From Promethearchaeota archaeon Loki_b32 (GTDB taxonomy: Archaea; Asgardarchaeota; Lokiarchaeia; Sigyniarchaeales; SOKP01): 64,000 nucleotides of DNA. Each line of letters opens with the position of its first letter. The first letter of the stretch is position 1. The position numbers were made by a program, and so were the translations under genes. The stretch lies in contig NJBH01000001.1 of NCBI GenBank assembly GCA_005223125.1, forward strand, positions 45,935-109,934, in the 5' to 3' direction. This document shows positions 1 through 64,000 of this stretch, piece after piece. The notes under the pieces are model-generated. The model ran no database searches. It was not told the origin of the DNA and worked only from the letters and a program-made list of their open reading frames with translations.

Positions 1-332
1 GTTCTTCATATCGTTTCTATAAAGGTGGAGAGAAAGACGATAGTCAATATTTAGGTATCCTTAAGAGGAAATTAGTCTCAATTAAACCAAAGTATTGGTT
101 TGAAGACCCAAATGCAAATCGTGTTTTCGAGATGAAAGGTAATATATTTACCCTTAAATTCAAAATCCTGAAAGATCGAAAAGAAGTTGCCGAAATAAGC
201 AAAAAATTGTGGAAAAGTATACTTAGAGGTTACTATGGTGTAAAAATGAATCCAGATTTGGATGATGATTCCGCTATACTAATATTAGGGATCGTTTTAA
301 TGCTCCATCACGAGAAAGAAGAAAATAGATAA
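1..332 (+). CDS. C-terminal part of a DUF567/LURP-one-related (tubby-C-like) family protein; 5' end outside window
   Basis: Frame 3 is open from the window edge to the TAA at 330-332; the listed ORF 132..332 is only the last in-frame ATG. '...KYWFEDPNANRVFEMKGNIFTLKFKI...KEVAEISKKLW...YGVKMNPDLDDDSAILILGIVLML' resembles the C-terminal strands of that family from memory. No search run. Confidence 0.4.
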   Translation, partial: SSYRFYKGGEKDDSQYLGILKRKLVSIKPKYWFEDPNANRVFEMKGNIFTLKFKILKDRKEVAEISKKLWKSILRGYYGVKMNPDLDDDSAILILGIVLMLHHEKEENR

Positions 333-900
333 AGCGTTATTTCATTTTTAAATTTCTTTTTTTGTTTTTTTATCCTACGAAAGAAAAAAGCTCCTTGAAA
401 TAGTTTCAGGGCGTATTTTCAACTCCAAAGAGAAATAATTTCCTTGACTATTTCTATTTATTTCTTCTTTTTAAAATAATTGCTAAAGTATAAAATTCCT
501 ATTAAGCGTATTTTTTTTTCGCTTTCTATTTTAAGTTTTAAAAATCATTGAAGATCTTATTAAAAGAAAGTATAACAAAAAATATCATGATGAGAAATGG
601 GATAGATTCATTTACAAATAAAACTTGATTAAAGAGATTGAAACAAAAGGATTTATTGAATTAGCATTTCAATATTTCTACTAAGGAAAATTTTATATTC
701 AATATTTTCGACGATATGAACAATTACTTTTCGAAAATTAGGAGATTTGGAGATTAACGGGATATTCAAATTCATTTAACAATGATTGAGAATGAGAATA
801 GTTGGAATCAATTACTTCAATAGTTAGTTGTTTTTATAATTTTTTAAGAATAAGAAAATTAGATACTTATTGCGTATTATAAAATTAACTCAAGTCCTTC

Positions 901-1060
901 TTATTCTAACTTCTTTACGTTTTCTGGTATTGTTATCCAGTGATTGGCTTTTAAGTTTAAAGATTTAAGTGAGTGTAGGTTTTCTATAGTTTTAGGTATA
1001 CTGCTTAACTTATTATTGCTTAAATTTAAGGTTTTTAGCATCAACATATCTCCAATGTTT
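901..1060 (-). pseudogene. Leucine-rich-repeat gene remnant (3' end only)
   Basis: Minus-strand translation 'IGDMLMLKTLNLSNNKLSSIPKTIENLHSLKSLNLKANHWITIPENVKKLE*' gives two LxxLxLxxNxL units ending at TAA (901-903). There is no start codon and no further LRRs upstream in frame. Confidence 0.6.
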
Positions 1061-1206
1061 TTGAATCCAATTGTCGTAGAACAATAGGGGTTGGCTTCGA
1101 GACAAAAGATATAGATGTAGATAGCAGAGAAGAAAAATTAATGATCTGGGATTTTAGGGGGAAAAAGGTTTCGTTTTATGTTTCCTCAATATATTTATGG
1201 AAATAA
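1039..1206 (+). pseudogene. Ras/Roc-like small GTPase remnant (switch I to switch II only)
   Basis: The frame reads '...RRTIGVGFETKDIDVDSREEKLMIWDFRGKKVSFYVSSIYLWK*'. TIGxxF...hxIWD is the G2-beta2-beta3-G3 pattern of Rab/Roc GTPases. However, DxxGQE is broken (WDFRGKK), there is no P-loop upstream and no G4 downstream. Confidence 0.45.
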
Positions 1207-1298
1207 CATTTTCGATGGCGGAGTAGAAGCTAATCTACAATGAGTTTAGACTCTATAACACAGGTTGGGAGATTAAAAGAGAAATAACGATTATATAA

Positions 1299-1700
1299 TT
1301 AATCCAAAGGAAAAATGTTATTTTTAACTTCTTTTATATCTTTAAGCCCATGATCTGTAGAATAAATTACTAAATTATTTAGATCTGCACATCCACTTAT
1401 ATAAGCATCTACTAGTGATAATAATTGAGGATATTTACATTTAAAAATTCCAGATCTTATTGTTAATTGGTCATTTATATCAAGAATTTTTATTTTACTG
1501 TTTCTAAGAGAAATATTTCTAATTTGGGCGGTTTCTTTGCCTAATTTTTCACATGTCTTATAAAAATTCTCACATAAATTTAATTCTAATGTAAATGCTT
1601 TAATGGTTTCATTTTTTATTTGGTTGAAAATCTTTTTGATGGTTTGATTACCACTAAAAAATAATTCAAAAATCCCTGTATCTAAAAATATACTTTTCAT
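1299..1700 (-). CDS. vapC: PIN-domain toxin (VapC family)
   Basis: 133-aa ORF. It has the N-terminal acidic strand 'IFLDTGIF' and the C-terminal 'IYSTDHGL' typical of PIN nucleases. It starts 22 nt downstream of an AbrB-type antitoxin gene. Confidence 0.8.
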   Translation of the reverse strand: MKSIFLDTGIFELFFSGNQTIKKIFNQIKNETIKAFTLELNLCENFYKTCEKLGKETAQIRNISLRNSKIKILDINDQLTIRSGIFKCKYPQLLSLVDAYISGCADLNNLVIYSTDHGLKDIKEVKNNIFPLD

Positions 1701-1722
1701 AATTTATTTATAATTCTCATTT

Positions 1723-1983
1723 TCATTTTTTCTCAGTTTCCTTTATTCTTTCTTTTCTTCTATCTTCATGTATTTCTCGTATCATTTCATAACCTAATTC
1801 TTTAGAATCAACTCCAAATAAATCTTCTAATTCTATGATTGGAATATATAATAATCCTAGTTTATGTTCTTTAACGATGAGTTTAGACCCATCTTTTATA
1901 TTTAATTTTTTCCTTAATTTTGAAGGAATTGTAACCATTCCTCGACTTGTAACTGTTACTTCGTTTTTCATTTTTATCATCAA
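1723..1983 (-). CDS. vapB: SpoVT/AbrB-type antitoxin (VapB family)
   Basis: 'VTVTSRGMVTIPSKLRKKLNIKDGSKL' is the AbrB looped-hinge-helix motif. It forms a bicistronic pair with the PIN gene. The real start may be the internal MKNEV. Confidence 0.8.
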   Translation of the reverse strand: MMIKMKNEVTVTSRGMVTIPSKLRKKLNIKDGSKLIVKEHKLGLLYIPIIELEDLFGVDSKELGYEMIREIHEDRRKERIKETEKK

Positions 1984-2167
1984 TTAAAATTATAATTTAC
2001 TTGTATTTATAATATTTTTCATGTTTAAAAAAGTTTTTCATGAATAAAATTATAAAATAATGCAAATATAATTTTTGTATTATAAAAATCCTATGCTAAA
2101 AATTAGATTTAAGAATAAAGAGGAAAAATGGTATACAATAAAAATTACGAATGAGGGCTATCCCTAG

Positions 2168-2340
2168 TTATATAATATATTGACAAATCTGTTTATTATT
2201 ATTTAAATTTAGGTTTTTTAGCATCAATATTTCTCCAATTGAATCTGGAATTTTATCAAATTGTTTGAGCTAACGTTTAGATTCTTCAATTTAAAAAGCA
2301 GTCCTCTCGCATTTGGAAATGTTTCAATGTTATTGAAAAG
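2168..2340 (-). pseudogene. Leucine-rich-repeat gene remnant with frameshift and stops
   Basis: Minus strand reads 'NNIETFPNARGLLFKLKNLNVSSNNLIKFQIQLEKY*'. After a -1/+1 shift it reads 'IGEILMLKNLNLNNNKQICQYII*'. The DNA around 2203-2243 is nearly identical to 1015-1056. Confidence 0.55.
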
Positions 2341-2461
2341 TAAAAAAATTATGATAATCGAACCAAAAGATCTGATTCCCATTTTTGCTTCATACTTTTA
2401 ATTTTGTGACATAGAAGATATTTATAAATTTATAAATATAATTTACTTTTATATTTCTATA

Positions 2462-2695
2462 ATGACACAAAAAACTATTTCATTACCTGAAGATGTATAC
2501 AATGCGTTAAAAAAACAAAAGCGTAAAGGAGAATCCTTTTCTGAACTCATCAGCCGGTTATTACACGAAAAACATGCGAGAGAGAGAAATCTAGAAAAAC
2601 TTGCGGGTAGTTTAAAAGAGGATGATGAGTGGGATCGCATTTTGGAGGATATTTACGAAGATCGTAAAAAACCAGCACGATTCAAGGGAGAATAG
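2462..2695 (+). CDS. vapB: Antitoxin of VapB/COG1753-like type
   Basis: 'KTISLPEDVYNALKKQKRKGESFSELISRLL' fits the small archaeal antitoxin pattern (strand then helix). The stop lies just before the start of the PIN gene. Confidence 0.7.
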   Translation: MTQKTISLPEDVYNALKKQKRKGESFSELISRLLHEKHARERNLEKLAGSLKEDDEWDRILEDIYEDRKKPARFKGE

Positions 2696-2698
2696 ATA

Positions 2699-3127
2699 AT
2701 GGGAGTACTTGATTCAGACTTAATTATTGCTTTTTTAAGGGGTAGAGATAATGCGTATGAAGTTTTTCAGGATTTGAAAAAGCAACAAGAAAGCTTAAAA
2801 ACAACGGTATTTAATGTTGCAGAATTATATAAAGGATGTTACGCTATGAGGAATGTCGCAAAAGGTTTACTAAAAGTTAGAAATCTTATTGAATCACTTA
2901 ATGATATTTTAGATTTTAATGAAAAAGCAATTCAAGAGTATGCAAAAATTTCAGCAGATTTAAAGAAGAGAGGAAGTCCCATTGGGACCATGGATGAATT
3001 AATTGCTAGTATATGTCTTGCAAATAATGAAATCTTCTATACGAGAAATAAAGATCATTTTGAAAAGATAGAACAGCTTTCTATAGTAAATTGGTATGAA
3101 ATGGGTGAAAAGCTAAAAATGAAATAA
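2699..3127 (+). CDS. vapC: PIN-domain toxin (VapC family)
   Basis: Contains 'VLDSDLIIAFLRG' (first acidic strand), a conserved E/D further on and 'FYTRNKDHF' near the C-terminus. It is tightly coupled to the upstream antitoxin. Confidence 0.85.
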   Translation: MGVLDSDLIIAFLRGRDNAYEVFQDLKKQQESLKTTVFNVAELYKGCYAMRNVAKGLLKVRNLIESLNDILDFNEKAIQEYAKISADLKKRGSPIGTMDELIASICLANNEIFYTRNKDHFEKIEQLSIVNWYEMGEKLKMK

Positions 3128-3470
3128 AATATAATTAATTTATGGAATGTAGAAAGGATAATCTCTGCTGGTTGATGTGTCTCAGAATTTGAACATGAAT
3201 GAGTTAACTAAATCCAATGGAGATCTTATATCACTAATACCCATATAGAACCTGCTGAAAAACTTATCTACGGAAAAGCATAGATTTTTTGCTCACAATG
3301 AATCATTATCAATTTTGAAATTTAAATTTGAGATTTATAATGGCAATAAAAATTAGCATTTTAATTCGAAATAGTTCTAAACATTCTCTTTCTTTATTTT
3401 AGCATTGACAGTTCCTATACTTTCAATAAATTCTAGAGCTCAAACAACTCAAAGGTTATATCTGAATAAT

Positions 3471-4481
3471 TTAATTAAAAAGTGAATTATTATATCTTTG
3501 GAGAATCTCCCATTTTCCTTCTTTTCTAATTGTGGCGACTTGATGGGTTTTCATAACTTCTAAAATCTCATTAATACCACATTTTTCAGCAGAATAAGTA
3601 CATAAGACAATCATCCGATAGTTTCCTACAACGTTATTAATTTCTTCTTCATAATCAGAAAAATCTTTCCATTCCTTTTTTTCAATCCATGCAGTATTGC
3701 CTGTTACTCTGATACCATTAAAACCTTGGGATATTGCATAATTATATTTTTGAACCCATCCATCGAGAACTCTTTGGAACTTGAATTCTCCATCTTTAAA
3801 GTACCATTCTGTATAAGGAAAGATTTCTATTTGCCCTTTTTTCAAGAATTCATTATAATTTTTTATTTCAGATTTTAATTTCTTTTTAGCTTCTTTCTCA
3901 TTAAGATCTTCTGAAGTAATCCAGACACAAAACTGATTATCTTCTAACCCTTTTTTGATATAGGGTATTAGTATGTCCATGAGATCTTCTTTTTTTTGGT
4001 AAAAATAACAGATATGCGTCCCCCATGGAAAATTGTAATTTAAATTAATATCTAATTGTATCCCCTTTATATCCTTTATAGCTTGGTAATATTTAAGTAA
4101 AATTTCTTTTATTTTAAGAAATTTAGCAGCACTCTCCTCAGAAGATTTATAGAGCCCCTTATATAAATTCTTAATATTTTTAAGTTCTTCTTTAAATTCT
4201 TTTAAAATCGATTGGAAAATTTTTGGAGATATCTGTTCATTGATAATTACCACAGAAATCATAAGATCTTCATATTCCGTCCTCTCCATTTTACTTGGTA
4301 CTGTAAATTTTAAATTAGCTGTTTTAAAAGTTTCATTGTCATAAATAAAGAAATCTTTTTCATGTAAATATAGATGCTTAGGAATAGTTTTAAGGCCATT
4401 AAAGACAAAAGCTTCTGGGATTTTCAAAAAGTTTATAGGTCCTTTAAAAATATTAAAATGACTGAGAATTAATACTCTCAA
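3471..4481 (-). CDS. Two-domain protein: unknown longin/roadblock-like N-terminal module + MEDS sensory domain
   Basis: The C-terminal ~170 aa, 'GTHICYFYQKKEDLMDILIPYIKKGLEDNQFCVWI...GIRVTGNTAWIEKKEW...MIVLCTYSAEKC', fits the MEDS (DcmR-like) domain. The N-terminal ~110 aa is homologous to the N-terminus of 29008..29817. Confidence 0.65.
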   Translation of the reverse strand: MRVLILSHFNIFKGPINFLKIPEAFVFNGLKTIPKHLYLHEKDFFIYDNETFKTANLKFTVPSKMERTEYEDLMISVVIINEQISPKIFQSILKEFKEELKNIKNLYKGLYKSSEESAAKFLKIKEILLKYYQAIKDIKGIQLDINLNYNFPWGTHICYFYQKKEDLMDILIPYIKKGLEDNQFCVWITSEDLNEKEAKKKLKSEIKNYNEFLKKGQIEIFPYTEWYFKDGEFKFQRVLDGWVQKYNYAISQGFNGIRVTGNTAWIEKKEWKDFSDYEEEINNVVGNYRMIVLCTYSAEKCGINEILEVMKTHQVATIRKEGKWEILQRYNNSLFN

Positions 4482-4743
4482 ATTTGGTCTATCTTTTGGA
4501 TAATTTCTTATATGATTATGGAATTATTAAATAAATTATTTTTTTAGTATTTAATAATTTACTTTTATTCGGCACAAATTTGGGTTGTTGGTATGACAAA
4601 CTTATTTCATTCTTATTCTGATTTCTCATTCTATTTAATAATAATATTGGTTGTAGTTGCCGTAATAGCAGTAATTTCAAGTGTGGTTTATTTAAAGATT
4701 TTCAGACCAAGGAAAGGAATAAAAGAGGGCCCCTAATTGAGCT

Positions 4744-5274
4744 TTAAAGGTTCAAAATAAATTCTCCAGAACATTTTTCGCGAGAATTTAGTAGGCACGT
4801 ATCGATTTCAGGCTCGATTGTATGGTTAATTCCCAGAGCATCCAACCAGCAACTAACGCGAAATATCACACCACATTCATATTGTTTGCTAACTCCAATC
4901 ATTTCCATGCCTTTGTAGGCAAAGCATCGGTTCATTTCCCAATGTATCCGATTTTTTTCAGGGAAGGTATACTCAAAGTCCATAAAATCCCCTTTTAATA
5001 TGCTAAAAGCATTACTAATAAAATCTTTTAACTGCTCAAAAGTTTTAGTTTTAACTTTCTCTAATCCCATTGCCTTTTTTATTCTTTGCATTTCAATTAC
5101 TGAAAGAGTTTTAATAGCCGCTTTATTTAGTCTATTAGCGGCATCAATACCTAATTCACGGGCACAGTTATAAAACCATGAACCATCGTGAGTCATCCAA
5201 CATTTAACAAGAAGTTCTTTTAATTGATTTTTATCAAGTTGATCAAATAACGTCATTACCATAATAATTATCAT
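4744..5274 (-). CDS. Cys-containing soluble protein, DUF6125 / ATC-hydrolase-like family (tentative)
   Basis: 176-aa ORF. 'CWMTHDGSWFYNCARELGIDAANRL...' and the C-terminal 'CFAYKGMEMIG...YECGVIFRVSCWLDALG...C...C' pattern are recalled for this family. Not searched. Confidence 0.35.
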   Translation of the reverse strand: MIIIMVMTLFDQLDKNQLKELLVKCWMTHDGSWFYNCARELGIDAANRLNKAAIKTLSVIEMQRIKKAMGLEKVKTKTFEQLKDFISNAFSILKGDFMDFEYTFPEKNRIHWEMNRCFAYKGMEMIGVSKQYECGVIFRVSCWLDALGINHTIEPEIDTCLLNSREKCSGEFILNL

Positions 5275-5550
5275 GTTGATTATATTTAAAAAAGTTAGAA
5301 GTAATCGAACTTATTCTACATTTTTTTTGGAAGAATACCCCAAATGAATAAGTCTATTGGAAATAATTATTTAAATTCCTTTATGTCATGTGAAAAAGCG
5401 GCTGAACTGTGAGATTTATAAGAGTGTATTGATTTTTTTTATGTAGGGTAGAGAGATTTAGATTAATAAATTAACTTTTTATAAAAAAGAATGTAAGTTT
5501 AGTATGTAATTCAGGAAATTTAACTTCTCAAAAGTGGGTTTTTTTATCAA

Positions 5551-6690
5551 ATGGCGGAATATGATTTTACCTTTAAAATAGTACTTGTTGGTGATGCGTC
5601 TGAAGGAAAATCATATTTTGCGAGGAGTTTTTGCTATAATATCTTTAATAGTGATACAAGAATGACTATTGGAGTAGATTTTTTTGTTAGAAGTATAAAC
5701 ATGCTTGGAAAAAATATTAAATTTCAAATATGGGACATGGGGGCCGAGGAAAGATTTAGATTTTTGGTTCCAACATATTGTAGAGGCGCCAGTGGTGGTA
5801 TAATAGTATACGATATCAAAAACGCTAATTCTTTAGCACATATTCTTGAAAATGTTCAGATAATAAGACGAGAAGCTGGAGACGTTCCAATAGTAATAAT
5901 CGGAACTAAATGTGTAGAAGATGATAAAGAACCTTCAAGAGATCAAGGAACACAAATAGATGAATCAGAAGATCGACAAAAAGTTGAAAAGATCTTTGAG
6001 AACTTAGCAGAAACTTTACTTGAAGGAGTTCCCCAAAATATAATAATAGTACCTAAGCCTTTAGAATTAATAAAAAGACCCTACATCGATAAATGGCCAG
6101 AATTCAGAGTAAATGAACACTTAGTACTTAAATTAGAAAGGAATAGAACTAATATATATGTTGGAGGGAGATTATTCAATCATTGCAAGTATTTACTATT
6201 AAATATTGATCATTATGAATTTAAAGAGTATGATGAGATTGAATCTATCGATGAAACGGCAGAAAAGCTTGGGGATTCAATGCACGGAATCGGATTCCAA
6301 AAGTATCATGTATCTCCTGAAACTGAATTTTGGGGGCATTCTTCAAATATTCAAGCTTGGTATGAAAATAAGTACGATACCCGTCTATTACACAGAAACT
6401 TAGCATTTCCCTTGTTGGAAGCTCTTATAAAAACCGGGGATCTTTTGGCAAAAAAAGTATTAAAAGAAGAGATTGCGCAGAGACTTGAAAGTGGTTATCC
6501 TTCAGTGGTTTTGTACTTGATTAAAGAAAAATATTTGAAATATTTAAGTCAAGAAGAATTGAATACAATCTTCGAAAATCCAAAATTTCAAAAGAATTTG
6601 TCAAAATGGTTTAAAGATTCCAAACTTATTCCTAGATGGTTGTCTAGAAAAATTAAATCTAAATTAAAAGATCTGAATTTGTGGAAATAG
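5551..6690 (+). CDS. Ras-superfamily small GTPase-like protein with degenerate G3/G4 motifs and a ~250-aa unknown C-terminal extension
   Basis: G1 is 'GDASEGKS' and G2 is 'RMTIGVDF'. G3 is 'WDMGAEERF' (versus WDTAGQERF) and G4 is 'GTKCVE' (versus NKxD). No SAK-type G5 is visible. The tail contains 'FWGHSSNIQAWYENKYDTRLLHRNLAFPLLEALIKTGDLLAKKVLKEEIAQRLESG'. Confidence 0.75.
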   Translation: MAEYDFTFKIVLVGDASEGKSYFARSFCYNIFNSDTRMTIGVDFFVRSINMLGKNIKFQIWDMGAEERFRFLVPTYCRGASGGIIVYDIKNANSLAHILENVQIIRREAGDVPIVIIGTKCVEDDKEPSRDQGTQIDESEDRQKVEKIFENLAETLLEGVPQNIIIVPKPLELIKRPYIDKWPEFRVNEHLVLKLERNRTNIYVGGRLFNHCKYLLLNIDHYEFKEYDEIESIDETAEKLGDSMHGIGFQKYHVSPETEFWGHSSNIQAWYENKYDTRLLHRNLAFPLLEALIKTGDLLAKKVLKEEIAQRLESGYPSVVLYLIKEKYLKYLSQEELNTIFENPKFQKNLSKWFKDSKLIPRWLSRKIKSKLKDLNLWK

Positions 6691-6711
6691 ATATATTGTT
6701 CTTTATCTATG

Positions 6712-6757
6712 AATTTTATAATTTTATCATTTCATTTATAACAGAAGAAGAACGGGA
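6712..6757 (+). repeat. Short copy of the 5' coding region of the acyl-CoA dehydrogenase gene
   Basis: 6712-6723 matches 15797-15808 at 12/12. After an indel, 6735-6757 matches 15812-15834 at 21/23. It translates as 'FITEEERD' versus 'LITEEERE' in the intact gene. Confidence 0.6.
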
Positions 6758-6824
6758 TTCTATGTTATCGCGAGGGAATAAAAAGGAAATATTTAAATGT
6801 AAAGTATAGTTAGGAAAAGGTCTC

Positions 6825-7277
6825 TCACCCATATCGTTTCGTGTAGTCAATAACTATGCGATTATAATCTTCGGACATCAAGTGAGAAGAAACCATAAAG
6901 TCCGCAGAAGTTCTATTACATGCAATCGGTATGTTCCAAACGACCGCAATCCGTAAAAGCGCTTTTACATCAGGATCATGGGGATGGGATTCAAGGGGAT
7001 CCCAAAAGAAAATGAGAAAATCAATTTCTCCCTCAGTAATCATAGCACCGATCTGTTGATCACCCCCTAATGGACCACTCTTAAAGGTTTTAACTTTAAG
7101 TTTTGTTTCACGTGCTATTAGTGATCCAGTTGTCCCTGTTCCAAATAGATTGTGTTGACTTAATGTTCCTTTGTTATAATCTGCCCATTCTATGAGATCT
7201 TGCTTTCTTTCATCATGGGCAATCAAGGCGATATTTTTTTTCTTTTTCATATTTATATTTATATTTATATTTGACAT
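6825..7277 (-). CDS. mgsA: Methylglyoxal synthase
   Basis: 'IALIAHDERKQDLIEWA...LFGTGTTGSLI...SGPLGGDQQIGAMI...IDFLIFFWDPLESHPHDPDVKALLRIAVVWNIPIACN' is near-textbook MgsA. The likely true start is the second ATG (top coordinate 7250, 'MKKKKNIALIAHD'). The 'MSNINININ' leader is an (ATATTT)4 tract. Confidence 0.9.
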   Translation of the reverse strand: MSNINININMKKKKNIALIAHDERKQDLIEWADYNKGTLSQHNLFGTGTTGSLIARETKLKVKTFKSGPLGGDQQIGAMITEGEIDFLIFFWDPLESHPHDPDVKALLRIAVVWNIPIACNRTSADFMVSSHLMSEDYNRIVIDYTKRYG

Positions 7278-7361
7278 ATAACATCTATTTTTTAACCTAT
7301 GTTATTTCCTAAAAGAAGATTTATTATATAAGATAGTCATATTTTCACAAAAATATAGCTT

Positions 7362-7439
7362 GAAGATTCCAAACTTGTTCCTAGATGGTTGTCTAGAAAA
7401 ATTAAAGCGAAATTAAAAGCCCTGAATTTATGGAAATAA
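7362..7439 (+). repeat. Orphan copy of the last 26 codons of the GTPase-like gene (gene-tail remnant)
   Basis: By hand alignment, 70 of 78 nt are identical to 6613-6690. It reads 'LEDSKLVPRWLSRKIKAKLKALNLWK*' versus 'FKDSKLIPRWLSRKIKSKLKDLNLWK*'. An in-frame TAG lies immediately upstream (7356-7358). Confidence 0.85.
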
Positions 7440-7465
7440 ACCATTCTTTTTTCATTTAGCTTTTC

Positions 7466-8644
7466 TTAAAAAAAGTAATATATTTTTCCGTCAAAGTCCT
7501 CTGAAAGAAGTATTTCGGCATTTGCAAGGATTTGCAACATTTTCTCAAGTAAATCCTCCGTAATTCTATCTTGTTGATTAAATAAACGATTTTTAATAGC
7601 TTTGGCAGTATACTTTTCATTATTTTCTTTTAAGAATTGAATTAAGCGGGAATCAATATCATATTTATTGATGAGATATAAGCTCATTCCTTCCCTTTCA
7701 AGCAATTCTCGTATCCAATCATATTTTCCTTTTTGGTCTGTTTGCTTTATGTAATAGAAAGTTTCTGCTAACCGTTCTTTTCTAAGCTCCTTATATATGA
7801 TTTTACCCGAATAATAAATTGAGACATAAAATTCTGGGAGGTATTTGGTACAAAACAAAAAAATACAAACATGGGTAAAAATAGTTATAGATAACATGCC
7901 CAAAGAATCGTGAACTACGCTCCAAGCAAATCCACGAGAATATAAATAGAATTGTATGACTGCGCGAAATATATTATAAAAATAGATTAAAAATATAGAA
8001 AAAATGATAGCTTTTGTTTTTCTCCATATAATATCTTCTTTAGTTTTTTGATTTTTGGAGTGTGGCGTAAAAATAATTACAGCAATAAAAATACTCATTG
8101 CTATTAATCCAGTGCATCCATTGTTTATATACACTCTAACATTCTCTGAAATACCCACAAACCATGTATTGTACATATACGATGTTTGTGCTCCTAAACT
8201 AAAAATAAGATTCAAGAAAAAAACCTGGTGTTTAGCAAATAGTTCATGCAACCATATAATTTCTATCTTCTTTAAAAATTGATTCATGGAAAGTGCGATT
8301 ATTATTATAGCTACAGGAAATAAAATTAGAGCTCTTGTTGAGAAACTGTATTTTTTTCCCCTAAATTGAATAACTGGGGGCTTATTTTTTTTATCTCTAG
8401 TTTTATGTGTTTCATTTAGCTTTGCCCCTTCTTTCAGTGTATGTCTTAAATAATTATAAATCCGATCTAAGTATACATAATTTAATATCAAAAGTAATGG
8501 AATAATTACACTTCCAAGATAAATCCACTTTTCCGACTCCATCAAAGAAATAGCAAGCCCAATATTAAATGCGAATAATAGGTTCATAGAAAATAAAACC
8601 CAGATTACAATTATTATTAGTCTTTTTTTGATTATGTGGCGCAT
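7466..8644 (-). CDS. Exosortase/archaeosortase-family membrane protein with extra soluble C-terminal domain
   Basis: 392 aa with multiple TM helices. The ordered motifs 'NNGCTGLIAMSIF', 'YNIFRAVIQF' and 'VVHDSLGM' match the Cys/Arg/His layout of archaeosortases. The last ~110 aa are hydrophilic and look winged-helix-like. Confidence 0.55.
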   Translation of the reverse strand: MRHIIKKRLIIIVIWVLFSMNLLFAFNIGLAISLMESEKWIYLGSVIIPLLLILNYVYLDRIYNYLRHTLKEGAKLNETHKTRDKKNKPPVIQFRGKKYSFSTRALILFPVAIIIIALSMNQFLKKIEIIWLHELFAKHQVFFLNLIFSLGAQTSYMYNTWFVGISENVRVYINNGCTGLIAMSIFIAVIIFTPHSKNQKTKEDIIWRKTKAIIFSIFLIYFYNIFRAVIQFYLYSRGFAWSVVHDSLGMLSITIFTHVCIFLFCTKYLPEFYVSIYYSGKIIYKELRKERLAETFYYIKQTDQKGKYDWIRELLEREGMSLYLINKYDIDSRLIQFLKENNEKYTAKAIKNRLFNQQDRITEDLLEKMLQILANAEILLSEDFDGKIYYFF

Positions 8645-8826
8645 TGTATTTCTAATTAGAATAACATAAGAAATTATTTAAATTTCGGTTAAAGTTAACA
8701 AATTAAATCTTACTTCTAATCTAACCGAGCCTGGAATAATGCAAGCGCTAAATTTAGATTTCACGTTTATTATGGATTGAATTTAAATCTGATATAAATG
8801 TAATTAATATATCAGATAACAAGTAT

Positions 8827-9663
8827 GTGATGAAAAGCATGCCTTTTTTTACTTCTAATGATGTTGATATTAATTATATAGATGTGGGTAGCGGAGAACC
8901 ATTGATTTTTGTATGTGGGACGTTTACAAAATTCCAATCGTGGAATTATCAAATCAACTATTTTAAAGAAAAAATGAGGGTAATCACATTTGATAATAGG
9001 GGGACTGGGAGGAGCTCTCGCCCAGATTATCCATACAGCATGGAAATGCTGGTAGAGGACCTTAAAAATTTGCTTGGCTATCTTGATATAAACGAGGGAG
9101 TCCATCTTTGTGGTTCAAGTATGGGAGCAATGATCTCTCAGACGTTTGCCTTAAAATATCCTCACATTGTAAAGACTCTGATTCTTTGCGGTTCCACTGC
9201 TTACTATTCCTCAAAAACATGTGATCAAAATGTTCTAGTGCTTGATTCTCTTAAGGAGTTAGAATTGAATGAAAGGGTGGAATATTTCTTTCCCCTTATG
9301 TATTCTAGAGCTTTTAAAAAAAGATTAGGCGAAGATAAAGATTTATATAATAAGATTAGCATGGATATGAACTTTTGTGCTCAAATCATAGATCCTCCAG
9401 AATATAAGGATTATATCAATCAAAACGAAGTATTAAGGGATTTTGATATGCGAGATTCGATAAAAGACATTACTCAGCCGACTTTAATTCTTTCAGGAGC
9501 AAAAGATAGAATGGCAATTCCAGGAGAACTAGATACTATGCATGAGCAAATTCCCAATTCAGTATTAGAGACTATTCCCGGAATGGGTCATGCTTTTAAT
9601 ATAGAAGCTCCAGAAGAAACAAATAATACTATTTGGAATTTTCTCCAGAAACATATATCCTAA
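8827..9663 (+). CDS. Alpha/beta-fold hydrolase
   Basis: Contains 'GSGEPLIFVCGT', 'DNRGTGRSS', the nucleophile elbow 'GSSMGA' and the C-terminal 'GMGHAFNIEAPEE'. The probable start is the ATG at 8830. Confidence 0.85.
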   Translation: MMKSMPFFTSNDVDINYIDVGSGEPLIFVCGTFTKFQSWNYQINYFKEKMRVITFDNRGTGRSSRPDYPYSMEMLVEDLKNLLGYLDINEGVHLCGSSMGAMISQTFALKYPHIVKTLILCGSTAYYSSKTCDQNVLVLDSLKELELNERVEYFFPLMYSRAFKKRLGEDKDLYNKISMDMNFCAQIIDPPEYKDYINQNEVLRDFDMRDSIKDITQPTLILSGAKDRMAIPGELDTMHEQIPNSVLETIPGMGHAFNIEAPEETNNTIWNFLQKHIS

Positions 9664-9720
9664 GAATTCGGATATCTTTGGAGATTTCATTAAATTAAAC
9701 TAAAGAGAGGGTATAAGAAA

Positions 9721-10164
9721 ATGACAAAAAATGTATACATATTATATTATTCAAAAACAGGCAACACAAGAAAAATGGCAGAGCAAATTTTAGAGACTTT
9801 TTCCAAATTAGAATCTGATAGTGTGGATATGAAACTTATGGATGCTAAGGAACTAGATCTTGCAGCTCTAAAATCTGCAGATGGTTATATTATTGGAACA
9901 CCAAATTATTTTAGTGCCCCGTCGGGTTATATAAAGATATTCTTTGATGAATTATTTATGGATAGAGCAATTTTAAAAGGACGACCAGTATTTTGTTTTG
10001 TTTCTCATGGTGGTAGTGGAGATATTAAACACCTAAAAGTAATGTGCGATTGGTTAGAATTAAAAATTGTTGGTCCGGCAATTGTTGTGAAAGGAAATAA
10101 CATATCATCAAAGGATATAACATCAATTGAAACAAATATTCAAGAAATGATGAAATTACTCTAA
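9721..10164 (+). CDS. Flavodoxin-like FMN protein
   Basis: Contains 'VYILYYSKTGNTRKMAE' (FMN phosphate loop) and 'GTPNYF'. Length is 147 aa. Confidence 0.8.
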   Translation: MTKNVYILYYSKTGNTRKMAEQILETFSKLESDSVDMKLMDAKELDLAALKSADGYIIGTPNYFSAPSGYIKIFFDELFMDRAILKGRPVFCFVSHGGSGDIKHLKVMCDWLELKIVGPAIVVKGNNISSKDITSIETNIQEMMKLL

Positions 10165-10354
10165 CTCTTTTTTATTTTTTTAATATTTCTTTTCTATTAA
10201 TAAACAAAAATACAAGAGCAGATTTCATAGCTACATTAGAAAAACAGGTTTTGAATTCTTACATCTGATATAATTAAACTATCTGGATTAGCTTCAAATA
10301 GATCCTTTAGATTTTCTAAAACTGTGTCGTCTATCTTTTCACTCAACAGATAAT

Positions 10355-11125
10355 TCAACAAGGATATTCATGGATGTTTCTTTCTTTAAATTCTGGTAGG
10401 TCATCTGGCGGCCAACTTCTGGGAGTTTTATAATTTTTTATGAACCGATGGTCGCACATGGGAGCTCCAAATCCAAGAGTTTGAGTACGAGAGAATCCAA
10501 ATCCTAAAATATTTGCTTCAGAGAAGTCAGCTAAACAAAATAAGTGGACAAATTTTTCAGCATCTAATCTCTTAAGAGCTTTATGTAATCCACACTCATA
10601 AAAATCAAAGCCCCACTCGAAAGTTTTGCCGTCACCTTCAACATAATCCGCAACCCAATCATCTGGATATTTCCTTAATTTTGAAGCTTCGCATAGTTTT
10701 TTCACATAATCAACGTAGGCGGTCTCAAATGGATATTGAGCTGGATCTTTACCAATTTTTTCCAAATTTTTTTTTCTGATTGTATTATGTATATCACGGA
10801 ACTCATAATAAAATTCCCCTATCTCTCGAAGTGTGAATCCTTCTTTTTCTAGGACTCGAAACATTGCGAGACTAGACATTCCTCCAACAAGGAGAGTGGT
10901 GTAGGAATTTTTATTTCCGCCAATATAAGGTATTTCAGGAATTATTTTCTCATATTCTGCTTTCATTTGGGTAAAGATTTCGGAGAGTTTAGCCTCGTTG
11001 AACTTACTTTTAAACACATCCCTCGCAACTTCAAGCGCCTTAGAAAAATTTTTCATGAGTTTTGGTTTTCGTTTAATATAATAATCTTTTATAACCTTTC
11101 CAGCCATTTTTAGATTTATCACCAA
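10355..11125 (-). CDS. L-2-amino-thiazoline-4-carboxylic acid hydrolase (ATC hydrolase) family protein
   Basis: C-terminal 'FYECGLHKALKRLDAEKFVHLFCLADFSEANILGFGFSRTQTLGFGAPMCDHRF' matches the family signature as I recall it. Confidence 0.55.
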   Translation of the reverse strand: MVINLKMAGKVIKDYYIKRKPKLMKNFSKALEVARDVFKSKFNEAKLSEIFTQMKAEYEKIIPEIPYIGGNKNSYTTLLVGGMSSLAMFRVLEKEGFTLREIGEFYYEFRDIHNTIRKKNLEKIGKDPAQYPFETAYVDYVKKLCEASKLRKYPDDWVADYVEGDGKTFEWGFDFYECGLHKALKRLDAEKFVHLFCLADFSEANILGFGFSRTQTLGFGAPMCDHRFIKNYKTPRSWPPDDLPEFKERNIHEYPC

Positions 11126-11260
11126 TTTTTGGTTACATATTGGATTAAGACTACATCAAAATAAACTTTTCTTTCTCTAAGAATTCGATTATATCTTGAG
11201 TAAAATAAAAATATTATATAATAGGAGTTTAATGATATTTATCGATATTTGATTAAAGAA

Positions 11261-11530
11261 TTACATTATTTCTACTAGTTATTTTATTATCTTAATCAAG
11301 TTAGAATGGAAGGAACGTTTAGTTCAGGTACAAAATATCTTGCTTCACACTTGGCTCATAAAATTCCTTATGAAACTCAACAATTGTGTGGAGGGATTGC
11401 GTTTACTGATAATCTACGGATTGATAAAGCATTAGAGGCTGCAAAGGTTAAGGAAATAATAGGTGGTGCCCGAAATATTCAGCTTTATTTGGTTAGTAGA
11501 GCTATAAAAGATATGATTTTTCTTTTTTAA
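11261..11530 (+). pseudogene. Internal-deletion derivative of an acyl-CoA dehydrogenase paralogue (promoter/5' leader fused to last ~70 codons)
   Basis: 11261-11312 parallels 15651-15702 ('ttatcttaatca.gtta.aatggaagg'). 11313-11530 parallels 16758-16975. 25 of 71 codons differ from the intact gene, but only 4 change the amino acid. Confidence 0.8.
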
Positions 11531-11581
11531 TTGAAATAAAAGGTATAATAAAAATATAAAAAATCTATTATGATAAAATTT

Positions 11582-12158
11582 TTATTTATTTTGAAGGCTT
11601 TCAATAACCTTTTCGTATTTTTCATGAATTAGGGTTTTGTCAAAATCTCAGGATTCTTGGAGCATTTTATCCTGTTCTTTTTCAGTAAAGTACTTCATTA
11701 CAGGGATAAAAAAATGCTTATCTTCTTTTTCAATATGTTTTGGGTAAAATTCAACTAAATCACCCAACAAATTTACAATTTCATCTTGTATTTTGACTTA
11801 TTGTGATTAGGAGAGAGTGATTTCTTTTCTAGATCTCTAAAAAGAATGTCTTCTTCTTTGCCATGATGAGTTCTATCAGCGTACATCCTGATGAAATCAA
11901 CAGCAATATCAATAAAAAGAGGATTCGTTTTATTGTATTTTTTCATTTTTTCAATTTCTTTTTTAATACTAGCATACGATTGTTGCATACAGTATCATAC
12001 CATTTCTTATCTTTACGAAGTTCCTTAATAATATTCATGCACATAAATTCCTTGTAATCACTGTATTTCTCTGGTAATTCGATCTCCAATAATGGCATTC
12101 TTTTTACAACCTTTCTTTTTGGTTTATCATTTTCACATACGCGACATTTTGCTTTCAT
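11582..12158 (-). pseudogene. Hemerythrin-like (HHE cation-binding) domain gene, decayed
   Basis: 'DFIRMYADRTHHGKEEDILF' and 'YPKHIEKEDKHFFIPVMKYFTEKEQDKMLQES*DFDKTLIHEKYEKV' are hemerythrin-domain signatures. They are spread over three frames, with an in-frame TGA at 11648-11650. Confidence 0.6.
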
Positions 12159-12655
12159 TTTTTCACCTTTTTTTAAAATATTCTAACGTCCATTCTGTAT
12201 TAGGACACGCTTATCTTAACACGAATTTTAAATTTTTAATAAATATTTTACAGTAATTAAAAAAAATGGTAAATAAGAACATTTAAACTTTTTAGTTTAA
12301 AATAATTGTTAGTTAAAATCTCTTATATCTATCAAGATTTTAATTTCATTAATTAATATATTTAGAAATATTCGCAAAAATAAGTAAAAATTTTTGCCTA
12401 AGAAAGTATAATAAACATAATATAACACATAGAAAAAAAGCCCTATCTCCCTAAAATTTTAAACCCTTTCACTTTTTTCTCTTAAAATACCTCAATTTAA
12501 CCCTATTACACTAAGAATAACCAAGATATTTTCTAACAGAATTTTGAAGTGTATTTTTCATAATACCAAGGTTTATTAAATTTAAAAATTTATCTTACAT
12601 ACTTGAACTGAGATATTTCAAAGTTCCAAGTATAAAATTAAAATTTGGTGAAAGT

Positions 12656-12796
12656 ATGTCTAATAGAAATTATGGCAATAGAACGATGCACAAAGCCACA
12701 TGTGCCGACTGCGGGAACGAGTGCGAAGTTCCATTTAAGCCTAAGGAAGACAGACCTGTTTATTGTCGAGAGTGTTATAGAAAGCGTAGAAGATAA
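12656..12796 (+). CDS. Small CxxC-x17-CxxC zinc-ribbon protein
   Basis: This 46-aa ORF is not in the track: 'MSNRNYGNRTMHKATCADCGNECEVPFKPKEDRPVYCRECYRKRRR'. It is GC-richer than its surroundings and matches a widespread CxxC...PVYCxxC mini-protein family. Confidence 0.7.
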   Translation: MSNRNYGNRTMHKATCADCGNECEVPFKPKEDRPVYCRECYRKRRR

Positions 12797-12858
12797 TTAA
12801 TTCTATTTTTTCTAAGTTTTGGATACAACCAAAAACTTATTTTCTAACTTATCGAGTA

Positions 12859-13134
12859 ATGATTTATTTTTTTTTTATTTTTTTTAGCCCTAGGGCTATA
12901 AGAATGAACCTACACAAAATAATTAAAGAACCTGCTTATGTGAATGGAACTATCGCATATGCTGCAGATTATCTAAAGGGTTTAATTGTTGTTGATGTTA
13001 GTGATCTATCTAATCCTACAAAGATTGCTCAATATTTCGACGGAGGGCATGTTTATGATGTAGAGGTTATTAATAAGATTGCTTATGTCGCTGATCGGGA
13101 TGATGGTTTGGAGATCATTGAAATTTTGATATAA
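12859..13134 (+). pseudogene. LVIVD-repeat (beta-propeller surface protein) fragment
   Basis: 'AYAADYLKGLIVVDVSDLSNPTKIAQYFDGGHVYDVEVINKIAYVADRDDGLEIIEI' gives about 1.5 LVIVD repeats. The N-terminus 'MIYFFFIFFSPRAIR' is poly-T-derived nonsense and there is no signal peptide. Confidence 0.55.
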
Positions 13135-13349
13135 AAATCGCATATTAGTTCTTAATTAAAGTATTAGAAGATGCTGAAGTTCAGGAAATAATATATGATG
13201 CTCGAACAAAATTTAAATTATAATAATTCCAAAGATTGATCCATACAAAAATGTCTTGTGGAATAGATAAAATTTTATTTGGTATATTTGTGGATTAGAA
13301 ATCGCATATTTCGAAGATGATATTATTTATAAAAGATGTTGATAAACGT

Positions 13350-13814
13350 CTAATCCAAGTCAATAAAGTCTTCCAAGAAAAATAAATCAATTTCAAAAGC
13401 ATTAATTATTAATGGGTTTTTTAATTCTCCTTCTTTTTTAGCAAATAATGCAGGAATTTTATTTTTTGTTGCTAATGCGATTGTAGCACAATCGGGAAGT
13501 GATATTGGATTATTACATTTTAATATACTGATATCTCTAAGGAAATTTTCTAATGAATGTATGTTAAAAAAAATTGAATCAATGAGATTATCAACCTTTT
13601 CAAAAGCTCGTTGCCTTCCAATTTTTCTACATAGTATGTATTCAGTCTCTATAATTGCTAGACTCGTTGTCATTGGTGTAATTTCATTATTTAAAATATT
13701 TTTAAAAAGATCAGACTCATCCCCAGATAAAAGAAGTTCAATAACGGCACCCCCATCAAAAACAACTTCTTTAAAAGGATACTTCATCTTTTCTCCTCTC
13801 TTGGTACAACTCAC
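13350..13814 (-). CDS. vapC: PIN-domain toxin
   Basis: Contains 'KEVVFDGGAVIELLL', '...TSLAIIETEYIL...' and a C-terminal acidic region. It overlaps the upstream RHH gene. The likely start is the internal MKYPF. Confidence 0.7.
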   Translation of the reverse strand: MSCTKRGEKMKYPFKEVVFDGGAVIELLLSGDESDLFKNILNNEITPMTTSLAIIETEYILCRKIGRQRAFEKVDNLIDSIFFNIHSLENFLRDISILKCNNPISLPDCATIALATKNKIPALFAKKEGELKNPLIINAFEIDLFFLEDFIDLD

Positions 13815-14016
13815 TTAATACTTCATCAACATCTACATCTTCAATTTTTTTACAAGAATCTCGAAATTTTTCTTTGTCTTTCTTCTTCTGGTAATTTTCT
13901 ATCAAGAATTTTATTGTAGTATCATAATTTATTTTTTTTCTTCTTTTCATTTGCAATTGAGCTGCAATCTTTAGAAGATCTTCCTTAGTTTCATCATTTA
14001 TGGTAATTGTAGTAAT
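13771..14016 (-). CDS. Ribbon-helix-helix antitoxin; no canonical start codon for the full fold
   Basis: The frame is open from 14016 (just after a TAA) and reads 'ITTITINDETKEDLLKIAAQLQMKRRKKINYDTTIKFLIENY...'. That gives an RHH strand plus two helices. The first ATG/GTG/TTG is the TTG at 13956, downstream of the strand. Confidence 0.5.
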   Translation of the reverse strand: MTTITINDETKEDLLKIAAQLQMKRRKKINYDTTIKFLIENYQKKKDKEKFRDSCKKIEDVDVDEVLSELYQERRKDEVSF

Positions 14017-14364
14017 TTAATTCACCTCATAGTTTTAACATTATTCATAGAATATATAGAAATAATAGTATTTATTTTTTCTTATAAAAATCGCTGAACG
14101 GCTTTCTATAATTTATTAGTATAATATCAGCAAATCTATGTTTCAATGATTTTGTAAAAATCTACCAAAGGCTTCATATATATTGGATGAGATTAATTTT
14201 GATTTATATGTCATTTCTCAAAAAATTTATTGAACTCGTTCCTACATAATTTAAACCTTCAATAATCCATTCAAATATCATTATAATTTGTTTAGAAGAA
14301 GAATTATAATGCCAGTGAGGTTAAAAATAACTTCTATTTAATAAAAAAGATTTTAAAAAAAAAA

Positions 14365-14757
14365 ATGTTAAATACTATGGTGGAAGAAAAAAATATCACA
14401 GAGAAATTAGAAACCGTTTTAAAAAGATTATTAGCAAGTAATCGAGACATTACAATTGTTATAGTCACTACAATGGAGGGGCTTCCAATTCTTTCAATAT
14501 TACCCCGAGGATATGATGAAACTAGAATTTCTGCTATGGTTGCTACATTACTCTCTTTATCCGAAAGAACTGTCGTAGATATGGAAATAGGGGTATTTAA
14601 ACAGATATTTATCAAAGGAGTTGATGGTTATTTATTAATTTTTGATGCTGAACCGGCGGTATTGGCAGTCTCAACTACAGAAAAAGCGAAATTGGGGCTA
14701 GTTTTCCTTGAATGTGAGCGTGCTTCGCATAAAATATCAAAAATTTTAAAAAAATAG
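14365..14757 (+). CDS. Roadblock/LC7 (MglB-like) domain protein
   Basis: 'LETVLKRLLASNRDITIVIVTTMEGLPILS...ETRISAMVATLLSLSERTVVDMEIGVFKQIFIKGVDGYLLIFDAEPAVLAVSTTEKAKLGLV' is a canonical Roadblock pattern. Confidence 0.8.
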   Translation: MLNTMVEEKNITEKLETVLKRLLASNRDITIVIVTTMEGLPILSILPRGYDETRISAMVATLLSLSERTVVDMEIGVFKQIFIKGVDGYLLIFDAEPAVLAVSTTEKAKLGLVFLECERASHKISKILKK

Positions 14758-14848
14758 AAATAAAGAATGGTTACATTAGCTTTACTAATTAATTTAGCTA
14801 TAGTTGCTTGGCTTAAATTAAGAAATTTTAGTTATGAAAATCATGATA

Positions 14849-15265
14849 TTAAGATGATTCAAAAAATTGGATTTCTTTTGTTCTTTCAATAATTTCATTA
14901 TCGAAAGTGGCTAATGGGAAATTTAATTCAAATGCTAATTGAACTATGATTGCATCCATTCCCTTTAATTTAAAATTGAGTCCATGATTTTGTGCTTTAA
15001 GCATTCTCTTTTCATTCAGTTCGTAAATCTTAATTTTTTTTTCTTTAACCCAATTTTGGATTATTTCTTCACTTTCCTTTGCTTCTTCTATTCCCACTCT
15101 CCTTGCAATGGCACAACATATTTCAATAGGGTTTATCATAGATACATGAAAATTTAATTCACCATTTTCCATTCTTTCAATAATACTAATGCTCTTCTGG
15201 TGAAATTTATCATTTTTTATTAAAGATGCAATAAAAACATTAGAATCTACGATTATATCTTTCAT
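14849..15265 (-). CDS. vapC: PIN-domain toxin (VapC family)
   Basis: Contains 'IIVDSNVFIASL' and the C-terminal 'PLATFDNEI'. There is a 4-nt overlap with the upstream AbrB gene. Confidence 0.85.
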   Translation of the reverse strand: MKDIIVDSNVFIASLIKNDKFHQKSISIIERMENGELNFHVSMINPIEICCAIARRVGIEEAKESEEIIQNWVKEKKIKIYELNEKRMLKAQNHGLNFKLKGMDAIIVQLAFELNFPLATFDNEIIERTKEIQFFESS

Positions 15266-15498
15266 TTTGTTCTATCCTCTTGAATCGCTTGTACAGAAGA
15301 AATTTCTGAAGGCCATTTCTTACTTACTTTCTCTTTAAGTCTCTTCCATTTTTTAAATGAAGATTCTATAGGTTTTATTAATATACCATCTTCAACTTCG
15401 ATTTCCTCGATAAGTGAACCTGGTTCTATGCCAAATTTCTCTCTTATTTTTTTTATCAAGGTAACTTGTCCTTTAGGTCCAACTTTTAATTTGGTCAT
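15262..15498 (-). CDS. vapB: SpoVT/AbrB-type antitoxin (VapB family)
   Basis: 'LKVGPKGQVTLIKKIREKFGIEPGS' is the AbrB motif. Confidence 0.8.
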   Translation of the reverse strand: MTKLKVGPKGQVTLIKKIREKFGIEPGSLIEEIEVEDGILIKPIESSFKKWKRLKEKVSKKWPSEISSVQAIQEDRTK

Positions 15499-15712
15499 AC
15501 TAGAAAAATAGTAATACCTCTATTTATGTCTTACTTCTTTAAATATGTAAAAACTGTGGTTATTGGAATTCAAACCTATATTAATAACTATAGTTTATTA
15601 AATCAAAATTATTTATCTATACCAATTTTCCATATTTTTTTAAATTGAAGTACGTTATTTCCACTAATTATTATATTATCTTAATCATGTTATAATGGAA
15701 GGTGATAATTGA

Positions 15713-16975
15713 ATGAAAATGATTACTGGTGTAGATATTTTAGATGAAGAGATAAAAGAAAAATTAAGAACAGAAAATATTTATAAAATATTTAATAATT
15801 TTATAATTCCACTTATAACAGAGGAAGAACGGGAATTTTTGGAGGAATTGGAGCGATTTTTACTCAAGGAAATTGAACCTAAAATGAATTTAAGTGAGGA
15901 AGTGTACGAACTTTTTCCAATCCTAGGCAAGAAAAACTACATCCAGAGATTAAATCCTTATGGAGATTCTGAAAGGTATAACATGCGCTATGAAATGCTT
16001 TTAGCAATGGCGACATCGATTATTGATCCCGAGTTAGATTTGTCAAGAGTGGTCACTGGGGTAATATTTGCCAATCCATTGTTTCAATTTGGCAGGGGAG
16101 ATAGAATATCTGAGATTTTGAATGACATTATCACGGGCAAAAAGATTGGGTGTATTTGTATCACTGAAAGAAAGCACGGATCTGATGCTGTTAATATGGA
16201 AACTATGGTTAGTGATAAAGGAGATCATTTACTTTTCACTGGAGAAAAATTATATACGACTAATGGTCCAGTAGCAGATTATTTTATAGTATATGGAGTC
16301 TCAGATATCTCAGATCCACGAGGAACCATGTATCAAGCAATTGCGGAAAGAGGGTATGAAGGATTGATAACAAATAGACTTGGCATTCAATCAGTTCCAC
16401 GAGTACAAATTGGCCAAACTCTTTTTAATTCTGTGAAAATCCCAAGAGAAAATATCCTTGGAGACAAAGGGCAAGGGTATAAAAATTTATTTTCTGGGCT
16501 TGTAGCGGAAAGATGTTCGATCATTGGGTCTAGTTTAGGGATTGGGTGGTTAACTGCAATTACAGGTCTTATTTATACAAACTTAAGAATTCAATTTGGC
16601 CGACCTCTATATGATTTTCAAGGAGTTTCGCTTCCGCAAACCCAGAATTTTATTGAACTCATGGCAGCTACAGAACTTGGTTTTAAGTCAGCTTCAGAGT
16701 ATAACAAGACAATTGAGCGAAAACATTTCGATCAACAGAAATTCATTAAATATAATGCAGCATTTAGTTCAGGTACAAAATATCTTGCGTCACACCTAGC
16801 CCATAAAATATCATATGAGACTCAACAATTATGTGGAGGTATTGCGTTTACAGATAACCTGCGAATTGATAAAGCCTTAGAAGTCGCTAAAGTTCAGGAA
16901 ATAATAGGAGGTGCTCGAAATATTCAGCTCTATTTAGTTAGTAGAGCTATTAAAGATATGATTTTTCTACTATAA
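15713..16975 (+). CDS. Acyl-CoA dehydrogenase family protein
   Basis: 420 aa. Contains 'CITERKHGSDAVNMETM', 'TNGPVADYFIVY' and the C-terminal 'QLCGGIAFTDNLRIDKALEVAKVQEIIGGARNIQ'. A purine-rich 'ggaaggtga' lies 7 nt before the ATG. Confidence 0.85.
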   Translation: MKMITGVDILDEEIKEKLRTENIYKIFNNFIIPLITEEEREFLEELERFLLKEIEPKMNLSEEVYELFPILGKKNYIQRLNPYGDSERYNMRYEMLLAMATSIIDPELDLSRVVTGVIFANPLFQFGRGDRISEILNDIITGKKIGCICITERKHGSDAVNMETMVSDKGDHLLFTGEKLYTTNGPVADYFIVYGVSDISDPRGTMYQAIAERGYEGLITNRLGIQSVPRVQIGQTLFNSVKIPRENILGDKGQGYKNLFSGLVAERCSIIGSSLGIGWLTAITGLIYTNLRIQFGRPLYDFQGVSLPQTQNFIELMAATELGFKSASEYNKTIERKHFDQQKFIKYNAAFSSGTKYLASHLAHKISYETQQLCGGIAFTDNLRIDKALEVAKVQEIIGGARNIQLYLVSRAIKDMIFLL

Positions 16976-17201
16976 TTAAAACAAATTTATTTAAAGACTA
17001 CTATTTAGTTGAATATATTAAACCACTGTTCATAGAAATTTTTAATACTGAGGAGAAAAAATAATATTACTAAAAATTGAGTAATTGAAAGTTCCACATT
17101 TTGGAAAGGTTTGGGATATTTTCTTTCATATTTTTGGCTTACATATAAAAGGTTTATAACATTAACATTAACATACTCTTTATATTTGAGATTATTATTT
17201 A

Positions 17202-17429
17202 ATGAGCAACATGGAGAAATCAAACGCAATATCAGATATGTTAAAGGGATTGAAGGAGATTAAAGAAGAAGAGAAAACTGAATTGCCTAATTGCGAATTC
17301 TGTGGTAAAAGCATCTCGGGCACTAAGTGGAATAAGGAATATCATCATATTAATATTTGTCAAAAACCAGAAAAACGATTTTTTTGTTCCCGTCAATGCA
17401 AATTAAAATGGGTTTTTAAAAATTTTTGA
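17202..17429 (+). CDS. Small FCS/TRASH-type zinc-finger protein (paralogue 1)
   Basis: 'CEFCGKSISGTKWNKEYHHINICQKPEKRFFCSRQCKLKWVF' shows a CxxC...FCSxxC spacing like FCS/MYM/TRASH fingers. It is a close paralogue of 18795..19004. Confidence 0.55.
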   Translation: MSNMEKSNAISDMLKGLKEIKEEEKTELPNCEFCGKSISGTKWNKEYHHINICQKPEKRFFCSRQCKLKWVFKNF

Positions 17430-17647
17430 TTTTATTTTGTTGATAATTGCTTGATATTCCAGAGGTATTTTTGATTATAGTTCTAATGTATAAAATCATG
17501 GTATATGATTAATTTTGATGTTTTAGAGTACGATCTCGGTAATAATTTTAACATAACTACTGATAGATTTAGTTGTTCATATAGGGGATACTATCTTATT
17601 TCAGGTATGGTTATGTATATAACGGGTAAAAAGAAATTAGGAGCATA

Positions 17648-18355
17648 GTGATTATGAGTAATGATGGTTTACCACAGACACGTAAAAAGGAGCAACAAAT
17701 TCCGCGTTTACAAATAGCTTTGGATTTTGAAAGATTAGATGATGCCTTGGCGATGGCAAAAGAAGTAGCTCCTTTTATAGATATTTTGGAAGCTGGAACT
17801 CCTTTAATAAAATCTGAGGGTATGCGAGCCATTCAAGCATTAAAGAAGGCACACCCGGATAAGTTAGTTTGTGCAGATTTAAAAACTGCAGATGCTGGAT
17901 ATCTTGAAGTACGAATGGCTGCCCAAGCGAAAGCTGATATTGTCACAATACTTGCAGATGCTTATGATATTACAATCAAGGAGGCTTTACGTGCAGCACA
18001 TGACTTTCACATAGAAATCATGGCAGATCTTATCATGTCTCGATCACCGACTATCAGATTAGCAGGCCTCATAGACCTTAATTATAAAGACACAAAATTA
18101 CATTATGCCCTTGTGCATAGCGGCTTAGATCGTCAAGCATCACGACGAGCTCCATTGTTAGAGTTAGAATTAGTAGCACGGTTACGAGACCATCCACGAC
18201 TAGCAATAGCAGGTGGGATAAGAGTCGACGATATTCCTAAATTATTAGCTTTTCCACTGGATATCATTATTGTAGGGGGAGGAATTATTCGTGCGAAAAA
18301 TGCATACAACGCAGCAGAGGACATTCGAAAAGCTATTTATAAGTATTCTATATGA
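17648..18355 (+). CDS. 3-hexulose-6-phosphate synthase / KGPDC family (OMP-decarboxylase suprafamily)
   Basis: Contains 'RLQIALDFERLDDALAMAKEVAPFIDILEAGTPLIKSEGMRAIQALKKAHPDKLVCADLKTADAG' and '...AIAGGIRVDDI...IIIVGGGI'. It is markedly GC-richer than its neighbours. Confidence 0.7.
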   Translation: MIMSNDGLPQTRKKEQQIPRLQIALDFERLDDALAMAKEVAPFIDILEAGTPLIKSEGMRAIQALKKAHPDKLVCADLKTADAGYLEVRMAAQAKADIVTILADAYDITIKEALRAAHDFHIEIMADLIMSRSPTIRLAGLIDLNYKDTKLHYALVHSGLDRQASRRAPLLELELVARLRDHPRLAIAGGIRVDDIPKLLAFPLDIIIVGGGIIRAKNAYNAAEDIRKAIYKYSI

Positions 18356-18441
18356 AGAAGACGATTTACACTTGAGGGAGAGTGTGTTCTAGATTAGGAG
18401 TATTAAAAATTTAACATATTATTATGTCTCCATTATAATTT

Positions 18442-18630
18442 GGGAACGTTAGAAATAAATCTTTAAAAGATATTTGGCAAAAAATGATACAGCATCCTGC
18501 TTATAATCATCGAAGTACTTTTTGTATAATGCAGCATTCATGATTTAGACATTTTTATATTGATCCCATACCAAACAACTCTACACTTCCTTATGATATT
18601 GAAAGGCTCCCTCAGGGGGATTACATGTGA
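18442..18630 (+). pseudogene. Possible radical-SAM/SPASM-type C-terminal remnant
   Basis: Reads 'GNVRNKSLKDIWQKMIQHPAYNHRSTFCIMQHS*FRHFYIDPIPNN...'. 'GNVRxxSLxDIW' is a common late motif of radical-SAM maturases. It has an in-frame TGA and no N-terminal body. Confidence 0.3.
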
Positions 18631-18794
18631 AATAGTCCCAGCATTATCTACAGCACTTAAAAAAGTCTATTTAAAGTTGCTTACACAAGTCGGAATATAT
18701 AAATTACCATTTTTTTTTAATAATTAAAAGGTTATATATAAAATGTTATTCTCATTCACATTAGCATATTAGTAAAATAAGGAATTATTATTCA

Positions 18795-19004
18795 ATGAAC
18801 AACATAGACCCCTTTGAGGAATTAAAAGAGATCAATCAAAAAGAGGAAAAAATGGCTTATTGTGAATCCTGTGGTAGAAGCATCAGGAATAATAAGTGGA
18901 AGAAGCAACATCACCATATCAATATTTGTCAACACCCCATAAAACGATTTTTCTGTTCCCGTCAATGTAAGTTAAAATGGGTTTTTAAGAAAGTAAAAGT
19001 CTAA
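18795..19004 (+). CDS. Small FCS/TRASH-type zinc-finger protein (paralogue 2)
   Basis: 'CESCGRSIRNNKWKKQHHHINICQHPIKRFFCSRQCKLKWVF'. The 3' ~60 nt are about 90% identical to paralogue 1. Confidence 0.55.
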   Translation: MNNIDPFEELKEINQKEEKMAYCESCGRSIRNNKWKKQHHHINICQHPIKRFFCSRQCKLKWVFKKVKV

Positions 19005-19463
19005 TTTAATTCAGAATAAGTATTTCCTCTATTACAGTCCGGAATTAATTAAAGCCAAGGATTGCTTATGCGGCTTAAATAGTATTTACACATATATTTC
19101 TATCATAACGATAGAATTTTTGACCTTTTAATATTTTTATGAAAAGTTATATAACTTTTTCTTCATCCGGTTTTTTATTATGCGTGTTTTCCTTAGGAGA
19201 TTCAAAAAATAATGATTTTTTCACGTTGAATTCAATCCTTTGTAATGTATCTTGTAATTCCAAGCCTCATCATAAAAATCTTCGTTTGAACTACTCATAA
19301 ACTCTCAATAAGAATAAGTTCTGAATAATATATAAAAACTTTTAGATGAAATTAAAAGAAATTTATTCATTTTAGTGAGGGATGAATTGGGGATAATTAT
19401 TCCTCAATCCTTTTTATAATAATTCAATAATGATCCAATGATACAAATTTAGAGGAAAAAACT

Positions 19464-20348
19464 ATGAAAAAATTTGGTAAGATAGTATTAAGTGCCTTTA
19501 CATTGATGATGGTATTTACATTGATGATGTCTATTAATGTAAATGCCACAGGACACCCCGATGAGATAGTTGAAGTTCCTGGAGATTCAATTAAAACACA
19601 ATTGCAAAGCAACATTATGACTACATTTCGATTTCGTGAAAGAACTCAATTAACTTTATATGCTAATGTAGATTTGGATTTAGATATTAATTGTGAAGCT
19701 TTAAGAATTGCAGAAAAAGATTTTATGATTGAAATTGAAGGAGGACACCATCTTAAATTGACTATGACTTGTACTAGGGAGGAAAATCAATTAGGATTAA
19801 TGGATGGTAACACAATGAGAGTAAGAAATCGAAATACCTATAGATACTTAGAAGGATTCTGTATTTCGATTGAATGTGAGCCAAAATATGATTGTCAATG
19901 TAATTGTGAATGTCAATGTTTAAATGAATGTCAATGTGTTTGTGATTGTGAATGCCAATGCCAAAATGATTGTCAATGTGTTTGTGATTGTGAATGTCAG
20001 TGTTTAAATGAATGCCAATGCCAAAATGAATGTCAATGCATTTGTAATTGTGGAGAAGAGCAATGCTTTTTAAAAGCTCGATTAAGAATAAGGGAAACTA
20101 GCCAAAACCGAGCTGGTCAATGGGCTTATTATAATGAAAATAATGAAGAATGGGTCACAGTTCCAACAGTGGTGGAGGATGGATATTTAACTGCTGAGAC
20201 AACTCATTTTTCAACCTGGACAGTGTTAATACCTACAGTAGCTACAAATGGAAATACTTCATTAATCCTTGGAAGTAGTGTTTCTATTGCTGTTATTGGT
20301 GCTATAATAGGGATTTCTGTTATATATACTAAAAAAAGGAAAATATAA
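19464..20348 (+). CDS. Secreted, C-terminally membrane-anchored protein with a 64-residue CxC cysteine array
   Basis: The signal peptide is 'MKKFGKIVLSAFTLMMVFTLMMSINVNA'. Residues encoded by 19875-20066 are 'CEPKYDCQCNCECQCLNECQCVCDCECQCQNDCQCVCDCECQCLNECQCQNECQCICNCGEEQC', with 25 Cys. The C-terminal TM is 'LILGSSVSIAVIGAIIGISVIY' followed by 'KKRKI'. Confidence 0.75.
   Translation: MKKFGKIVLSAFTLMMVFTLMMSINVNATGHPDEIVEVPGDSIKTQLQSNIMTTFRFRERTQLTLYANVDLDLDINCEALRIAEKDFMIEIEGGHHLKLTMTCTREENQLGLMDGNTMRVRNRNTYRYLEGFCISIECEPKYDCQCNCECQCLNECQCVCDCECQCQNDCQCVCDCECQCLNECQCQNECQCICNCGEEQCFLKARLRIRETSQNRAGQWAYYNENNEEWVTVPTVVEDGYLTAETTHFSTWTVLIPTVATNGNTSLILGSSVSIAVIGAIIGISVIYTKKRKI
19923..20006 (+). 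repeat. In-frame 42-bp tandem duplication inside the Cys array
   Basis: Unit 1 (19923-19964) encodes NECQCVCDCECQCQ. Unit 2 (19965-20006) encodes NDCQCVCDCECQCL. Shorter tgtcaatgt-type units lie on both sides. Confidence 0.9.
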
Positions 20349-20425
20349 AGAATAATTTATAACTAATTTTTTTTTAATTTTTTAAATAATTAAATATCAT
20401 AAAAAGAAAAAAGATACCAATTTAA

Positions 20426-21112
20426 TTGATGAGTATGTCTCTATCGTTCGAGCTAGTTTTAGCTTATATGATTTTAATTCCATTCATTATAGCAAATATT
20501 TTTTTCGCGATGGGATCACTTTTTCAAAATAAAACCGCTAAATTTCTGCAAAGAGCTCTTAAAGTAGAGGAAAAATTTAGTAAATCTCAGAATAAAAGAT
20601 ATAAAGTATTTAAGTATGTGAATTTCATTATTTGGTTAATAGTTGGAATAGTAAATGTGTTTAGTTTAGATAATCTAATTTCAATAGGGGCTATATTAGT
20701 TTTATTTGCGTTTCGTAGTGGAATTACTCTAAGCAAGCGTTTTATTTTTGGAATTCATGATATAAGAGTTATGAAACTACATTTATCAGACAAGAAAATT
20801 ACTAAAATTATTTCTCGAGTTGTTAAAATTGGTATCATTATCGAATTGATGTTTATCTTCATGTGGGGAATTTTGTATAAATATCTCAGCGTATCAGTTA
20901 AAACAACTTTGGGTATTGAAGTGAATGTTTTAGTAATGATTCTTTGGAGTACCGGTTTTATCTATGGAATTGTTTTCTCATTAATCCTGAGTGTTTTTTC
21001 AAAAGATATTATCCTTACAAATGAAATAGGAATTGTTTTATTACTATCGGGAGAGTTTGTTAGAGAAAAGATAAAGAAAACTAAATTTATTCCGAAATTT
21101 TTTAAGCACTGA
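20426..21112 (+). CDS. Polytopic membrane protein, unknown function
   Basis: 228 aa with about 6 hydrophobic helices and a TTG/ATG start cluster. No recognisable motif. Confidence 0.55.
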   Translation: MMSMSLSFELVLAYMILIPFIIANIFFAMGSLFQNKTAKFLQRALKVEEKFSKSQNKRYKVFKYVNFIIWLIVGIVNVFSLDNLISIGAILVLFAFRSGITLSKRFIFGIHDIRVMKLHLSDKKITKIISRVVKIGIIIELMFIFMWGILYKYLSVSVKTTLGIEVNVLVMILWSTGFIYGIVFSLILSVFSKDIILTNEIGIVLLLSGEFVREKIKKTKFIPKFFKH

Positions 21113-21225
21113 GATTTTTCGTAAGGATTTTTTTTTAAAAATTAAATTAATTCACGAGATACTATCAAAGATATCTATAAATTAAAATCATAAAATATTT
21201 ATGACCCCCAACTTTTAAATTAGTA

Positions 21226-21942
21226 ATGAATCCAAAAAAAGACAAAAACGACAATGAGTCGTGCCAATCCACTATTAATCCCGGCGAGTGGAAGGGAAGA
21301 ACAATAGAAATTGATGATGCTGGGACTGGAGATCTCGTCGGAGATGCTTTCATTGGCTTTCGAGACACGGAGACCGGAAAGATTATATTTCAATCAGTTC
21401 CCGTGGGGCTCTATAATGAAGAAAATAAGGACGATGATCGCCCGAACATACATATAGTAAATGTTATAATCAAAGCTCTTAGAAAACTTAATCATGAAAA
21501 GGGAGATAGAATCCTTTTATGTAGGGGTAATTGTTTCAATCTTGTTAGAGAATTTTTTAATGAGAATGATATTTATTACGAGCCTGCAATCGTTGAAGGA
21601 GAACTTCAAGATGCCGTAGAAGGTAGATATATTCAACACCTTCGAAAGCTCGGAGTATCTTCTAGTAATCTTAAGAAAGAATCTGGTATACAAAGATATT
21701 TTATCTTATTTAATTGGGTTTGCCAGGATTTTCCAAATCGTGAACGTTTCGTCAAGACGGGATTCCCATCTTGGAAAAAGAAATGGAGAAAGATCGCTAT
21801 AAAGAGATATAAGAAATATCAAAGGAACAAACCTACTGAAAGAGATAATATCAAAGGAAGAGCAAATATAAAATATGAGCTTAAGCTTGAGAATCCTATT
21901 TCTATCAGAGAATCTACTTCTAAGAGTCAAAAAAATAGATAA
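21226..21942 (+). CDS. Hypothetical protein with a DxG[ST]G first-strand motif (RNase H-like/ASKHA-like?) and a K/R-rich tail
   Basis: 'RTIEIDDAGTGDLVGDAFIGF' resembles the first beta-hairpin of RNase HII (DEAGRGPLxGP) or the ASKHA phosphate-1 motif. The C-terminal 'SWKKKWRKIAIKRYKKYQRNK' is strongly basic. Confidence 0.45.
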   Translation: MNPKKDKNDNESCQSTINPGEWKGRTIEIDDAGTGDLVGDAFIGFRDTETGKIIFQSVPVGLYNEENKDDDRPNIHIVNVIIKALRKLNHEKGDRILLCRGNCFNLVREFFNENDIYYEPAIVEGELQDAVEGRYIQHLRKLGVSSSNLKKESGIQRYFILFNWVCQDFPNRERFVKTGFPSWKKKWRKIAIKRYKKYQRNKPTERDNIKGRANIKYELKLENPISIRESTSKSQKNR

Positions 21943-22055
21943 TATTTTTTGCTCTTTTTATAAAAATAGTAATAGTTAAAATTATTATTATCAAAGAACT
22001 TTTTTTTAATATTATATGATAATTTTCCTTTTGTAGGAGTAAGAGGAGGTTTGAA

Positions 22056-22556
22056 TTGGAACGAGTTATAGTTTTTATAGATAATAGCAACATTTTCAAG
22101 GGTTTTAGGAAATATAATATCAAAGCTGACTATGAAAAGCTGAAAAACTTCATAGTACGTAGCCGAGAATTAGAAGCCATATTTTTATATGAGGGTGCTG
22201 TATATCCTATGAGTCCAGAGAAGAAGAAGTGGTATAAAGAGTTGACTATTCGAAGCGGATATATAATTAGAACGAGTTTTGATAAGATTGCGTCGAATGT
22301 CGCCACAGAAAAGAAAGTTGACATTAACATCGCGATTGATATCATCTCTCTTGCGTATGAAAATGCGTATGATACAGCGGTTTTACTATCTGGAGATGGC
22401 GATTTTGTTCCAGTTGTTAAGAAGGTAAAAGAATTGAATAAAAATATGGAAATTTGGGCTTTCAGATATTCATTAGCAAATACTTTAAAGGACGAGCTAA
22501 ATCCTAAGAACCTATTTTATCTTGATGATATTTTGAATAAGATAGAAATTTCCTGA
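22056..22556 (+). CDS. NYN-domain (LabA-like) putative ribonuclease
   Basis: Contains 'VIVFIDNSNIFKG', 'KKVDINIAIDII' and 'AVLLSGDGDFVPVVKKVKELNKNMEIWAF'. Confidence 0.8.
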   Translation: MERVIVFIDNSNIFKGFRKYNIKADYEKLKNFIVRSRELEAIFLYEGAVYPMSPEKKKWYKELTIRSGYIIRTSFDKIASNVATEKKVDINIAIDIISLAYENAYDTAVLLSGDGDFVPVVKKVKELNKNMEIWAFRYSLANTLKDELNPKNLFYLDDILNKIEIS

Positions 22557-22591
22557 AAAACCTTCAGAAATTGCATAAAAGTAGATAAGGG

Positions 22592-24706
22592 TTACTTTTG
22601 CTTTTTCAATTTCAATATGATAATTGAAATCCCTAAAATCGCTCCTATTATCATAAATAAATTATATCCTGAAATTTGTTGTTGAGGGGGATATCTTTTT
22701 TTCACAAGTACACTCTCAATACCTATATTCCCTGGTCTATCTTGAGCGTAAAAGGTTATTAAAATATCTCCCCCATGAATATTGTACCAAATGCTTTGAT
22801 TTATTACACCATTTAATTCAGAAAAAGTTATATTTGTGATCCCTCCATCTAATGAATACCACATAGATTCTAAATTAAGTTCATCAATAGAAATTTGAAA
22901 AGTTGGAGCTTTTGTTTCAAAAACATCATTGTTATTTGGTGATGTTATTATAATTATTGGAGCAGTTGTATCTTTTTCAATTTTTATATTGGTAAAACCT
23001 AGATATCCAAGTGAATCATTAGCATAAAATTGAATTGTGACTTGTCCGTCATTGAGTTCAGTCCATGCAGTTTGATTAATTTGCTCTAGAGTTCCATAAA
23101 AAGTATAATTAGTATCCCCTCCATCGATCGTGTACCAGGTTCTATTTATTGGAGATAGATCATGGATTGTAATATTGAATGTAGGAGCTATGAAACCATA
23201 GATTTGATTTAGAGATGGAGAGTTGATTATAATCTCAGGAGCAGTCAAATTTTTGACCACAACCACCTCTGATTTTCCTATATATCCCCTCGAATCATTT
23301 GCATAGAAAATAATTTCGATTGGACCCTCTGGAGCATTACTCCATTCAGTTTGATTAATTACTCCTGCTAATCCTGTGAAAGTAATGTTTTTTATACCAT
23401 CATCAATAGAATACCATTTTGAATCTGCAATACCTTCATCTATTGATATCTCAAAATATGGTGAATTTTCATAGGTTTCATTAACATTAGGATAAGTTAT
23501 CGAAATTACTGGAGCATCCCACCAAATAGGTAAAAAGTCATAATTATCACCATACTTACCATAAAGATAATAAGGTTCTTCTCCTACTCCATCATCATTT
23601 TCATCTTTACCTTGATAATCATCCCAGAAATTACCAATATATGAATTGTTCCAGTCATTAAAACCACTTCCATAACTACGAGCATTTATTTGATTCTTAA
23701 GAAAAGTATTGTTGTAAAAGAGATTGTAAGCTCCTTGTATAATATACACTCCATGATCGGTATTATTTTTCAAAATATTTTGAAAAATTATATTAAAGTT
23801 TGCTTCATCGAAGTCTATCCCATTTTCAGAACTATTATAAATTTTATTACCTTTTACTATGTTTTGGTGAGCAAGAGTTAAAAAAATACCATTACTTCGG
23901 CTATTATAAATTTTATTTTTTAAAATCTTGTTATTGCTTCCATAAACGTGAACCCCATGTTCACGGTTATTAATAATAGTGTTGTTTAATACAACATTGT
24001 TTTGACCAACGATATATATACCATTTTCCTCATAATGAGTCCCATTGCCATTATTGATTAATATATTTCTCGTAATATTATTGTCGTTGCACCAACTGTT
24101 TAATACTCCATGACCATTGTAAGAAATATTATTATTGTCAATGAGATTATGATGAGCAGCACCATAAAAATATACTCCCCTAAAATTATAGCATAAATCA
24201 TTTTCTACTACAGTATTGTTGTTACTATTTCCGTCTATTCTTATTCCATTACCGTAATTGTTTGAAATAATATTATTCCTAATCAAACCATTTCTAGTGG
24301 CACTAATTTTAAGTCCAGCTGAAGAAGCTTTAAGTAATGTGCAATTTCTAATTATAAAGTAAGCGCTTGACGCCTCAATAGAGATGCAAGTACTTGAACC
24401 ACTACCGTTTATTAAGATATTTTATAGTAAGTAAGGGGGGCTCCAAGTACCTCCTCCTGAACACCATGGTTCTATAACTGCTTCTTCCCAAGTATAATTT
24501 CCATATCCCTGATCGTCAATAATAAAAGGATTAAGAATCCAGTATCCACTTTTTTTAAGATTTGAGAAATTTTCATTTTTTAGACTATCATTTGAATATA
24601 TATTTCTATCAATGATACTATATGAAATTTGAAAAGATAATACAATAATTATAATTAATAATATGAAGCACTTTACTTTTCTGAGAGAATTCATAGTTTT
24701 ATACAT
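22592..24706 (-). pseudogene. Parallel beta-helix (PbH1/NosD-like) surface protein with three ~88-aa tandem domains and C-terminal TM anchor; one in-frame TAA
   Basis: ORFs 24422..24706 (signal/anchor 'VKCFILLIIIIVLSF', then '...GGGTWSPPYLL*') and 22592..24286 are in the same frame. The sequence between them also reads through as 'NILINGSGSSTCISIEASSAYFIIRNCTLL...'. The only break is TAA at 24422-24424. 'NNxIxxN' beta-helix rungs are present throughout. Confidence 0.7.
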
Positions 24707-25280
24707 TCCGGATTTTTATATTAAGAAATATCATTATCATATTTTAAATTTACCTTTTTAAAATCTGTCATATACCAACTCGCTAATCCCCCTATACCCT
24801 ATATAGTTATATTAAAAAGGCAGATCATCAAAATAAATAACATAAAAAGTTTAAAATGATTAAGACCAAAGTAAAAACATATAAATTTAATAGAGACATC
24901 TCTTGCTATAATATTTATAAGATGTTCTCATAATTTCACATTAATATTGAAATGCAAGGGCTTTATTTGAAAAAATATAGATTGTTAATATTTATCTACA
25001 TCATTTTAATATTAGGATTAGGTTTTCCAAAAAATATAAAGTAAAAGGGATCAACATCAGTTTAAAATTTAATAGATAATATCTTAGATAGAAGCTTTTT
25101 ATATCCTTTTTTAATGAGGATTTTCAACGTTGATTTATTTTATACAATACATTTTTTCATATATGATATTCTCGCATTAATTTTCTTTTGAAAGCACCTC
25201 AACAGACATTTAGTATATTTTTTGCAGATTTTGATTTTCACCATATTCATTTAAATACTTTCAAGAAATAATAAACTATT

Positions 25281-28200
25281 GTGTTAAATATAAAGAAAAT
25301 AAAAAGAAAAAATCTAGTAGGATTAAAAATGACACAAAAAAGGGTCAAATCAATTATGCTTATTTTTGTTATATGCTCCTATCTCTTATTCCAAGTTTCT
25401 GATTTTTATGATTGGGGTCTAGATAAGGATTCAAAATCTCTTTTGGGATTATCAGGTGATCATGCTACAGTTGAATGGGTAAGTATTTACGATGATCCAG
25501 AACCGTATAATTGGGATGAAGCTTATGATGTCGAGATTGATTCCTCAGGAAATGTTTATTGTGTCGGGGGTTCAATTAGAGATATGATTCTTGTAAAATA
25601 TAACAGTAAAGGAGATTATATTTTGAATCGTACCTGGCATCCAGGGAGCGATTATGCAGAAGCAAAAGCAGTCGCTTTAGACTCATCAAATAATATTTAT
25701 GTTGCAGGACAGGTTAACCTTCGTGAGGATATGTTTTTAATTAAATATAATAGTGACTGTGAATTTCAATGGGTTCGTATATGGGGGGGATCTCAAGAAG
25801 ATCCTTGCTGGGATATGGCAATTGACTCTTCAGATAACATTTATATCGCTGGAGGTACAGAAAGTTTTTCAGTAGGAGATTGCGATTTTTGTGTAGTAAA
25901 ATATGATTCTTCTGGCAATCAATAATGGAATCGTACTTGGGGGGGTTGGGATTTTGATTGTGCACGTTATATGGTAATAGATTCTTCTGATAATATAATT
26001 CTAGGGGGTAATACCGCAAGTTATGGGGATGGTTATTTAGGTTATTGTGATATGTGCCTTGTAAAATACAACAGCCTAGGTGTATTACAATGGGATATGG
26101 TATGGGAAAGAGCCGCTGGTCATTATGAATTCAACGATGATCTTGTAATAGACTCATCTGGTAATATTTTCACTTTTATACATGATCTTAATACCAATAT
26201 TCCAATACTCGCAAAGTTTGACAATTCAGGTAACGAAATTTGGAATCGAACATATCCAGGATTAGGATTTTTCGGAGTTAGTGAGATGGAAATAGATGCG
26301 TTTGATAATCTATATATAACTGATACTTTTGACTATAGAGATTTTGGATTCGCAAAATTCAACAAATATGGGGATTTCCTATGGAGTGAAACATGGGGAA
26401 CACTAGATGATGAGTTTTGTACTTCAATAGCCTTAAATTCAACTGATCATGTATATCTTGCGGGTTATAGAAGTTTCCACAGTTATGGTCCAATGATTCT
26501 TGTAAAATTTAAGATTAATCCTCCAGAAGCGCCATACTTTACTGATATCCAAGAAAATTTTACAATGTATGAAGGAGATATTTCAAAATCATTAGTATGG
26601 ACACCTATCGATGAATCGATGTTTTATGATTCATATTGGATAATGCAAAATGAAACTAAGATAATGGAAGGAGAATGGGACGGATCTCAAATTACATATT
26701 CAAATTTAGAAGAGCTAATCCCTGGTATCTATAATTTTACCTGTTTTGTAAATAACACTTATGGAAAACTAAACAGTTCTTCAATTTTTTTTACCATTCT
26801 TCCTAATCTTCACACGCCAAATATAGATAGAAATACTAGTGATTTGATATTAAATATTGGTACAAGCAATTTTATTATTTCCTGGCACGCAATCGATCTT
26901 GATGGAAATAATAATAGTTTTTGGATTACGCGTAATTCTTCTATTCTTGCATCTGGAACTTGGAATAATGATTCCGATATTATATTTATGGAGTCTGAAA
27001 TACTAAACGTAGGATACTATAATTACACATGTTTTGTAAACGATACTTCGGGTTTGAAAAATCAGACTTCTATTTATATTCAGATAATAAACCATGATCC
27101 GATTATATTCAATAATTCAATTGATTTTATTGTGAATGTAGGGACAACAGGATATTCTCTATCGTGGCATGCGAGTGATATTGATGGAAACACATTGATA
27201 TATTGGATAGAAAGAAATGGGGGTCTAGTTGCTCAAGATTCTTGGGTTAATGATTCAGACATTATTTACGTTGAATCTGAATTCCTAAGTGCTGGAATTT
27301 ATAATTATACTTGTTTTGTAAGCGATACTACAGGGGCTTTAAATCAGTCATCTATTTTTGTTAAGATAAACTCATATCCTTATTATTCTGATGTTACTCT
27401 ACCCTTAAACCACATATACGAACAAGATGCGGATTACGTCTTTAATTGTACGTGGACTGATATAGATGGCACAATTGGGAAGGTTTTACTTGAATTTGAT
27501 AGTTTCAATTTTACTGTAACGACCAATAAATCTGGAATTTTTACTTTTATATTAAATGATTTGAATGCGAATGAAAATGGGTATAATTATAGGTGGCATG
27601 CAATGGATAATGACGGAGCGTGGACATCAACAGATTGGAAGAATTTTGTTCTTAATAAGAAGGTAATTGAGCTAATAATTTTATTCAATGGCACTGAAGA
27701 CAATTATTTCTATGACTTAAACCCCTTTATTAATATTACAGTTATTAACCTTAATTCTACTCCAGGAAAGATTAATTTATATGTCGATGGGGAATTAATA
27801 CAACAAGAAACTGGATATCTTTTAGTGAATATTTCACAATTTTCACTAGGAAGTTTTAATATTACTGCGATTTTAACTGATGAAAATTATACCGGAAGTA
27901 TAATGAGTTGGCTTCATTTAAGTGAATCAATACCTCCAGAAATAATATTCGAGTTTTCTGAATCTTATGTGAATCTAACAGAACCGGAATATTTCCATGA
28001 TGAAATAGAAGTGATCTGTACTGTTAATGATTTCTCTCTGGTATCTTGGGTTTATTGTTGTGAAAATTCATCAGGAACTTTTTTAAATCATTCAATGTCA
28101 AGTTTAGGAAACAGTAATTGGACCTTTACTATAGATATTTCGGGATTAAATTGGAACGATGCAATTTCAGTATCTTTTTTTGCTAGAGATACTTGGGGGA

Positions 28201-28649
28201 ATATTGGATTAAACAATAATTTCACAAAATTATATACAATAAGAATACATGACTTTCAGAAGCCTGTTACAACCCTATCATTTATACCTCATGAAGGAAC
28301 AAATATTGTCAATAAATCAACCAAATTCTCTTTAACTGGTGATGATGGTTTAGGCTCTGGAATTGAAATTATAAGATACAAGATAAATGGCTCGGGATGG
28401 AGTGATTATAGTGCTTCATTTAATCTTACCAATTATAGTGAGGGATTTTATAATATTTCTTATTATTCAATAGATCATGCTGGTAACGTTGAGGAAATTA
28501 ATTCAATTATTATAGAATTGATAGAAGTACCTCAAGAAACACCTAAAAGTAGTTCTGCTATCCCTGGTTTTGATATCTTTTTTATATTTGGAATGATAGC
28601 CTTGATGACAATTTTCTTAATATGGCGGAGAGTTGAAATTAAAATTTAA
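25281..28649 (+). pseudogene. SBBP beta-propeller-repeat surface glycoprotein with three ~95-aa tandem domains and PGF-CTERM anchor; one in-frame TAA
   Basis: ORFs 25281..25925 and 25971..28649 share a frame, joined as '...VVKYDSSGNQ*WNRTWGGWDFDCARYMVIDSSDN...'. The '[IL]DSSGN[IV]Y..G' / 'K[YF]...G...W...W' repeats continue across the TAA at 25923-25925. The C-terminus is 'SSAIPGFDIFFIFGMIALMTIFLIWRR'. Confidence 0.75.
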
Positions 28650-29007
28650 TTAATTAGTTGGATTATAAAAATTAAAAGAAGAAATTAATTCTTTCTATTT
28701 CTTCATTATGATAAAGCTGGTTCTGAGAAAAATATTCTATTTTTCCTAAATGACTTTAATATCCATAGTGTTAATGAGTATTCGGGTACATTATTTAAGG
28801 AAAGAAGCCTCTAAACACAAATGATATATTAAATAGATGAAAAACTATAATTCAATTTTTTTAAAATACAAATACATTTTAAGATATCGTCTAATTAAAA
28901 AACTCAAAACGTTAAAAAAGGGGATTTTGAGATAAATATATAAATTAAAAATGTGAAATTTATATGCAGGATTTCCTTATGATTTCTTAATAAAGAATTA
29001 GATTAAG

Positions 29008-29817
29008 GTGTGGATCAAAACGAACATCATATTATCATATTTTCATACTAGAATAGGGACAGACATATTCTATACGTTTCCAGGAACTCAAGTAGATAAC
29101 GAAATATCAGATAGATTATATGATGTTATGACTCAGCAGAAAGATGAAGAATTTTTCTCACATGCCGTTGGAAATTTAAAGCTATTAAATTATTACTTTC
29201 AAATTCGTTCAGATTGGGCACGTGGTAGTAGAGAGATGCTAATGCTCTCGATAATGTTTAAGCAACAAATTTCTCCAGAGATTGAAAGCAGTATCTCATT
29301 ATTATGTAAAAAATTTGGAGAAAGGATGCGATCAAATGAAGATATTTTTACTGGGTTCCATTTAAAGGAATTAAACAATTACAATGAAGATAATAAAGAG
29401 CGTATAAGAACAAGCGAAGGATTAATCAAGGAATGGGTAAAGGATTTATATTGGGAAATTTTAGAAGAAACTAGAAAAAAATCAGAAGAAGAGAAAATAA
29501 CTGTGTTATTAAACGACCGATATATATTTGAATCTTTAGAAAAAATGTCAGGAGAATTGAAAAATATCAATAGAGAGATAAATTCCAGTAAGGATTCCTT
29601 GAAAACAAATCTAAATATTAGTAATTCAATTTCAAGTTTAAATAAAATTATTGATGATTTATATGGTGGCTACATAGAAAAAATGACAGAGCTTGACATT
29701 GAGAATGAAAATGGCTTATTTTCCACTGAAGAAGATGAAGATCCTGACATTAAAAAGAGTAAAAAAGAAAAGCTACTTCAACTTTTAGAAGATGAGATCT
29801 CGGGAAAAAAAGAATAG
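29008..29817 (+). CDS. Unknown protein: longin/roadblock-like N-terminal module (paralogue of 3471..4481 N-terminus) + acidic coiled-coil tail
   Basis: 'IILSYFHTRIGTDIFYTFP...FFSHAVGNLKLLNYYFQI...REMLMLSIMFKQQISPEIESSISLLCKKF' aligns with the MEDS protein N-terminus. The C-terminus is E/K/D-rich. Confidence 0.55.
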   Translation: MWIKTNIILSYFHTRIGTDIFYTFPGTQVDNEISDRLYDVMTQQKDEEFFSHAVGNLKLLNYYFQIRSDWARGSREMLMLSIMFKQQISPEIESSISLLCKKFGERMRSNEDIFTGFHLKELNNYNEDNKERIRTSEGLIKEWVKDLYWEILEETRKKSEEEKITVLLNDRYIFESLEKMSGELKNINREINSSKDSLKTNLNISNSISSLNKIIDDLYGGYIEKMTELDIENENGLFSTEEDEDPDIKKSKKEKLLQLLEDEISGKKE

Positions 29818-29959
29818 ACTTATTTTAGAATTTATTAAGAATGGTTTATTAGCTCAAAAGTTTCAGTAAAGAATTCGTCGGAATAGTCTTTTTAAAAAAA
29901 AATTTATTAACTATAACATTTTATAATTTAAGTTTATAGGAAATAATGGGGAATAGTGA

Positions 29960-30265
29960 TATCTTATTTCTAAGCCAGTTATACATGTTTTATTAAAAGC
30001 TGAAGACGACACCTCATGTGCTAAATGTTGCAAAACAAGAAATATTATTGAGCGGATATTCGTATCAATACCAGAATTTAGTCAAAAAATTGAAGTAAGT
30101 TATGAAGATGTTTACTCCGCTGATAATATAAAAAAATTTGGAGATTTAACACCACCAGTAATCATCATTGAAGATCGTATTTTAACTGAAGGACACGTTC
30201 CAATTATGAAAAAGCTCGCTCGAGATTTATATAATTTAATTGAGCTAAATAAATCAAGGGCATAA
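29960..30265 (+). CDS. Thioredoxin-fold (Thioredoxin_3-like) small protein; no canonical start codon
   Basis: The open frame after TGA (29957-29959) reads 'YLISKPVIHVLLKAEDDTSCAKCCKTRNIIERIF...FGDLTPPVIIIEDRILTEGHVPIMKKLARDL'. It has a CxxC after strand 1 and a 'TPxxxI' cis-Pro-type loop. The first ATG is only 17 codons from the end. Confidence 0.4.
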   Translation, partial: YLISKPVIHVLLKAEDDTSCAKCCKTRNIIERIFVSIPEFSQKIEVSYEDVYSADNIKKFGDLTPPVIIIEDRILTEGHVPIMKKLARDLYNLIELNKSRA

Positions 30266-30509
30266 AGATTTTATAAAATCTGAATCTCCCTTTCCAAAAA
30301 TCTTTATAGTATAATTATAGGTATAGTAATATCTTTCCCTTAAATATAAAGATATATGAGAACCTTAAAGATTTAAGTACAAATATGGTATAAGAAATGT
30401 TGAGGTTTAATTTATGAGAAATAATACCTAATTAAATATTTCCAGTTATGTTTTATGAAAATAAGCAAATTTTATTTTATTTAGAAAAAAAGTTATAACC
30501 AAAAATGAG

Positions 30510-30677
30510 ATGATGTTTAATATGGAATGTTTAAATTGTGGTGCAGAACTCAACAGTGATATTCAAAATTTTTGCGAGTTTTGTGGAAATAAATTAAATA
30601 CAAAAGTTCAATCCGATAATAAATCCACAACTCAAGTTGAAAAAGTAGAATTTTCACGACGAAAACGATGCTGTTAA
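30510..30677 (+). CDS. Small zinc-ribbon protein
   Basis: This 55-aa ORF is not in the track: 'MMFNMECLNCGAELNSDIQNFCEFCGNKLNTKVQ...SRRKRCC'. It has the CxxC-x11-CxxC ribbon spacing. Confidence 0.45.
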   Translation: MMFNMECLNCGAELNSDIQNFCEFCGNKLNTKVQSDNKSTTQVEKVEFSRRKRCC

Positions 30678-30826
30678 TTATTCTCGAATATTTTCTTACA
30701 AATATTTGAGAAAATTAGAATGAAAAATTAAAAAAATAGTTAAAAAAATTATTTTATAGATTCTAATAAAGCGAGAAATATTTGTTTGGAGGCATCGGGT
30801 AGATCTTCAATTTTGGAGTTTATTCT

Positions 30827-31084
30827 TTACACTCCTGTTTTTCTCTGTATTAAGTATAAGATTATTCCTATAATTCCTAAAATACCACAGAGGATAAGGA
30901 ATGGAATAAATAAAATACCCAACACACCTGTTATTATATCTCTTTCTCCTGAAAATGTTGAAATTGCATTTTCGAGTATGTATTGAATTAAATCTTGAAA
31001 GAAAACAAACCAAATAGTATATACAACAATAACCAAGGCTATAATAAGGATTCCAAATTTGCCTATTCTTATTTTACTAGTCAT
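30827..31084 (-). CDS. Small two-TM membrane protein
   Basis: 85 aa with two hydrophobic helices, 'FGILIIALVIVVYTIWFVFF' and 'GVLGILFIPFLILCGILGIIGIILYLI'. It lies just downstream of the acyl-CoA ligase gene on the same strand. Confidence 0.5.
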   Translation of the reverse strand: MTSKIRIGKFGILIIALVIVVYTIWFVFFQDLIQYILENAISTFSGERDIITGVLGILFIPFLILCGILGIIGIILYLIQRKTGV

Positions 31085-31124
31085 TTTCCATCAATCTATT
31101 ATTTTTAATTTAAGCTGCTTGGAT

Positions 31125-32765
31125 TTATTCAATTCCAAGTTTGTTTTTTTCTTGTTGTACTAATTCTCGCCGTAATATTTTACCCGAACCTGATTTTGGA
31201 ATATTGTCAACAAATTCGACCTCGCGTATTTTCTTGTAAGCAGAAATCTTTTCAGCAACCCATTTCATAATCTCATCCTCAGTCACCTTGCCTTTAGACT
31301 CAGGATTTAAAATTATAAAGGCTTTCGGAATTTCACCAACATCTAATTCTTTAGACGGCTTCCCAATGACAGCTACATCAAATACATGTGGGTTTTTGAA
31401 AAGTAAATCCTCAAGTTCAGCGGGTGCGATGCTCCAACCCTTATATTTTATCATTTCTTTGATGCGGTCTAAAAGATGCTGGTACTCATCTTCATCGATA
31501 TATGCCATATCACCAGTTCTCAGCCATTTTTCACCAGTTTTTGGGTCAATCCAGAATGCGTCCCTAGTAGCTTCAGGTTTTTTCCAATAACCTTTCATAA
31601 CCTGAGGTCCTTTAATAACCAGTTCACCGACCTGCCCGCGTTCAGGTAACTCTTCACCAGTCTCTAAATCAATAATTTTATGAAAAGTATCTGGAATTAA
31701 GGTACCTTGAGATTCCATTTTAGGGCGATACATTGGATTTACAGCAACAACCGGAGAAGCCTCAGTCAAACCCCAACCATGTTGGATGATTATTTCTTTA
31801 GCATCGCATTTTTCTTTTGCCAGTTTATCAAACCTTTCAAGAAGCTCGAGAGGGATTGGAGCTGCACCATTGTTAAAGATTTTTAAGTTTGTCCAATCGT
31901 ATCCTTTTATATTTGGATCTTCAAGGTGTCTAACTACAGCGAGAAATATCGGAGGTACACATAGACTATATGTTACTTGATATTTTTCTATGAGTTCACA
32001 GAATTCCTTAACCTCGAATCTCGGGGTCACTACCTGTGCTGCACCTAACCATAATGTTTGGTTCATACACACATTTAATCCATATATATGGTAAAGAGGA
32101 AGTACCGTCATAGCGATATCTAATTCACTTAACTCGAAAATCTGGGATATTTGGATAACATTTGATACTATATTATAATGTGTGAGCATAGTTCCTTTTG
32201 GTAATCCAGTAGTTCCACTCGTATATACTAACGCAGCAAGATCTTCTTTTGGGTCGAAATTGTATTCTGGAGGATCTGGTTTTGTATTTGCTATTAGTTC
32301 TGACCATCCAAGTGTTCCCTCTGGCTTCTCTCCTGATCCTATTACTATAATATTTTTAATATTTGTTTTATCCTTAACTGCTGCTACATTTGGATATTCA
32401 GGTTGGGAAACGATGATTGTTTCTGCTCCAGAATCATTTGCTTCATATTCTACTTCAGTTTCTTTGAATAATGGATTCATAGGTACCAAAATAGCGCCTG
32501 CTCTTTCTAATCCCAAGAAGGAAATTTCCCATTGGATTGAATTTGGTCCATATAAAGCGACTCTATCTCCTTTTTTCACTCCTAAGTTTTTTAATGCCGT
32601 AGCGAATATGTCTACTTGATTTCTAAATTGTTTGTATGTCATATTTTTAGGATATAGGAAAGCTGGTCTATCTGGAAACCTTTTAGCTGTTTCTTCTAAA
32701 ACCTTATGAATAGGGATTTCGGGATAATAAAGATGACCCCTTTTGTATTTAACCACTAATTTCAC
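31125..32765 (-). CDS. AMP-dependent synthetase/ligase (long-chain-fatty-acid--CoA ligase-like)
   Basis: Contains the AMP-binding signature 'YTSGTTGLPKGTMLTH', 'GWGLTE', 'LRTGDMAYIDEDEY' and 'SGKILRREL'. Confidence 0.9.
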   Translation of the reverse strand: MKLVVKYKRGHLYYPEIPIHKVLEETAKRFPDRPAFLYPKNMTYKQFRNQVDIFATALKNLGVKKGDRVALYGPNSIQWEISFLGLERAGAILVPMNPLFKETEVEYEANDSGAETIIVSQPEYPNVAAVKDKTNIKNIIVIGSGEKPEGTLGWSELIANTKPDPPEYNFDPKEDLAALVYTSGTTGLPKGTMLTHYNIVSNVIQISQIFELSELDIAMTVLPLYHIYGLNVCMNQTLWLGAAQVVTPRFEVKEFCELIEKYQVTYSLCVPPIFLAVVRHLEDPNIKGYDWTNLKIFNNGAAPIPLELLERFDKLAKEKCDAKEIIIQHGWGLTEASPVVAVNPMYRPKMESQGTLIPDTFHKIIDLETGEELPERGQVGELVIKGPQVMKGYWKKPEATRDAFWIDPKTGEKWLRTGDMAYIDEDEYQHLLDRIKEMIKYKGWSIAPAELEDLLFKNPHVFDVAVIGKPSKELDVGEIPKAFIILNPESKGKVTEDEIMKWVAEKISAYKKIREVEFVDNIPKSGSGKILRRELVQQEKNKLGIE

Positions 32766-32884
32766 CTATTTAATAACTAATTTAAACTATACGTGATATG
32801 TCTATTAATAATTATTTGTCAATAAATATTAAATATTTCATGGTAGTAATAAGATTCATAATAAATTACCAATAAAGTTCTAAA

Positions 32885-34834
32885 ATGGAAGAAAATTTTG
32901 ATATTATTGTAGTTGGTGCTGGTTTTGGGGGTCCTGTTGCTGCAAAAATATGTGCAGAAGCAGGTTTAAAAACTTTAATAATTGAAAGATCTGAGAATGT
33001 TGGGGATAAAGTAATTTCTGGATTAACAATTCCATTTTATGGATTTTTATTTGGTCCAGAGTTTATTAGAGATGGTAACCCACCATTTGAACGCCCTGCT
33101 GATGGTATAATTAATTATATTATTAGAGATATTGAGAAAGGAGTTATTGATATTGATGATTCTTTAAGAGTTCCAAAACCCTTCTCTCCTATTATTGCTT
33201 TTGGATATAATACATATTGTAAACCTTTTTGTGAATGGGAAGTAAGGAAAGCGGTTGATGCAGGTGCTATATTGAAGACATCCACTACTGTCATAGATGT
33301 TATAAAGAAGAATGACTATATTTCAGGAGTAATTACAGATAAAGGAGAGCGAATACGGAGTAAAATCATCATTGATGCTGAAGGTTCAAAAGGATTATTG
33401 GCAATAAAGGCAGGTATAAGAGAAAGATATCCTCCTGAAACCATATCTTTGGCTGACACATACGATTATGTTATGGCAAAAGAAGATATTGATAAAATTT
33501 TTGGTTATTCTGTAAAAATGTGTTGGGGGTGGGATGAGCAACGGATAGCACCTCCACTTGGGTATGGAAACGGTTTAATGGTATGGCCTTATCGAAATAG
33601 TCTTCATTTTATGCAAGATCAATGTTTAAGAATAGATAAAGAACATATTCCCAATTTAAATAAACTCTTTAAAGAGTATCATAGTAATATTACTCAAAAA
33701 TTACCTTGGTGGCAAAATTTAGTGGAACCTCGTGCTAAATTAAGAGCAAGAATGTGGGATGGTTTTGAAATTTATGTTGGTTTGGATAAGAAAATGCGTA
33801 ATATGCCTAATCATACAAATGGAATGATATTAATAGGAGATGCAGCAGGACTTGAAAGCACAGAATTGTGTGATGGAGTGCCTGCAGCTTGGTTTTCAGC
33901 AGAAATAGCTGCTAATGTAGCAATTGAAGCAATAAAAGTCAATAATATTTCAAAATCTTTCTTGAAAAAATATGATATCAAAATAAAAGCACATCCAATA
34001 ATTCAATGGTCAATTTCGGGAAAAAATAGATTTAATTTACGATATGCTCAAAAAGAGCACAATTTAAAGAAGCTAAAAAAAAGTATTCATAATGGGTGGG
34101 GTTTAGGATCGTTAACTCATTTTACAACCCCCCTTTTGAAAGCTTTGCTTTCCTATGTGAATAAAGATCCGACAATTATAACAAAGTGGATAAAAATGTT
34201 TTTCAGATATTATCAGAATTGGATTTATGAGTATTATGATTACTCTAAGAAACGAAAATTAGGAAAAGTATCATCTAAAAGACTTAAAAAGTTGGAAATA
34301 AAATTCACACGATATATGAAATTAATAGATTCTCTTTTAATATCCTTAAGAAAAAGACGTAAATTACTCTCTGTTATAATAATTCCTTTTTCAAATTCTT
34401 TAAATACGTTATTAAAAAAAATTTTACCAATATTTGAACCTATTTATTCATTTACTTTAAAATTAGTAAACCCAATTTCAAATCAATTATGTAATAGAAT
34501 ATTAAAATTTGTTGAATATGCTAATCCTTCTATTTTTCGTGTAAGAATAGAAAGGAGTGAATTAATGGTAAAAACTTTTAAGGATTTTCCTGGTGTAGAG
34601 TGGGTTGAAGGAACAGGGGACTTCATAAAAATTAATGACGCTAAATGTATAGGATGTATGAATTGTGTGAACGTATGTTTAGCAGGTTGTTTTGAAATTG
34701 TAGATAAAAAAGCGCGAGTTAAAGATTTAGAAAAATGTATGGAGTGTGCATCCTGTTGGTATGTATGTAAAGAGGACGCTATAATTTTCTCTTGGCCTTT
34801 AGGAGGTACTGGATATAAGAGTGATTGGGGTTAA
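32885..34834 (+). CDS. FixC-like FAD-dependent oxidoreductase fused to a FixX-like 2x[4Fe-4S]-type ferredoxin via a basic linker
   Basis: Contains the dinucleotide fold 'FDIIVVGAGFGGPVAAKICAEAGLKTLIIER' and 'IGDAAG'. The C-terminus is 'CIGCMNCVNVCLAGCFEI...CMECASCWYVCKEDAIIFSWPLGGTGYKSDWG'. The linker is K/R-rich ('KKRKLGKVSSKRLKKLE...SLRKRRKL'). Confidence 0.75.
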   Translation: MEENFDIIVVGAGFGGPVAAKICAEAGLKTLIIERSENVGDKVISGLTIPFYGFLFGPEFIRDGNPPFERPADGIINYIIRDIEKGVIDIDDSLRVPKPFSPIIAFGYNTYCKPFCEWEVRKAVDAGAILKTSTTVIDVIKKNDYISGVITDKGERIRSKIIIDAEGSKGLLAIKAGIRERYPPETISLADTYDYVMAKEDIDKIFGYSVKMCWGWDEQRIAPPLGYGNGLMVWPYRNSLHFMQDQCLRIDKEHIPNLNKLFKEYHSNITQKLPWWQNLVEPRAKLRARMWDGFEIYVGLDKKMRNMPNHTNGMILIGDAAGLESTELCDGVPAAWFSAEIAANVAIEAIKVNNISKSFLKKYDIKIKAHPIIQWSISGKNRFNLRYAQKEHNLKKLKKSIHNGWGLGSLTHFTTPLLKALLSYVNKDPTIITKWIKMFFRYYQNWIYEYYDYSKKRKLGKVSSKRLKKLEIKFTRYMKLIDSLLISLRKRRKLLSVIIIPFSNSLNTLLKKILPIFEPIYSFTLKLVNPISNQLCNRILKFVEYANPSIFRVRIERSELMVKTFKDFPGVEWVEGTGDFIKINDAKCIGCMNCVNVCLAGCFEIVDKKARVKDLEKCMECASCWYVCKEDAIIFSWPLGGTGYKSDWG

Positions 34835-34952
34835 GATTATAAACTTATTATAAGTATCATTGTTAATGCTAGTTGATGGTATTAATGAAACAGCTATATA
34901 CGTGGGTGTTGTAGGCAAAAAGGTTTAAAAGAAAAAATAAAAAAAAAAAGAA

Positions 34953-35498
34953 TTAACTGGTTGTAATAAAGCCGAAAACAACAAATATCAGTACACCCAT
35001 AATAAGGCACATTATCCCGTAAATATAATAAGCTCTGAGATATTTATCACTTAAAAACATTAGATCCGTCATATACCAACTCACACATCCACCAATGCCC
35101 CATATAGTTATATCAGTAATTACATTTGCAGCACTATCAAACTCGACTTTAATATCTACCATATAAAGGAGTGTATTTTCAATAACTTCCCAAAGAACTG
35201 CGACAATAACTACAATCATCCAGTAAAGAACAAAACTTTTAAATTCTGGATCGTTGATTGGATCTTTAGGAACACCCGTTAAATTCTTTATTATCCAACC
35301 AAATGTGAATACAAAAACAAAGAGTGCTACACCGCAAAGGAAATGTCCTATTGACCAATAATCAAAGGATGCAATTGAAATATCTGGTGTATCTAATGCG
35401 ACTACTGGAATGTCAAATACAGCAGCAACAATTGGAGTTATAATTACTATTATTAGCAATCCCAACATCATTAAGAGAGGGATATATCTTTTTTCCAT
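34953..35498 (-). CDS. Membrane protein, unknown
   Basis: 181 aa with about 5 TM helices. The conserved-looking 'DYWSIGHFLCG' has no assignment. Confidence 0.5.
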   Translation of the reverse strand: MEKRYIPLLMMLGLLIIVIITPIVAAVFDIPVVALDTPDISIASFDYWSIGHFLCGVALFVFVFTFGWIIKNLTGVPKDPINDPEFKSFVLYWMIVVIVAVLWEVIENTLLYMVDIKVEFDSAANVITDITIWGIGGCVSWYMTDLMFLSDKYLRAYYIYGIMCLIMGVLIFVVFGFITTS

Positions 35499-35696
35499 AA
35501 CTTAAATCACCTAATTATTTCATTTTGATTTGAATTTCATTTATGGTAACATCGAATAAGACGCCCTTAAATTTATAGCTTAACTTTTTCAATAATTTTG
35601 AAAATTTTGAGATAATTGTAATGATAAATGATCCATAAATGCAAGCTTTTTTTATGAATTTGTAAAATTCCAACATAAAACTATTGGAAATTTTTA

Positions 35697-36173
35697 TTAG
35701 AGATTGGTTAAACTATTTTTTCTTTTTTCTACATATTGCTGGTGATACTCCTCAGCTTGCCAAAAATCTGATGCTGAGACAATTTGAGTAACAATCGGGT
35801 TTTTAAATCGCTTAGATGCCTCAAGTTTGGCCTTAAAACTCTCAGCTTTTTCCCTTTGCGCCTCATTAAGATAAAAAATCGCTGATCGATACTGATCGCC
35901 AATATCAGGACCTTGGCGATTCAGAGTTGTAGGATCATGAATCGACCAGAAGATTTCGAGAAGATCATCATATGATACTTTAGATGGATCAAATGTTACT
36001 TCTACAGCTTCAGCATGACCAGTCTTATGAGAACATACTTTCTTATAGGTGGGATTAGAAAAGGGGCCTCCTGTATATCCCACACGAGTAGATACAACAC
36101 CCTCTTTTTTCCTAAAATTTGCTTCTACACCCCAGAAACAGCCTGCTGCAAAAATAGCTCTTTGAGTTCCCAT
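35697..36173 (-). CDS. msrA: Peptide methionine-S-sulfoxide reductase
   Basis: Contains the 'AGCFWGVE' active site and 'GHAEAVEVTFDP...FWSIHDPTTLNRQGPDIGDQYRS'. Confidence 0.95.
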   Translation of the reverse strand: MGTQRAIFAAGCFWGVEANFRKKEGVVSTRVGYTGGPFSNPTYKKVCSHKTGHAEAVEVTFDPSKVSYDDLLEIFWSIHDPTTLNRQGPDIGDQYRSAIFYLNEAQREKAESFKAKLEASKRFKNPIVTQIVSASDFWQAEEYHQQYVEKRKNSLTNL

Positions 36174-36325
36174 AATTTTAAATTAGTAATTTTGAAAGTT
36201 AAACCTAAGGGTAATTTTGTATAAATTAAGTATGAAGATCTGGTTTTTTTTATAAGAGAGTAGAATCAAGGCGTTTAAAGTTTATAATACAAGAATTATA
36301 ATAACAGTAATTCCTTGTCAAATTT

Positions 36326-36724
36326 ATGGAGTCTAAAACGTCTGAAGATAAATGGAAAAAGAAACTAACAAAAGAACAATACCGTGTTCTCCGTAAAAAG
36401 GGAACTGAACCCGCATTTACAGGAAAATATTGGGATTATCATGAAAAAGGTATATACAAATGTGCTGGTTGTGGTACACATTTATTCTCTTCGGAGAAAA
36501 AATTTGATTCTGGATCTGGGTGGCCTAGTTTTGATCAACCCATTGATGAGGTTAATGTAGAAGAAAAATTAGATACAAATTATGGAATGAAAAGAACTGA
36601 AGTCCTTTGTAACAAATGCGGAGGCCATTTGGGACATCTTTTTAATGATGGCCCAAAAACAACAGGGTGTCGATATTGTATTAATTCGATTTCCTTAGAT
36701 TTTCAGCCTGATGCTAAGCATTAA
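36326..36724 (+). CDS. msrB: Peptide methionine-R-sulfoxide reductase
   Basis: Contains '[26 protein letters not shown]', '[21 protein letters not shown]' and 'RYCINS'. Confidence 0.95.
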
Positions 36725-38054
36725 TTTTAGTAATATCATGAATTATGAGTTGAATTAAAATTTCATTATGTAATCTCACAAGACTGCTTGAGATTTTAAC
36801 CGATATTAAACTTCCATCTTTATTATAACATTGAATTTCAATAGGTTCTAATTTTTGACCTTTTGCAAGTTTCTCGTATGCATCTTCTAGTTTAGAAAGT
36901 GATTTCGTAGGGAAAGCAATAAGCTCGAGCAGATTTTTTCCAATAAACTCATACCTTTCATATTTAAATAACTTTACAGTCGCAGAATTGCATTCTATTA
37001 TACTGCCTTTAAAGTTCAATAAAATAACAGAATATGGCGAGGTTTCAAGTAAATGATAAAACTTTTCCTTTAATTCTTTTATTTTTAGTATATCTTCTTG
37101 AATTCTTTCTTTTAGGTCGTTACTTAAATCTTCGCATTTGACTTTCGAGGCTAATAATTTTTCTTCTAATTTTTTACGTTCAGTGATATTTCTAATAACA
37201 CCGATAAATTTAATAGCTCCTTGCTCTTTATAGACACCTCCTCTTGTAGCCACGGGAATATAGTAGCCATCTTTATGGCATGCTCTATACTCAGCATAAA
37301 TAATTTCTTCTTTTATAATTGCTTCTTTCATTTTTGTTCTTACCAAAGGTAAATCTTCTGGATGTATAAAATCAAATGCATTTAATCCAATTAGCTCTTT
37401 AGAATGATACCCAAGAATACCATATGATTGAGGGGATAAAAAAGTAAAAATTCCATCTGAATTGATTTCAACAGTAACATCTAATATATTATTAATTACT
37501 TTTTCAAAAATCTCATAGGATTTCTTTATTTCATCAATGTATTCTTTTTTCCTACCAAGATCACTCTGTTTATCTATTGGTTTGAAAATTTTATAATGAA
37601 TTTTGAAATTTTTTAATAGTTCTTCTACAACACTAAGTTTTGCTAAATCATTAGGAGAAATCTCAATTAATGGAGTAGGTTCAGGAATTTCAATTATGGT
37701 GAAAAGGATTGCTAATCTATCATTATAATAAAAAATTTTCGAAAAGACTTCAATCCATTTGAATTCACCTGATCTTAATAATATTCGACATTTATACCTT
37801 GTTGTGTTGTTTTTCTTCTCTTTTAACTTACTCTCAATTTGTTTTTTAACTTTAGATAAATCATCGGGATGGATTACTCTCATCCAGAAATCTTTTTCTT
37901 GAATTTCGTCAAAAGAATATCCGAAGAGTTTCAAAATTGTGTTATTCACATATATAATTCTATCATCTTGAAGTACTCCGATTCCCAATAACGAATTTTC
38001 AATAAACTCTTTCTCAGAAAAAATATTTTTACATATATCTTGATAATTAATCAT
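36714..38054 (-). CDS. Multi-PAS-domain protein without recognisable output domain
   Basis: There are three PAS-like units: '[21 protein letters not shown]', '[21 protein letters not shown]...[13 protein letters not shown]' and '[23 protein letters not shown]'. No kinase H-box or HTH is seen. Its 3' end overlaps msrB by 11 nt. Confidence 0.75.
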
Positions 38055-38590
38055 TATTTTCTTTCACAATATTAGAAACATTTTGTTTAAAATAGGATCA
38101 AATTCAAGGTATAAAACAAAATCATTCTATAATATTAATTATTTTAAGATTATAAAAAGACTTAAAGATTTTTTTTATTTTGTCTCAATTAGAACGTAAT
38201 AATTATTATAGGGATCATTCCAAATAAGTAAATCGTTGTTAAAAAAAAAGTTATTTTCTCATGTACCATACGCTATGAGAATAATGAAACACTAGGAAAC
38301 TATACTAAACCTTTAAGAGATCTTTTTATAAACAATTTTACTAATTTTTTACTGAGGTATCCAGTTGTAAAAATATCCGCGAATTCTAATAGGTCAAGAT
38401 ATAATCTGAGTTTAATGAGTTCTTTTGTGTTTGATTGGTTAGATGATATCTTCGAGTAAATAGGCTCTAATAACATAATCTAAATTTTTTTTTATTATTT
38501 TTAATTTATGATATGGGAAAAATTATACCTTATACTTTAAATAGAATTTTGATCTAAATTTTCTATCATCGCTTTATTTTTTAGATTTCT

Positions 38591-38619
38591 AAAAATGTGG
38601 AATTTATTTCCACATTTTT
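38591..38619. repeat. Perfect 12-bp inverted repeat with 5-nt loop
   Basis: Reads aaaaatgtggaa-tttat-ttccacattttt. It sits inside a ~940-bp gene-free stretch. Confidence 0.9.
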
Positions 38620-38678
38620 ATTAATCACAATTTTTTACTTTAGCTCAGACAATCTAATAAATAAAAAAGCGATATTAA

Positions 38679-38918
38679 GTTAAGAACTTCTATTATGATA
38701 AGGCTATATCTGCATCTACTTATGTTTTTAGAACTTTAATGCAATTAATGGATACATCAAAATTTCTTTTTGGCAGTGATTATCCTTTTATTCATGAAAT
38801 CGTAATAAAAGAAATTACTTAAGGGATTGGTAATTACAATGGACTCAATAATGAAGAGTATATTGCAATTGAACAAAAAAACGCTCTCTCACTTTTTCCT
38901 CGATTAAAAAATAATTAG
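38679..38918 (+). pseudogene. Amidohydrolase-2-family C-terminal remnant
   Basis: Reads 'FYYDKAISASTYVFRTLMQLMDTSKFLFGSDYPFIHEIVIKEIT*GIGNYNGLNNEEYIAIEQKNALSLFP'. 'FGSDYPF' and '...I...NA..LF' are the family's last motifs. It has an in-frame TAA and no N-terminal body. Confidence 0.55.
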
Positions 38919-38993
38919 GTAAAATTAAAATTTTTTAATACTAAAAGTTTATTACATTACAATAGTAGAAAAATTAAAGCTCCAAATACTAAA

Positions 38994-39389
38994 ATGTCAG
39001 ATGAAGAACTTCGGGATCAAATTAATAAAATAGCAGTTGAGATTGAGAAAATTGAACAAACTGCAAAACAAAAGGAAACTTATGTTAAAAATAGAATTAG
39101 TGAAGAATTTGATGCAAAAATTAGTGAAATCGAAACAGAATTGCAGAAAGAACAAGCGATACTCGATGAAATTGTTAAAAGTATCAATGAATTAGCAATA
39201 AATAAGAAGGAAATGATTCCTGTCGTAAAAAATTTAGAACAAAAATATAAAAATTTGAAAAAAGATAAAGAAAAAGCCTTAAATGAGCAATTAAAGTCAA
39301 TTATTAAGGAAAAGAAAGTTAAATCGAAAATAATTGACCAAAAAATAAAACTGCTAGAAAAGAAATTAAAAGCAACAGAGAAGAAATAA
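38994..39389 (+). CDS. K/E-rich coiled-coil protein (paralogue A)
   Basis: 131 aa with heptad-rich sequence. 'EKIEQTAKQKETYVKNRISEEFDAKISEIETEL' aligns with 44895..45230. Confidence 0.5.
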   Translation: MSDEELRDQINKIAVEIEKIEQTAKQKETYVKNRISEEFDAKISEIETELQKEQAILDEIVKSINELAINKKEMIPVVKNLEQKYKNLKKDKEKALNEQLKSIIKEKKVKSKIIDQKIKLLEKKLKATEKK

Positions 39390-39470
39390 TTTTTCAATTA
39401 AAGATTTCTACCAAAAATGGAGATAATTATTTAAATAAAGTTTGATTCATATTGTTATTCTATTTTAGAG

Positions 39471-39950
39471 ATGGTAAAAATGTCATATACACAATCTCCA
39501 CATCTATATGATAATGAAATTGAAGAATTTCTAAAAACTGCCAAGATTGCAAGAATCTGTTCTCATAATAAAGATGGTACTATTCATGCTGTACCAGTAT
39601 GGTTCGATTATGATAATGGAAAAATAATAATAGGAACTCCTAAAGCTAGCCGTAGAGCTAGAAATATAAAACATAATAATAATGTAACTGTGTTAATTGA
39701 CGAAATTGGTCCACCAACTAGAGCAGCTATAATTTATGGTAAAGCAAGTATGGATGGAGAAGATATGGATAAAGTAGCTCATTCTATATTCAGCAGGTAT
39801 ATGTCTGAAGAAGAAGCGAGAGGTTATTGGAAAGGATTATCAGAATTAACAGAGTGGGTAAAAATTATAGTAGAACCTATTCATATAGCTTCTTTTGATT
39901 ATAGTAAAGATACAAAGTACTTAGATGCTACAAAAAAGTATATCTCTTAA
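39471..39950 (+). CDS. Pyridoxamine 5'-phosphate oxidase-like (split-barrel flavin/F420) family protein
   Basis: 'EFLKTAKIARICSHNKDGTIHAVPVWFDYDNGKIIIGTPKASRRARNIKHNNNVTVLIDE' is the typical PNPOx-like N-terminal barrel. Confidence 0.65.
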   Translation: MVKMSYTQSPHLYDNEIEEFLKTAKIARICSHNKDGTIHAVPVWFDYDNGKIIIGTPKASRRARNIKHNNNVTVLIDEIGPPTRAAIIYGKASMDGEDMDKVAHSIFSRYMSEEEARGYWKGLSELTEWVKIIVEPIHIASFDYSKDTKYLDATKKYIS

Positions 39951-40307
39951 AGAGAGATAATGAGATTTTTACTAATTAAGCTTTAATATTAAATTATTCT
40001 AAGATATAGAAAAATAACTGATTTTTTAATTAACATGTTAGATAATGAAAATTTGAAACAAATACTAAAAGATGAGATTTTTAAACTACGAAATTTAGGA
40101 GAACATGCCAGAGGAGGTTAGCATATTTTAAAGATACTGAGGGTATAGTGACAGGTATTATGCAAGAAGATCCAAATGTTAAATTTTTAATTTTTTTTTA
40201 CACAAACATCATATAGATACTAAAAAAGCTGAATATTAAAAATAAGAAGTCTATTATACATATAAAGAAAATAGTGGAAAAACAAAAATTAGGGATTACA
40301 TTTAATT

Positions 40308-40691
40308 ATGATAAAGTCAGTATTAGTCTGTGATTCGGAGGGATATCCCTTTTACTCACGGAAAATTGATTCGAATATGGGTGAAATTGACCCAACAATA
40401 TTTAGTGGCTTGATTTCGGCAATTGGGGCAATTGGAAAGGAGTTATTTAAGGAGGAAATTGCCACAATTACTTATGGTGAAAAATATGAAATAACAATTA
40501 TCACAAAAGAATTGTTTGGTAATCAAAAATCCATTTACTTTGTCTTTTTAATTGAAGGAGATGCTGATCTTAAATTGATGAAACAACTAAGCACTAATAT
40601 ATTCATTGAAACTAAAAATGTTTTAAAAGATCCCTTATCTGCTAGGCAAGACATCAAGGAAAAAGTAGATAGAATACTTAATAAATTATAA
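40308..40691 (+). CDS. Stand-alone longin/roadblock-like small protein
   Basis: 127 aa. 'IKSVLVCDSEGYPFYSRKI...DPTIFSGLISAIGAIGKELF...YEITIITKE...IYFVFLIEGDAD' shows the beta-beta-alpha-beta-beta-beta-alpha pattern seen in longin/sigma-adaptin/roadblock folds. Confidence 0.5.
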   Translation: MIKSVLVCDSEGYPFYSRKIDSNMGEIDPTIFSGLISAIGAIGKELFKEEIATITYGEKYEITIITKELFGNQKSIYFVFLIEGDADLKLMKQLSTNIFIETKNVLKDPLSARQDIKEKVDRILNKL

Positions 40692-40816
40692 TCGTCTTGG
40701 GATAAAGGTTACCTTTTATCGTATTTTGCATATATTCCTGAAATTTGATTCTTTTTATAAAAATCTGAAAGAATAACCAATTTACAGATTTGTGAGAATA
40801 TTTATAAAGACTGAAA

Positions 40817-42904
40817 ATGAAATCACTAATCATGGAATCAATTAACAATTTTATTAAAAAATTCAATTCTGAGATTGCACTATTAACGGTGATGTTTTTA
40901 TTCTTTTTCCAATTAGTTGGTGCTTTAATTGAATCTATATACATGTTAGATCTCCTAAATTTAGAACTAGATGAAAAAATAGCAGGATTATTTTTCTTAT
41001 TTAGTCCAATTATTATACTAGCATTTAGAAAACAGATTCCTAACTACTTTCTTGAAGTTGTAGCTATAGTAGCAATAATTTCACGTTTAATTTCTCCATT
41101 AATGAATTCCGCGAACAGAATTATAACTTCAGGGTTAGGTGTAGGATGTTTTATGCTTTTCTTACCAGCATATTTCTATCAATCTATAGTAAATCAAAAT
41201 ACAGATAAAGGGGAAAGAGTAAGTTTAAAACTTGGGATTGGCCTTGCTTCGGCTATTTTGCTTTCGATTACATTCAGGGCACTCAATTCAACCGTTGATA
41301 TTTCAATTTATGGCTTTTTTCAAATTCTTGGGTGGTTTCTTGCCATAATTGCAGGTCTAATAATATTCAATCGAATAATGGAGCAAAAAACAGAGAGTTC
41401 TTCAAAAACTCTAGAAGAGGGAAAACATTTGTCTCAAGGAGAAGAATTAAGAAAGGTTGGGCGATTTAAAGGAGTTAAACTGCTATCTCTTGGATTATTA
41501 AGTATATTAACTCTCAGTTTTTTTGCTTTTATCAGTCCTACTGTTATTTCAAGATGGACAGAAGGAGATTATGTGACTATCACTATTGCTGTCGCAGTGA
41601 TGATTGCTGTAACCATAAGTATTTTAGCATTCAAACCAAATATTCTTGGAAGGTTAAATTCAAGGATACTGTGGATATGGAATGCTTTATTTATTGTTTC
41701 ACTTGTTTTAACAATCGTAGTGCATACTTTTCCATTTCCCCCTGGTCCTTTTTCAGCACCCGTAGTCATAGGTCGCCCATTTGGTTGGTATTATTATATT
41801 CCTTTAGTGTTAATGATAGCATTATTACCTATAGTCTTTATGGATTTTACGCTCTTGAGTCGAGAACTTATTAGACAAAAGCCAAAGCCGTCAAAGATAG
41901 GGGCAGGTTTCGTGGTAGGCAGTTTATTTTTCATTTTAGCATCATTCATGCTAATATTTACAAATGTTTGGGGTTATATAGATCCAGTGAGTCAATATTT
42001 TCGTAATTTATTCTGGCTTCCCTTCTTATTAGTAGGAATCGCAATTCCAATTATGGGAAAGGCAATCTTTAAGAAACGATTGTTAGAGTTCAAGTCGATC
42101 TTTACTAATATAACGGAGAAAAGAATAATAGCATCATTTTTAATCATCTTACTAATTGGAACTAGTGTGTCAGTACTAGCCTGGGAATTACGTCCTAAAT
42201 CACAAGATACAAGTGGGATAACCTCACTTACAGTAATGACATACAACATTCAGCAGGGCGTGGATATAGATGGGAATAAAAATTATGATAACCAGTTAGC
42301 CGTTATTAAGGCAATTGATCCAGATATTATCGGTCTACAAGAATGTGACACAGCAAGAATGAGTCACGGTAGTTCAGATGTTGTACGTTATTTTGCGAAT
42401 CAACTGAATTATTATTCGTTTTACGGTCCAAGAACAGTTACAGGAACGTATGGAGCAGCAGTTCTTTCACGATTTCCAATAATAAATGCGAAAACATTCT
42501 TTACTTACAGCGATGTGGATGAAGTTGGCACAACTGAGGTCCAAATTAAAGTGGGCACTACCATATTTAATGTATATGTAAGCCATCCTGCGGGAAGTGA
42601 TGAGGTACATTTAGCACATATGCAAGCATTAATGGATCGTATCAGTGGTAAAACAAATGTAATCTCTATGGGCGATTTTAATGCTGAAAATGATACAATT
42701 TATTATGGTATGTCTATAGCGGTATTACAAGATGTTTGGGTGACCGCTGCATCGCGAGGGGTAGACGGTACTAGTTTAGTTTTATCAGAACGTATAGATC
42801 ACATTTTTGTATCTCTTAGTTTTACAGTTTCAGAAACTCGATATATTAGCGTTCCTGAATCTGAATCTGATCATCCAGCACTGTGGACGGAAATCCATTT
42901 TTAA
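40817..42904 (+). CDS. Polytopic membrane protein with C-terminal endonuclease/exonuclease/phosphatase (EEP) domain
   Basis: The N-terminal ~460 aa has about 11-12 TM helices. The C-terminus has 'LTVMTYNIQQG', 'IIGLQECD', 'MGDFN' and 'DHIFVS...SDHPALWTEIHF', which are the EEP catalytic motifs. Confidence 0.75.
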   Translation: MKSLIMESINNFIKKFNSEIALLTVMFLFFFQLVGALIESIYMLDLLNLELDEKIAGLFFLFSPIIILAFRKQIPNYFLEVVAIVAIISRLISPLMNSANRIITSGLGVGCFMLFLPAYFYQSIVNQNTDKGERVSLKLGIGLASAILLSITFRALNSTVDISIYGFFQILGWFLAIIAGLIIFNRIMEQKTESSSKTLEEGKHLSQGEELRKVGRFKGVKLLSLGLLSILTLSFFAFISPTVISRWTEGDYVTITIAVAVMIAVTISILAFKPNILGRLNSRILWIWNALFIVSLVLTIVVHTFPFPPGPFSAPVVIGRPFGWYYYIPLVLMIALLPIVFMDFTLLSRELIRQKPKPSKIGAGFVVGSLFFILASFMLIFTNVWGYIDPVSQYFRNLFWLPFLLVGIAIPIMGKAIFKKRLLEFKSIFTNITEKRIIASFLIILLIGTSVSVLAWELRPKSQDTSGITSLTVMTYNIQQGVDIDGNKNYDNQLAVIKAIDPDIIGLQECDTARMSHGSSDVVRYFANQLNYYSFYGPRTVTGTYGAAVLSRFPIINAKTFFTYSDVDEVGTTEVQIKVGTTIFNVYVSHPAGSDEVHLAHMQALMDRISGKTNVISMGDFNAENDTIYYGMSIAVLQDVWVTAASRGVDGTSLVLSERIDHIFVSLSFTVSETRYISVPESESDHPALWTEIHF

Positions 42905-42922
42905 TTATAACTTTTTTTTTAT

Positions 42923-43804
42923 TTAGAGCCATTTTACTTTAAGAGGTTTTCGAGCGGGTATTCTGTAATAGCGTGCTTTTGGATATCCTATTGCTAGTGT
43001 GTATCCCGCTTTATGTTTTATTGGGAGCTTTACAATTTTCGCAATTGACCTCAGAGTATTGAAAAAATTATTGATATATCCTAAAGAGCAAGTACCTAAT
43101 CCTAATGTTTCAGCAGCTAACATGACTTGACAGGCTGCTAGTGCGCAATTCTCTTCTAATGATAAAGCGGTCTTAGGTGAATGGATTATTATAAGTTCAG
43201 CATCCCATCGCCATACTTCTTCGCCAAGTTTTACTATATTTAATTTTCTTTTAAATGCGGGAATGACTTCTTCAAGTTTTCTTATAAGTTCGAGAGAAAA
43301 AGTTTTTTCTAAGGTTTTTTTTCCATCAGGATTTTCAAAAGTATCAACAAGATTCTTTATTTGAATGTTTATTTCATTTGATAACTTCTTAAGGGTTTCA
43401 CGATCTTGAACAACTGTAAAATGAACATTTTCTTGATTATGCCCTGTTGGAGAATATCTTCCTACTATATTTAATATTTTTTCAATTAATTCTTTTGGAA
43501 CAGGTTTATCTTTAAATTGCCTTCGAGATCGTCTCGTTTGAAAAAGATTTGTCAATATTTCGAAAGATGGCAAATCTTCTTTGGGGGGAACAATCTTGAG
43601 AACCTTATCCTTATGGATTTTGAGTCGTATCGCATTAACTGGACAAACAGCAACGCACTTTCCACACTCAAGACAAAATTCATCCGCTTCATCAACAAGG
43701 CATAAGTTTTCTGCGTCAAAATAATAATATCGACATTCTTCTATGCAGGCTTTGCATTTAGTGCAAGAATCTATATCTACAACTATTTTGGAATTTTCTA
43801 ACAT
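42923..43804 (-). CDS. Ferredoxin-nitroreductase fusion protein
   Basis: The N-terminus has 'CTKCKACIEEC' and 'CLECGKCVAVCPVNAI' (2x4Fe-4S). This is followed by 'RRSRRQFKDKPVPKELIEKIL...SPTGHNQENVHFTVV', which is the nitroreductase fold. Confidence 0.75.
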   Translation of the reverse strand: MLENSKIVVDIDSCTKCKACIEECRYYYFDAENLCLVDEADEFCLECGKCVAVCPVNAIRLKIHKDKVLKIVPPKEDLPSFEILTNLFQTRRSRRQFKDKPVPKELIEKILNIVGRYSPTGHNQENVHFTVVQDRETLKKLSNEINIQIKNLVDTFENPDGKKTLEKTFSLELIRKLEEVIPAFKRKLNIVKLGEEVWRWDAELIIIHSPKTALSLEENCALAACQVMLAAETLGLGTCSLGYINNFFNTLRSIAKIVKLPIKHKAGYTLAIGYPKARYYRIPARKPLKVKWL

Positions 43805-43961
43805 TTTTAAATCTCAATTAAAATAATATTACTATGATTTACCATGTAATAATATTAATTCTTTAGTATTTCTAAGCGGAAATTTTTAAAAAATTTTTAT
43901 AAAAGCCGTGAATTCTTTTTCCAAATCTAATATCAAAATATAAAGATAAAGAAAAAAATGG

Positions 43962-44171
43962 ATGGTAATATTAATGCCAGAATTTAAAGTACTTACTTAT
44001 ATCCAACCAATGAAGCAATCTAAAAAGGATTTCCATCCTTATGAATTTGAGAAAATGGTTAATCAACATCTTCAAGAAGGGTGGAAGATAATAAATTGTG
44101 ATGGCATTTTTTTGGGAGGAGTTAGCCCAGCAAATGGCATGCACTATTGCGCATATTTAATAAAAGAATAA
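43962..44171 (+). CDS. Small hypothetical protein (DUF1737-like?)
   Basis: 69 aa. 'FEKMVNQHLQEGWKIIN...' recalls DUF1737. Weak call. Confidence 0.3.
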   Translation: MVILMPEFKVLTYIQPMKQSKKDFHPYEFEKMVNQHLQEGWKIINCDGIFLGGVSPANGMHYCAYLIKE

Positions 44172-44230
44172 TTTTAAATAAAAAAAAAATCTTTTTAAAT
44201 TTTCAATGTTAACAAAAATATAACAAATAT

Positions 44231-44737
44231 TTACTCGTCCCATATATAAGTAGACTCACAATACTCATTGCCTTGCATTAAGGTTTTTGAACGCATCAAT
44301 TTAAGTTTAGGATGAAATGTCTTAGCCATTGCATAATCAGGATAACAACACATGGGATAACCAAGACCAGGTTCATTAATTTTTAAGAATGTTTTAGCCC
44401 AGAGACACTTAGTAAATCTAATTATTAATTTTTTAGGTGAATCTTCAGCGATAGTAAATTCAAGACAATGTTGCATGAAATCGGTGCTCATTTGTTCTTT
44501 ATATATTTCTTTAAATTCTTCAAAATTATCGATTGGTTTCTTATCTTTCAATAACCTCAAAATTAAAGCTCTACTCTTTTTTTTATAGAGTTCTTTAATC
44601 TTTTCTAGCGCATTCATTTCGTCCATGATTGGAGTTAAAGCTCTTATCATTTCAGTAATCCCATTAAATCGTGTTCTAAAATAATCTTCATATGATATTT
44701 CAAATGTTTCTTTAGATTTTTCATCTATATCTGGCAT
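44231..44737 (-). CDS. ATC-hydrolase family protein
   Basis: 'CLWAKTFLKINEPGLGYPMCCYPDYAMAKTFHPKLKLMRSKTLMQGNEYCESTYIW' matches the family's C-terminal signature. Confidence 0.6.
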   Translation of the reverse strand: MPDIDEKSKETFEISYEDYFRTRFNGITEMIRALTPIMDEMNALEKIKELYKKKSRALILRLLKDKKPIDNFEEFKEIYKEQMSTDFMQHCLEFTIAEDSPKKLIIRFTKCLWAKTFLKINEPGLGYPMCCYPDYAMAKTFHPKLKLMRSKTLMQGNEYCESTYIWDE

Positions 44738-44894
44738 AATATATCTCCTTCCTTTTTATGATTTTCTTAAAATAAATTTTCTCATATATTTCTAGGTTAT
44801 TCATTATAATCCAAAAGAGAATTAAACTTTTTTATAATAATTCAATAAATAATTTTGTATAAACTATTTATTTATCAAGAGGAATATTAGTAAT

Positions 44895-45230
44895 ATGGAG
44901 AATGATATTAAGAAAATAGAAGAAGGAGCGAAAAAAAAAGAAAATTATATTAAAGAGAGAACCAATAAGGAATATGCTCCTAAAATCGATGAAATTGAAT
45001 CAAAACTAGGTCCTATACGCAATGAGTTTAATGCGGTTGAAAAATCCCTCGATGAGTTAGAATTAAAGATGAAAGAGTTAAAAAAAAGGAAGAGGGAATT
45101 GATTATCGCAGCACAACCTCTAATGAAAGATCTAAAAAATGTGAAAAAAGAAAAGAAAAAATTCTTAAACAAGGAATTAAAGGCAATCGCTAAAGAAAAG
45201 AATATTAAAAAGAAAGTTATTGAAAAATAA
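44895..45230 (+). CDS. K/E-rich coiled-coil protein (paralogue B)
   Basis: 'KKIEEGAKKKENYIKERTNKEYAPKIDEIESKL...' aligns with 38994..39389. Confidence 0.5.
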   Translation: MENDIKKIEEGAKKKENYIKERTNKEYAPKIDEIESKLGPIRNEFNAVEKSLDELELKMKELKKRKRELIIAAQPLMKDLKNVKKEKKKFLNKELKAIAKEKNIKKKVIEK

Positions 45231-45319
45231 TCAATGTATTTTTACTATTTTCTAGCTTTTTAGTACTAAAATTAAAAAGAGTTTTTTTCATATTTTATTT
45301 TAAAATTTTAAATTTAGCC

Positions 45320-45601
45320 TTAATTGGAAAATTCTTCTTTTATTATTTTTGTATATATTTGATATTCGTGAGGATTCAGTAATTTAATTAGTTTTCCTTT
45401 ATGATGATAATGATCTGGGAGATCTATCATGAACAAATTTTGAATTAAAAGTAAATAATTGAGATATTTTTTCTTTGAAACCAATGTTAGATAGTTTTTT
45501 GAAATTTCTGTTATTTTTCTGTTTATCCAAATTGGATCTTCTTTTTTCATCACTATTAAATATTCATAATAGTTTAAAATTTCATCATAGTAGTCTTTCA
45601 T
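45320..45601 (-). CDS. Hypothetical protein downstream of the MCP gene
   Basis: 93-aa ORF, 51 nt after the MCP stop on the same strand. No motif recognised. Confidence 0.35.
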   Translation of the reverse strand: MKDYYDEILNYYEYLIVMKKEDPIWINRKITEISKNYLTLVSKKKYLNYLLLIQNLFMIDLPDHYHHKGKLIKLLNPHEYQIYTKIIKEEFSN

Positions 45602-45652
45602 TCTTGTTTCTGTCTCTGTCTGTATTAGTTGTGAGATATATTGGTTTTGTGT

Positions 45653-46729
45653 TTATAACTTACTTCTTGATTGTTGATAATTCAATTGTATATCATTATC
45701 TTCATTCAAAATTTTAAATAAGTTTTTCAATTCTTCACTTAAATAACCGAGTTTCTGAGCTGTTGCTGTAATTTCTTCCATAGATGCTGTTTGTTGTTCT
45801 GTAGATGAGGTAATACCTTCCACAGAATGAAAAGCTAATCTAAATTTACTTATTATCTCATTAATTTTGTCTCCCGTATTAATAACCGCTCTCTTTGATT
45901 CTTCAGCTAATTTTCTAACTTCATTAGCAACAACGGCAAATCCTGTTCCATGTTCACCAGCCCTTCCAGCTTCAATACTAGCATTTAGGGCTAATATATT
46001 CGTTTGGTCTGCTATGTTAGTGATTAAATCCATAACATTCTGTATTTCTGTTGATGAACTCATGACTTCTTGAGTGGTAGTTGCCATTTCTTGTGTAGAT
46101 GCAGATATTTCTTCAGAAGCTGCATTTACTTCACTCGCACCTGAGGCTAATTCTGTTGCAATATTTGAAATGTTAATACTGGCTTGTGAAGCAGTATTAA
46201 GAACTGTGTTTAGAGAGTTGTTAACTCGTATTATTCTTTGCTCTATTAAAGCAACTAATCCTGTTACCAAGAGAATTGTTGCAAAAGAGATCATAATTCC
46301 TTCTCCGAAATTTGGTATTGCTGTCCCCCCCATAGATGAGTATAGTTGGTTGCAAACCACAATTATAGCAGCTATTATAACTATCCCGAAAAATGCATGA
46401 GTTGGTGTATTTTTCTTGCGATATATTCGTATAAACAGAAATAAGCTAATTATAAGTAAAATGAATAGTACTACTAGAATTCCACTAATAGCAATATCTA
46501 GTACTGCTATTGCGGCTAGGAATGATCGGTTCTTTATATTGTTATATTTTATAAAAGTATCGTAATATTCTTTGACTACTGCAATAAAGATGCTAATAAC
46601 AGAAAACATTATGAATACATAAGATATCAATGATAGTTCCTCTATTACGCTTTCAAAATTGATTAATACAAAACCAATAGCAAGTAAAATATACATTGGA
46701 AGCCAGGTTATGAGATCTCGCCTTTTCAT
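45653..46729 (-). CDS. Methyl-accepting chemotaxis protein-type transducer (5-TM N-terminus, short signalling domain, no HAMP)
   Basis: Contains the highly conserved hairpin tip '[41 protein letters not shown]' and flanking '[18 protein letters not shown]' heptads. Confidence 0.85.
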
Positions 46730-47070
46730 ACAAACAAATGAGAAAATTATTGCTGCTGCTACAGCTATAAATGAAAATTCAAAAACTAAAGCATTTAATT
46801 CAAGTATTTTTTTAATTCTACCTCTTATTTTTATAATTTAGAGGATCTTGAAAATACAAGATCCTTTGGATTTATTATAGTCTTTTTGGTATGCTGTTTA
46901 GATCCTTTTTTTAGCATTATTTGTTTAAAACAATTTGGTATATGTTTTTGCATAAAAATGACCTTTTCTATGTAATTATGAAATAATTTGTATTTAAGTT
47001 TTTCTTTTTTACATAATTTGATCTATTTTTGTGCAAATTCAAAAAAACAAAAAGAAAGTAAAATTCAGAA

Positions 47071-48417
47071 TTATTTAATTTTATATTGGCTTTTCAAGAA
47101 ATTTATGATATAATCTTTCACTTTATCTCGGTCTGGTAAGCTGGCAACCATTCCATATATCGCCGCGTCTCCGTCAGATGTTTTTTCTGGATTCTTAACA
47201 ACTTTTTCAACAGTTTCTTGAAGATCTGTCAAGAAAGTATCAACAATCTTAGCATGGTGAGGATTAACCATCATATGTAAAGCATTTGGAAATTGAATTC
47301 GATCTAAATGCCAACCCTTCTTATCTAAAACATCTCCTAAATAGTAAACATCAAATTTATCAGATGTAAAAGAAAAAACGCTCATTACTGGTTTTCCAAT
47401 AATATAAAGCTCAGGGATTTGATTGATTCCATCAATTAACTTCTTTGTAGCATCCATAACAACTTTTGCTAAATTTAAGTATCCTTCCATCCCTAGATGT
47501 TTCATAGCTGCCCAAGCTGCTGCAATTGCCCCTCCCGGTCTTGTACCTCTCATAGAGGGTGATATATAGATACCTCCTGACCATTCTGTATACACTGAAA
47601 ATTGATGTTTCCATACTCGTTCTTTTCGATATAGTATTGTAGATGCTCCTTTTGCACCATATCCGTATTTGTGGACATCTGCCGAAATAGATGTAACACC
47701 CGGCACAGAAAAATCAAAATCGGGCACATTATACCCAAGTTTCTTAACAAACGGTAGCATAAATCCTCCAAGACATGCATCAACATGTAATCCAACGCCA
47801 TGATCTTGAGTTATAGCTCCTAATTCAGAGATAGGATCGACAACCCCTCTTGGGAAGTCACAAGCCGAACCAACGAGGAAAATTGTATTTTCAGTAATAG
47901 CATTTTCCATAGCTCGTATGTCTGCTCGATGGGTGTCTTTATTTACTGGTACTCGTACCGACTTTACATTGAAATAATCCGCTCCTTTCTCAAATGCTGG
48001 ATGAGCTGAGCTAGGTAAAACCATCTCAGGTTCTTTAATGCGGGGAAGTTTTTCCTTTGCCCAATCTCTATAAGTTTTTATAGCCATTATGATGCTCTCG
48101 GTTCCACCAGATGTCATACTTCCACAACATCTTTTATCTCCGTTAAATAAGTCAACAGCCATAGATACAACTTCGGTTTCAAACTTCTTCAAACTAGGGA
48201 AAGCAATTGGACTTAAAGCATTCTTAGAAAAAAACATAGTATAAGCTTCTTTGAGCATTTCAGTATGTGAGTCTGTCGCATGATAAACAAGACTCCATAC
48301 TTTTCCATCTCGCCAATTTATATCGTCTTTACGTATTTCTTCCATATCTTTCAATACATTAGATTCAGGAATACTATTTTCCGGTAAAACTACTTTTGGT
48401 CTAGCCATTTTTATCAC
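47071..48417 (-). CDS. PLP-dependent group II decarboxylase family, sphingosine-1-phosphate-lyase-like subtype
   Basis: 'SISADVHKYGYGAKGASTILYR' is the PLP-lysine motif of the SPL-like branch rather than MfnA-type 'HKMG'. Also has 'GGTESIIMA' and 'HVDACLGGF'. Confidence 0.7.
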   Translation of the reverse strand: MIKMARPKVVLPENSIPESNVLKDMEEIRKDDINWRDGKVWSLVYHATDSHTEMLKEAYTMFFSKNALSPIAFPSLKKFETEVVSMAVDLFNGDKRCCGSMTSGGTESIIMAIKTYRDWAKEKLPRIKEPEMVLPSSAHPAFEKGADYFNVKSVRVPVNKDTHRADIRAMENAITENTIFLVGSACDFPRGVVDPISELGAITQDHGVGLHVDACLGGFMLPFVKKLGYNVPDFDFSVPGVTSISADVHKYGYGAKGASTILYRKERVWKHQFSVYTEWSGGIYISPSMRGTRPGGAIAAAWAAMKHLGMEGYLNLAKVVMDATKKLIDGINQIPELYIIGKPVMSVFSFTSDKFDVYYLGDVLDKKGWHLDRIQFPNALHMMVNPHHAKIVDTFLTDLQETVEKVVKNPEKTSDGDAAIYGMVASLPDRDKVKDYIINFLKSQYKIK

Positions 48418-48472
48418 AAAAAAGTTGAAATTATGTTTTATTATTTTAATTAATTGTTAAATAATAACTATA

Positions 48473-49636
48473 CTAGCCCTTAAGTGATTGTAATGGATAA
48501 ACTCCATTTGTATGTGCTGCTTCAATCATCCATTTTAATCGTTCAGGTGATATATCTGGATGAAAATTGGCGGGAGATATCATAAATCCTCCCCCATGAC
48601 CCATAGCAGAGATTGCATCTTTAACTGATTGTTCTACCTCTGTTTTTGATGCAGCTACTAAGATATGTTTAGTATCAATATTACCAAATAAGCAGAGTTT
48701 ATCACCCACTTTCTTTTTCACATAAATAGGGTCGACAAGAGGGGGCTCTAGGCACTGAAGTCCATCGAACCCCGAATTTACTATGAAATCTAGAAGAGAG
48801 GTTATATCTCCATCGGTATGCAGGATGTATTTGCCACCCCAGTCATGTATTTGTTCTGAAACTTCTTGAAAACAAGGAAGAAGGTACTTATCAAAATATT
48901 TTGGATTAATCATAGGTCCTCCTTTATGAGCAATATCTCCACCTTCAAGAAATATTTTTGCTCCACAATCGGCATATGCTTTAAAAACCGTCAATGTGAA
49001 ATCGGTACAAAATCGAAAACGTTCTTCAATTAATTTAGGATCATTTTTTAAAGCTCGTGCAAAATAAGCCATGCCCATTCCCTGCCAGACGGGTGGAAAG
49101 ACGGATGTAAGGGCGTTTTGAGCAAAAATACAAATCTCATCCTTGATATCACGACATTTCCTAAAAACCCCTTTATAAAATTTTTTAGCTCTTCTATATT
49201 CTTCTTTTAAATCTGGTTTAGGATATGCTTCCCAATCTTCTCTGTTTTTAATATATCCACCATAATAATCAGGATATGGATTTCCATCAATATTTCTTAC
49301 TTTATGTCTCTTCCCGAATATATCTGTCATCTCAGTTTGACTTTCAAGGATAAATGGAATATATTGGACACCTACACCATCAAAACCTAATTTATGACCC
49401 GCCCGGACTGCTTTTGCAAAGACCGATATTTCAATATCATCTAAGATTTGATTAATCTTTTCAACCCAATCATCAGGATATTTTTGTTCCATCTCATTAA
49501 AAACATCAAACGCTGTTTTCTCTGGTTTTCCTAAAATCTTATCTGCAACATTTCCATCGATATTTATCGTATGAGTAGGAATTCTGTCTGGCTCTTCAAG
49601 ATTTAATGCGGACCATATTCTTTCAAAACTATTCAT
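48473..49636 (-). CDS. Uroporphyrinogen decarboxylase (URO-D) family protein, MtaA/CmuA-like methyltransferase type
   Basis: Contains 'PDRIPTH', 'ILHTDGDITSLLDFIVNSGFDGLQCLEP', 'LFGNIDTKHIL' and 'GGFMISPANFHPDISPERL'. Confidence 0.7.
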   Translation of the reverse strand: MNSFERIWSALNLEEPDRIPTHTINIDGNVADKILGKPEKTAFDVFNEMEQKYPDDWVEKINQILDDIEISVFAKAVRAGHKLGFDGVGVQYIPFILESQTEMTDIFGKRHKVRNIDGNPYPDYYGGYIKNREDWEAYPKPDLKEEYRRAKKFYKGVFRKCRDIKDEICIFAQNALTSVFPPVWQGMGMAYFARALKNDPKLIEERFRFCTDFTLTVFKAYADCGAKIFLEGGDIAHKGGPMINPKYFDKYLLPCFQEVSEQIHDWGGKYILHTDGDITSLLDFIVNSGFDGLQCLEPPLVDPIYVKKKVGDKLCLFGNIDTKHILVAASKTEVEQSVKDAISAMGHGGGFMISPANFHPDISPERLKWMIEAAHTNGVYPLQSLKG

Positions 49637-49690
49637 AATTAATTCTTTGTGGAAATATTAAAAATTATAATTAAGTATAGAATTTAGGTA

Positions 49691-51430
49691 TTAATCATTC
49701 ATTTGATATGCGTCTTTTAATGTGTATACGATGTTCCAGACTTTATTAAATCTCTCCTGATCCACATTAGGTTTTTTAATCATCTTTAAGCACCATTCCA
49801 TCTGCTCAGGTGTAGTGCTAGATTTATGATATAAATTTAATGCATATTTAGAGAAATCTCTTATGAGAAAGTCGAATATATGATCGATAGTATCATTATC
49901 AAGATCGTAGATGTGAGCATTCTCAATGATAAGATGAGAATAAACTACGAGAGCAAAGATTTGACCAATTCCAGAGAGCATAAAATCCATATCCTTTTGT
50001 TGTTCTGGACTGGGAGTTGCTTTTATTCCAAAAAGGTTGAATAGTTTAATTTGTTCCAAGAAAATTTTAACATTGGGCAAATTATATTTCTCAAAAGCCG
50101 GTTTCCAATCATGAAGGCGAACTCGTCCTAATCCTCGGGCTGCTCCTTGGTTGAAAAGGAAATCATCATTTTTAATATTGTCCTGTCGAGGAACTTCCTC
50201 ATATTTCTTATGATTCATGAAGAAATTTAGCATGAATTTTAAAATTAAGGCAATATTCACATGAACCGTCCCCTCGAGTTTTGGTAAAGCGCGAATATCT
50301 ATAGCTGCGTTCTCGAAATACATATCTTTCTCAAAACCTTTTGCCGCAATAACGTCCCATAAGAGATTGATAACTTCCTCTCCTTGTGTTGTTGTTTTCA
50401 TTTTCATTACTGGAGCATAAAGTAGGTAGCGCCGATCTTTTTTAGAAGCTACGCGCATGTAATCAGCAGTTCGTAATCCAAATAATTTCATAGCGACTAA
50501 CCGTGTATAGGCATCTACAAAATTTTGTTTAACGTGTTGAAAATCAGTAACATACATATTATATAATCTACGATGAGCAGCATGATGAATAGCTTCATAA
50601 AATGCATGCGTACAAATGCCAATTGAAGCCCAACCTAAATTATATTTACCCACATTTACAGTATTGAGTGAAGCATTCCATGCATCTTCTCCTTTAGAAA
50701 GAATATCTTCTTCAGTTATGGGATAATCATGTAGAGCAAAATTTGCTACAAAGTTTTGGCTATCGCAAACATTTTTTTTCAGTTCATAATTTTTGTGTTT
50801 ATAATTTGCTACAAAAAATACATATTGATCTTTATTTTTCATGTCATATGGAGGGATATTACCATCTATATCAGCAAGTTTACCAAAATTTGAAACCATC
50901 TCCGCTTCGTTACCATTACCAATATAATACTTCTCTCCATTAGCCCGATAAGTTTCATCTTCTTGTAGTGTAAGTTTCATCTCAGTTGCATAGATATCCG
51001 CTCCGTGAGCTTTTTCTGAAAGACCAAATGCAAATATCGCTCCTTCTCTAAGTAATCGAGCTGCCTTCTTCTTAATTTCTTCATTATTACTCATCCATAT
51101 GGGTCCAAGTCCTAGAATGGAGACTTGCCAAGTATACCAATAATTAAGACCATAAAATGCTAGAATTTCGTTAAATTCGCAAATACGCCACGTATCCCAA
51201 CGATAATTCTCATCTTCACCGTATGGAGTGGGTGTTAGAAGCTGTGCAAAAATATTGTTGTTTTTTTGAAACTCAATAAAATCAGAATACCACACCCTTT
51301 CGTGATAATCTTCTTTTAGTTTTGCTTTCCCCTTCTTTTCGAAAAAATCAATAGTTTTAAGCATAATCTCCTTAGACTTCTCATCGGGATAATAGCGATC
51401 ATGCTTTTTAGGATTTAATAAAATTGTCAT
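49691..51430 (-). CDS. Long-form acyl-CoA dehydrogenase family protein
   Basis: 579 aa. Contains 'FAFGLSEKAHGADIYATEMKL', 'YIGNGNEAEMV' and a C-terminal four-helix region. There is no clear match to a specific subfamily. Confidence 0.6.
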   Translation of the reverse strand: MTILLNPKKHDRYYPDEKSKEIMLKTIDFFEKKGKAKLKEDYHERVWYSDFIEFQKNNNIFAQLLTPTPYGEDENYRWDTWRICEFNEILAFYGLNYWYTWQVSILGLGPIWMSNNEEIKKKAARLLREGAIFAFGLSEKAHGADIYATEMKLTLQEDETYRANGEKYYIGNGNEAEMVSNFGKLADIDGNIPPYDMKNKDQYVFFVANYKHKNYELKKNVCDSQNFVANFALHDYPITEEDILSKGEDAWNASLNTVNVGKYNLGWASIGICTHAFYEAIHHAAHRRLYNMYVTDFQHVKQNFVDAYTRLVAMKLFGLRTADYMRVASKKDRRYLLYAPVMKMKTTTQGEEVINLLWDVIAAKGFEKDMYFENAAIDIRALPKLEGTVHVNIALILKFMLNFFMNHKKYEEVPRQDNIKNDDFLFNQGAARGLGRVRLHDWKPAFEKYNLPNVKIFLEQIKLFNLFGIKATPSPEQQKDMDFMLSGIGQIFALVVYSHLIIENAHIYDLDNDTIDHIFDFLIRDFSKYALNLYHKSSTTPEQMEWCLKMIKKPNVDQERFNKVWNIVYTLKDAYQMND

Positions 51431-51627
51431 TAGTTTTTATTTCTCTCATCAATTATTTAATTAATTTTAAAAATCGTTAAGAAATTTTAAAAATTTAGAT
51501 TAGTTAAGAAAATAATTAAAATATCCACATTTCTTAAAATTAAAGAAAAATTATAAATTATCTGGAGTTGGAATAATTTAAAAAAAAGTTACTGATCACA
51601 TCTTTTACTAATTCCTTAAAATTGGAT

Positions 51628-52488
51628 TTAATGGGAATTGTCCTCCCAATGAATCAGATCGACTTGTTGTTCTGTGATATTAAAGCCGAATGATTTATAA
51701 AGGCCTGTAGCCCGAGTATTTTTAACATGGACTCGAAGACCTACTCTCTCCAGACCTAAGTCCTTTAATCTTTCAAGAGTATATAGCAAAATTTGCTTAC
51801 CAAACCCTTTAGATCTGAATTCAGGTGCAACACCAATATTATTTAAATTATTTTGGGAATTTGGAGTTAGATTCAAAATTCCAATCATTTTATTTTCCTT
51901 ATAAACATTATAAAGTTCTTGCATTTCATACCAAAAATTAAGAAGCATGTCAGGTACTCCAGCTAAGTTCACCGTGGTTTCTCCCTCATAAGAACCATCA
52001 GTACAATGGCCTACTGACTCTAAAAATTCTCTAACTTTATCTTTTTCGACTTTTTCGAATCTAAGTATTTCTGGGGGGCTAGAGATATCATCTAATGATC
52101 GATCCATCCTGTACCAACGCGCTTTTTCCTTAAAGCCTTGTTCTTTGAAAGTTTGGATAACTTTTGTCTGCTTCTCGGGTATGCTAGGTGCAAAAACATA
52201 TTTAACGCTATGATCTTTTCCCTTACTTAAAGTCTTTTTAGCGATCTCCTCAATACAATTTTGGGATTTCTCATAATCTAAGATTTGTATCATGCACAAT
52301 GGTGTTCCTATAGGGGCTATTAAATTCACAGGTTCCTTGCCATAATAGACTATTGCAACTGGGTTTGATGCACATAAAAAGAGCCAATATTTTAGTCCCA
52401 TCGATTCATATGTTTGTACATACTTCAATATCTTCTCTCTGAATTGCTCGATTTTAGAATCTTTATGTGAGATAATTTGTAAATTCAT
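51628..52488 (-). CDS. GNAT-family N-acetyltransferase (two-domain)
   Basis: 'IGVAPEFRSKGFGKQILLYTLERLKDLGLERVGLRVHVKNTRATGLYKSFGF' is acetyl-CoA motif A. Confidence 0.8.
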   Translation of the reverse strand: MNLQIISHKDSKIEQFREKILKYVQTYESMGLKYWLFLCASNPVAIVYYGKEPVNLIAPIGTPLCMIQILDYEKSQNCIEEIAKKTLSKGKDHSVKYVFAPSIPEKQTKVIQTFKEQGFKEKARWYRMDRSLDDISSPPEILRFEKVEKDKVREFLESVGHCTDGSYEGETTVNLAGVPDMLLNFWYEMQELYNVYKENKMIGILNLTPNSQNNLNNIGVAPEFRSKGFGKQILLYTLERLKDLGLERVGLRVHVKNTRATGLYKSFGFNITEQQVDLIHWEDNSH

Positions 52489-52572
52489 AAATATCTAAAA
52501 ATATTATGGAATTTGAAGTTAATTATTTATTAAATGTATAGAAATAAATTAGGATTTTAATTTCATAAGACA

Positions 52573-54519
52573 ATGAGTTATGATAAAATTTTTAAAGGAA
52601 AACGGGGAGATGAAAAGTTCTATTTAGGCAATGAGGCGATAGTTCGAGGCGCTTTAGAAAGTGGTATTGATGTTTACACTTATTATCCGGGCACACCCAG
52701 CTCAGAAGTTGGAGAAACTTTTATGGAAATTTTCAAAGAAGTAGGAATGAAATGGGTGGAACGCAGCATCAATGAAAAAGTCGCAATAGAAGTTGCAGGA
52801 GCAGCGTACGCTAGAGGAGCGACAGTGATGGTAGGGATGAAAAATGTAGGATTGAATGTTGCCTCCGATCCATTATTTGCTCTTGCTACCACACGTCCAA
52901 AAAATAAGAATTCCGCAATGGTAATTTTAGTTGCTGATGATCCTCAACAACATTCGAGTGCGGTAGAAATGGATTCAAGATATTTCTTAAAAATATTTAA
53001 AATACCAGCATTAGAACCGAGCAATCCTCAGGAATGTTTAGAATTTACTAAAGAAGCATTTAAAATATCAAGAGAATTAAAACTTCCTGTAATATTAAGG
53101 ACTGTCACAATGATTTCTCATGCCAGAAGTAACGTGATTGTTGGGGAAATAAAACCTTCTGGGATTAGAGATGATTTTAATTTATCAAAAGAGGTTAACG
53201 TTGCTTTGAGACTTTACTTCTTAGAGTTAAAAGAAGAACATATATATAATAGATTGAATCAAGCTTTAGAGATTTCAGAGAATAGCCCATTGAATAAAAT
53301 TGAAAATGAAAATATAAAAAATAAATTTGATTTAGGAATTATTACAAGCGGTGTATCTTATAGTTATGTAGGTGATACTTTAGATTTTCTTGAGCTTGAA
53401 GCACCAATACTTAAGATTGGCTTCATAAATCCACTTCCAGAAAGAAAAATTGTGGTGTTTCTAAAACAATTTAAACAGATATTTGTTATTGAAGAAAATG
53501 ATACCTATCTCGAAACTCAAATTTTGGCAATTGCTCACAAAAATAGTCTTAATGTGAAAATTCATGGGAAAGATCCTTTTTCTTACTCAAAAGAAAATAA
53601 ATTATTATCTATTGTAGGAGAATTAAATCCTACTAAAATCGCTTTAGCGTTAATGAAAATAACAGATATAAAGCCAAAAATAGATTTAAACCAAATTAGT
53701 AAGAAGAAATATGATACCTTAGCGAGAAATCCCATAATGTGTCCGGGATGCCCCCATAGAACAACAGGATATGCTTTACAAAAAGCTATAAAAAAAATTA
53801 AATTAATTTCAGGAAAAAACATTTACTTTTACCAAGATATTGGGTGTTATACACTTTTAGCTTTTCCTCCATTTTCTTTTGCTAATGTTAAGTATTGCAT
53901 GGGTTCTAGTATAGCCTTAGCTCAGGGAGTTGCTCAAACAAGTGAAAGTTTTAATATAGCAATTATAGGAGATGGAACATTTTTTCATTCTGGGATACCT
54001 GCGCTTTTAAATGGAATATATAATAAAACTCCAATTTTGGTGTTAATATTAGATAATGGGTGGATCGGGATGACAGGCCAGCAACCCCATCCTGGGAGTG
54101 ATACACGCTACTACAAAGAGGGAAGCTCTAAGAAAGCTATTAATCTAGAAGAATTCTTAAACGGTACGGGAGCAAATGTTAACGTAATTAAGCATTATGA
54201 AAATAATGATAATGAATATTTCCTAAAGTTAAGTAAACTTATTTATGAAAAAAGCCTCGATGTCATAAATAATAAAAATTTACATGTTATTATTATTAAG
54301 GACGAATGTATTCAAAAAACTATTAAAAGACAAGCGCCCGTTTTAAGATATATTGATAATGAGTTATGTAATAATTGTGGTATATGTTATAGGAAATTTT
54401 TATGTCCTGCTATTGATATTAGCGAGGAATTAGTCTATATTGATCAAAATCTATGCCTAGGTTGCGGTATATGTGAAATGATTTGCCCAAATAAAGCTAT
54501 TCATAGGGAGGAGCTATAA
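52573..54519 (+). CDS. iorA: Indolepyruvate:ferredoxin oxidoreductase, alpha subunit
   Basis: Contains 'GNEAIVRGALESGIDVYTYYPGTPSSE', the TPP motif 'GDGTFFHSG...LDNGW' and C-terminal 'CNNCGICYRKFLCPA' / 'CLGCGICEMICPNKA'. Confidence 0.9.
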   Translation: MSYDKIFKGKRGDEKFYLGNEAIVRGALESGIDVYTYYPGTPSSEVGETFMEIFKEVGMKWVERSINEKVAIEVAGAAYARGATVMVGMKNVGLNVASDPLFALATTRPKNKNSAMVILVADDPQQHSSAVEMDSRYFLKIFKIPALEPSNPQECLEFTKEAFKISRELKLPVILRTVTMISHARSNVIVGEIKPSGIRDDFNLSKEVNVALRLYFLELKEEHIYNRLNQALEISENSPLNKIENENIKNKFDLGIITSGVSYSYVGDTLDFLELEAPILKIGFINPLPERKIVVFLKQFKQIFVIEENDTYLETQILAIAHKNSLNVKIHGKDPFSYSKENKLLSIVGELNPTKIALALMKITDIKPKIDLNQISKKKYDTLARNPIMCPGCPHRTTGYALQKAIKKIKLISGKNIYFYQDIGCYTLLAFPPFSFANVKYCMGSSIALAQGVAQTSESFNIAIIGDGTFFHSGIPALLNGIYNKTPILVLILDNGWIGMTGQQPHPGSDTRYYKEGSSKKAINLEEFLNGTGANVNVIKHYENNDNEYFLKLSKLIYEKSLDVINNKNLHVIIIKDECIQKTIKRQAPVLRYIDNELCNNCGICYRKFLCPAIDISEELVYIDQNLCLGCGICEMICPNKAIHREEL

Positions 54520-55121
54520 TGAATTTTGATAGTTATACTATAGTAGTTACTGGTTTAGGAGGGCAAGGTTTAATTAGATTTTTACAAATTTTAGGAAATG
54601 CTTTAATGATTAAAGGATATAAAGTTATGACTTCTGAGACTCATGGCCTTAGTCAGAGAGGAGGAAAAGTGTCATGCTTCCTTCGTTTCGGAAATAAATT
54701 ACCCGCTCCAATCCCAATGATAGGATCAGCGGACATAATTCTAAGTTTAGAAGAGAGTAGCATCTTGGATGTATTATATTATGCTAAACCCGATAAAAGT
54801 ACGAATTTAATAATATCCACTTACGAGAAACAGCAAATTGACACAAAATACCCTTCTCTGGAGTATCTATTAAGTGTTCTATATGAAAATTCTGAAAATA
54901 TTTATTTTATTCCAGTTTCGGAGATAGCAGTAAAACATACGGGAAATTTAAAGGCTATGAATAGTGTTATATTAGGCTACATTCTAAAATTCTTACCCTT
55001 AGACAGTAATGATCTTGAAGAATCTTTAATACAACATTTTTCAGAGAAGAATTTAGAATTAAATCTAAAAGGATTTAAAGAGGGTCAAAAATTACAGTCG
55101 ATTTTATCAGAAAATGAGTAA
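54519..55121 (+). CDS. iorB: Indolepyruvate:ferredoxin oxidoreductase, beta subunit
   Basis: ATGA stop/start overlap with iorA. Contains 'VVTGLGGQGLI' and 'ETHGLSQRGG'. Confidence 0.85.
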   Translation: MNFDSYTIVVTGLGGQGLIRFLQILGNALMIKGYKVMTSETHGLSQRGGKVSCFLRFGNKLPAPIPMIGSADIILSLEESSILDVLYYAKPDKSTNLIISTYEKQQIDTKYPSLEYLLSVLYENSENIYFIPVSEIAVKHTGNLKAMNSVILGYILKFLPLDSNDLEESLIQHFSEKNLELNLKGFKEGQKLQSILSENE

Positions 55122-55133
55122 TAAATTTTAAAT

Positions 55134-56507
55134 CTACAAATGCTTTTGAAGGTTTACAATCTTTTTTCCTAGTTTTTTAATTCTGGATTCATTCCCATTA
55201 AAGTCTTGGACGTCTTTTAGTATTTTTAAACATTGTTGATAATAGTTAATAGCATTAATGTAATCCTTTCTTTTCTCAGCTTTTTCTCCTGCTTTTAAGG
55301 CATAATCCAAATCTAATCCTTTAATCTTTTTATCAAGTTCTAAAACCAAGAACGATATCCTACCAATGTCTTCCTTGAAATCAAAACCAGTTGCTAAAAA
55401 GAGAGCTTTTTCATATTCTTTTTGTGCTTCCTTATATATTAAAGCTTTTTCAGCAGTTTCTCCTTTTTTAGTATAGGATTTAATAGCTTTACTAACTTCT
55501 TCTTCACTCATATATTTAGCTTTTTCTTTTAATTCATGTATAGCGTCATCATTAGCAATAATAGGGGAAATTAATTCGTTATTAGCAAGTCGAGTTGCTT
55601 CTGTTTCTTGAAATCTTAGAATATTATTTTCAGCAATCTCGATTGTAGTAGGAATTATAAAATTATTTTTTAAAAGTTGAGAAATTTCATAGAGGATAAC
55701 ATTCGCATCGATTTTAACGATTTTTTGAACTTCATCGATTAAATTGATGATAAAAAAGAATTGTTTTGAAGCCAATAATTGTTTAGCAAAATCTATAATA
55801 GCTTTTTGTATAGGGTTTTTTTTAATTCTTTCTAAGGTATCTGGTAAAAATATATGAGTTAAAGTCATCGGGAATACCAACATGATATTGAATGTATCAA
55901 TTATGAAATCAATAGTATCTTCGAAGTCAAGCTTTCGAGTACTAATAAATCTTTCTAGTTTACCCAAATATCTTGCTTCATATTCATTTAAAAATTCTGA
56001 TACAAGGATTTTCAAACTATCAGAAGCTTTATGATCTAATACCAAACAAATTCTAATGAATTCTCTATTTTTTAGTAAAATATTGAATGTCTCATATTGA
56101 AATTCATAAAAAGGATGGACTTTTCCATTACTTATCATACCATTTGAATTGCTGCCCGATTCGGAGAAAGTTATATTTGCCTGAATGAATCCCGTTAATA
56201 GTTGAGTATCTACACCTGCTCCTGAAATTGGATAATCTACTAATGGTAACCCCGAATCTTTAGCGATTAATAAAATGTGTTTAATATTTAGAACATCTAA
56301 AAACTTTTGCCAGTTTAAATCCTGAAACATCTGGGTCCGTCTTTCCTCAGAATCAATTATCGTAAATTTTAAATTTTGTTTAAGATCTAAACCAAATTTT
56401 TCAAGTTGAGCTTTAACACACTCTTTACAGTGATCTGGATATCTCTGACAATTATTTTTGTCAATTCCGCAATTAAACCCTACAGGACTAATCTGAAAAT
56501 ATACCAT
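55134..56507 (-). CDS. Multi-domain unknown protein: N-terminal Cys cluster + roadblock/longin-like module + helical middle + TPR-like C-terminus
   Basis: Contains 'GFNCGIDKNNCQRYPDHCKEC' and 'IKHILLIAKDSGLPLVDYPISGAGVDTQLLTGFIQANITF...FNILLKNREFIRICLVLD'. The C-terminal 'YKEAQKEYEKALFLA' / 'YINAINYYQQCLKIL' are TPR-like. Confidence 0.5.
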   Translation of the reverse strand: MVYFQISPVGFNCGIDKNNCQRYPDHCKECVKAQLEKFGLDLKQNLKFTIIDSEERRTQMFQDLNWQKFLDVLNIKHILLIAKDSGLPLVDYPISGAGVDTQLLTGFIQANITFSESGSNSNGMISNGKVHPFYEFQYETFNILLKNREFIRICLVLDHKASDSLKILVSEFLNEYEARYLGKLERFISTRKLDFEDTIDFIIDTFNIMLVFPMTLTHIFLPDTLERIKKNPIQKAIIDFAKQLLASKQFFFIINLIDEVQKIVKIDANVILYEISQLLKNNFIIPTTIEIAENNILRFQETEATRLANNELISPIIANDDAIHELKEKAKYMSEEEVSKAIKSYTKKGETAEKALIYKEAQKEYEKALFLATGFDFKEDIGRISFLVLELDKKIKGLDLDYALKAGEKAEKRKDYINAINYYQQCLKILKDVQDFNGNESRIKKLGKKIVNLQKHL

Positions 56508-56915
56508 TTAGAACCAATACTTCAATTTAATAATTTTAATTGTAATAATAAGTATTAAAAACATTTATGTTAATTTTTTCTTATCAACAATCTCTGCAAA
56601 TAATTATTATATTCATTCTTTTTATTGTTTTATACTCACTTTAGATTCTGTACTAATATAACGAAAAATTAAATGTCAAAAAAATGGAAGCAACTTTTCT
56701 ATTTAGAGAAATCATTGTAATAATACAATCTAGGAATAAACACTTTTTTTCTATAAGACTAAGAACAACTTGAGCAAAATCTGGTTTAATGTCGTCTTCA
56801 ATCACTAGTTCAGAAAGGAGAATGTATTTAATTCAGAAAAAATGAAAACTATTAATAGTAGATTTAAAAGAATTGGGAAAAAAAAAAATAAAGTTACTTA
56901 AATTGGATTTTTAAT

Positions 56916-57950
56916 TTACACTTGATACCTTTGATCAATAATAGTTTGAAATTGCATGTTTGAATGAGGTTGGTCTTGATAACCACCTCGTTTTGAAACA
57001 AGATAAAACTGTACCATAGATTTATTATATTCTAAAGTAATTCCTCGCCATTTATTATCATTCGAATTAAATTCTACAACATTTCCAAGTGCTACTCCTT
57101 TTCTTGCAGAGTAATCAAGGTTCAATCCTGCTAAAGTCTTTATAAGTTCATCATGGTATTCATTAACTTTACGTTGAGGTTTATCTTTAAATCTTAATGC
57201 TTCAATGGAGAAAGCTTTAATAATATCGTTGCTCATGGTATTCCATACTTCTTTGTTTGTATAAAATTCAATCCCAATAAACTCACCATTAATAAACACG
57301 GCAATTCCACACTGATTTTGTACTCTTTTAAAGTGTTTTACGAAATTTTCAGTTTGTTTTTCAGATTCTTTAGTTATCTCGAGATAACTTTGAGTTGGCG
57401 CAATTGATGATGCGTAATTCATCTCTACTCTATGTGATTGAATCTCATTCCACACCCCACTTTGGCCTGCAGCTGAAATGGCTTGATATGCTACATTAGG
57501 ATGAAGCCTTGTACTTGAAGATTTGAATCCACGACTTTTGCTATAGTTCCACCTCGATTGTTCCACACATTTAGCAGGTATAGTATATTTTTGTTTATTT
57601 GTTCCAGGATTTTCACTGACTATGCTTTGTTTTCCTCCAACAGGTAATAATATTGGCTCCCAGATTGTTCTATCCTGTTTTCCCCCGCGAACTGTCATTC
57701 CGAATGGAATTAATATTTGTTTATCACTTTTATTTACAACTTCCAATTGACCAACTGTTTCAGTTTCAATAATCTCGATTAATTCTAATTCTTCTGCTTC
57801 CTTTATACTGATATAATCAATAAATTTTTCGTCTTGAACGATGAGTGGAATAACTGTCATGTTTTTATAAACTTGAGGAGTATCTAATTTAAGATAACTT
57901 AAAGGATTTTTAAATAAGGTCTTTACAATTTGGATACTTTCATTTTTCAA
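56916..57950 (-). CDS. DUF6569-like protein
   Basis: 'LDTPQVYKNMTVIPLI...YISIKEAEELELIEIIETETVGQLEVVNKSDKQILIPFGMTVRGGKQDRTI...IPAKCVEQSRWNY' matches my recollection of DUF6569. It has a TTG start 2 nt after the upstream stop. Confidence 0.5.
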   Translation of the reverse strand: MKNESIQIVKTLFKNPLSYLKLDTPQVYKNMTVIPLIVQDEKFIDYISIKEAEELELIEIIETETVGQLEVVNKSDKQILIPFGMTVRGGKQDRTIWEPILLPVGGKQSIVSENPGTNKQKYTIPAKCVEQSRWNYSKSRGFKSSSTRLHPNVAYQAISAAGQSGVWNEIQSHRVEMNYASSIAPTQSYLEITKESEKQTENFVKHFKRVQNQCGIAVFINGEFIGIEFYTNKEVWNTMSNDIIKAFSIEALRFKDKPQRKVNEYHDELIKTLAGLNLDYSARKGVALGNVVEFNSNDNKWRGITLEYNKSMVQFYLVSKRGGYQDQPHSNMQFQTIIDQRYQV

Positions 57951-57952
57951 AC

Positions 57953-58399
57953 TTAATCATCCTCTTTTTTTTCATTTTCATTTTTTATACGTTTATTTTT
58001 TTCAGGCAAATTTTCTTCATAAAGCGGACTTATAAACTGATTTACTATATCTTTTCCATTTTTAGTAAGCTCTACTCCTTGAATGACTTTTAATTTTCCA
58101 CTTTTACTTATTCCATTAATCCTAACACCTTTTCCTTTTGGTACTTCAGTTTCAGAGAATTCTTTCTTATGAGTTTTTACTAATCCACCCTTCTTTAGAG
58201 CATTTAAATGATAGTTTATATTTTGTCTATCAACCCCAATGTTTTTAGCGATCTGAGCAGGAATCTCTGGGCTTTCCGAAAGTTGCTGTAATATATCAGC
58301 CCTTACAGGGCTTCGAAATACAAGTCCTACTTTTTCAAAAATCGGTTTTTTCTTCTCTTTTTCTTCCTTTTTTGCCATAAATTTCACGTTTTTTTGCAA
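57953..58399 (-). CDS. ArsR-like winged-helix transcription regulator
   Basis: Contains 'SPVRADILQQLSESPEIPAQIAKNIGVDRQNINYHLNALKKGGLV'. Confidence 0.75.
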   Translation of the reverse strand: MQKNVKFMAKKEEKEKKKPIFEKVGLVFRSPVRADILQQLSESPEIPAQIAKNIGVDRQNINYHLNALKKGGLVKTHKKEFSETEVPKGKGVRINGISKSGKLKVIQGVELTKNGKDIVNQFISPLYEENLPEKNKRIKNENEKKEDD

Positions 58400-58508
58400 A
58401 ATAAAATTATACAGTAAAAAAAGTTTTTACTGTAAAAATTGTATAATCATTTTCATATATAAATGTTCCTACTTTTGTTAAATTTAAACTATAGAGGAAT
58501 GTATACAT

Positions 58509-59396
58509 TTGGATTTAGAAATCTTTACTATTACAACTGCTGTTATATTATGTGGCTTAGCAATAATTCATGCAATATTTGATGGATCTTCTAATCGTAT
58601 TCAACGATTATTAATGCTGGCAACTCTATTTATATACGGTATTTTCCTAGAATATATAGGAATTATGTCAGGACATCATTATTATGCAGAAGAAACCGTT
58701 ATGTTTTTTGAGGTGGTGCCTTTATCAATTCCACTAGCATGGGTGGGAATCATTTATAGTGCAATGATTATTGCTGAACACTTAAAATTATCTCTATGGA
58801 TGCGTATTCTAACGACGACTTTCATTGCTCTTAGCTTAGATTGGGGCATGGATCCTATTTCAGTAGATTTAGGTCTATGGACTTGGACACACGAAGGCGG
58901 TTCTTTTTTTGGAATACCCAGCTTTAATTTTACTGGTTGGTTTTTAATACCGATTGCATTTTTAATACCATATAATTTAAACTGGAGTACTGAAAAGAAA
59001 AGATTAAGAATTTTGACTATTCGGGAAATCGATAATAATGATTCAATGAATCGAAAAATCTACACTCTTTTTCTAGTAGTTCCATTAGGTTTAATATTAA
59101 TGATGGGGATCGGATCTATAACTTTAGTACCATTTTTTTATAACTTACCATTAGTAATTGTTATTATCTTTGAATTTCTAACAATACTTATTGCTTCATT
59201 CATGATTATCTTCAACTTCCAGAATCTAAAACGTGTGAATTGGTATGACTTGATACCTCCAATTGTTCTAATATATGTTGCCTATAGTCACATTTTATTA
59301 GGTTTTTTCACAGGTCAAATTGTTTTAAGTATACATATGATCCTAACAACATTCCCATTAGTATTAGCATTAATCTTCACTCTGTGGAAAAGGTAA
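58509..59396 (+). CDS. Carotenoid-biosynthesis-type membrane protein (DUF422 family)
   Basis: 'LDWGMDPISVDLGLWTWTHEGGSFFGIPSFNFTGWFL' is the family signature. About 8 TM helices and a TTG start. Confidence 0.7.
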   Translation: MDLEIFTITTAVILCGLAIIHAIFDGSSNRIQRLLMLATLFIYGIFLEYIGIMSGHHYYAEETVMFFEVVPLSIPLAWVGIIYSAMIIAEHLKLSLWMRILTTTFIALSLDWGMDPISVDLGLWTWTHEGGSFFGIPSFNFTGWFLIPIAFLIPYNLNWSTEKKRLRILTIREIDNNDSMNRKIYTLFLVVPLGLILMMGIGSITLVPFFYNLPLVIVIIFEFLTILIASFMIIFNFQNLKRVNWYDLIPPIVLIYVAYSHILLGFFTGQIVLSIHMILTTFPLVLALIFTLWKR

Positions 59397-59541
59397 TAAT
59401 TGAAAATTCTTATCAATCAAAGGAAAAGAATAATAAAAAGTTAGTTATATAGTATTGAGTATTAAAAAATATAAGAAAATGATTGATAAATTAGATTCTT
59501 TGATTAACACTATGGATTAATAAACTTAAACATTCGAAGAT

Positions 59542-60969
59542 TTAACTTTGTATTTCAATTGCTTTATAATTATCAGTTGATTCTTTTCCACGTTCTATGT
59601 AAAAGAATTTGCTTGTTTCAGGGTTGAATTTTTCTTTTAAGATACTAAGTGCTTCTAATCCCTTTTGAAACTCATCACAAATAAAAAAGTCTATACTTGC
59701 ATATCCATGTTCTGGCCAAGTGTGAAGTGCTGCGTGGCTAGTTTCTAATATTGCTGCTACACTGTAGCCAAATGGATGATAATTATGATTATAAATATCA
59801 ATAACTTTCAGTTTTGCAGAAGTAAGTGAATCTAGAAATGCTTGAAATATAGTTTTATTATCCATGAGTATCTCTTTAGAAGTAAACCGCATTTCTCCAG
59901 TGAAGTGATATCCAATAGGGCGAAAAGTTAATTCTCTCCCATTTTTTAATTCAGAAGTATAGAGAGGCTGTGATTCATAGGTATAATTAGAGGGCGTGTT
60001 TGTAGTTATAACCGATTGTAGATAATAAAGATGGCTAAATTGCCCTATAATACTTGCTCCTGCGTAATGGTTAAAATTAGGAAGCATCTCTTTAACAATA
60101 AATCCATGATCTAATATTGATAATTGTACTTTTAATGTTTCTTCGGGAGGTTTATTTCCAAAACATAAAAAGCATTTTTTACCTATTACTGGATACAGTT
60201 TTCCTTTAATAGTAATGTTAGATTTAAGAACTTCTCTAGCTCTTTTTAAAAATAAGCGTAAGCCTTCATTAGTATAGGGGGGATCCATAACAACAATATC
60301 ATAATTATTTTGTATTTCTTTAGGACATGGATTCCTTAAATCATGGTGTATAATATTAAAATTTATTAATGATTTATCTAATGCTACTTTTGAAAGAAAG
60401 TCTAAAATTCGCTCATCGACATCCAAAACAGTGATTTCTTTTGCTAATCCAGTTAAAGCGACTGCGATTGACGTTGCATCATCATCACCAAGGAATATAA
60501 TTTTCCTTCCTTCAATCTCTCCCCTTTTAAGCAAATAAAAAGTACGTTTTAAAATTGTTAGTAAATTTGCATGAGATTGATCTAAAGCATATTCTGCTTT
60601 TGGACGATCATTTAAATATGTTTGTATTTCCTTTAGATAAGAAAATTCTTGTGGTATCTCGTCTAAAGTAAAATTAAACGTATTAGGAAAAGGATCGTAA
60701 TCGAGAACCAAATTTAAATTACTTTCCACCCATTTTTTTCCTTTTTCACCAAGAAATTTTTTATCAGCTATAATATCTGCTTTAACTAGCTCTCCCCTTG
60801 CTGCTGCTAGAGCAGGAATAGCGATTCCAGTTTTTTGAGCTACTTTTTTATTTTTAAGTATGGGAAAGCGATACATAATTAAAAGAATTGATCTAATTCC
60901 TTCCATACCTTCAGCTAATTGTGCTTTACTAGCTATTTTTGTAAGTATTTCTTCGGTTTCTGTATCCAT
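59542..60969 (-). CDS. Fusion: BpsA-like aminopropyltransferase (DUF43) + pyruvoyl S-adenosylmethionine decarboxylase (SpeH-type)
   Basis: The N-terminal/middle part, 'IIFLGDDDATSIAVALTGLAKEITVLDVDERILDFL...YDIVVMDPPYTNEGLRLFLKRA', is the BpsA/DUF43 core. The C-terminal 'GYSVAAILETSHAALHTWPEHGYASIDFFICD' is the AdoMetDC class 1 self-cleavage (E-S) and core motif. Confidence 0.75.
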   Translation of the reverse strand: MDTETEEILTKIASKAQLAEGMEGIRSILLIMYRFPILKNKKVAQKTGIAIPALAAARGELVKADIIADKKFLGEKGKKWVESNLNLVLDYDPFPNTFNFTLDEIPQEFSYLKEIQTYLNDRPKAEYALDQSHANLLTILKRTFYLLKRGEIEGRKIIFLGDDDATSIAVALTGLAKEITVLDVDERILDFLSKVALDKSLINFNIIHHDLRNPCPKEIQNNYDIVVMDPPYTNEGLRLFLKRAREVLKSNITIKGKLYPVIGKKCFLCFGNKPPEETLKVQLSILDHGFIVKEMLPNFNHYAGASIIGQFSHLYYLQSVITTNTPSNYTYESQPLYTSELKNGRELTFRPIGYHFTGEMRFTSKEILMDNKTIFQAFLDSLTSAKLKVIDIYNHNYHPFGYSVAAILETSHAALHTWPEHGYASIDFFICDEFQKGLEALSILKEKFNPETSKFFYIERGKESTDNYKAIEIQS

Positions 60970-61233
60970 GATCTTATCGTTATAGTATCAAAAACAGCTT
61001 TTTTTGATTAACTCTAATAAAATTTAGCATAGAATCGTTAATAATGTTTTCTTTTATTTATTAGCACTTTTCACCTATTTTGGTAATTCCATAAATAGCT
61101 GGTTAAAGGATAAAAGAATTTAGTTTAGAATTAATAAAATACGAATAAACTTCGCTTGAATTACAAGATTAAGTTTATAAATTGTACGATCTAATTTATC
61201 ATAGAATTAAAATCTATTTTAAACAAAAAGAAT

Positions 61234-62067
61234 ATGAATGATTCTAATAATATCGGACATTATGAGATTTCCGATTTTCCTAAAGCTAGAATCCCGATTT
61301 CAGACTTCCTTGCATTAGGAGATAATAAGCATTATGTGAAAGGATTAATTGAATTTGATGTGACAGAAGGAAGAAATAAAATTCGAGAACATGAGAAGAA
61401 TACAGGAGAAAAAATATCTTTTACAGCTTGGCTTTGTAAGTGTATTGGACAAGCAGCAAGTGAATTCAAGGAAGTCCATTCTATGATGATGGGAAAGAAT
61501 AAAATTATCAAATTTGATGATGTTGATATTTCTATAACAGTTGAGAAAACTGTTAATGGTAACAAGTCTCCAATGCCACTTGTTATTAGAAAAACGAATA
61601 ATAAGACGATTAAACAGATCAATGACGAAGTAAGAGCTGCACAATCTGAAGAAGTAAGTGGAGCAGCAGTGTTAGGTACTCATGATCTAAAGAAGAAAAT
61701 GAAATATTATCTTTCTCTCCCAAAATTTATTAGGAAATTTTTGATAAAGCGTAGATTAAAAGATCCAATTAAAGTCAAACAAATTATGGGAACAATTATC
61801 GTTACCTCTGTTGGGATGTTTGGGAACCTTTATGGATGGCTAATTCCTACTACATTTCACCCATTAGCATTTGGAATAGGCGGAATCACAAAAAAACCAG
61901 GAGTTATTGAGGAAAAAATTGAAATTCGGGAATTTTTAGCAATAACAGTTTTATTCAATCATGATGTTGTTGATGGAGCTCCAGCAACACGATTCATTTC
62001 TCGATTGGGAGAATTAATAGAGACAGGGTTTGGACTCCTTAACTTAGAATCTTTTATTTTCTTTTAA
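61234..62067 (+). CDS. 2-oxoacid dehydrogenase acyltransferase, catalytic domain only
   Basis: 'TVLFNHDVVDGAPATRFISRLGELIE' is a DHRxxDG-type active-site motif with His retained. No lipoyl or subunit-binding domain lies upstream. Confidence 0.7.
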   Translation: MNDSNNIGHYEISDFPKARIPISDFLALGDNKHYVKGLIEFDVTEGRNKIREHEKNTGEKISFTAWLCKCIGQAASEFKEVHSMMMGKNKIIKFDDVDISITVEKTVNGNKSPMPLVIRKTNNKTIKQINDEVRAAQSEEVSGAAVLGTHDLKKKMKYYLSLPKFIRKFLIKRRLKDPIKVKQIMGTIIVTSVGMFGNLYGWLIPTTFHPLAFGIGGITKKPGVIEEKIEIREFLAITVLFNHDVVDGAPATRFISRLGELIETGFGLLNLESFIFF

Positions 62068-62116
62068 TCCCTTTGAATTACTGAAGGGTTTCTAAAAAAA
62101 TTGGAATTTTATTCTA

Positions 62117-63115
62117 TCAAAAATCAATATCTTGCCCTATTCCATCTTTTAATGCACGGTCGTAAACTAATTTTCCAACAGCGACGTCTTGTGCACTTAT
62201 TCCAACAGATTTAAAAATTGTAATTTCTGAATCTGATGTACGTCCTGAGATATTTCCATTAATTATTCCTCCTATTGAAATTATATCGTTTTCCCTTATA
62301 ACTCCTTCATTAATAGGGATTATATAATCACCAGCTTCCGCCAGACAAGCTTCTTTCAATCCTGCTGTAAGCAATGAAGCTCTTTTAATTATGACAGAAT
62401 CCAATTCGCGAGCTTCTGGTGCATGGGCCCCTATAGATGAGATATGAGTTCCCTCAGATACTTTGTCTCCCGAAAATAAAGGTGTGGTACTAGTAGTTGC
62501 TGCTACAATTATATCTGTGTCCGTAAGAAGATCATCTCCTGAATTTACAATTTCAATTTCAATCCCTAATTCATTTTCCAGTTCTTTTTTGAAACCGTCA
62601 GCAACCTCTTTCTTCAAGTCATATACTTTGCATTTTTCTAATTTTTCATTTAATCCCCAAAAGACAGCAGATACTTGCTTTCTTGCTTGAACTCCCGCAC
62701 TATAAATACCCATTGTAGTACTATTTTTTCTAGCTAGATATTTAACTGAAACACCCGTAGCTGCCCCAGTTCTCATAGCAGTTATTAAACTTCCATCCAT
62801 AATTCCAACGATGTCACCAGTGTTGATATCTTGAACCATTACTTTCGCTAAAACTGTAGGCATATTATACCTATCGGGATTTTGTTTATAGACGGATACG
62901 ATTTTAGTAGCTAGAGCATTCATTTCCCCTCCAATTATACCAGGCATTATTAAGGTTAACCCGGGGGCAGGATCTGTTATTGCTATTCGTTGAGGGACTA
63001 ATGCGTTTCCTAAAGATAATTGTTTGTAAGCTTCTTCTACGTATTCTAAAGCATCTGGCATAGTTAATAGCTGAGTGACATTTTCTTTTGTTAATATTCT
63101 TACCATTTTTACCAA
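62117..63115 (-). CDS. Ornithine cyclodeaminase / mu-crystallin family protein (archaeal alanine-dehydrogenase-like)
   Basis: Contains 'ALVPQRIAI', 'TAMRTGAATGVSVKYLARK', 'GIYSAGVQAR' and 'ISSIGAHAPEARELD'. Confidence 0.8.
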   Translation of the reverse strand: MVKMVRILTKENVTQLLTMPDALEYVEEAYKQLSLGNALVPQRIAITDPAPGLTLIMPGIIGGEMNALATKIVSVYKQNPDRYNMPTVLAKVMVQDINTGDIVGIMDGSLITAMRTGAATGVSVKYLARKNSTTMGIYSAGVQARKQVSAVFWGLNEKLEKCKVYDLKKEVADGFKKELENELGIEIEIVNSGDDLLTDTDIIVAATTSTTPLFSGDKVSEGTHISSIGAHAPEARELDSVIIKRASLLTAGLKEACLAEAGDYIIPINEGVIRENDIISIGGIINGNISGRTSDSEITIFKSVGISAQDVAVGKLVYDRALKDGIGQDIDF

Positions 63116-63228
63116 TTCAGCTCTAATTTAAAATATACTAATATTTTATATATAAAATTATGAATTTCAAATGAATTTAAATATAAATATATTGTAAGAA
63201 AGAAGAAGAATAAACCACAAATTTTAAG

Positions 63229-63606
63229 ATGCCTGACTTTGAGAATATAATGAAAAACAATGAGCTTTCAGAGGTAACTGCTAATTTCTTTGTATTATAT
63301 AAAGATGAAGAGACTTGGTTTAATGGTTGGGTTTCATTAGAGCCTTCTCTTGAAGAATTCATTTCTACAATTCGAGACGAGATTGAATATTCATGGGATT
63401 TAGAAAATATTGATATAGAAGATTATTTAATTTTCCATATTGATATTGAGGATAAAAATAACATGAAAGAAATAAAAGAAGATCAATATTATCAATGGGT
63501 TATGCAATTTGAAGAGATTTTCATTGTAGTTTTACATAAAGATATAAAGTATCGAATAATAGAAAATATCCCACCTGTATTCGAATGGTTTATGGGGACA
63601 ATATAA
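63229..63606 (+). CDS. Acidic hypothetical protein
   Basis: 125-aa ORF with no motif recognised. Confidence 0.35.
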   Translation: MPDFENIMKNNELSEVTANFFVLYKDEETWFNGWVSLEPSLEEFISTIRDEIEYSWDLENIDIEDYLIFHIDIEDKNNMKEIKEDQYYQWVMQFEEIFIVVLHKDIKYRIIENIPPVFEWFMGTI

Positions 63607-63621
63607 AATGAGGTTGTAATT

Positions 63622-64000
63622 TTGAATTCATTGTATATTCTCTTAATAATTATCGGAATTAATATGGTAATAATTCTCATCTATAGCTTACCTCGAAAGA
63701 AGAATTTAAGAGAACCGAGTATGGAAGGTCTTGATAGTCCAGAGGTTGCAGCAGCATTCGAAAAAGTGACAAATTTATTACCATTTAAACTCTTACATAG
63801 AAAAGTGTTATCTCAATTAAAACTATATAACCTTAAGGATAGTTTACTTGATGTAGGTTGCGGTCCCGGGAATTTAATTATTCAAGTTGCTAAGAAATAT
63901 CCAAGTCTAGATTTAATTGGAGTTGACTTATCATCTGAAATTCTTGAATTAGCTAAGAAGAAAGCAGTTGAAAATAACTTAAATGAGAAAATTGTTTTTA
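63622..64000 (+). CDS. Class I SAM-dependent methyltransferase with N-terminal TM helix; 3' end outside window
   Basis: The frame is open from a TTG at 63622 to the window edge. Contains 'LYILLIIIGINMVIILIY' (TM) and SAM motif I 'LLDVGCGPGNL...IGVDLS'. Confidence 0.7.
   Translation, partial: MNSLYILLIIIGINMVIILIYSLPRKKNLREPSMEGLDSPEVAAAFEKVTNLLPFKLLHRKVLSQLKLYNLKDSLLDVGCGPGNLIIQVAKKYPSLDLIGVDLSSEILELAKKKAVENNLNEKIVF

Follow-up and report, generated by a model that had tools for sequence, protein, structure and literature searches.

A longin-MEDS fusion protein in a lokiarchaeial genome, a candidate sensor-coupled regulator of small GTPases

Gene A, located on the minus strand at positions 3471..4481 of the 64,000-nucleotide stretch of Loki_b32 DNA analyzed here (the window), encodes a protein in which an N-terminal longin domain is fused to a MEDS domain. 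Sequence comparisons and structural models support the assignment of the N-terminal 136 aa to the NPRL2/folliculin/SMCR8 subclass of longins. We propose, with moderate confidence, that protein A couples a sensor to the regulation of a small GTPase and that it is probably an NPRL2/FLCN/SMCR8-type GAP. The longins of NPRL2, folliculin and SMCR8 are the catalytic half of the eukaryotic longin-type GAP complexes for Rag and Arf GTPases. GATOR1, folliculin-FNIP and C9orf72-SMCR8 control eukaryotic nutrient signaling and lysosome biology, and the origin of longin-type GAP complexes has been traced to Asgard archaea.

Domain composition and predicted fold of protein A

The open reading frame of gene A starts with a TTG codon and encodes 336 aa (the coordinates include the stop codon), and its product is 100% identical to an NCBI protein (P0001) from 'Promethearchaeota archaeon Loki_b32'. 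The G+C content of the window is 30%. In the full-length AF2 model (pLDDT 84.4, pTM 0.59) the longin domain at aa 1-136 (4074..4481; all features of gene A are on the minus strand) is followed by a linker at aa 137-154 (4020..4073), which is partly disordered, with pLDDT below 50 at aa 140-148. These scores, together with the low confidence of the linker, indicate two well-folded domains whose mutual orientation is undefined.

The MEDS domain occupies aa 155-314 (3540..4019). Pfam model PF14417 matches this region with 157 bits against a cut-off of 29.8, over profile positions 1-161 of 161 (E 4.5e-46), which confirms that MEDS is fused C-terminally to the N-terminal module, as had been proposed in a sequence-only reading of this DNA. 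The best Foldseek matches of the C-terminal half are archaeal FlaH and KaiC CI (E ~2e-5), and a motif scan found no Walker A motif G....GK[ST] in the whole of protein A. MEDS here therefore represents a derivative of the KaiC/RecA fold that is not an ATPase. The nearest relatives of this part of the protein, at 45-59% identity over MEDS only, are PAS/histidine-kinase proteins and regulators of bacteria and archaea. Little has been published on MEDS, which is regarded there as a predicted sensor domain.

An AF2 model of aa 1-150, for which the A and B families were aligned with each other (gene B is the paralog described below), reached pLDDT 81 and pTM 0.79, and in the full-length model pLDDT exceeds 90 across most of the module. 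Both models have the same order of elements, namely β1 (aa 2-10), β2 (14-21), α1 (28-38), β3 (44-48), β4 (52-62), β5 (70-80), α2 (86-101) and α3 (115-136), reproducing the strand-strand-helix-strand-strand-strand-helix periodicity that the sequence-only reading had pointed out. A five-stranded antiparallel sheet in the arrangement β1-β2-α1-β3-β4-β5-α2-α3, without the N-terminal helix that a roadblock domain has, corresponds to the longin fold.

Comparison with the PDB by Foldseek placed NPRL2/Npr2 of GATOR1/SEAC at ranks 1-7 and 9 (E 3e-6 to 4e-4, TM 0.55-0.59) and another chain of the FLCN-FNIP2-Rag-Ragulator complex, probably FNIP2, at rank 8. The longins of folliculin, NPRL3, Sec22b, DENND10, Lst4 and VAMP7 follow after rank 9, and about 20 longin structures are found among the top 34 matches. 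The earlier proposal of a longin of the DENN/folliculin/SMCR8 class of GTPase regulators therefore stands as to the fold and the class, but the nearest structures are those of NPRL2 (GATOR1), followed by chains of the folliculin-FNIP2 complex, and not uDENN proper.

The main rival to the GAP reading draws on the same structural matches. It holds that the longin of A is a non-catalytic platform for dimerization or GTPase docking (a GEF, scaffold or adaptor), like the longins of TRAPP, Mon1-Ccz1, DENN or SNARE proteins, which would recruit MEDS to a GTPase or a membrane without using an arginine finger. We consider this quite possible, while judging it doubtful on balance. The TM scores of non-GAP longins (Sec22b 0.53, Lst4 0.57, DENND10 0.49) are near those of NPRL2, and the matches also include NPRL3 and, probably, FNIP2, both of which are non-catalytic partners. 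Most longins are GEF platforms (PMC10933270) or adaptors and not GAPs, which argues against the GAP reading as well.

A different alternative, which we find improbable, is that the module is a small-molecule or peptide sensor, a profilin/PAS-like α/β sandwich, making protein A a two-sensor regulator of prokaryotic style with no tie to a GTPase. Foldseek does pick up histidine kinases with LOV/PAS domains as weak matches (E 0.02-0.03, probability 0.44-0.89), but their TM scores are poor (0.30-0.46), they rank below the approximately 20 longin matches, and the strand order of the module is that of a longin.

The module family and its conserved GP motif and arginine

A second copy of the module is encoded in the window by gene B (29008..29817, plus strand), whose 269-aa product, identified from its ORF and by BLASTP and phmmer, consists of a longin module at about aa 1-130 and a conserved helical C-terminal half. 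BLASTP aligns aa 4-111 of A with aa 7-118 of B (29% identity, E 8e-8), the alignment being interrupted by three small gaps, and the homologous stretch shared by the two N-termini is about 110-135 aa long. Phmmer searches covering the 155 ORFs of the window matched the modules of A and B to each other in both directions (E ~1e-6), and no third paralog of the module was found among these ORFs. The N-termini of A and B are therefore members of a paralogous domain family, as the sequence-only reading had recognized, and its statement that they align position for position over ~110 aa is correct in respect of homology but not of the 6 gap positions. The orthologs of gene B fall into at least 159 clusters, and identity to B is 55-96% in the 120 best of them. 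Conservation in this group spans the whole length of the protein, the C-terminal half included; its database entries are unnamed or called 'hypothetical protein', and all named sources are Asgard MAGs.

When the N-terminal 144 aa of A were used alone in a word-index search, no match came back, not even A itself, and an exhaustive profile search was therefore needed. In this search, which used no word index and covered 1.84 billion cluster representatives, a profile combining the modules of A and B recovered 489 clusters (at 50% identity) with E <= 1e-3 and 258 with E <= 1e-10. All named family members come from Asgard MAGs assigned to Lokiarchaeota, Helarchaeota or Promethearchaeota. The empty word-index search and the lack of a curated Pfam or NCBIfam match might be taken to mean that the similarity of A to B and to eukaryotic longins results from chance or composition (AT-rich DNA, 30% G+C), and that the N-terminus is not a defined domain. 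We regard this explanation as extremely improbable, as it is refuted by the E-value of the A/B alignment, by the 258 clusters of the exhaustive HMMER search, by motifs conserved over 122 diverse sequences and by the confidence of the AF2 model, in which pLDDT of the module is mostly above 90.

Residue conservation was counted over 122 near-complete family representatives, using the numbering of A. The two most conserved of these positions, G14 (121/122) and P15 (120/122), form a 'GP motif' in the β1-β2 hairpin (4437..4442), and R67 in the β4-β5 loop (4281..4283) is kept in 115/122, the positions of both motifs in A having been verified by translation; F9 (118/122), P22 (117/122) and E71 (110/122) are conserved to a similar degree. 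In members carrying a P-loop the arginine and the proline are both present in 23/23. The family consensus reads LSYF...GP..F..P ... NY.FEI.S.WARG..E.LM.S ... YKAFY, where 'S.WARG' resembles 'DSLARG' of FLCN (R164) and 'DLEARG' of SMCR8 (R147). Individual members deviate from this consensus: the arginine loop of gene A is M-E-R-T, in place of the W/L-A-R-G found in the family and in FLCN/SMCR8. Gene B keeps the loop as W-A-R72-G (R72 at 29221..29223) and has G17-T18 where the family has GP.

The relationship of the module to particular eukaryotic longins was examined by comparing profiles. A profile built from 63 diverse members and searched against 177,635 distinct PDB sequences ranked NPRL2 first, with a sub-threshold E-value of 0.034, and the match falls on the β1-GP-β2 segment. 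We also used hhalign to align the family profile with the N-termini of three human proteins, identical to PDB chains 6ces_N (NPRL2), 6ulg_L (folliculin) and 6lt0_B (SMCR8). The alignment with NPRL2 has a probability of 84% (E 8e-6), that with SMCR8 17.8% (E 1.4e-3) and that with folliculin, which contains a long insertion, 1% (E 0.054). In each of these alignments the GP of the family falls on a GP of the human protein (G15-P16 in folliculin, G68-P69 in SMCR8), and the family arginine falls on R78 of NPRL2, R147 of SMCR8 and R164 of folliculin, which are the published arginine fingers of these proteins (PMC12290439). The 'hF..h.GP' opening singled out by the sequence-only reading thus corresponds to the published GP motif of GTPase-regulator longins, which is reported in FLCN, NPRL2, SMCR8 and C9orf72 but is missing from the longins of FNIP2, NPRL3, adaptins, TRAPP and DENND proteins (PMC12290439).

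By Foldseek, profile search and hhalign alike, the closest neighbors of the module are catalytic subunits of GAPs and not SNARE, TRAPP or adaptin longins. Against a purely non-catalytic platform, the GP motif is nearly invariant together with the arginine in this family but absent from non-catalytic longins (PMC12290439), and sequence profiles single out NPRL2 among all longins of the PDB. On these grounds R67 is a putative catalytic arginine finger.

A longin sheet has the strand order 2-1-5-4-3, which puts the β1-β2 and β4-β5 turns next to each other. From this topology the GP and arginine loops would be expected at one and the same end of the sheet.

Several features of the same region point in the other direction. 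The residues flanking the arginine in gene A have diverged from the A-R-G consensus, and the arginine co-varies with a nearly invariant glutamate at +4 (E71), which is absent from the eukaryotic GAP longins, so that the arginine could be structural, forming a salt bridge. Both the M-E-R-T loop and this co-variation argue against the GAP reading and favor the platform. Furthermore, the Pfam NPR2 and folliculin N-terminal models do not match the module at E-values up to 10, and no NCBIfam model matches it. In the absence of a curated NPR2/Folliculin match the relationship is to be placed at the superfamily level. These misses, together with the sub-threshold E-values of the module in sequence-only comparison with the PDB, weigh against a GAP as well. 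A phmmer search of the module against PDB sequences returned noise alone. At the same time, the Pfam and NCBIfam profile searches place the module in no prokaryotic family of another function. A Folliculin_C match (E 0.051, 13.6 bits against a cut-off of 27) involves the wrong part of folliculin and was dismissed as spurious, and Lin-15B and DUF4460 matches of isolated modules were set aside as sub-threshold.

Domain partners, distribution and gene neighborhoods

Pfam annotation of 148 family representatives shows that the module is fused to a small-GTPase domain in 26 of them, with the module directly N-terminal to the GTPase and the P-loop beginning about 30 aa past the module. The Arf model matches in 26 representatives, Ras in 25 and Gtr1_RagA in 13, overlapping on the same GTPase domain; Arf is the best-scoring GTPase family in the five fused members examined. 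PAS domains are found in 17/148 and HATPase_c in 6/148, and other partners include zinc ribbons, TPR, TBP or V4R. Among these architectures, P0291 and P0300 are module-Arf proteins, P0315 is module-Arf-PAS-GAF, P0333 is module-Arf-PAS-HATPase_c, and in P0375 about a dozen PAS repeats come after the module. Several members contain two tandem modules, or a roadblock domain together with the module. The modules nearest to that of A, at 38-41% identity, include ones from module-Arf-PAS proteins. The fusions to PAS and HATPase_c speak for a connection of the module to sensing, and the fusions to GTPase domains for one to small GTPases, as the favored reading has it. The frequent fusion to PAS, GAF and HATPase_c would also suit the interpretation of the module as a sensor, but its position directly N-terminal to a small-GTPase domain in 26/148 relatives stands against it.

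The fusion of a longin to MEDS is limited to a narrow clade of Promethearchaeia. Full-length longin-MEDS proteins form one tight group of 26 clusters (at 90% identity) that are 72-100% identical to A, and a search of GTDB species representatives with protein A as the query found close orthologs only, in seven species of Promethearchaeota/Promethearchaeia. Their only database label is 'MEDS domain-containing protein'. Some orthologs of 318-321 aa appear to have lost β1 and the GP motif. In both 318-aa cases checked this apparent loss is due to a miscalled start codon, as the upstream in-frame sequence of the two encodes LRVLILSHFN..GP.

We compared seven orthologous loci of gene A and found no conserved operon. 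In 3/7 loci (the window, L001 and L005) a small-GTPase gene is located no more than about 6 kb from A, in varying positions and orientations, and in L001 a roadblock gene is divergently adjacent to the A ortholog. The four other loci have neither a small-GTPase nor a roadblock gene. The genomes compared are rich in small-GTPase genes. In the window the neighbor is the gene at 5551..6690, which is Rab-like and has degenerate motifs, DMGAE in place of DxxGQ (G3) and TKCV in place of NKxD (G4). It is closely similar to the GTPase domain of fused family member P0335 (E 5e-20), and its matches to other fused members have E-values of 1e-5 or weaker. Because the neighborhood is unconserved in the seven loci, G3 and G4 are degenerate and the close similarity is to one fused member only, we discounted this gene as evidence of a partner for A. 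The neighborhood of gene B is likewise not conserved across the loci compared.

The unconserved neighborhood of A, with this degenerate Rab-like gene as the sole GTPase-like gene near it in the window, argues against a GAP, and the lack of a conserved GTPase neighbor would also be consistent with a sensor that has no GTPase tie. As has been noted (PMC10933270), operons are not the usual arrangement for genes of Asgard GTPases and their putative regulators, and the unconserved neighborhoods of A and B agree with this remark.

Proposed role and comparison with known systems

In the GAP reading, which we favor, the longin domain of A would dimerize with itself or with a paralog such as gene B. 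The presence of gene B in the same window and the existence of family members with tandem modules are circumstantial evidence for such a longin-longin dimer. The dimer would dock on a small GTPase, with an Arf- or Rag-like protein as the most plausible target, and R67 would promote GTP hydrolysis by the docked GTPase. Stimulation of a GTPase is indirectly suggested by the small-GTPase fusions in 26/148 relatives, of the Arf family in the five examined. MEDS would serve as the input or coupling domain, tying the activity of the longin to a ligand or a partner protein.

A more specific version of this proposal, which we offer tentatively and think rather unlikely as it stands, is that protein A is a ligand-gated GAP, with MEDS sensing a metabolite or partner and switching the arginine-finger longin on or off toward an Arf/Rag-like GTPase. 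If true, it would be a one-polypeptide archaeal counterpart of the nutrient-sensing GATOR1 and folliculin, and would provide direct evidence that the wiring from sensor to longin GAP to GTPase predates eukaryotes. With 336 aa, two well-folded domains, the GP motif and arginine, and a sensor domain, protein A is a convenient candidate for addressing the question of Asgard longin GAPs, and it is suited to asking whether prokaryotic sensors feed into Asgard longins.

Among known proteins, the MEDS-containing sensor kinases and regulators (DcmR, EtnR2, RsbA-like) share with A the MEDS domain, which is matched end to end in A. These proteins pair MEDS with PAS, HisKA/HATPase_c, sigma-54 activator or HTH outputs, whereas A pairs it with a longin only.

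On the longin side, human NPRL2 is both the best structural and the best sequence match, and its R78 aligns with R67. The β1-GP-β2-P segments of NPRL2 and A are alike (one of the two sequences is LILSHFNIFKGPINFLKIPEAF), but the identity is only about 13-19%. At the lysosome, NPRL2 acts on Rag GTPases as part of DEPDC5-NPRL2-NPRL3. It differs from A in having its own C-terminal domain where A has MEDS, and no DEPDC5/NPRL3 context is known for A. Folliculin and SMCR8 resemble the module family in their GP motif and 'ARG' arginine loop, and SMCR8-C9orf72 is an Arf GAP, just as the GTPase partners of the Asgard module belong to the Arf family in all five fused members examined. In contrast to A, FLCN and SMCR8 have long insertions and a C-terminal DENN, and their hhalign matches are weak (E 0.054 and 1.4e-3).

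Among Asgard proteins, the 'FLCN/SMCR8-type' longins (PMC12290439, Traffic 2025) have, like A, a GP where β1 turns into β2 and, in the loop beside it, an arginine, both aligned with the catalytic residues of the eukaryotic proteins. That work analyzed one reference heimdallarchaeial protein and 14 other Asgard longins, and raised a GAP role of Asgard longins as a possibility. Compared with its 15 Asgard longins, the family described here is much larger (489 clusters), and the loop of A is M-E-R-T, not A-R-G. Fusions of longins to GTPases have been described in MK-D1 by Tran et al. (PMC10933270), and the NPRL2-like longin class is enriched in Ca. Lokiarchaeum ossiferum (PMC9834061).

The closest precedent for protein A comes from Liu et al. 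(bioRxiv 10.1101/2020.10.19.343400; later Nature 2021), who established asCOGs for an 'NPRL2-like longin domain' of Asgard archaea and, in the text of the preprint, described Asgard NPRL2-like longins fused to two-component signaling domains. The sequence-only reading had not recognized the architecture of A, but its general kind had therefore already been reported. Like A, the class as presented in that text belongs to Lokiarchaeia/Promethearchaeia and joins an NPRL2-nearest longin to prokaryotic sensor or signaling domains. As the class is worded there, A is distinguished by its partner, MEDS, and by forming one orthologous group of at least 72% identity; MEDS is named 0 times in the text of the paper, to which this check applies.

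Both the kind of protein and the idea of its function are thus already published. The present analysis adds the MEDS partner, which the text of Liu et al. does not mention, the assignment of two database proteins, called 'hypothetical' and 'MEDS domain-containing', to the NPRL2-like longin class, and a quantitative survey of motif conservation and domain fusions that backs a published idea.

Gene neighborhood of the longin-MEDS fusion

The gene encoding the 336-aa longin-MEDS fusion protein (gene A, window 3471..4481, minus strand) and its orthologues in other genomes repeatedly have in their vicinity DUF6125/ATC_hydrolase-like genes and one gene of the OMP-decarboxylase family. Genes of these two families lie at 4744..5274 (-), 10355..11125 (-) and 17648..18355 (+) in the window, and at 2273..4699 and 4208..5128 in the orthologous loci L006 and L002, respectively. 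ATC_hydrolase genes are found directly upstream of gene A in the window and of its orthologue in L006, in both cases in the same orientation. The OMP-decarboxylase gene is located upstream of the orthologue in two loci, L002 and L006; in the window, it lies 13 kb from gene A. This recurrence represents loose synteny.

Just downstream of gene A, at 1299..3127, there are two putative toxin-antitoxin-like pairs, which by sequence reading alone consist of PIN-like genes and small antitoxin-like genes. Pfam identifies more PIN-domain genes at 13350..13814 and 14849..15265.

In the orthologous loci L002 and L003 (about 5947..6000), the publicly annotated proteins (318 aa) begin at an internal methionine, and thereby miss both the GP motif and the first longin strand, b1. 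Translation probably starts 18 codons upstream of the annotated methionine, at a codon of the TTG/CTG type.

A Rab-like protein with altered motifs

A 379-aa Rab-like protein (5551..6690, plus strand; Pfam Ras, E 2.4e-28) is encoded near gene A, and its closest PDB relatives are Rab8, Rab10 and Rab1. Its P-loop is intact (GDASEGKS), DMGAE replaces DxxGQ in switch II, and TKCV is found in place of NKxD. This protein may be a pseudo-GTPase or a GTPase with altered nucleotide specificity. No confident domain was identified in its 200-aa C-terminal extension.

The paralogue and a PAS-only protein

The C-terminal half of the paralogue, gene B (~140 aa; 29398..29817, plus strand), is strongly conserved across orthologues, for example in the stretch RKKSEEEKITLLLNDRYIFESLEKMS; its sole Pfam match is a weak one to the coiled-coil-like DUF16. 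Another stand-alone sensor protein of the window (36714..38054, minus strand; 446 aa) is composed of PAS domains only, at least three in number.

Roadblock genes and tandem modules

A Roadblock/LC7 protein of 130 aa (14365..14757, plus strand; Pfam E 9.4e-11), a member like the gene A module of a GTPase-regulator superfamily, is encoded ~10 kb from gene A. In the orthologous locus L001, a roadblock gene (5170..5556) divergently adjoins the gene A orthologue. In several members of the longin-module family (P0280, P0374, P0384, P0387, P0359 and P0244), the longin module either occurs twice in tandem or follows a roadblock domain. These proteins may correspond, within a single chain, to the longin-longin heterodimers that eukaryotic GAP complexes contain.

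What the first reader, a model, noticed from the sequence alone, without database searches (positions are those of the whole stretch)
22592..28649. Two divergent giant surface-protein genes, each interrupted by exactly one in-frame TAA
On the minus strand, ORFs 24422..24706 and 22592..24286 are in one frame. The intervening codons also read as protein (..WSPPYLL*NILINGSGSSTC..), so a 704-codon gene is broken only at 24422-24424.

On the plus strand, ORFs 25281..25925 and 25971..28649 are in one frame (..KYDSSGNQ*WNRTWGG..), so a 1122-codon gene is broken only at 25923-25925. There the SBBP repeat pattern K[YF]...G..[LQI]W predicts Leu or Gln (TTA or CAA, one substitution from TAA).

Both genes share the 574-bp divergent promoter region. 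Two neighbouring adhesin-like genes each silenced by a single nonsense codon, with no other decay, could have several explanations:
- very recent inactivation;
- population heterogeneity in a metagenome-assembled sequence;
- an on/off switching or read-through mechanism for surface display.
Basis: seen in the sequence. Interest (0 to 1): 0.6.

Follow-up and report, generated by a model that had tools for sequence, protein, structure and literature searches.

The report
Two freshly stop-broken Lokiarchaeal surface-protein genes
Two neighbouring cell-surface protein genes of an uncultured Lokiarchaeon each carry one single-base change that turns a conserved amino-acid codon into a stop; this looks like very recent gene inactivation, or possibly a base-calling error, and not a new decoding or switching mechanism.

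Summary
Gene A (minus strand, 24706..22592, 704 codons; beta-helix surface protein) has one in-frame TAA at 24424-24422. Gene B (plus strand, true start ATG 25326, ends 28649, 1106 codons; SBBP propeller with a Loki-CTERM anchor) has one at 25923-25925. The window comes from the MAG 'Promethearchaeota archaeon Loki_b32'.

- **Gene B:** seven full-length orthologs (59-68% identity) all have Leu at the stop position. The two orthologs I could read as DNA have CAA TTA TGG where the window has CAA TAA TGG.
- **Gene A:** most of the 20 aligned homologs have Glu there, so the likely change is GAA>TAA.
- **Split form:** no relative carries it.
- **Genetic code:** TAA ends 38 of 51 ORFs of at least 100 aa, and no other ORF pair in the window is one gene split by a stop. 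The code has not changed.
- **Switch or read-through signals:** I found no stable RNA structure at the stops and no invertible promoter.
- **Age of the stops:** neither gene has a second defect, and gene B still keeps the residues conserved in its orthologs. The stops are therefore very young, or they are artefacts.

Best reading: recent null alleles of dispensable surface proteins. A consensus error cannot be excluded without reads. One oddity remains: both stops lie 11-15 nt from rare G6/G7 runs. Interest is low.

The parts
22592..24706 (-). Gene A: 704-codon surface protein. It has an N-terminal hydrophobic signal/anchor, a right-handed parallel beta-helix, three repeats of about 93 aa and a C-terminal transmembrane tail. 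It is interrupted by one TAA. NCBI annotates only the downstream 608 aa (TKJ24164.1, CEE43_00340).
   Evidence: (PF05048 NosD 113 bits; PF13229 94 bits)
24422..24424 (-). Premature TAA in gene A (codon 95 of 704). It aligns to Glu in most of the 20 homologs (motif PY[IV]IEN[IV]TI). The inferred change is GAA>TAA, which is C>A at 24424 on the plus strand.
23561..24415 (-). Beta-helix (NosD/Beta_helix-type) region of gene A, lying entirely downstream of the premature stop.
   Evidence: TIGR04247 matches residues 98-382, 80 bits, far below its 300-bit cut-off
22676..23515 (-). Three tandem domains of about 93 aa in gene A, each starting AP.I.I..P (residues 398, 489 and 582).
   Evidence: (D13, spacing 279 nt)
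24707..25325 (.). The 619-bp AT-rich divergent intergenic region between the two start codons. No inverted repeats bracket it.
25326..28649 (+). Gene B: 1106-codon surface protein. It has a signal peptide, an SBBP beta-propeller, three repeats of about 95 aa, an OmpL47-type barrel and a Loki-CTERM anchor. It is interrupted by one TAA. NCBI annotates only the downstream 892 aa (TKJ24167.1, CEE43_00355).
25923..25925 (+). Premature TAA in gene B (codon 200 of 1107). It aligns to Leu in all 7 orthologs. The ortholog DNA in L001 and L002 reads CAA TTA TGG, so the change is TTA>TAA (T>A at 25924).
25467..26519 (+). SBBP-type beta-propeller repeats of gene B (recurring K[YF]..G...W..TWG blades). The stop falls inside one blade.
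   Evidence: (D2, D6)
28557..28628 (+). Loki-CTERM sorting domain of gene B (residues 1078-1101).
   Evidence: NF033507, 24.8 bits against a cut-off of 19.9
24435..24440 (+). G6 run (C6 on the coding strand, encoding Pro-Pro), 11 nt from the mutated base of gene A.
25939..25945 (+). G7 run (TGG GGG GGT, encoding the conserved W-G-G), 15 nt from the mutated base of gene B. Orthologs encode W-G-G without a G7 run.

Best explanation
Both genes encode membrane-anchored surface proteins of a Lokiarchaeon. Gene A is a beta-helix protein. Gene B is an SBBP beta-propeller protein with a Loki-CTERM anchor. Each carries a very recent loss-of-function allele made by one transversion: GAA(Glu)>TAA in gene A and TTA(Leu)>TAA in gene B.

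Inferred consequence: translation ends after 94 and 199 residues, so neither the ligand-binding body nor the C-terminal anchor is made. Any re-initiated downstream product would lack the signal peptide. The alleles are tolerated, or possibly favoured (for example by loss of an exposed surface receptor), because such fast-evolving surface proteins belong to large homologous families and are dispensable.

Shown: the stops, the ancestral codons, the intact relatives, and the absence of any further decay. Inferred: that the stops are real in the cells, that they abolish function, and why they persisted.
For: - **Gene B site:** all 7 full-length orthologs (59-68% identity, 1093-1107 aa) have Leu at the stop position. 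The DNA of two of them reads CAA TTA TGG against CAA TAA TGG in the window.
- **Gene A site:** the stop aligns to Glu in most of 20 homologs, and all 20 are continuous there.
- **Orthologs intact:** gene B orthologs are single intact genes on their contigs.
- **Normal code:** TAA terminates 38 of 51 ORFs of at least 100 aa. The other same-frame ORF pairs in the window are not interrupted genes, and the roughly 30 other ORFs scanned against Pfam gave matches consistent with intact genes, many over nearly the whole profile.
- **Recency:** 849 single-base changes (5.2% of all possible) would create another stop, yet none exists. Neutral divergence since inactivation is therefore at most about 1% (95% bound).
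- **No relaxed constraint:** gene B deviates at only 13 of 369 columns that are invariant in the 7 orthologs (3.5%). Intact orthologs tested the same way deviate at 2.5-12.3%. The changes in gene B are mostly conservative.
- **Gene decay occurs nearby:** the window also holds a hemerythrin-like gene split across three frames, an acyl-CoA dehydrogenase C-terminal remnant, and Ras/Roc and LRR fragments.
- **Non-random placement:** the two surface genes make up about a tenth of the coding sequence, so two randomly placed nonsense hits would both land in them only about 1% of the time. That fits purifying selection removing such hits elsewhere.
Against: - No reads and no second assembly of this population were available, so the base calls are unverified.
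- Both stops lie 11-15 nt from two of only eight G/C runs of 6 or more in the 64 kb. Among nonsense-capable sites in the two genes the joint probability is about 5e-4, though this test was chosen after seeing the data. Ordinary mutation does not predict this, and it hints at a context-dependent artefact.
- The lack of any further decay fits a sequencing error, or a still-functional gene, as well as it fits recency.
- Gene A has no close ortholog (best 44% identity), so its ancestral codon is inferred from homologs that may be paralogs.
Confidence: 0.6

Rival explanations
1. The two TAA codons are technical errors in the MAG consensus (base-calling, error correction or assembly). In the organism both genes are intact.
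For: - Both altered bases sit 11 and 15 nt on the same (5') side of rare plus-strand G6/G7 runs, and both are N>A on the plus strand.
- There is no other sign of decay, and gene B keeps its conserved residues fully.
- Context-specific Illumina errors near G-rich motifs are documented (PMC3141275).
Against: - In the documented errors, the trigger (GGC or an inverted repeat) lies within about 10 bases upstream in the read direction, the errors are strand-specific, and they come as runs of miscalls. Here the orientation does not fit. For plus-strand reads the G run lies downstream of the changed base, and minus-strand reads see no GGC upstream.
- The flanking codons match the orthologs (SSGNQ-WNRTWGG), so there is no run of miscalls.
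- Only about 5% of substitutions create stops. Two stop-creating errors would imply roughly 40 errors in total, yet the other ORFs checked in the window show no in-frame stop.
- Genuine gene remnants in the same window show that real decay occurs.
Confidence: 0.27
2. The stops are segregating variants. The MAG consensus captured null alleles that coexist with intact alleles in the natural population, giving strain-level on/off diversity of surface display. This is a sub-case of the best explanation in which the alleles are not fixed.
For: The inferred age is extremely young. Surface proteins of this type are highly variable, and the gene B orthologs show a mosaic identity pattern. The sequence is metagenome-assembled.
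Against: No evidence either way. No reads were available, and there are no near-identical contigs in any collection searched.
Confidence: 0.3
3. The TAA codons are decoded or bypassed (programmed read-through, a suppressor tRNA or local recoding). Full-length proteins would then be made at a regulated low level.
For: Only the bare pattern: exactly one in-frame stop in each of two adjacent co-oriented-by-promoter genes, with open and conserved downstream frames.
Against: - TAA is the main terminator here (38 of 51), and no other gene in the window has an in-frame TAA.
- Every relative has a sense codon at both sites.
- The 120-nt windows at and after the stops fold no better than shuffled sequence (z = +1.6, -0.2, +1.0, +0.4).
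- The two stop contexts share no motif.
- No tRNA gene and no Rfam family were detected in the window.
- From general knowledge, UAA is usually the least leaky stop codon.
Confidence: 0.04
4. Each gene has become two functional genes: a short secreted N-terminal protein plus a separately initiated downstream protein.
For: The NCBI annotation calls the downstream parts as separate proteins (608 and 892 aa). An ATG lies 15 codons after the gene B stop.
Against: No relative has the split. The stops cut through a propeller blade and the N-terminal cap of the beta-helix. The downstream products would lack a signal peptide while keeping a C-terminal surface anchor.
Confidence: 0.03

Closest known systems
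Nonsense-inactivated genes (young pseudogenes or null alleles) of prokaryotic surface proteins
   Same: A single-base nonsense change at a position that is a sense codon in all relatives. The rest of the ORF is intact. The genes affected are exposed, variable and belong to large homologous families. Other decayed genes lie in the same region.
   Different: Two adjacent, divergently transcribed genes are hit at once, and both hits lie beside rare G runs. Whether the alleles are fixed, polymorphic or artefactual is unknown.
Loki-CTERM sorting-domain surface proteins of Asgard archaea (NCBIfam NF033507), with SBBP propeller and OmpL47-type barrel modules
   Same: Gene B scores above the curated cut-off for Loki-CTERM. 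It has the OmpL47-type barrel domain (47.9 bits against a cut-off of 40) and SBBP-type repeats. Its orthologs carry PF06739.
   Different: The copy here is truncated by a stop at codon 200. Gene A has only a look-alike C-terminal tail (ISGYNLFMIIGAILGISIIILKLKKQK) that produced no Loki-CTERM match at E <= 0.01.
NosD / right-handed parallel beta-helix proteins (PF05048, PF13229)
   Same: Gene A matches both Pfam families strongly (113 and 94 bits).
   Different: It reaches only 80 bits against the 300-bit cut-off of TIGR04247, the NosD copper-maturation subfamily. It shares the beta-helix fold but is not a nitrous-oxide reductase maturation factor.
Phase-variable surface genes switched by homopolymer slippage or invertible promoters (bacterial contingency loci)
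   Same: Surface-protein genes found in an 'off' state, with G/C homopolymer runs near the lesions.
   Different: The reading frame is intact across both runs. The lesions are substitutions, not length changes. No inverted repeats flank the promoter region. The G7 run is absent from the orthologs.

Membership tests
Pseudogene or null allele by nonsense mutation | An in-frame stop at a position that is a sense codon in homologs, one base change away from that codon | tested here: met
   Gene B: Leu in 7 of 7 orthologs, and TTA in the L001 and L002 DNA. Gene A: Glu in most of 20 homologs.
Pseudogene or null allele by nonsense mutation | The split form is not conserved as two genes in relatives | tested here: met
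   All aligned homologs are continuous. The orthologs are single genes on their contigs.
Pseudogene or null allele by nonsense mutation | The stop is present in the organism's DNA (supported by reads) and no full-length product is made | not testable with these tools
   No reads were available, and the collections hold no second assembly of this population.
Stop-codon reassignment (altered genetic code) | The codon is depleted as a terminator and occurs in frame in many conserved genes | tested here: not met
   TAA ends 38 of 51 ORFs of at least 100 aa. No other gene in the window is interrupted by TAA.
Programmed stop-codon read-through | A conserved stop with a conserved stimulatory context or RNA structure downstream | tested here: not met
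   Relatives have sense codons. Folding z-scores are +1.6, -0.2, +1.0 and +0.4. There is no Rfam match.
Phase variation (homopolymer slippage or invertible promoter) | A frame change at a repeat tract, or inverted repeats flanking the promoter | tested here: not met
   The frame is continuous through the G6 and G7 runs and matches the homologs on both sides. No bracketing inverted repeats were found.
Loki-CTERM sorting-domain proteins (NF033507) | A C-terminal domain scoring above the curated cut-off | tested here: met
   Gene B: 24.8 bits against 19.9, residues 1078-1101. Gene A: no match at E <= 0.01.
SBBP beta-propeller repeat (PF06739) | A Pfam match above the gathering score | tested here: inconclusive
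   Gene B scores 19.3 bits against a cut-off of 20.5. The orthologs carry precomputed PF06739, and the NCBIfam SBBP LipL53-family model gives 88 bits, below its 400-bit equivalog cut-off.
NosD copper-maturation subfamily (TIGR04247) | A score above the 300-bit subfamily cut-off | tested here: not met
   80.4 bits. Only the generic beta-helix families PF05048 and PF13229 are met.

The most novel reading that the evidence does not exclude
The two stops are neither random mutations nor errors. Instead they would be products of a local, sequence-context-dependent process tied to the adjacent G6/G7 runs. One example is error-prone patch synthesis at polymerase-stalling G runs, creating a mutational hotspot that switches exposed surface-protein genes off, and by reversion on again, in Asgard populations. 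Alternatively, low-level UAA read-through keeps both proteins expressed.
Probability: 0.04. Interest if true: 0.6.

Novelty: new member of a known kind. Interest (0 to 1): 0.15.

Why it matters
- **Annotation:** four 'hypothetical protein' entries of Loki_b32 (CEE43_00340 to 00355) are really two interrupted genes. They should be flagged as pseudogenes or re-checked against reads.
- **Biology:** if the stops are real, they are an example of very recent loss of exposed surface proteins in an Asgard archaeon. That would fit rapid turnover of the large Loki-CTERM surface-protein repertoire, perhaps under pressure from viruses or syntrophic partners. No new decoding or regulatory mechanism is indicated.
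- **The G-run link:** the proximity of both stops to G runs is the only point that could lead somewhere, either as a quality-control warning for MAG consensus sequences or as a mutational hotspot.

Tried and rejected
1. **Genetic-code change:** rejected. TAA is the dominant terminator and no other gene has an in-frame stop.
2. **Read-through element:** rejected. No stable structure and no Rfam hit.
3. **Invertible promoter or repeat-mediated switching:** rejected. Only internal domain repeats and weak chance inverted repeats were found.
4. **Compensating frameshifts around the homopolymers:** rejected. The translation matches homologs codon for codon on both sides of each stop and through the G runs.
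5. **Known Illumina GGC-triggered sequence-specific error:** the orientation and pattern do not fit.
6. **Independent assembly of the same population:** none found.
   - Exact flank patterns with NNN at the stop gave 0 hits in metagenome contigs.
   - The gene B profile found no relative in genome contigs, so Loki_b32 itself is apparently not in that collection.
   - The exact fragments are not on record, and both protein clusters have a single member.
7. **Synteny in relatives:**
   - The neighbours of the gene B orthologs are not homologous to the window's neighbours. The one exception is a NosD-type gene downstream of the ortholog in L001.
   - The 64 Asgard loci fetched through the nearby acyl-CoA synthetase gene hold no ortholog of the A/B pair.
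   - None of the few family members in the fetched loci has an in-frame stop, but that sample is too small to give a base rate.
8. **Literature:** searches for Loki_b32, Loki_b31 and Loki-CTERM returned nothing. A search for stop-codon read-through in Asgard archaea returned nothing relevant.


Full report
**Observation.** The six-frame ORF list and direct translations confirm the description.
- On the minus strand, 24706..22592 reads as one 704-codon frame with a single internal TAA at 24424-24422.
- On the plus strand, 25281..28649 has a single internal TAA at 25923-25925.
- A scan of all same-frame ORF pairs separated by one stop found only these two as true interrupted genes. The others (2243-3127, 46837-45320, 63214-64000 and so on) are ordinary neighbouring genes or look like unrelated ORFs.
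- Alignment with orthologs puts the start of gene B at ATG 25326. That gives 1106 sense codons and a 619-bp intergenic region.

**Source and gene identity.** The downstream ORFs are identical to TKJ24164.1 (CEE43_00340, 608 aa) and TKJ24167.1 (CEE43_00355, 892 aa). Both come from the MAG 'Promethearchaeota (Candidatus Lokiarchaeota) archaeon Loki_b32', on a 244-kb contig. The window has about 30% G+C.
- **Gene A:** a hydrophobic N-terminus, a right-handed beta-helix (PF05048 113 bits, PF13229 94 bits), three repeats of about 93 aa and a C-terminal transmembrane tail. It reaches only 80 of the 300 bits needed for the true NosD subfamily.
- **Gene B:** a signal peptide, SBBP-type propeller blades, three repeats of about 95 aa, an OmpL47-type barrel (47.9 bits against 40) and a Loki-CTERM sorting domain (24.8 bits against 19.9).
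- Both are therefore typical Asgard cell-surface proteins from very large families: 1605 and 546 database hits respectively among the 8000 candidates scored.

**What stood at the stop positions.**
- **Gene B:** it has seven full-length orthologs (1093-1107 aa, 59-68% identity, 98-100% coverage). All read SSGNQLWN[RQ]TWG, with Leu where the window has the stop. In the two ortholog loci I could read, the DNA is CAA TTA TGG against CAA TAA TGG in the window. The change is TTA>TAA, T>A at 25924.
- **Gene A:** it has no close ortholog (best 44% identity). In 20 homologs that cover the N-terminus, the stop aligns to the Glu of the motif PY[IV]IEN[IV]TI in most, with Ser, Arg, Lys or Asp in the rest. 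The most likely change is GAA>TAA, which is C>A at 24424 on the plus strand.
- TTA and GAA are the commonest Leu and Glu codons in the window's genes.
- No homolog is split at either site, and the orthologs are called as single genes on their contigs.

**Not a decoding peculiarity.**
- TAA terminates 38 of 51 ORFs of at least 100 aa.
- The roughly 30 other ORFs scanned against Pfam gave matches consistent with intact genes, many over nearly the whole profile. Examples are AMP-binding 1-384/384, OMP decarboxylase 1-221/221, PMSR 2-150/153 and OCD 5-312/314.
- There are no tRNA genes and no Rfam matches in the window.
- The 120-nt segments at and after the stops fold no better than shuffled controls (z +1.6, -0.2, +1.0, +0.4).
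- No inverted repeats bracket the intergenic region.

**How old are the lesions?**
- 849 single-base changes in the two genes (5.2% of all possible) would create another stop, and none is present. If the genes were drifting neutrally, divergence since inactivation is at most about 1% (95% bound, substitutions only).
- Gene B deviates at 13 of 369 columns that are invariant in its seven orthologs (3.5%): 1 of 68 upstream and 12 of 301 downstream of the stop. Most of the changes are conservative. Intact orthologs tested the same way deviate at 2.5-12.3%.
- Its pairwise identities show no long branch.
- The stops are therefore very recent, or artefactual, or the genes are still under selection.

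**Real mutation or error?** This cannot be settled here. No other assembly of this population was found.
- Exact-flank DNA searches gave nothing.
- The exact fragments are not on record.
- Both protein clusters have a single member.
- The closest gene B relative is only 68% identical.

Arguments for real alleles:
- Both nonsense hits fall in the roughly one-tenth of coding sequence occupied by the two dispensable surface genes, and none falls in the other ORFs checked. That is what purifying selection would produce.
- Only about 5% of random substitution errors make stops, so two stop-making errors would imply dozens of errors in total. The flanks of both sites match the homologs.
- The window contains unmistakable gene decay that single base-call errors cannot explain: a hemerythrin-like gene split over three frames (11651-12182), the last 68 or so residues of an acyl-CoA dehydrogenase (11279-11527), and Ras/Roc and LRR fragments (904-1203).

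Argument for error:
- The window has only eight G/C runs of 6 or more, and both altered bases lie 11 and 15 nt 5' of one on the plus strand (G6 at 24435-24440, G7 at 25939-25945). Both changes are N>A on that strand.
- Among nonsense-capable sites of the two genes, the joint probability of such proximity is about 5e-4. It is 3e-3 if runs of 5 or more are used. The test was chosen after seeing the data.
- The runs encode the conserved Pro-Pro and Trp-Gly-Gly, so they are not errors themselves. The orthologs encode W-G-G without a G7 run.
- The best-described Illumina context error is GGC-triggered, directional, and produces runs of lagging miscalls downstream in the read direction (PMC3141275). 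It does not fit the orientation or the isolated nature of these changes.
- I leave the association unexplained.

**Mechanism and verdict.**
- Most likely (about 0.6, which includes the case where the alleles are still polymorphic): two very recent null alleles. Translation would stop after 94 and 199 residues and abolish surface display of both proteins. Such alleles would be tolerated or favoured because these proteins are exposed, fast-evolving and belong to large homologous families.
- Consensus error: about 0.27.
- Read-through or recoding, or functional gene splitting: a few per cent each.
The practical outcome is an annotation correction plus a concrete read-level check.

**Context.** Synteny gave no help.
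- Neighbours of the gene B orthologs differ from the window's. In L001, however, a NosD-type gene (32-42% identical to gene A) lies just downstream of the ortholog.
- The 64 Asgard loci fetched through the nearby acyl-CoA synthetase gene contain no A/B pair.
- None of the few family members in the fetched loci has an in-frame stop.

Noticed in passing
window 24435-24440 and 25939-25945: Both premature stops lie 11 and 15 nt from rare G6/G7 runs, of which the whole 64-kb window has only 8 of length 6 or more. Both changes are N>A on the plus strand, 5' of the run. The post-hoc joint probability is about 5e-4. No explanation found.
   Followed up: partly
window 11651-12182 (minus strand): A hemerythrin-like gene (HHE motifs DFIRMYADRTHHGKEEDILF and FYPKHIEKEDKHFF) is spread over three reading frames. 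That implies at least two frameshifts, and the one junction I read as DNA lies in an A-rich run. It is either a decayed gene or carries homopolymer indel errors. The stitched translation matches PF01814 at 8e-5.
   Followed up: partly
window 11279-11527 (+): An isolated remnant encoding only the last 68 or so residues of an acyl-CoA dehydrogenase C-terminal domain (PF00441 positions 82-149 of 150). Intact paralogs lie at 15713-16975 and 49691-51430.
   Followed up: partly
window 904-1203: A Ras/Roc GTPase fragment (+, 1039-1203, profile positions 18-58 of 162) overlaps a leucine-rich-repeat fragment on the opposite strand (904-1137). These look like remnants of Roco-type genes. An intact Ras/Roc GTPase lies at 5551-6690.
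   Followed up: partly
window 17190-17426 and 18765-19001 (+): Two paralogous cysteine-rich ORFs of about 75 aa flank the OMP decarboxylase gene (17648-18355). They share the motif ..C..CG.SI...KW.K..HHINICQ.P.KRFFCSRQCKLKWVFK.
   Followed up: no
window 1299-1983, 2462-3127, 13350-13956, 14849-15498: Three PIN-domain (VapC-like) genes were confirmed by Pfam, each next to a small ORF. One of those small ORFs matches the MazE antitoxin family. A fourth VapBC-like pair at 2462-3127 was judged by eye. That is a high density of toxin-antitoxin-like pairs for 64 kb.
   Followed up: no
window 31125-32765 (minus strand); loci L005-L064: The AMP-binding acyl-CoA synthetase is 76-88% identical at protein level in MAGs labelled as Promethearchaeota and as Thor-, Hod-, Hermod-, Odin-, Jord- and Freyarchaeota. 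That is unusually high conservation across Asgard lineages, or it reflects gene transfer.
   Followed up: no
gene B orthologs P0002-P0008 (alignment A1): The identity pattern is mosaic. P0006 is about 70% identical to both P0003 and P0004, which are only 58% identical to each other. This suggests recombination or domain shuffling among these surface-protein genes.
   Followed up: no
L001 4019-10100: In one relative, the intact gene B ortholog is followed 310 nt downstream, on the same strand, by a NosD-type beta-helix gene (820 aa, 32-42% identical to gene A). The pairing of an SBBP gene with a beta-helix gene therefore recurs in a different arrangement.
   Followed up: partly
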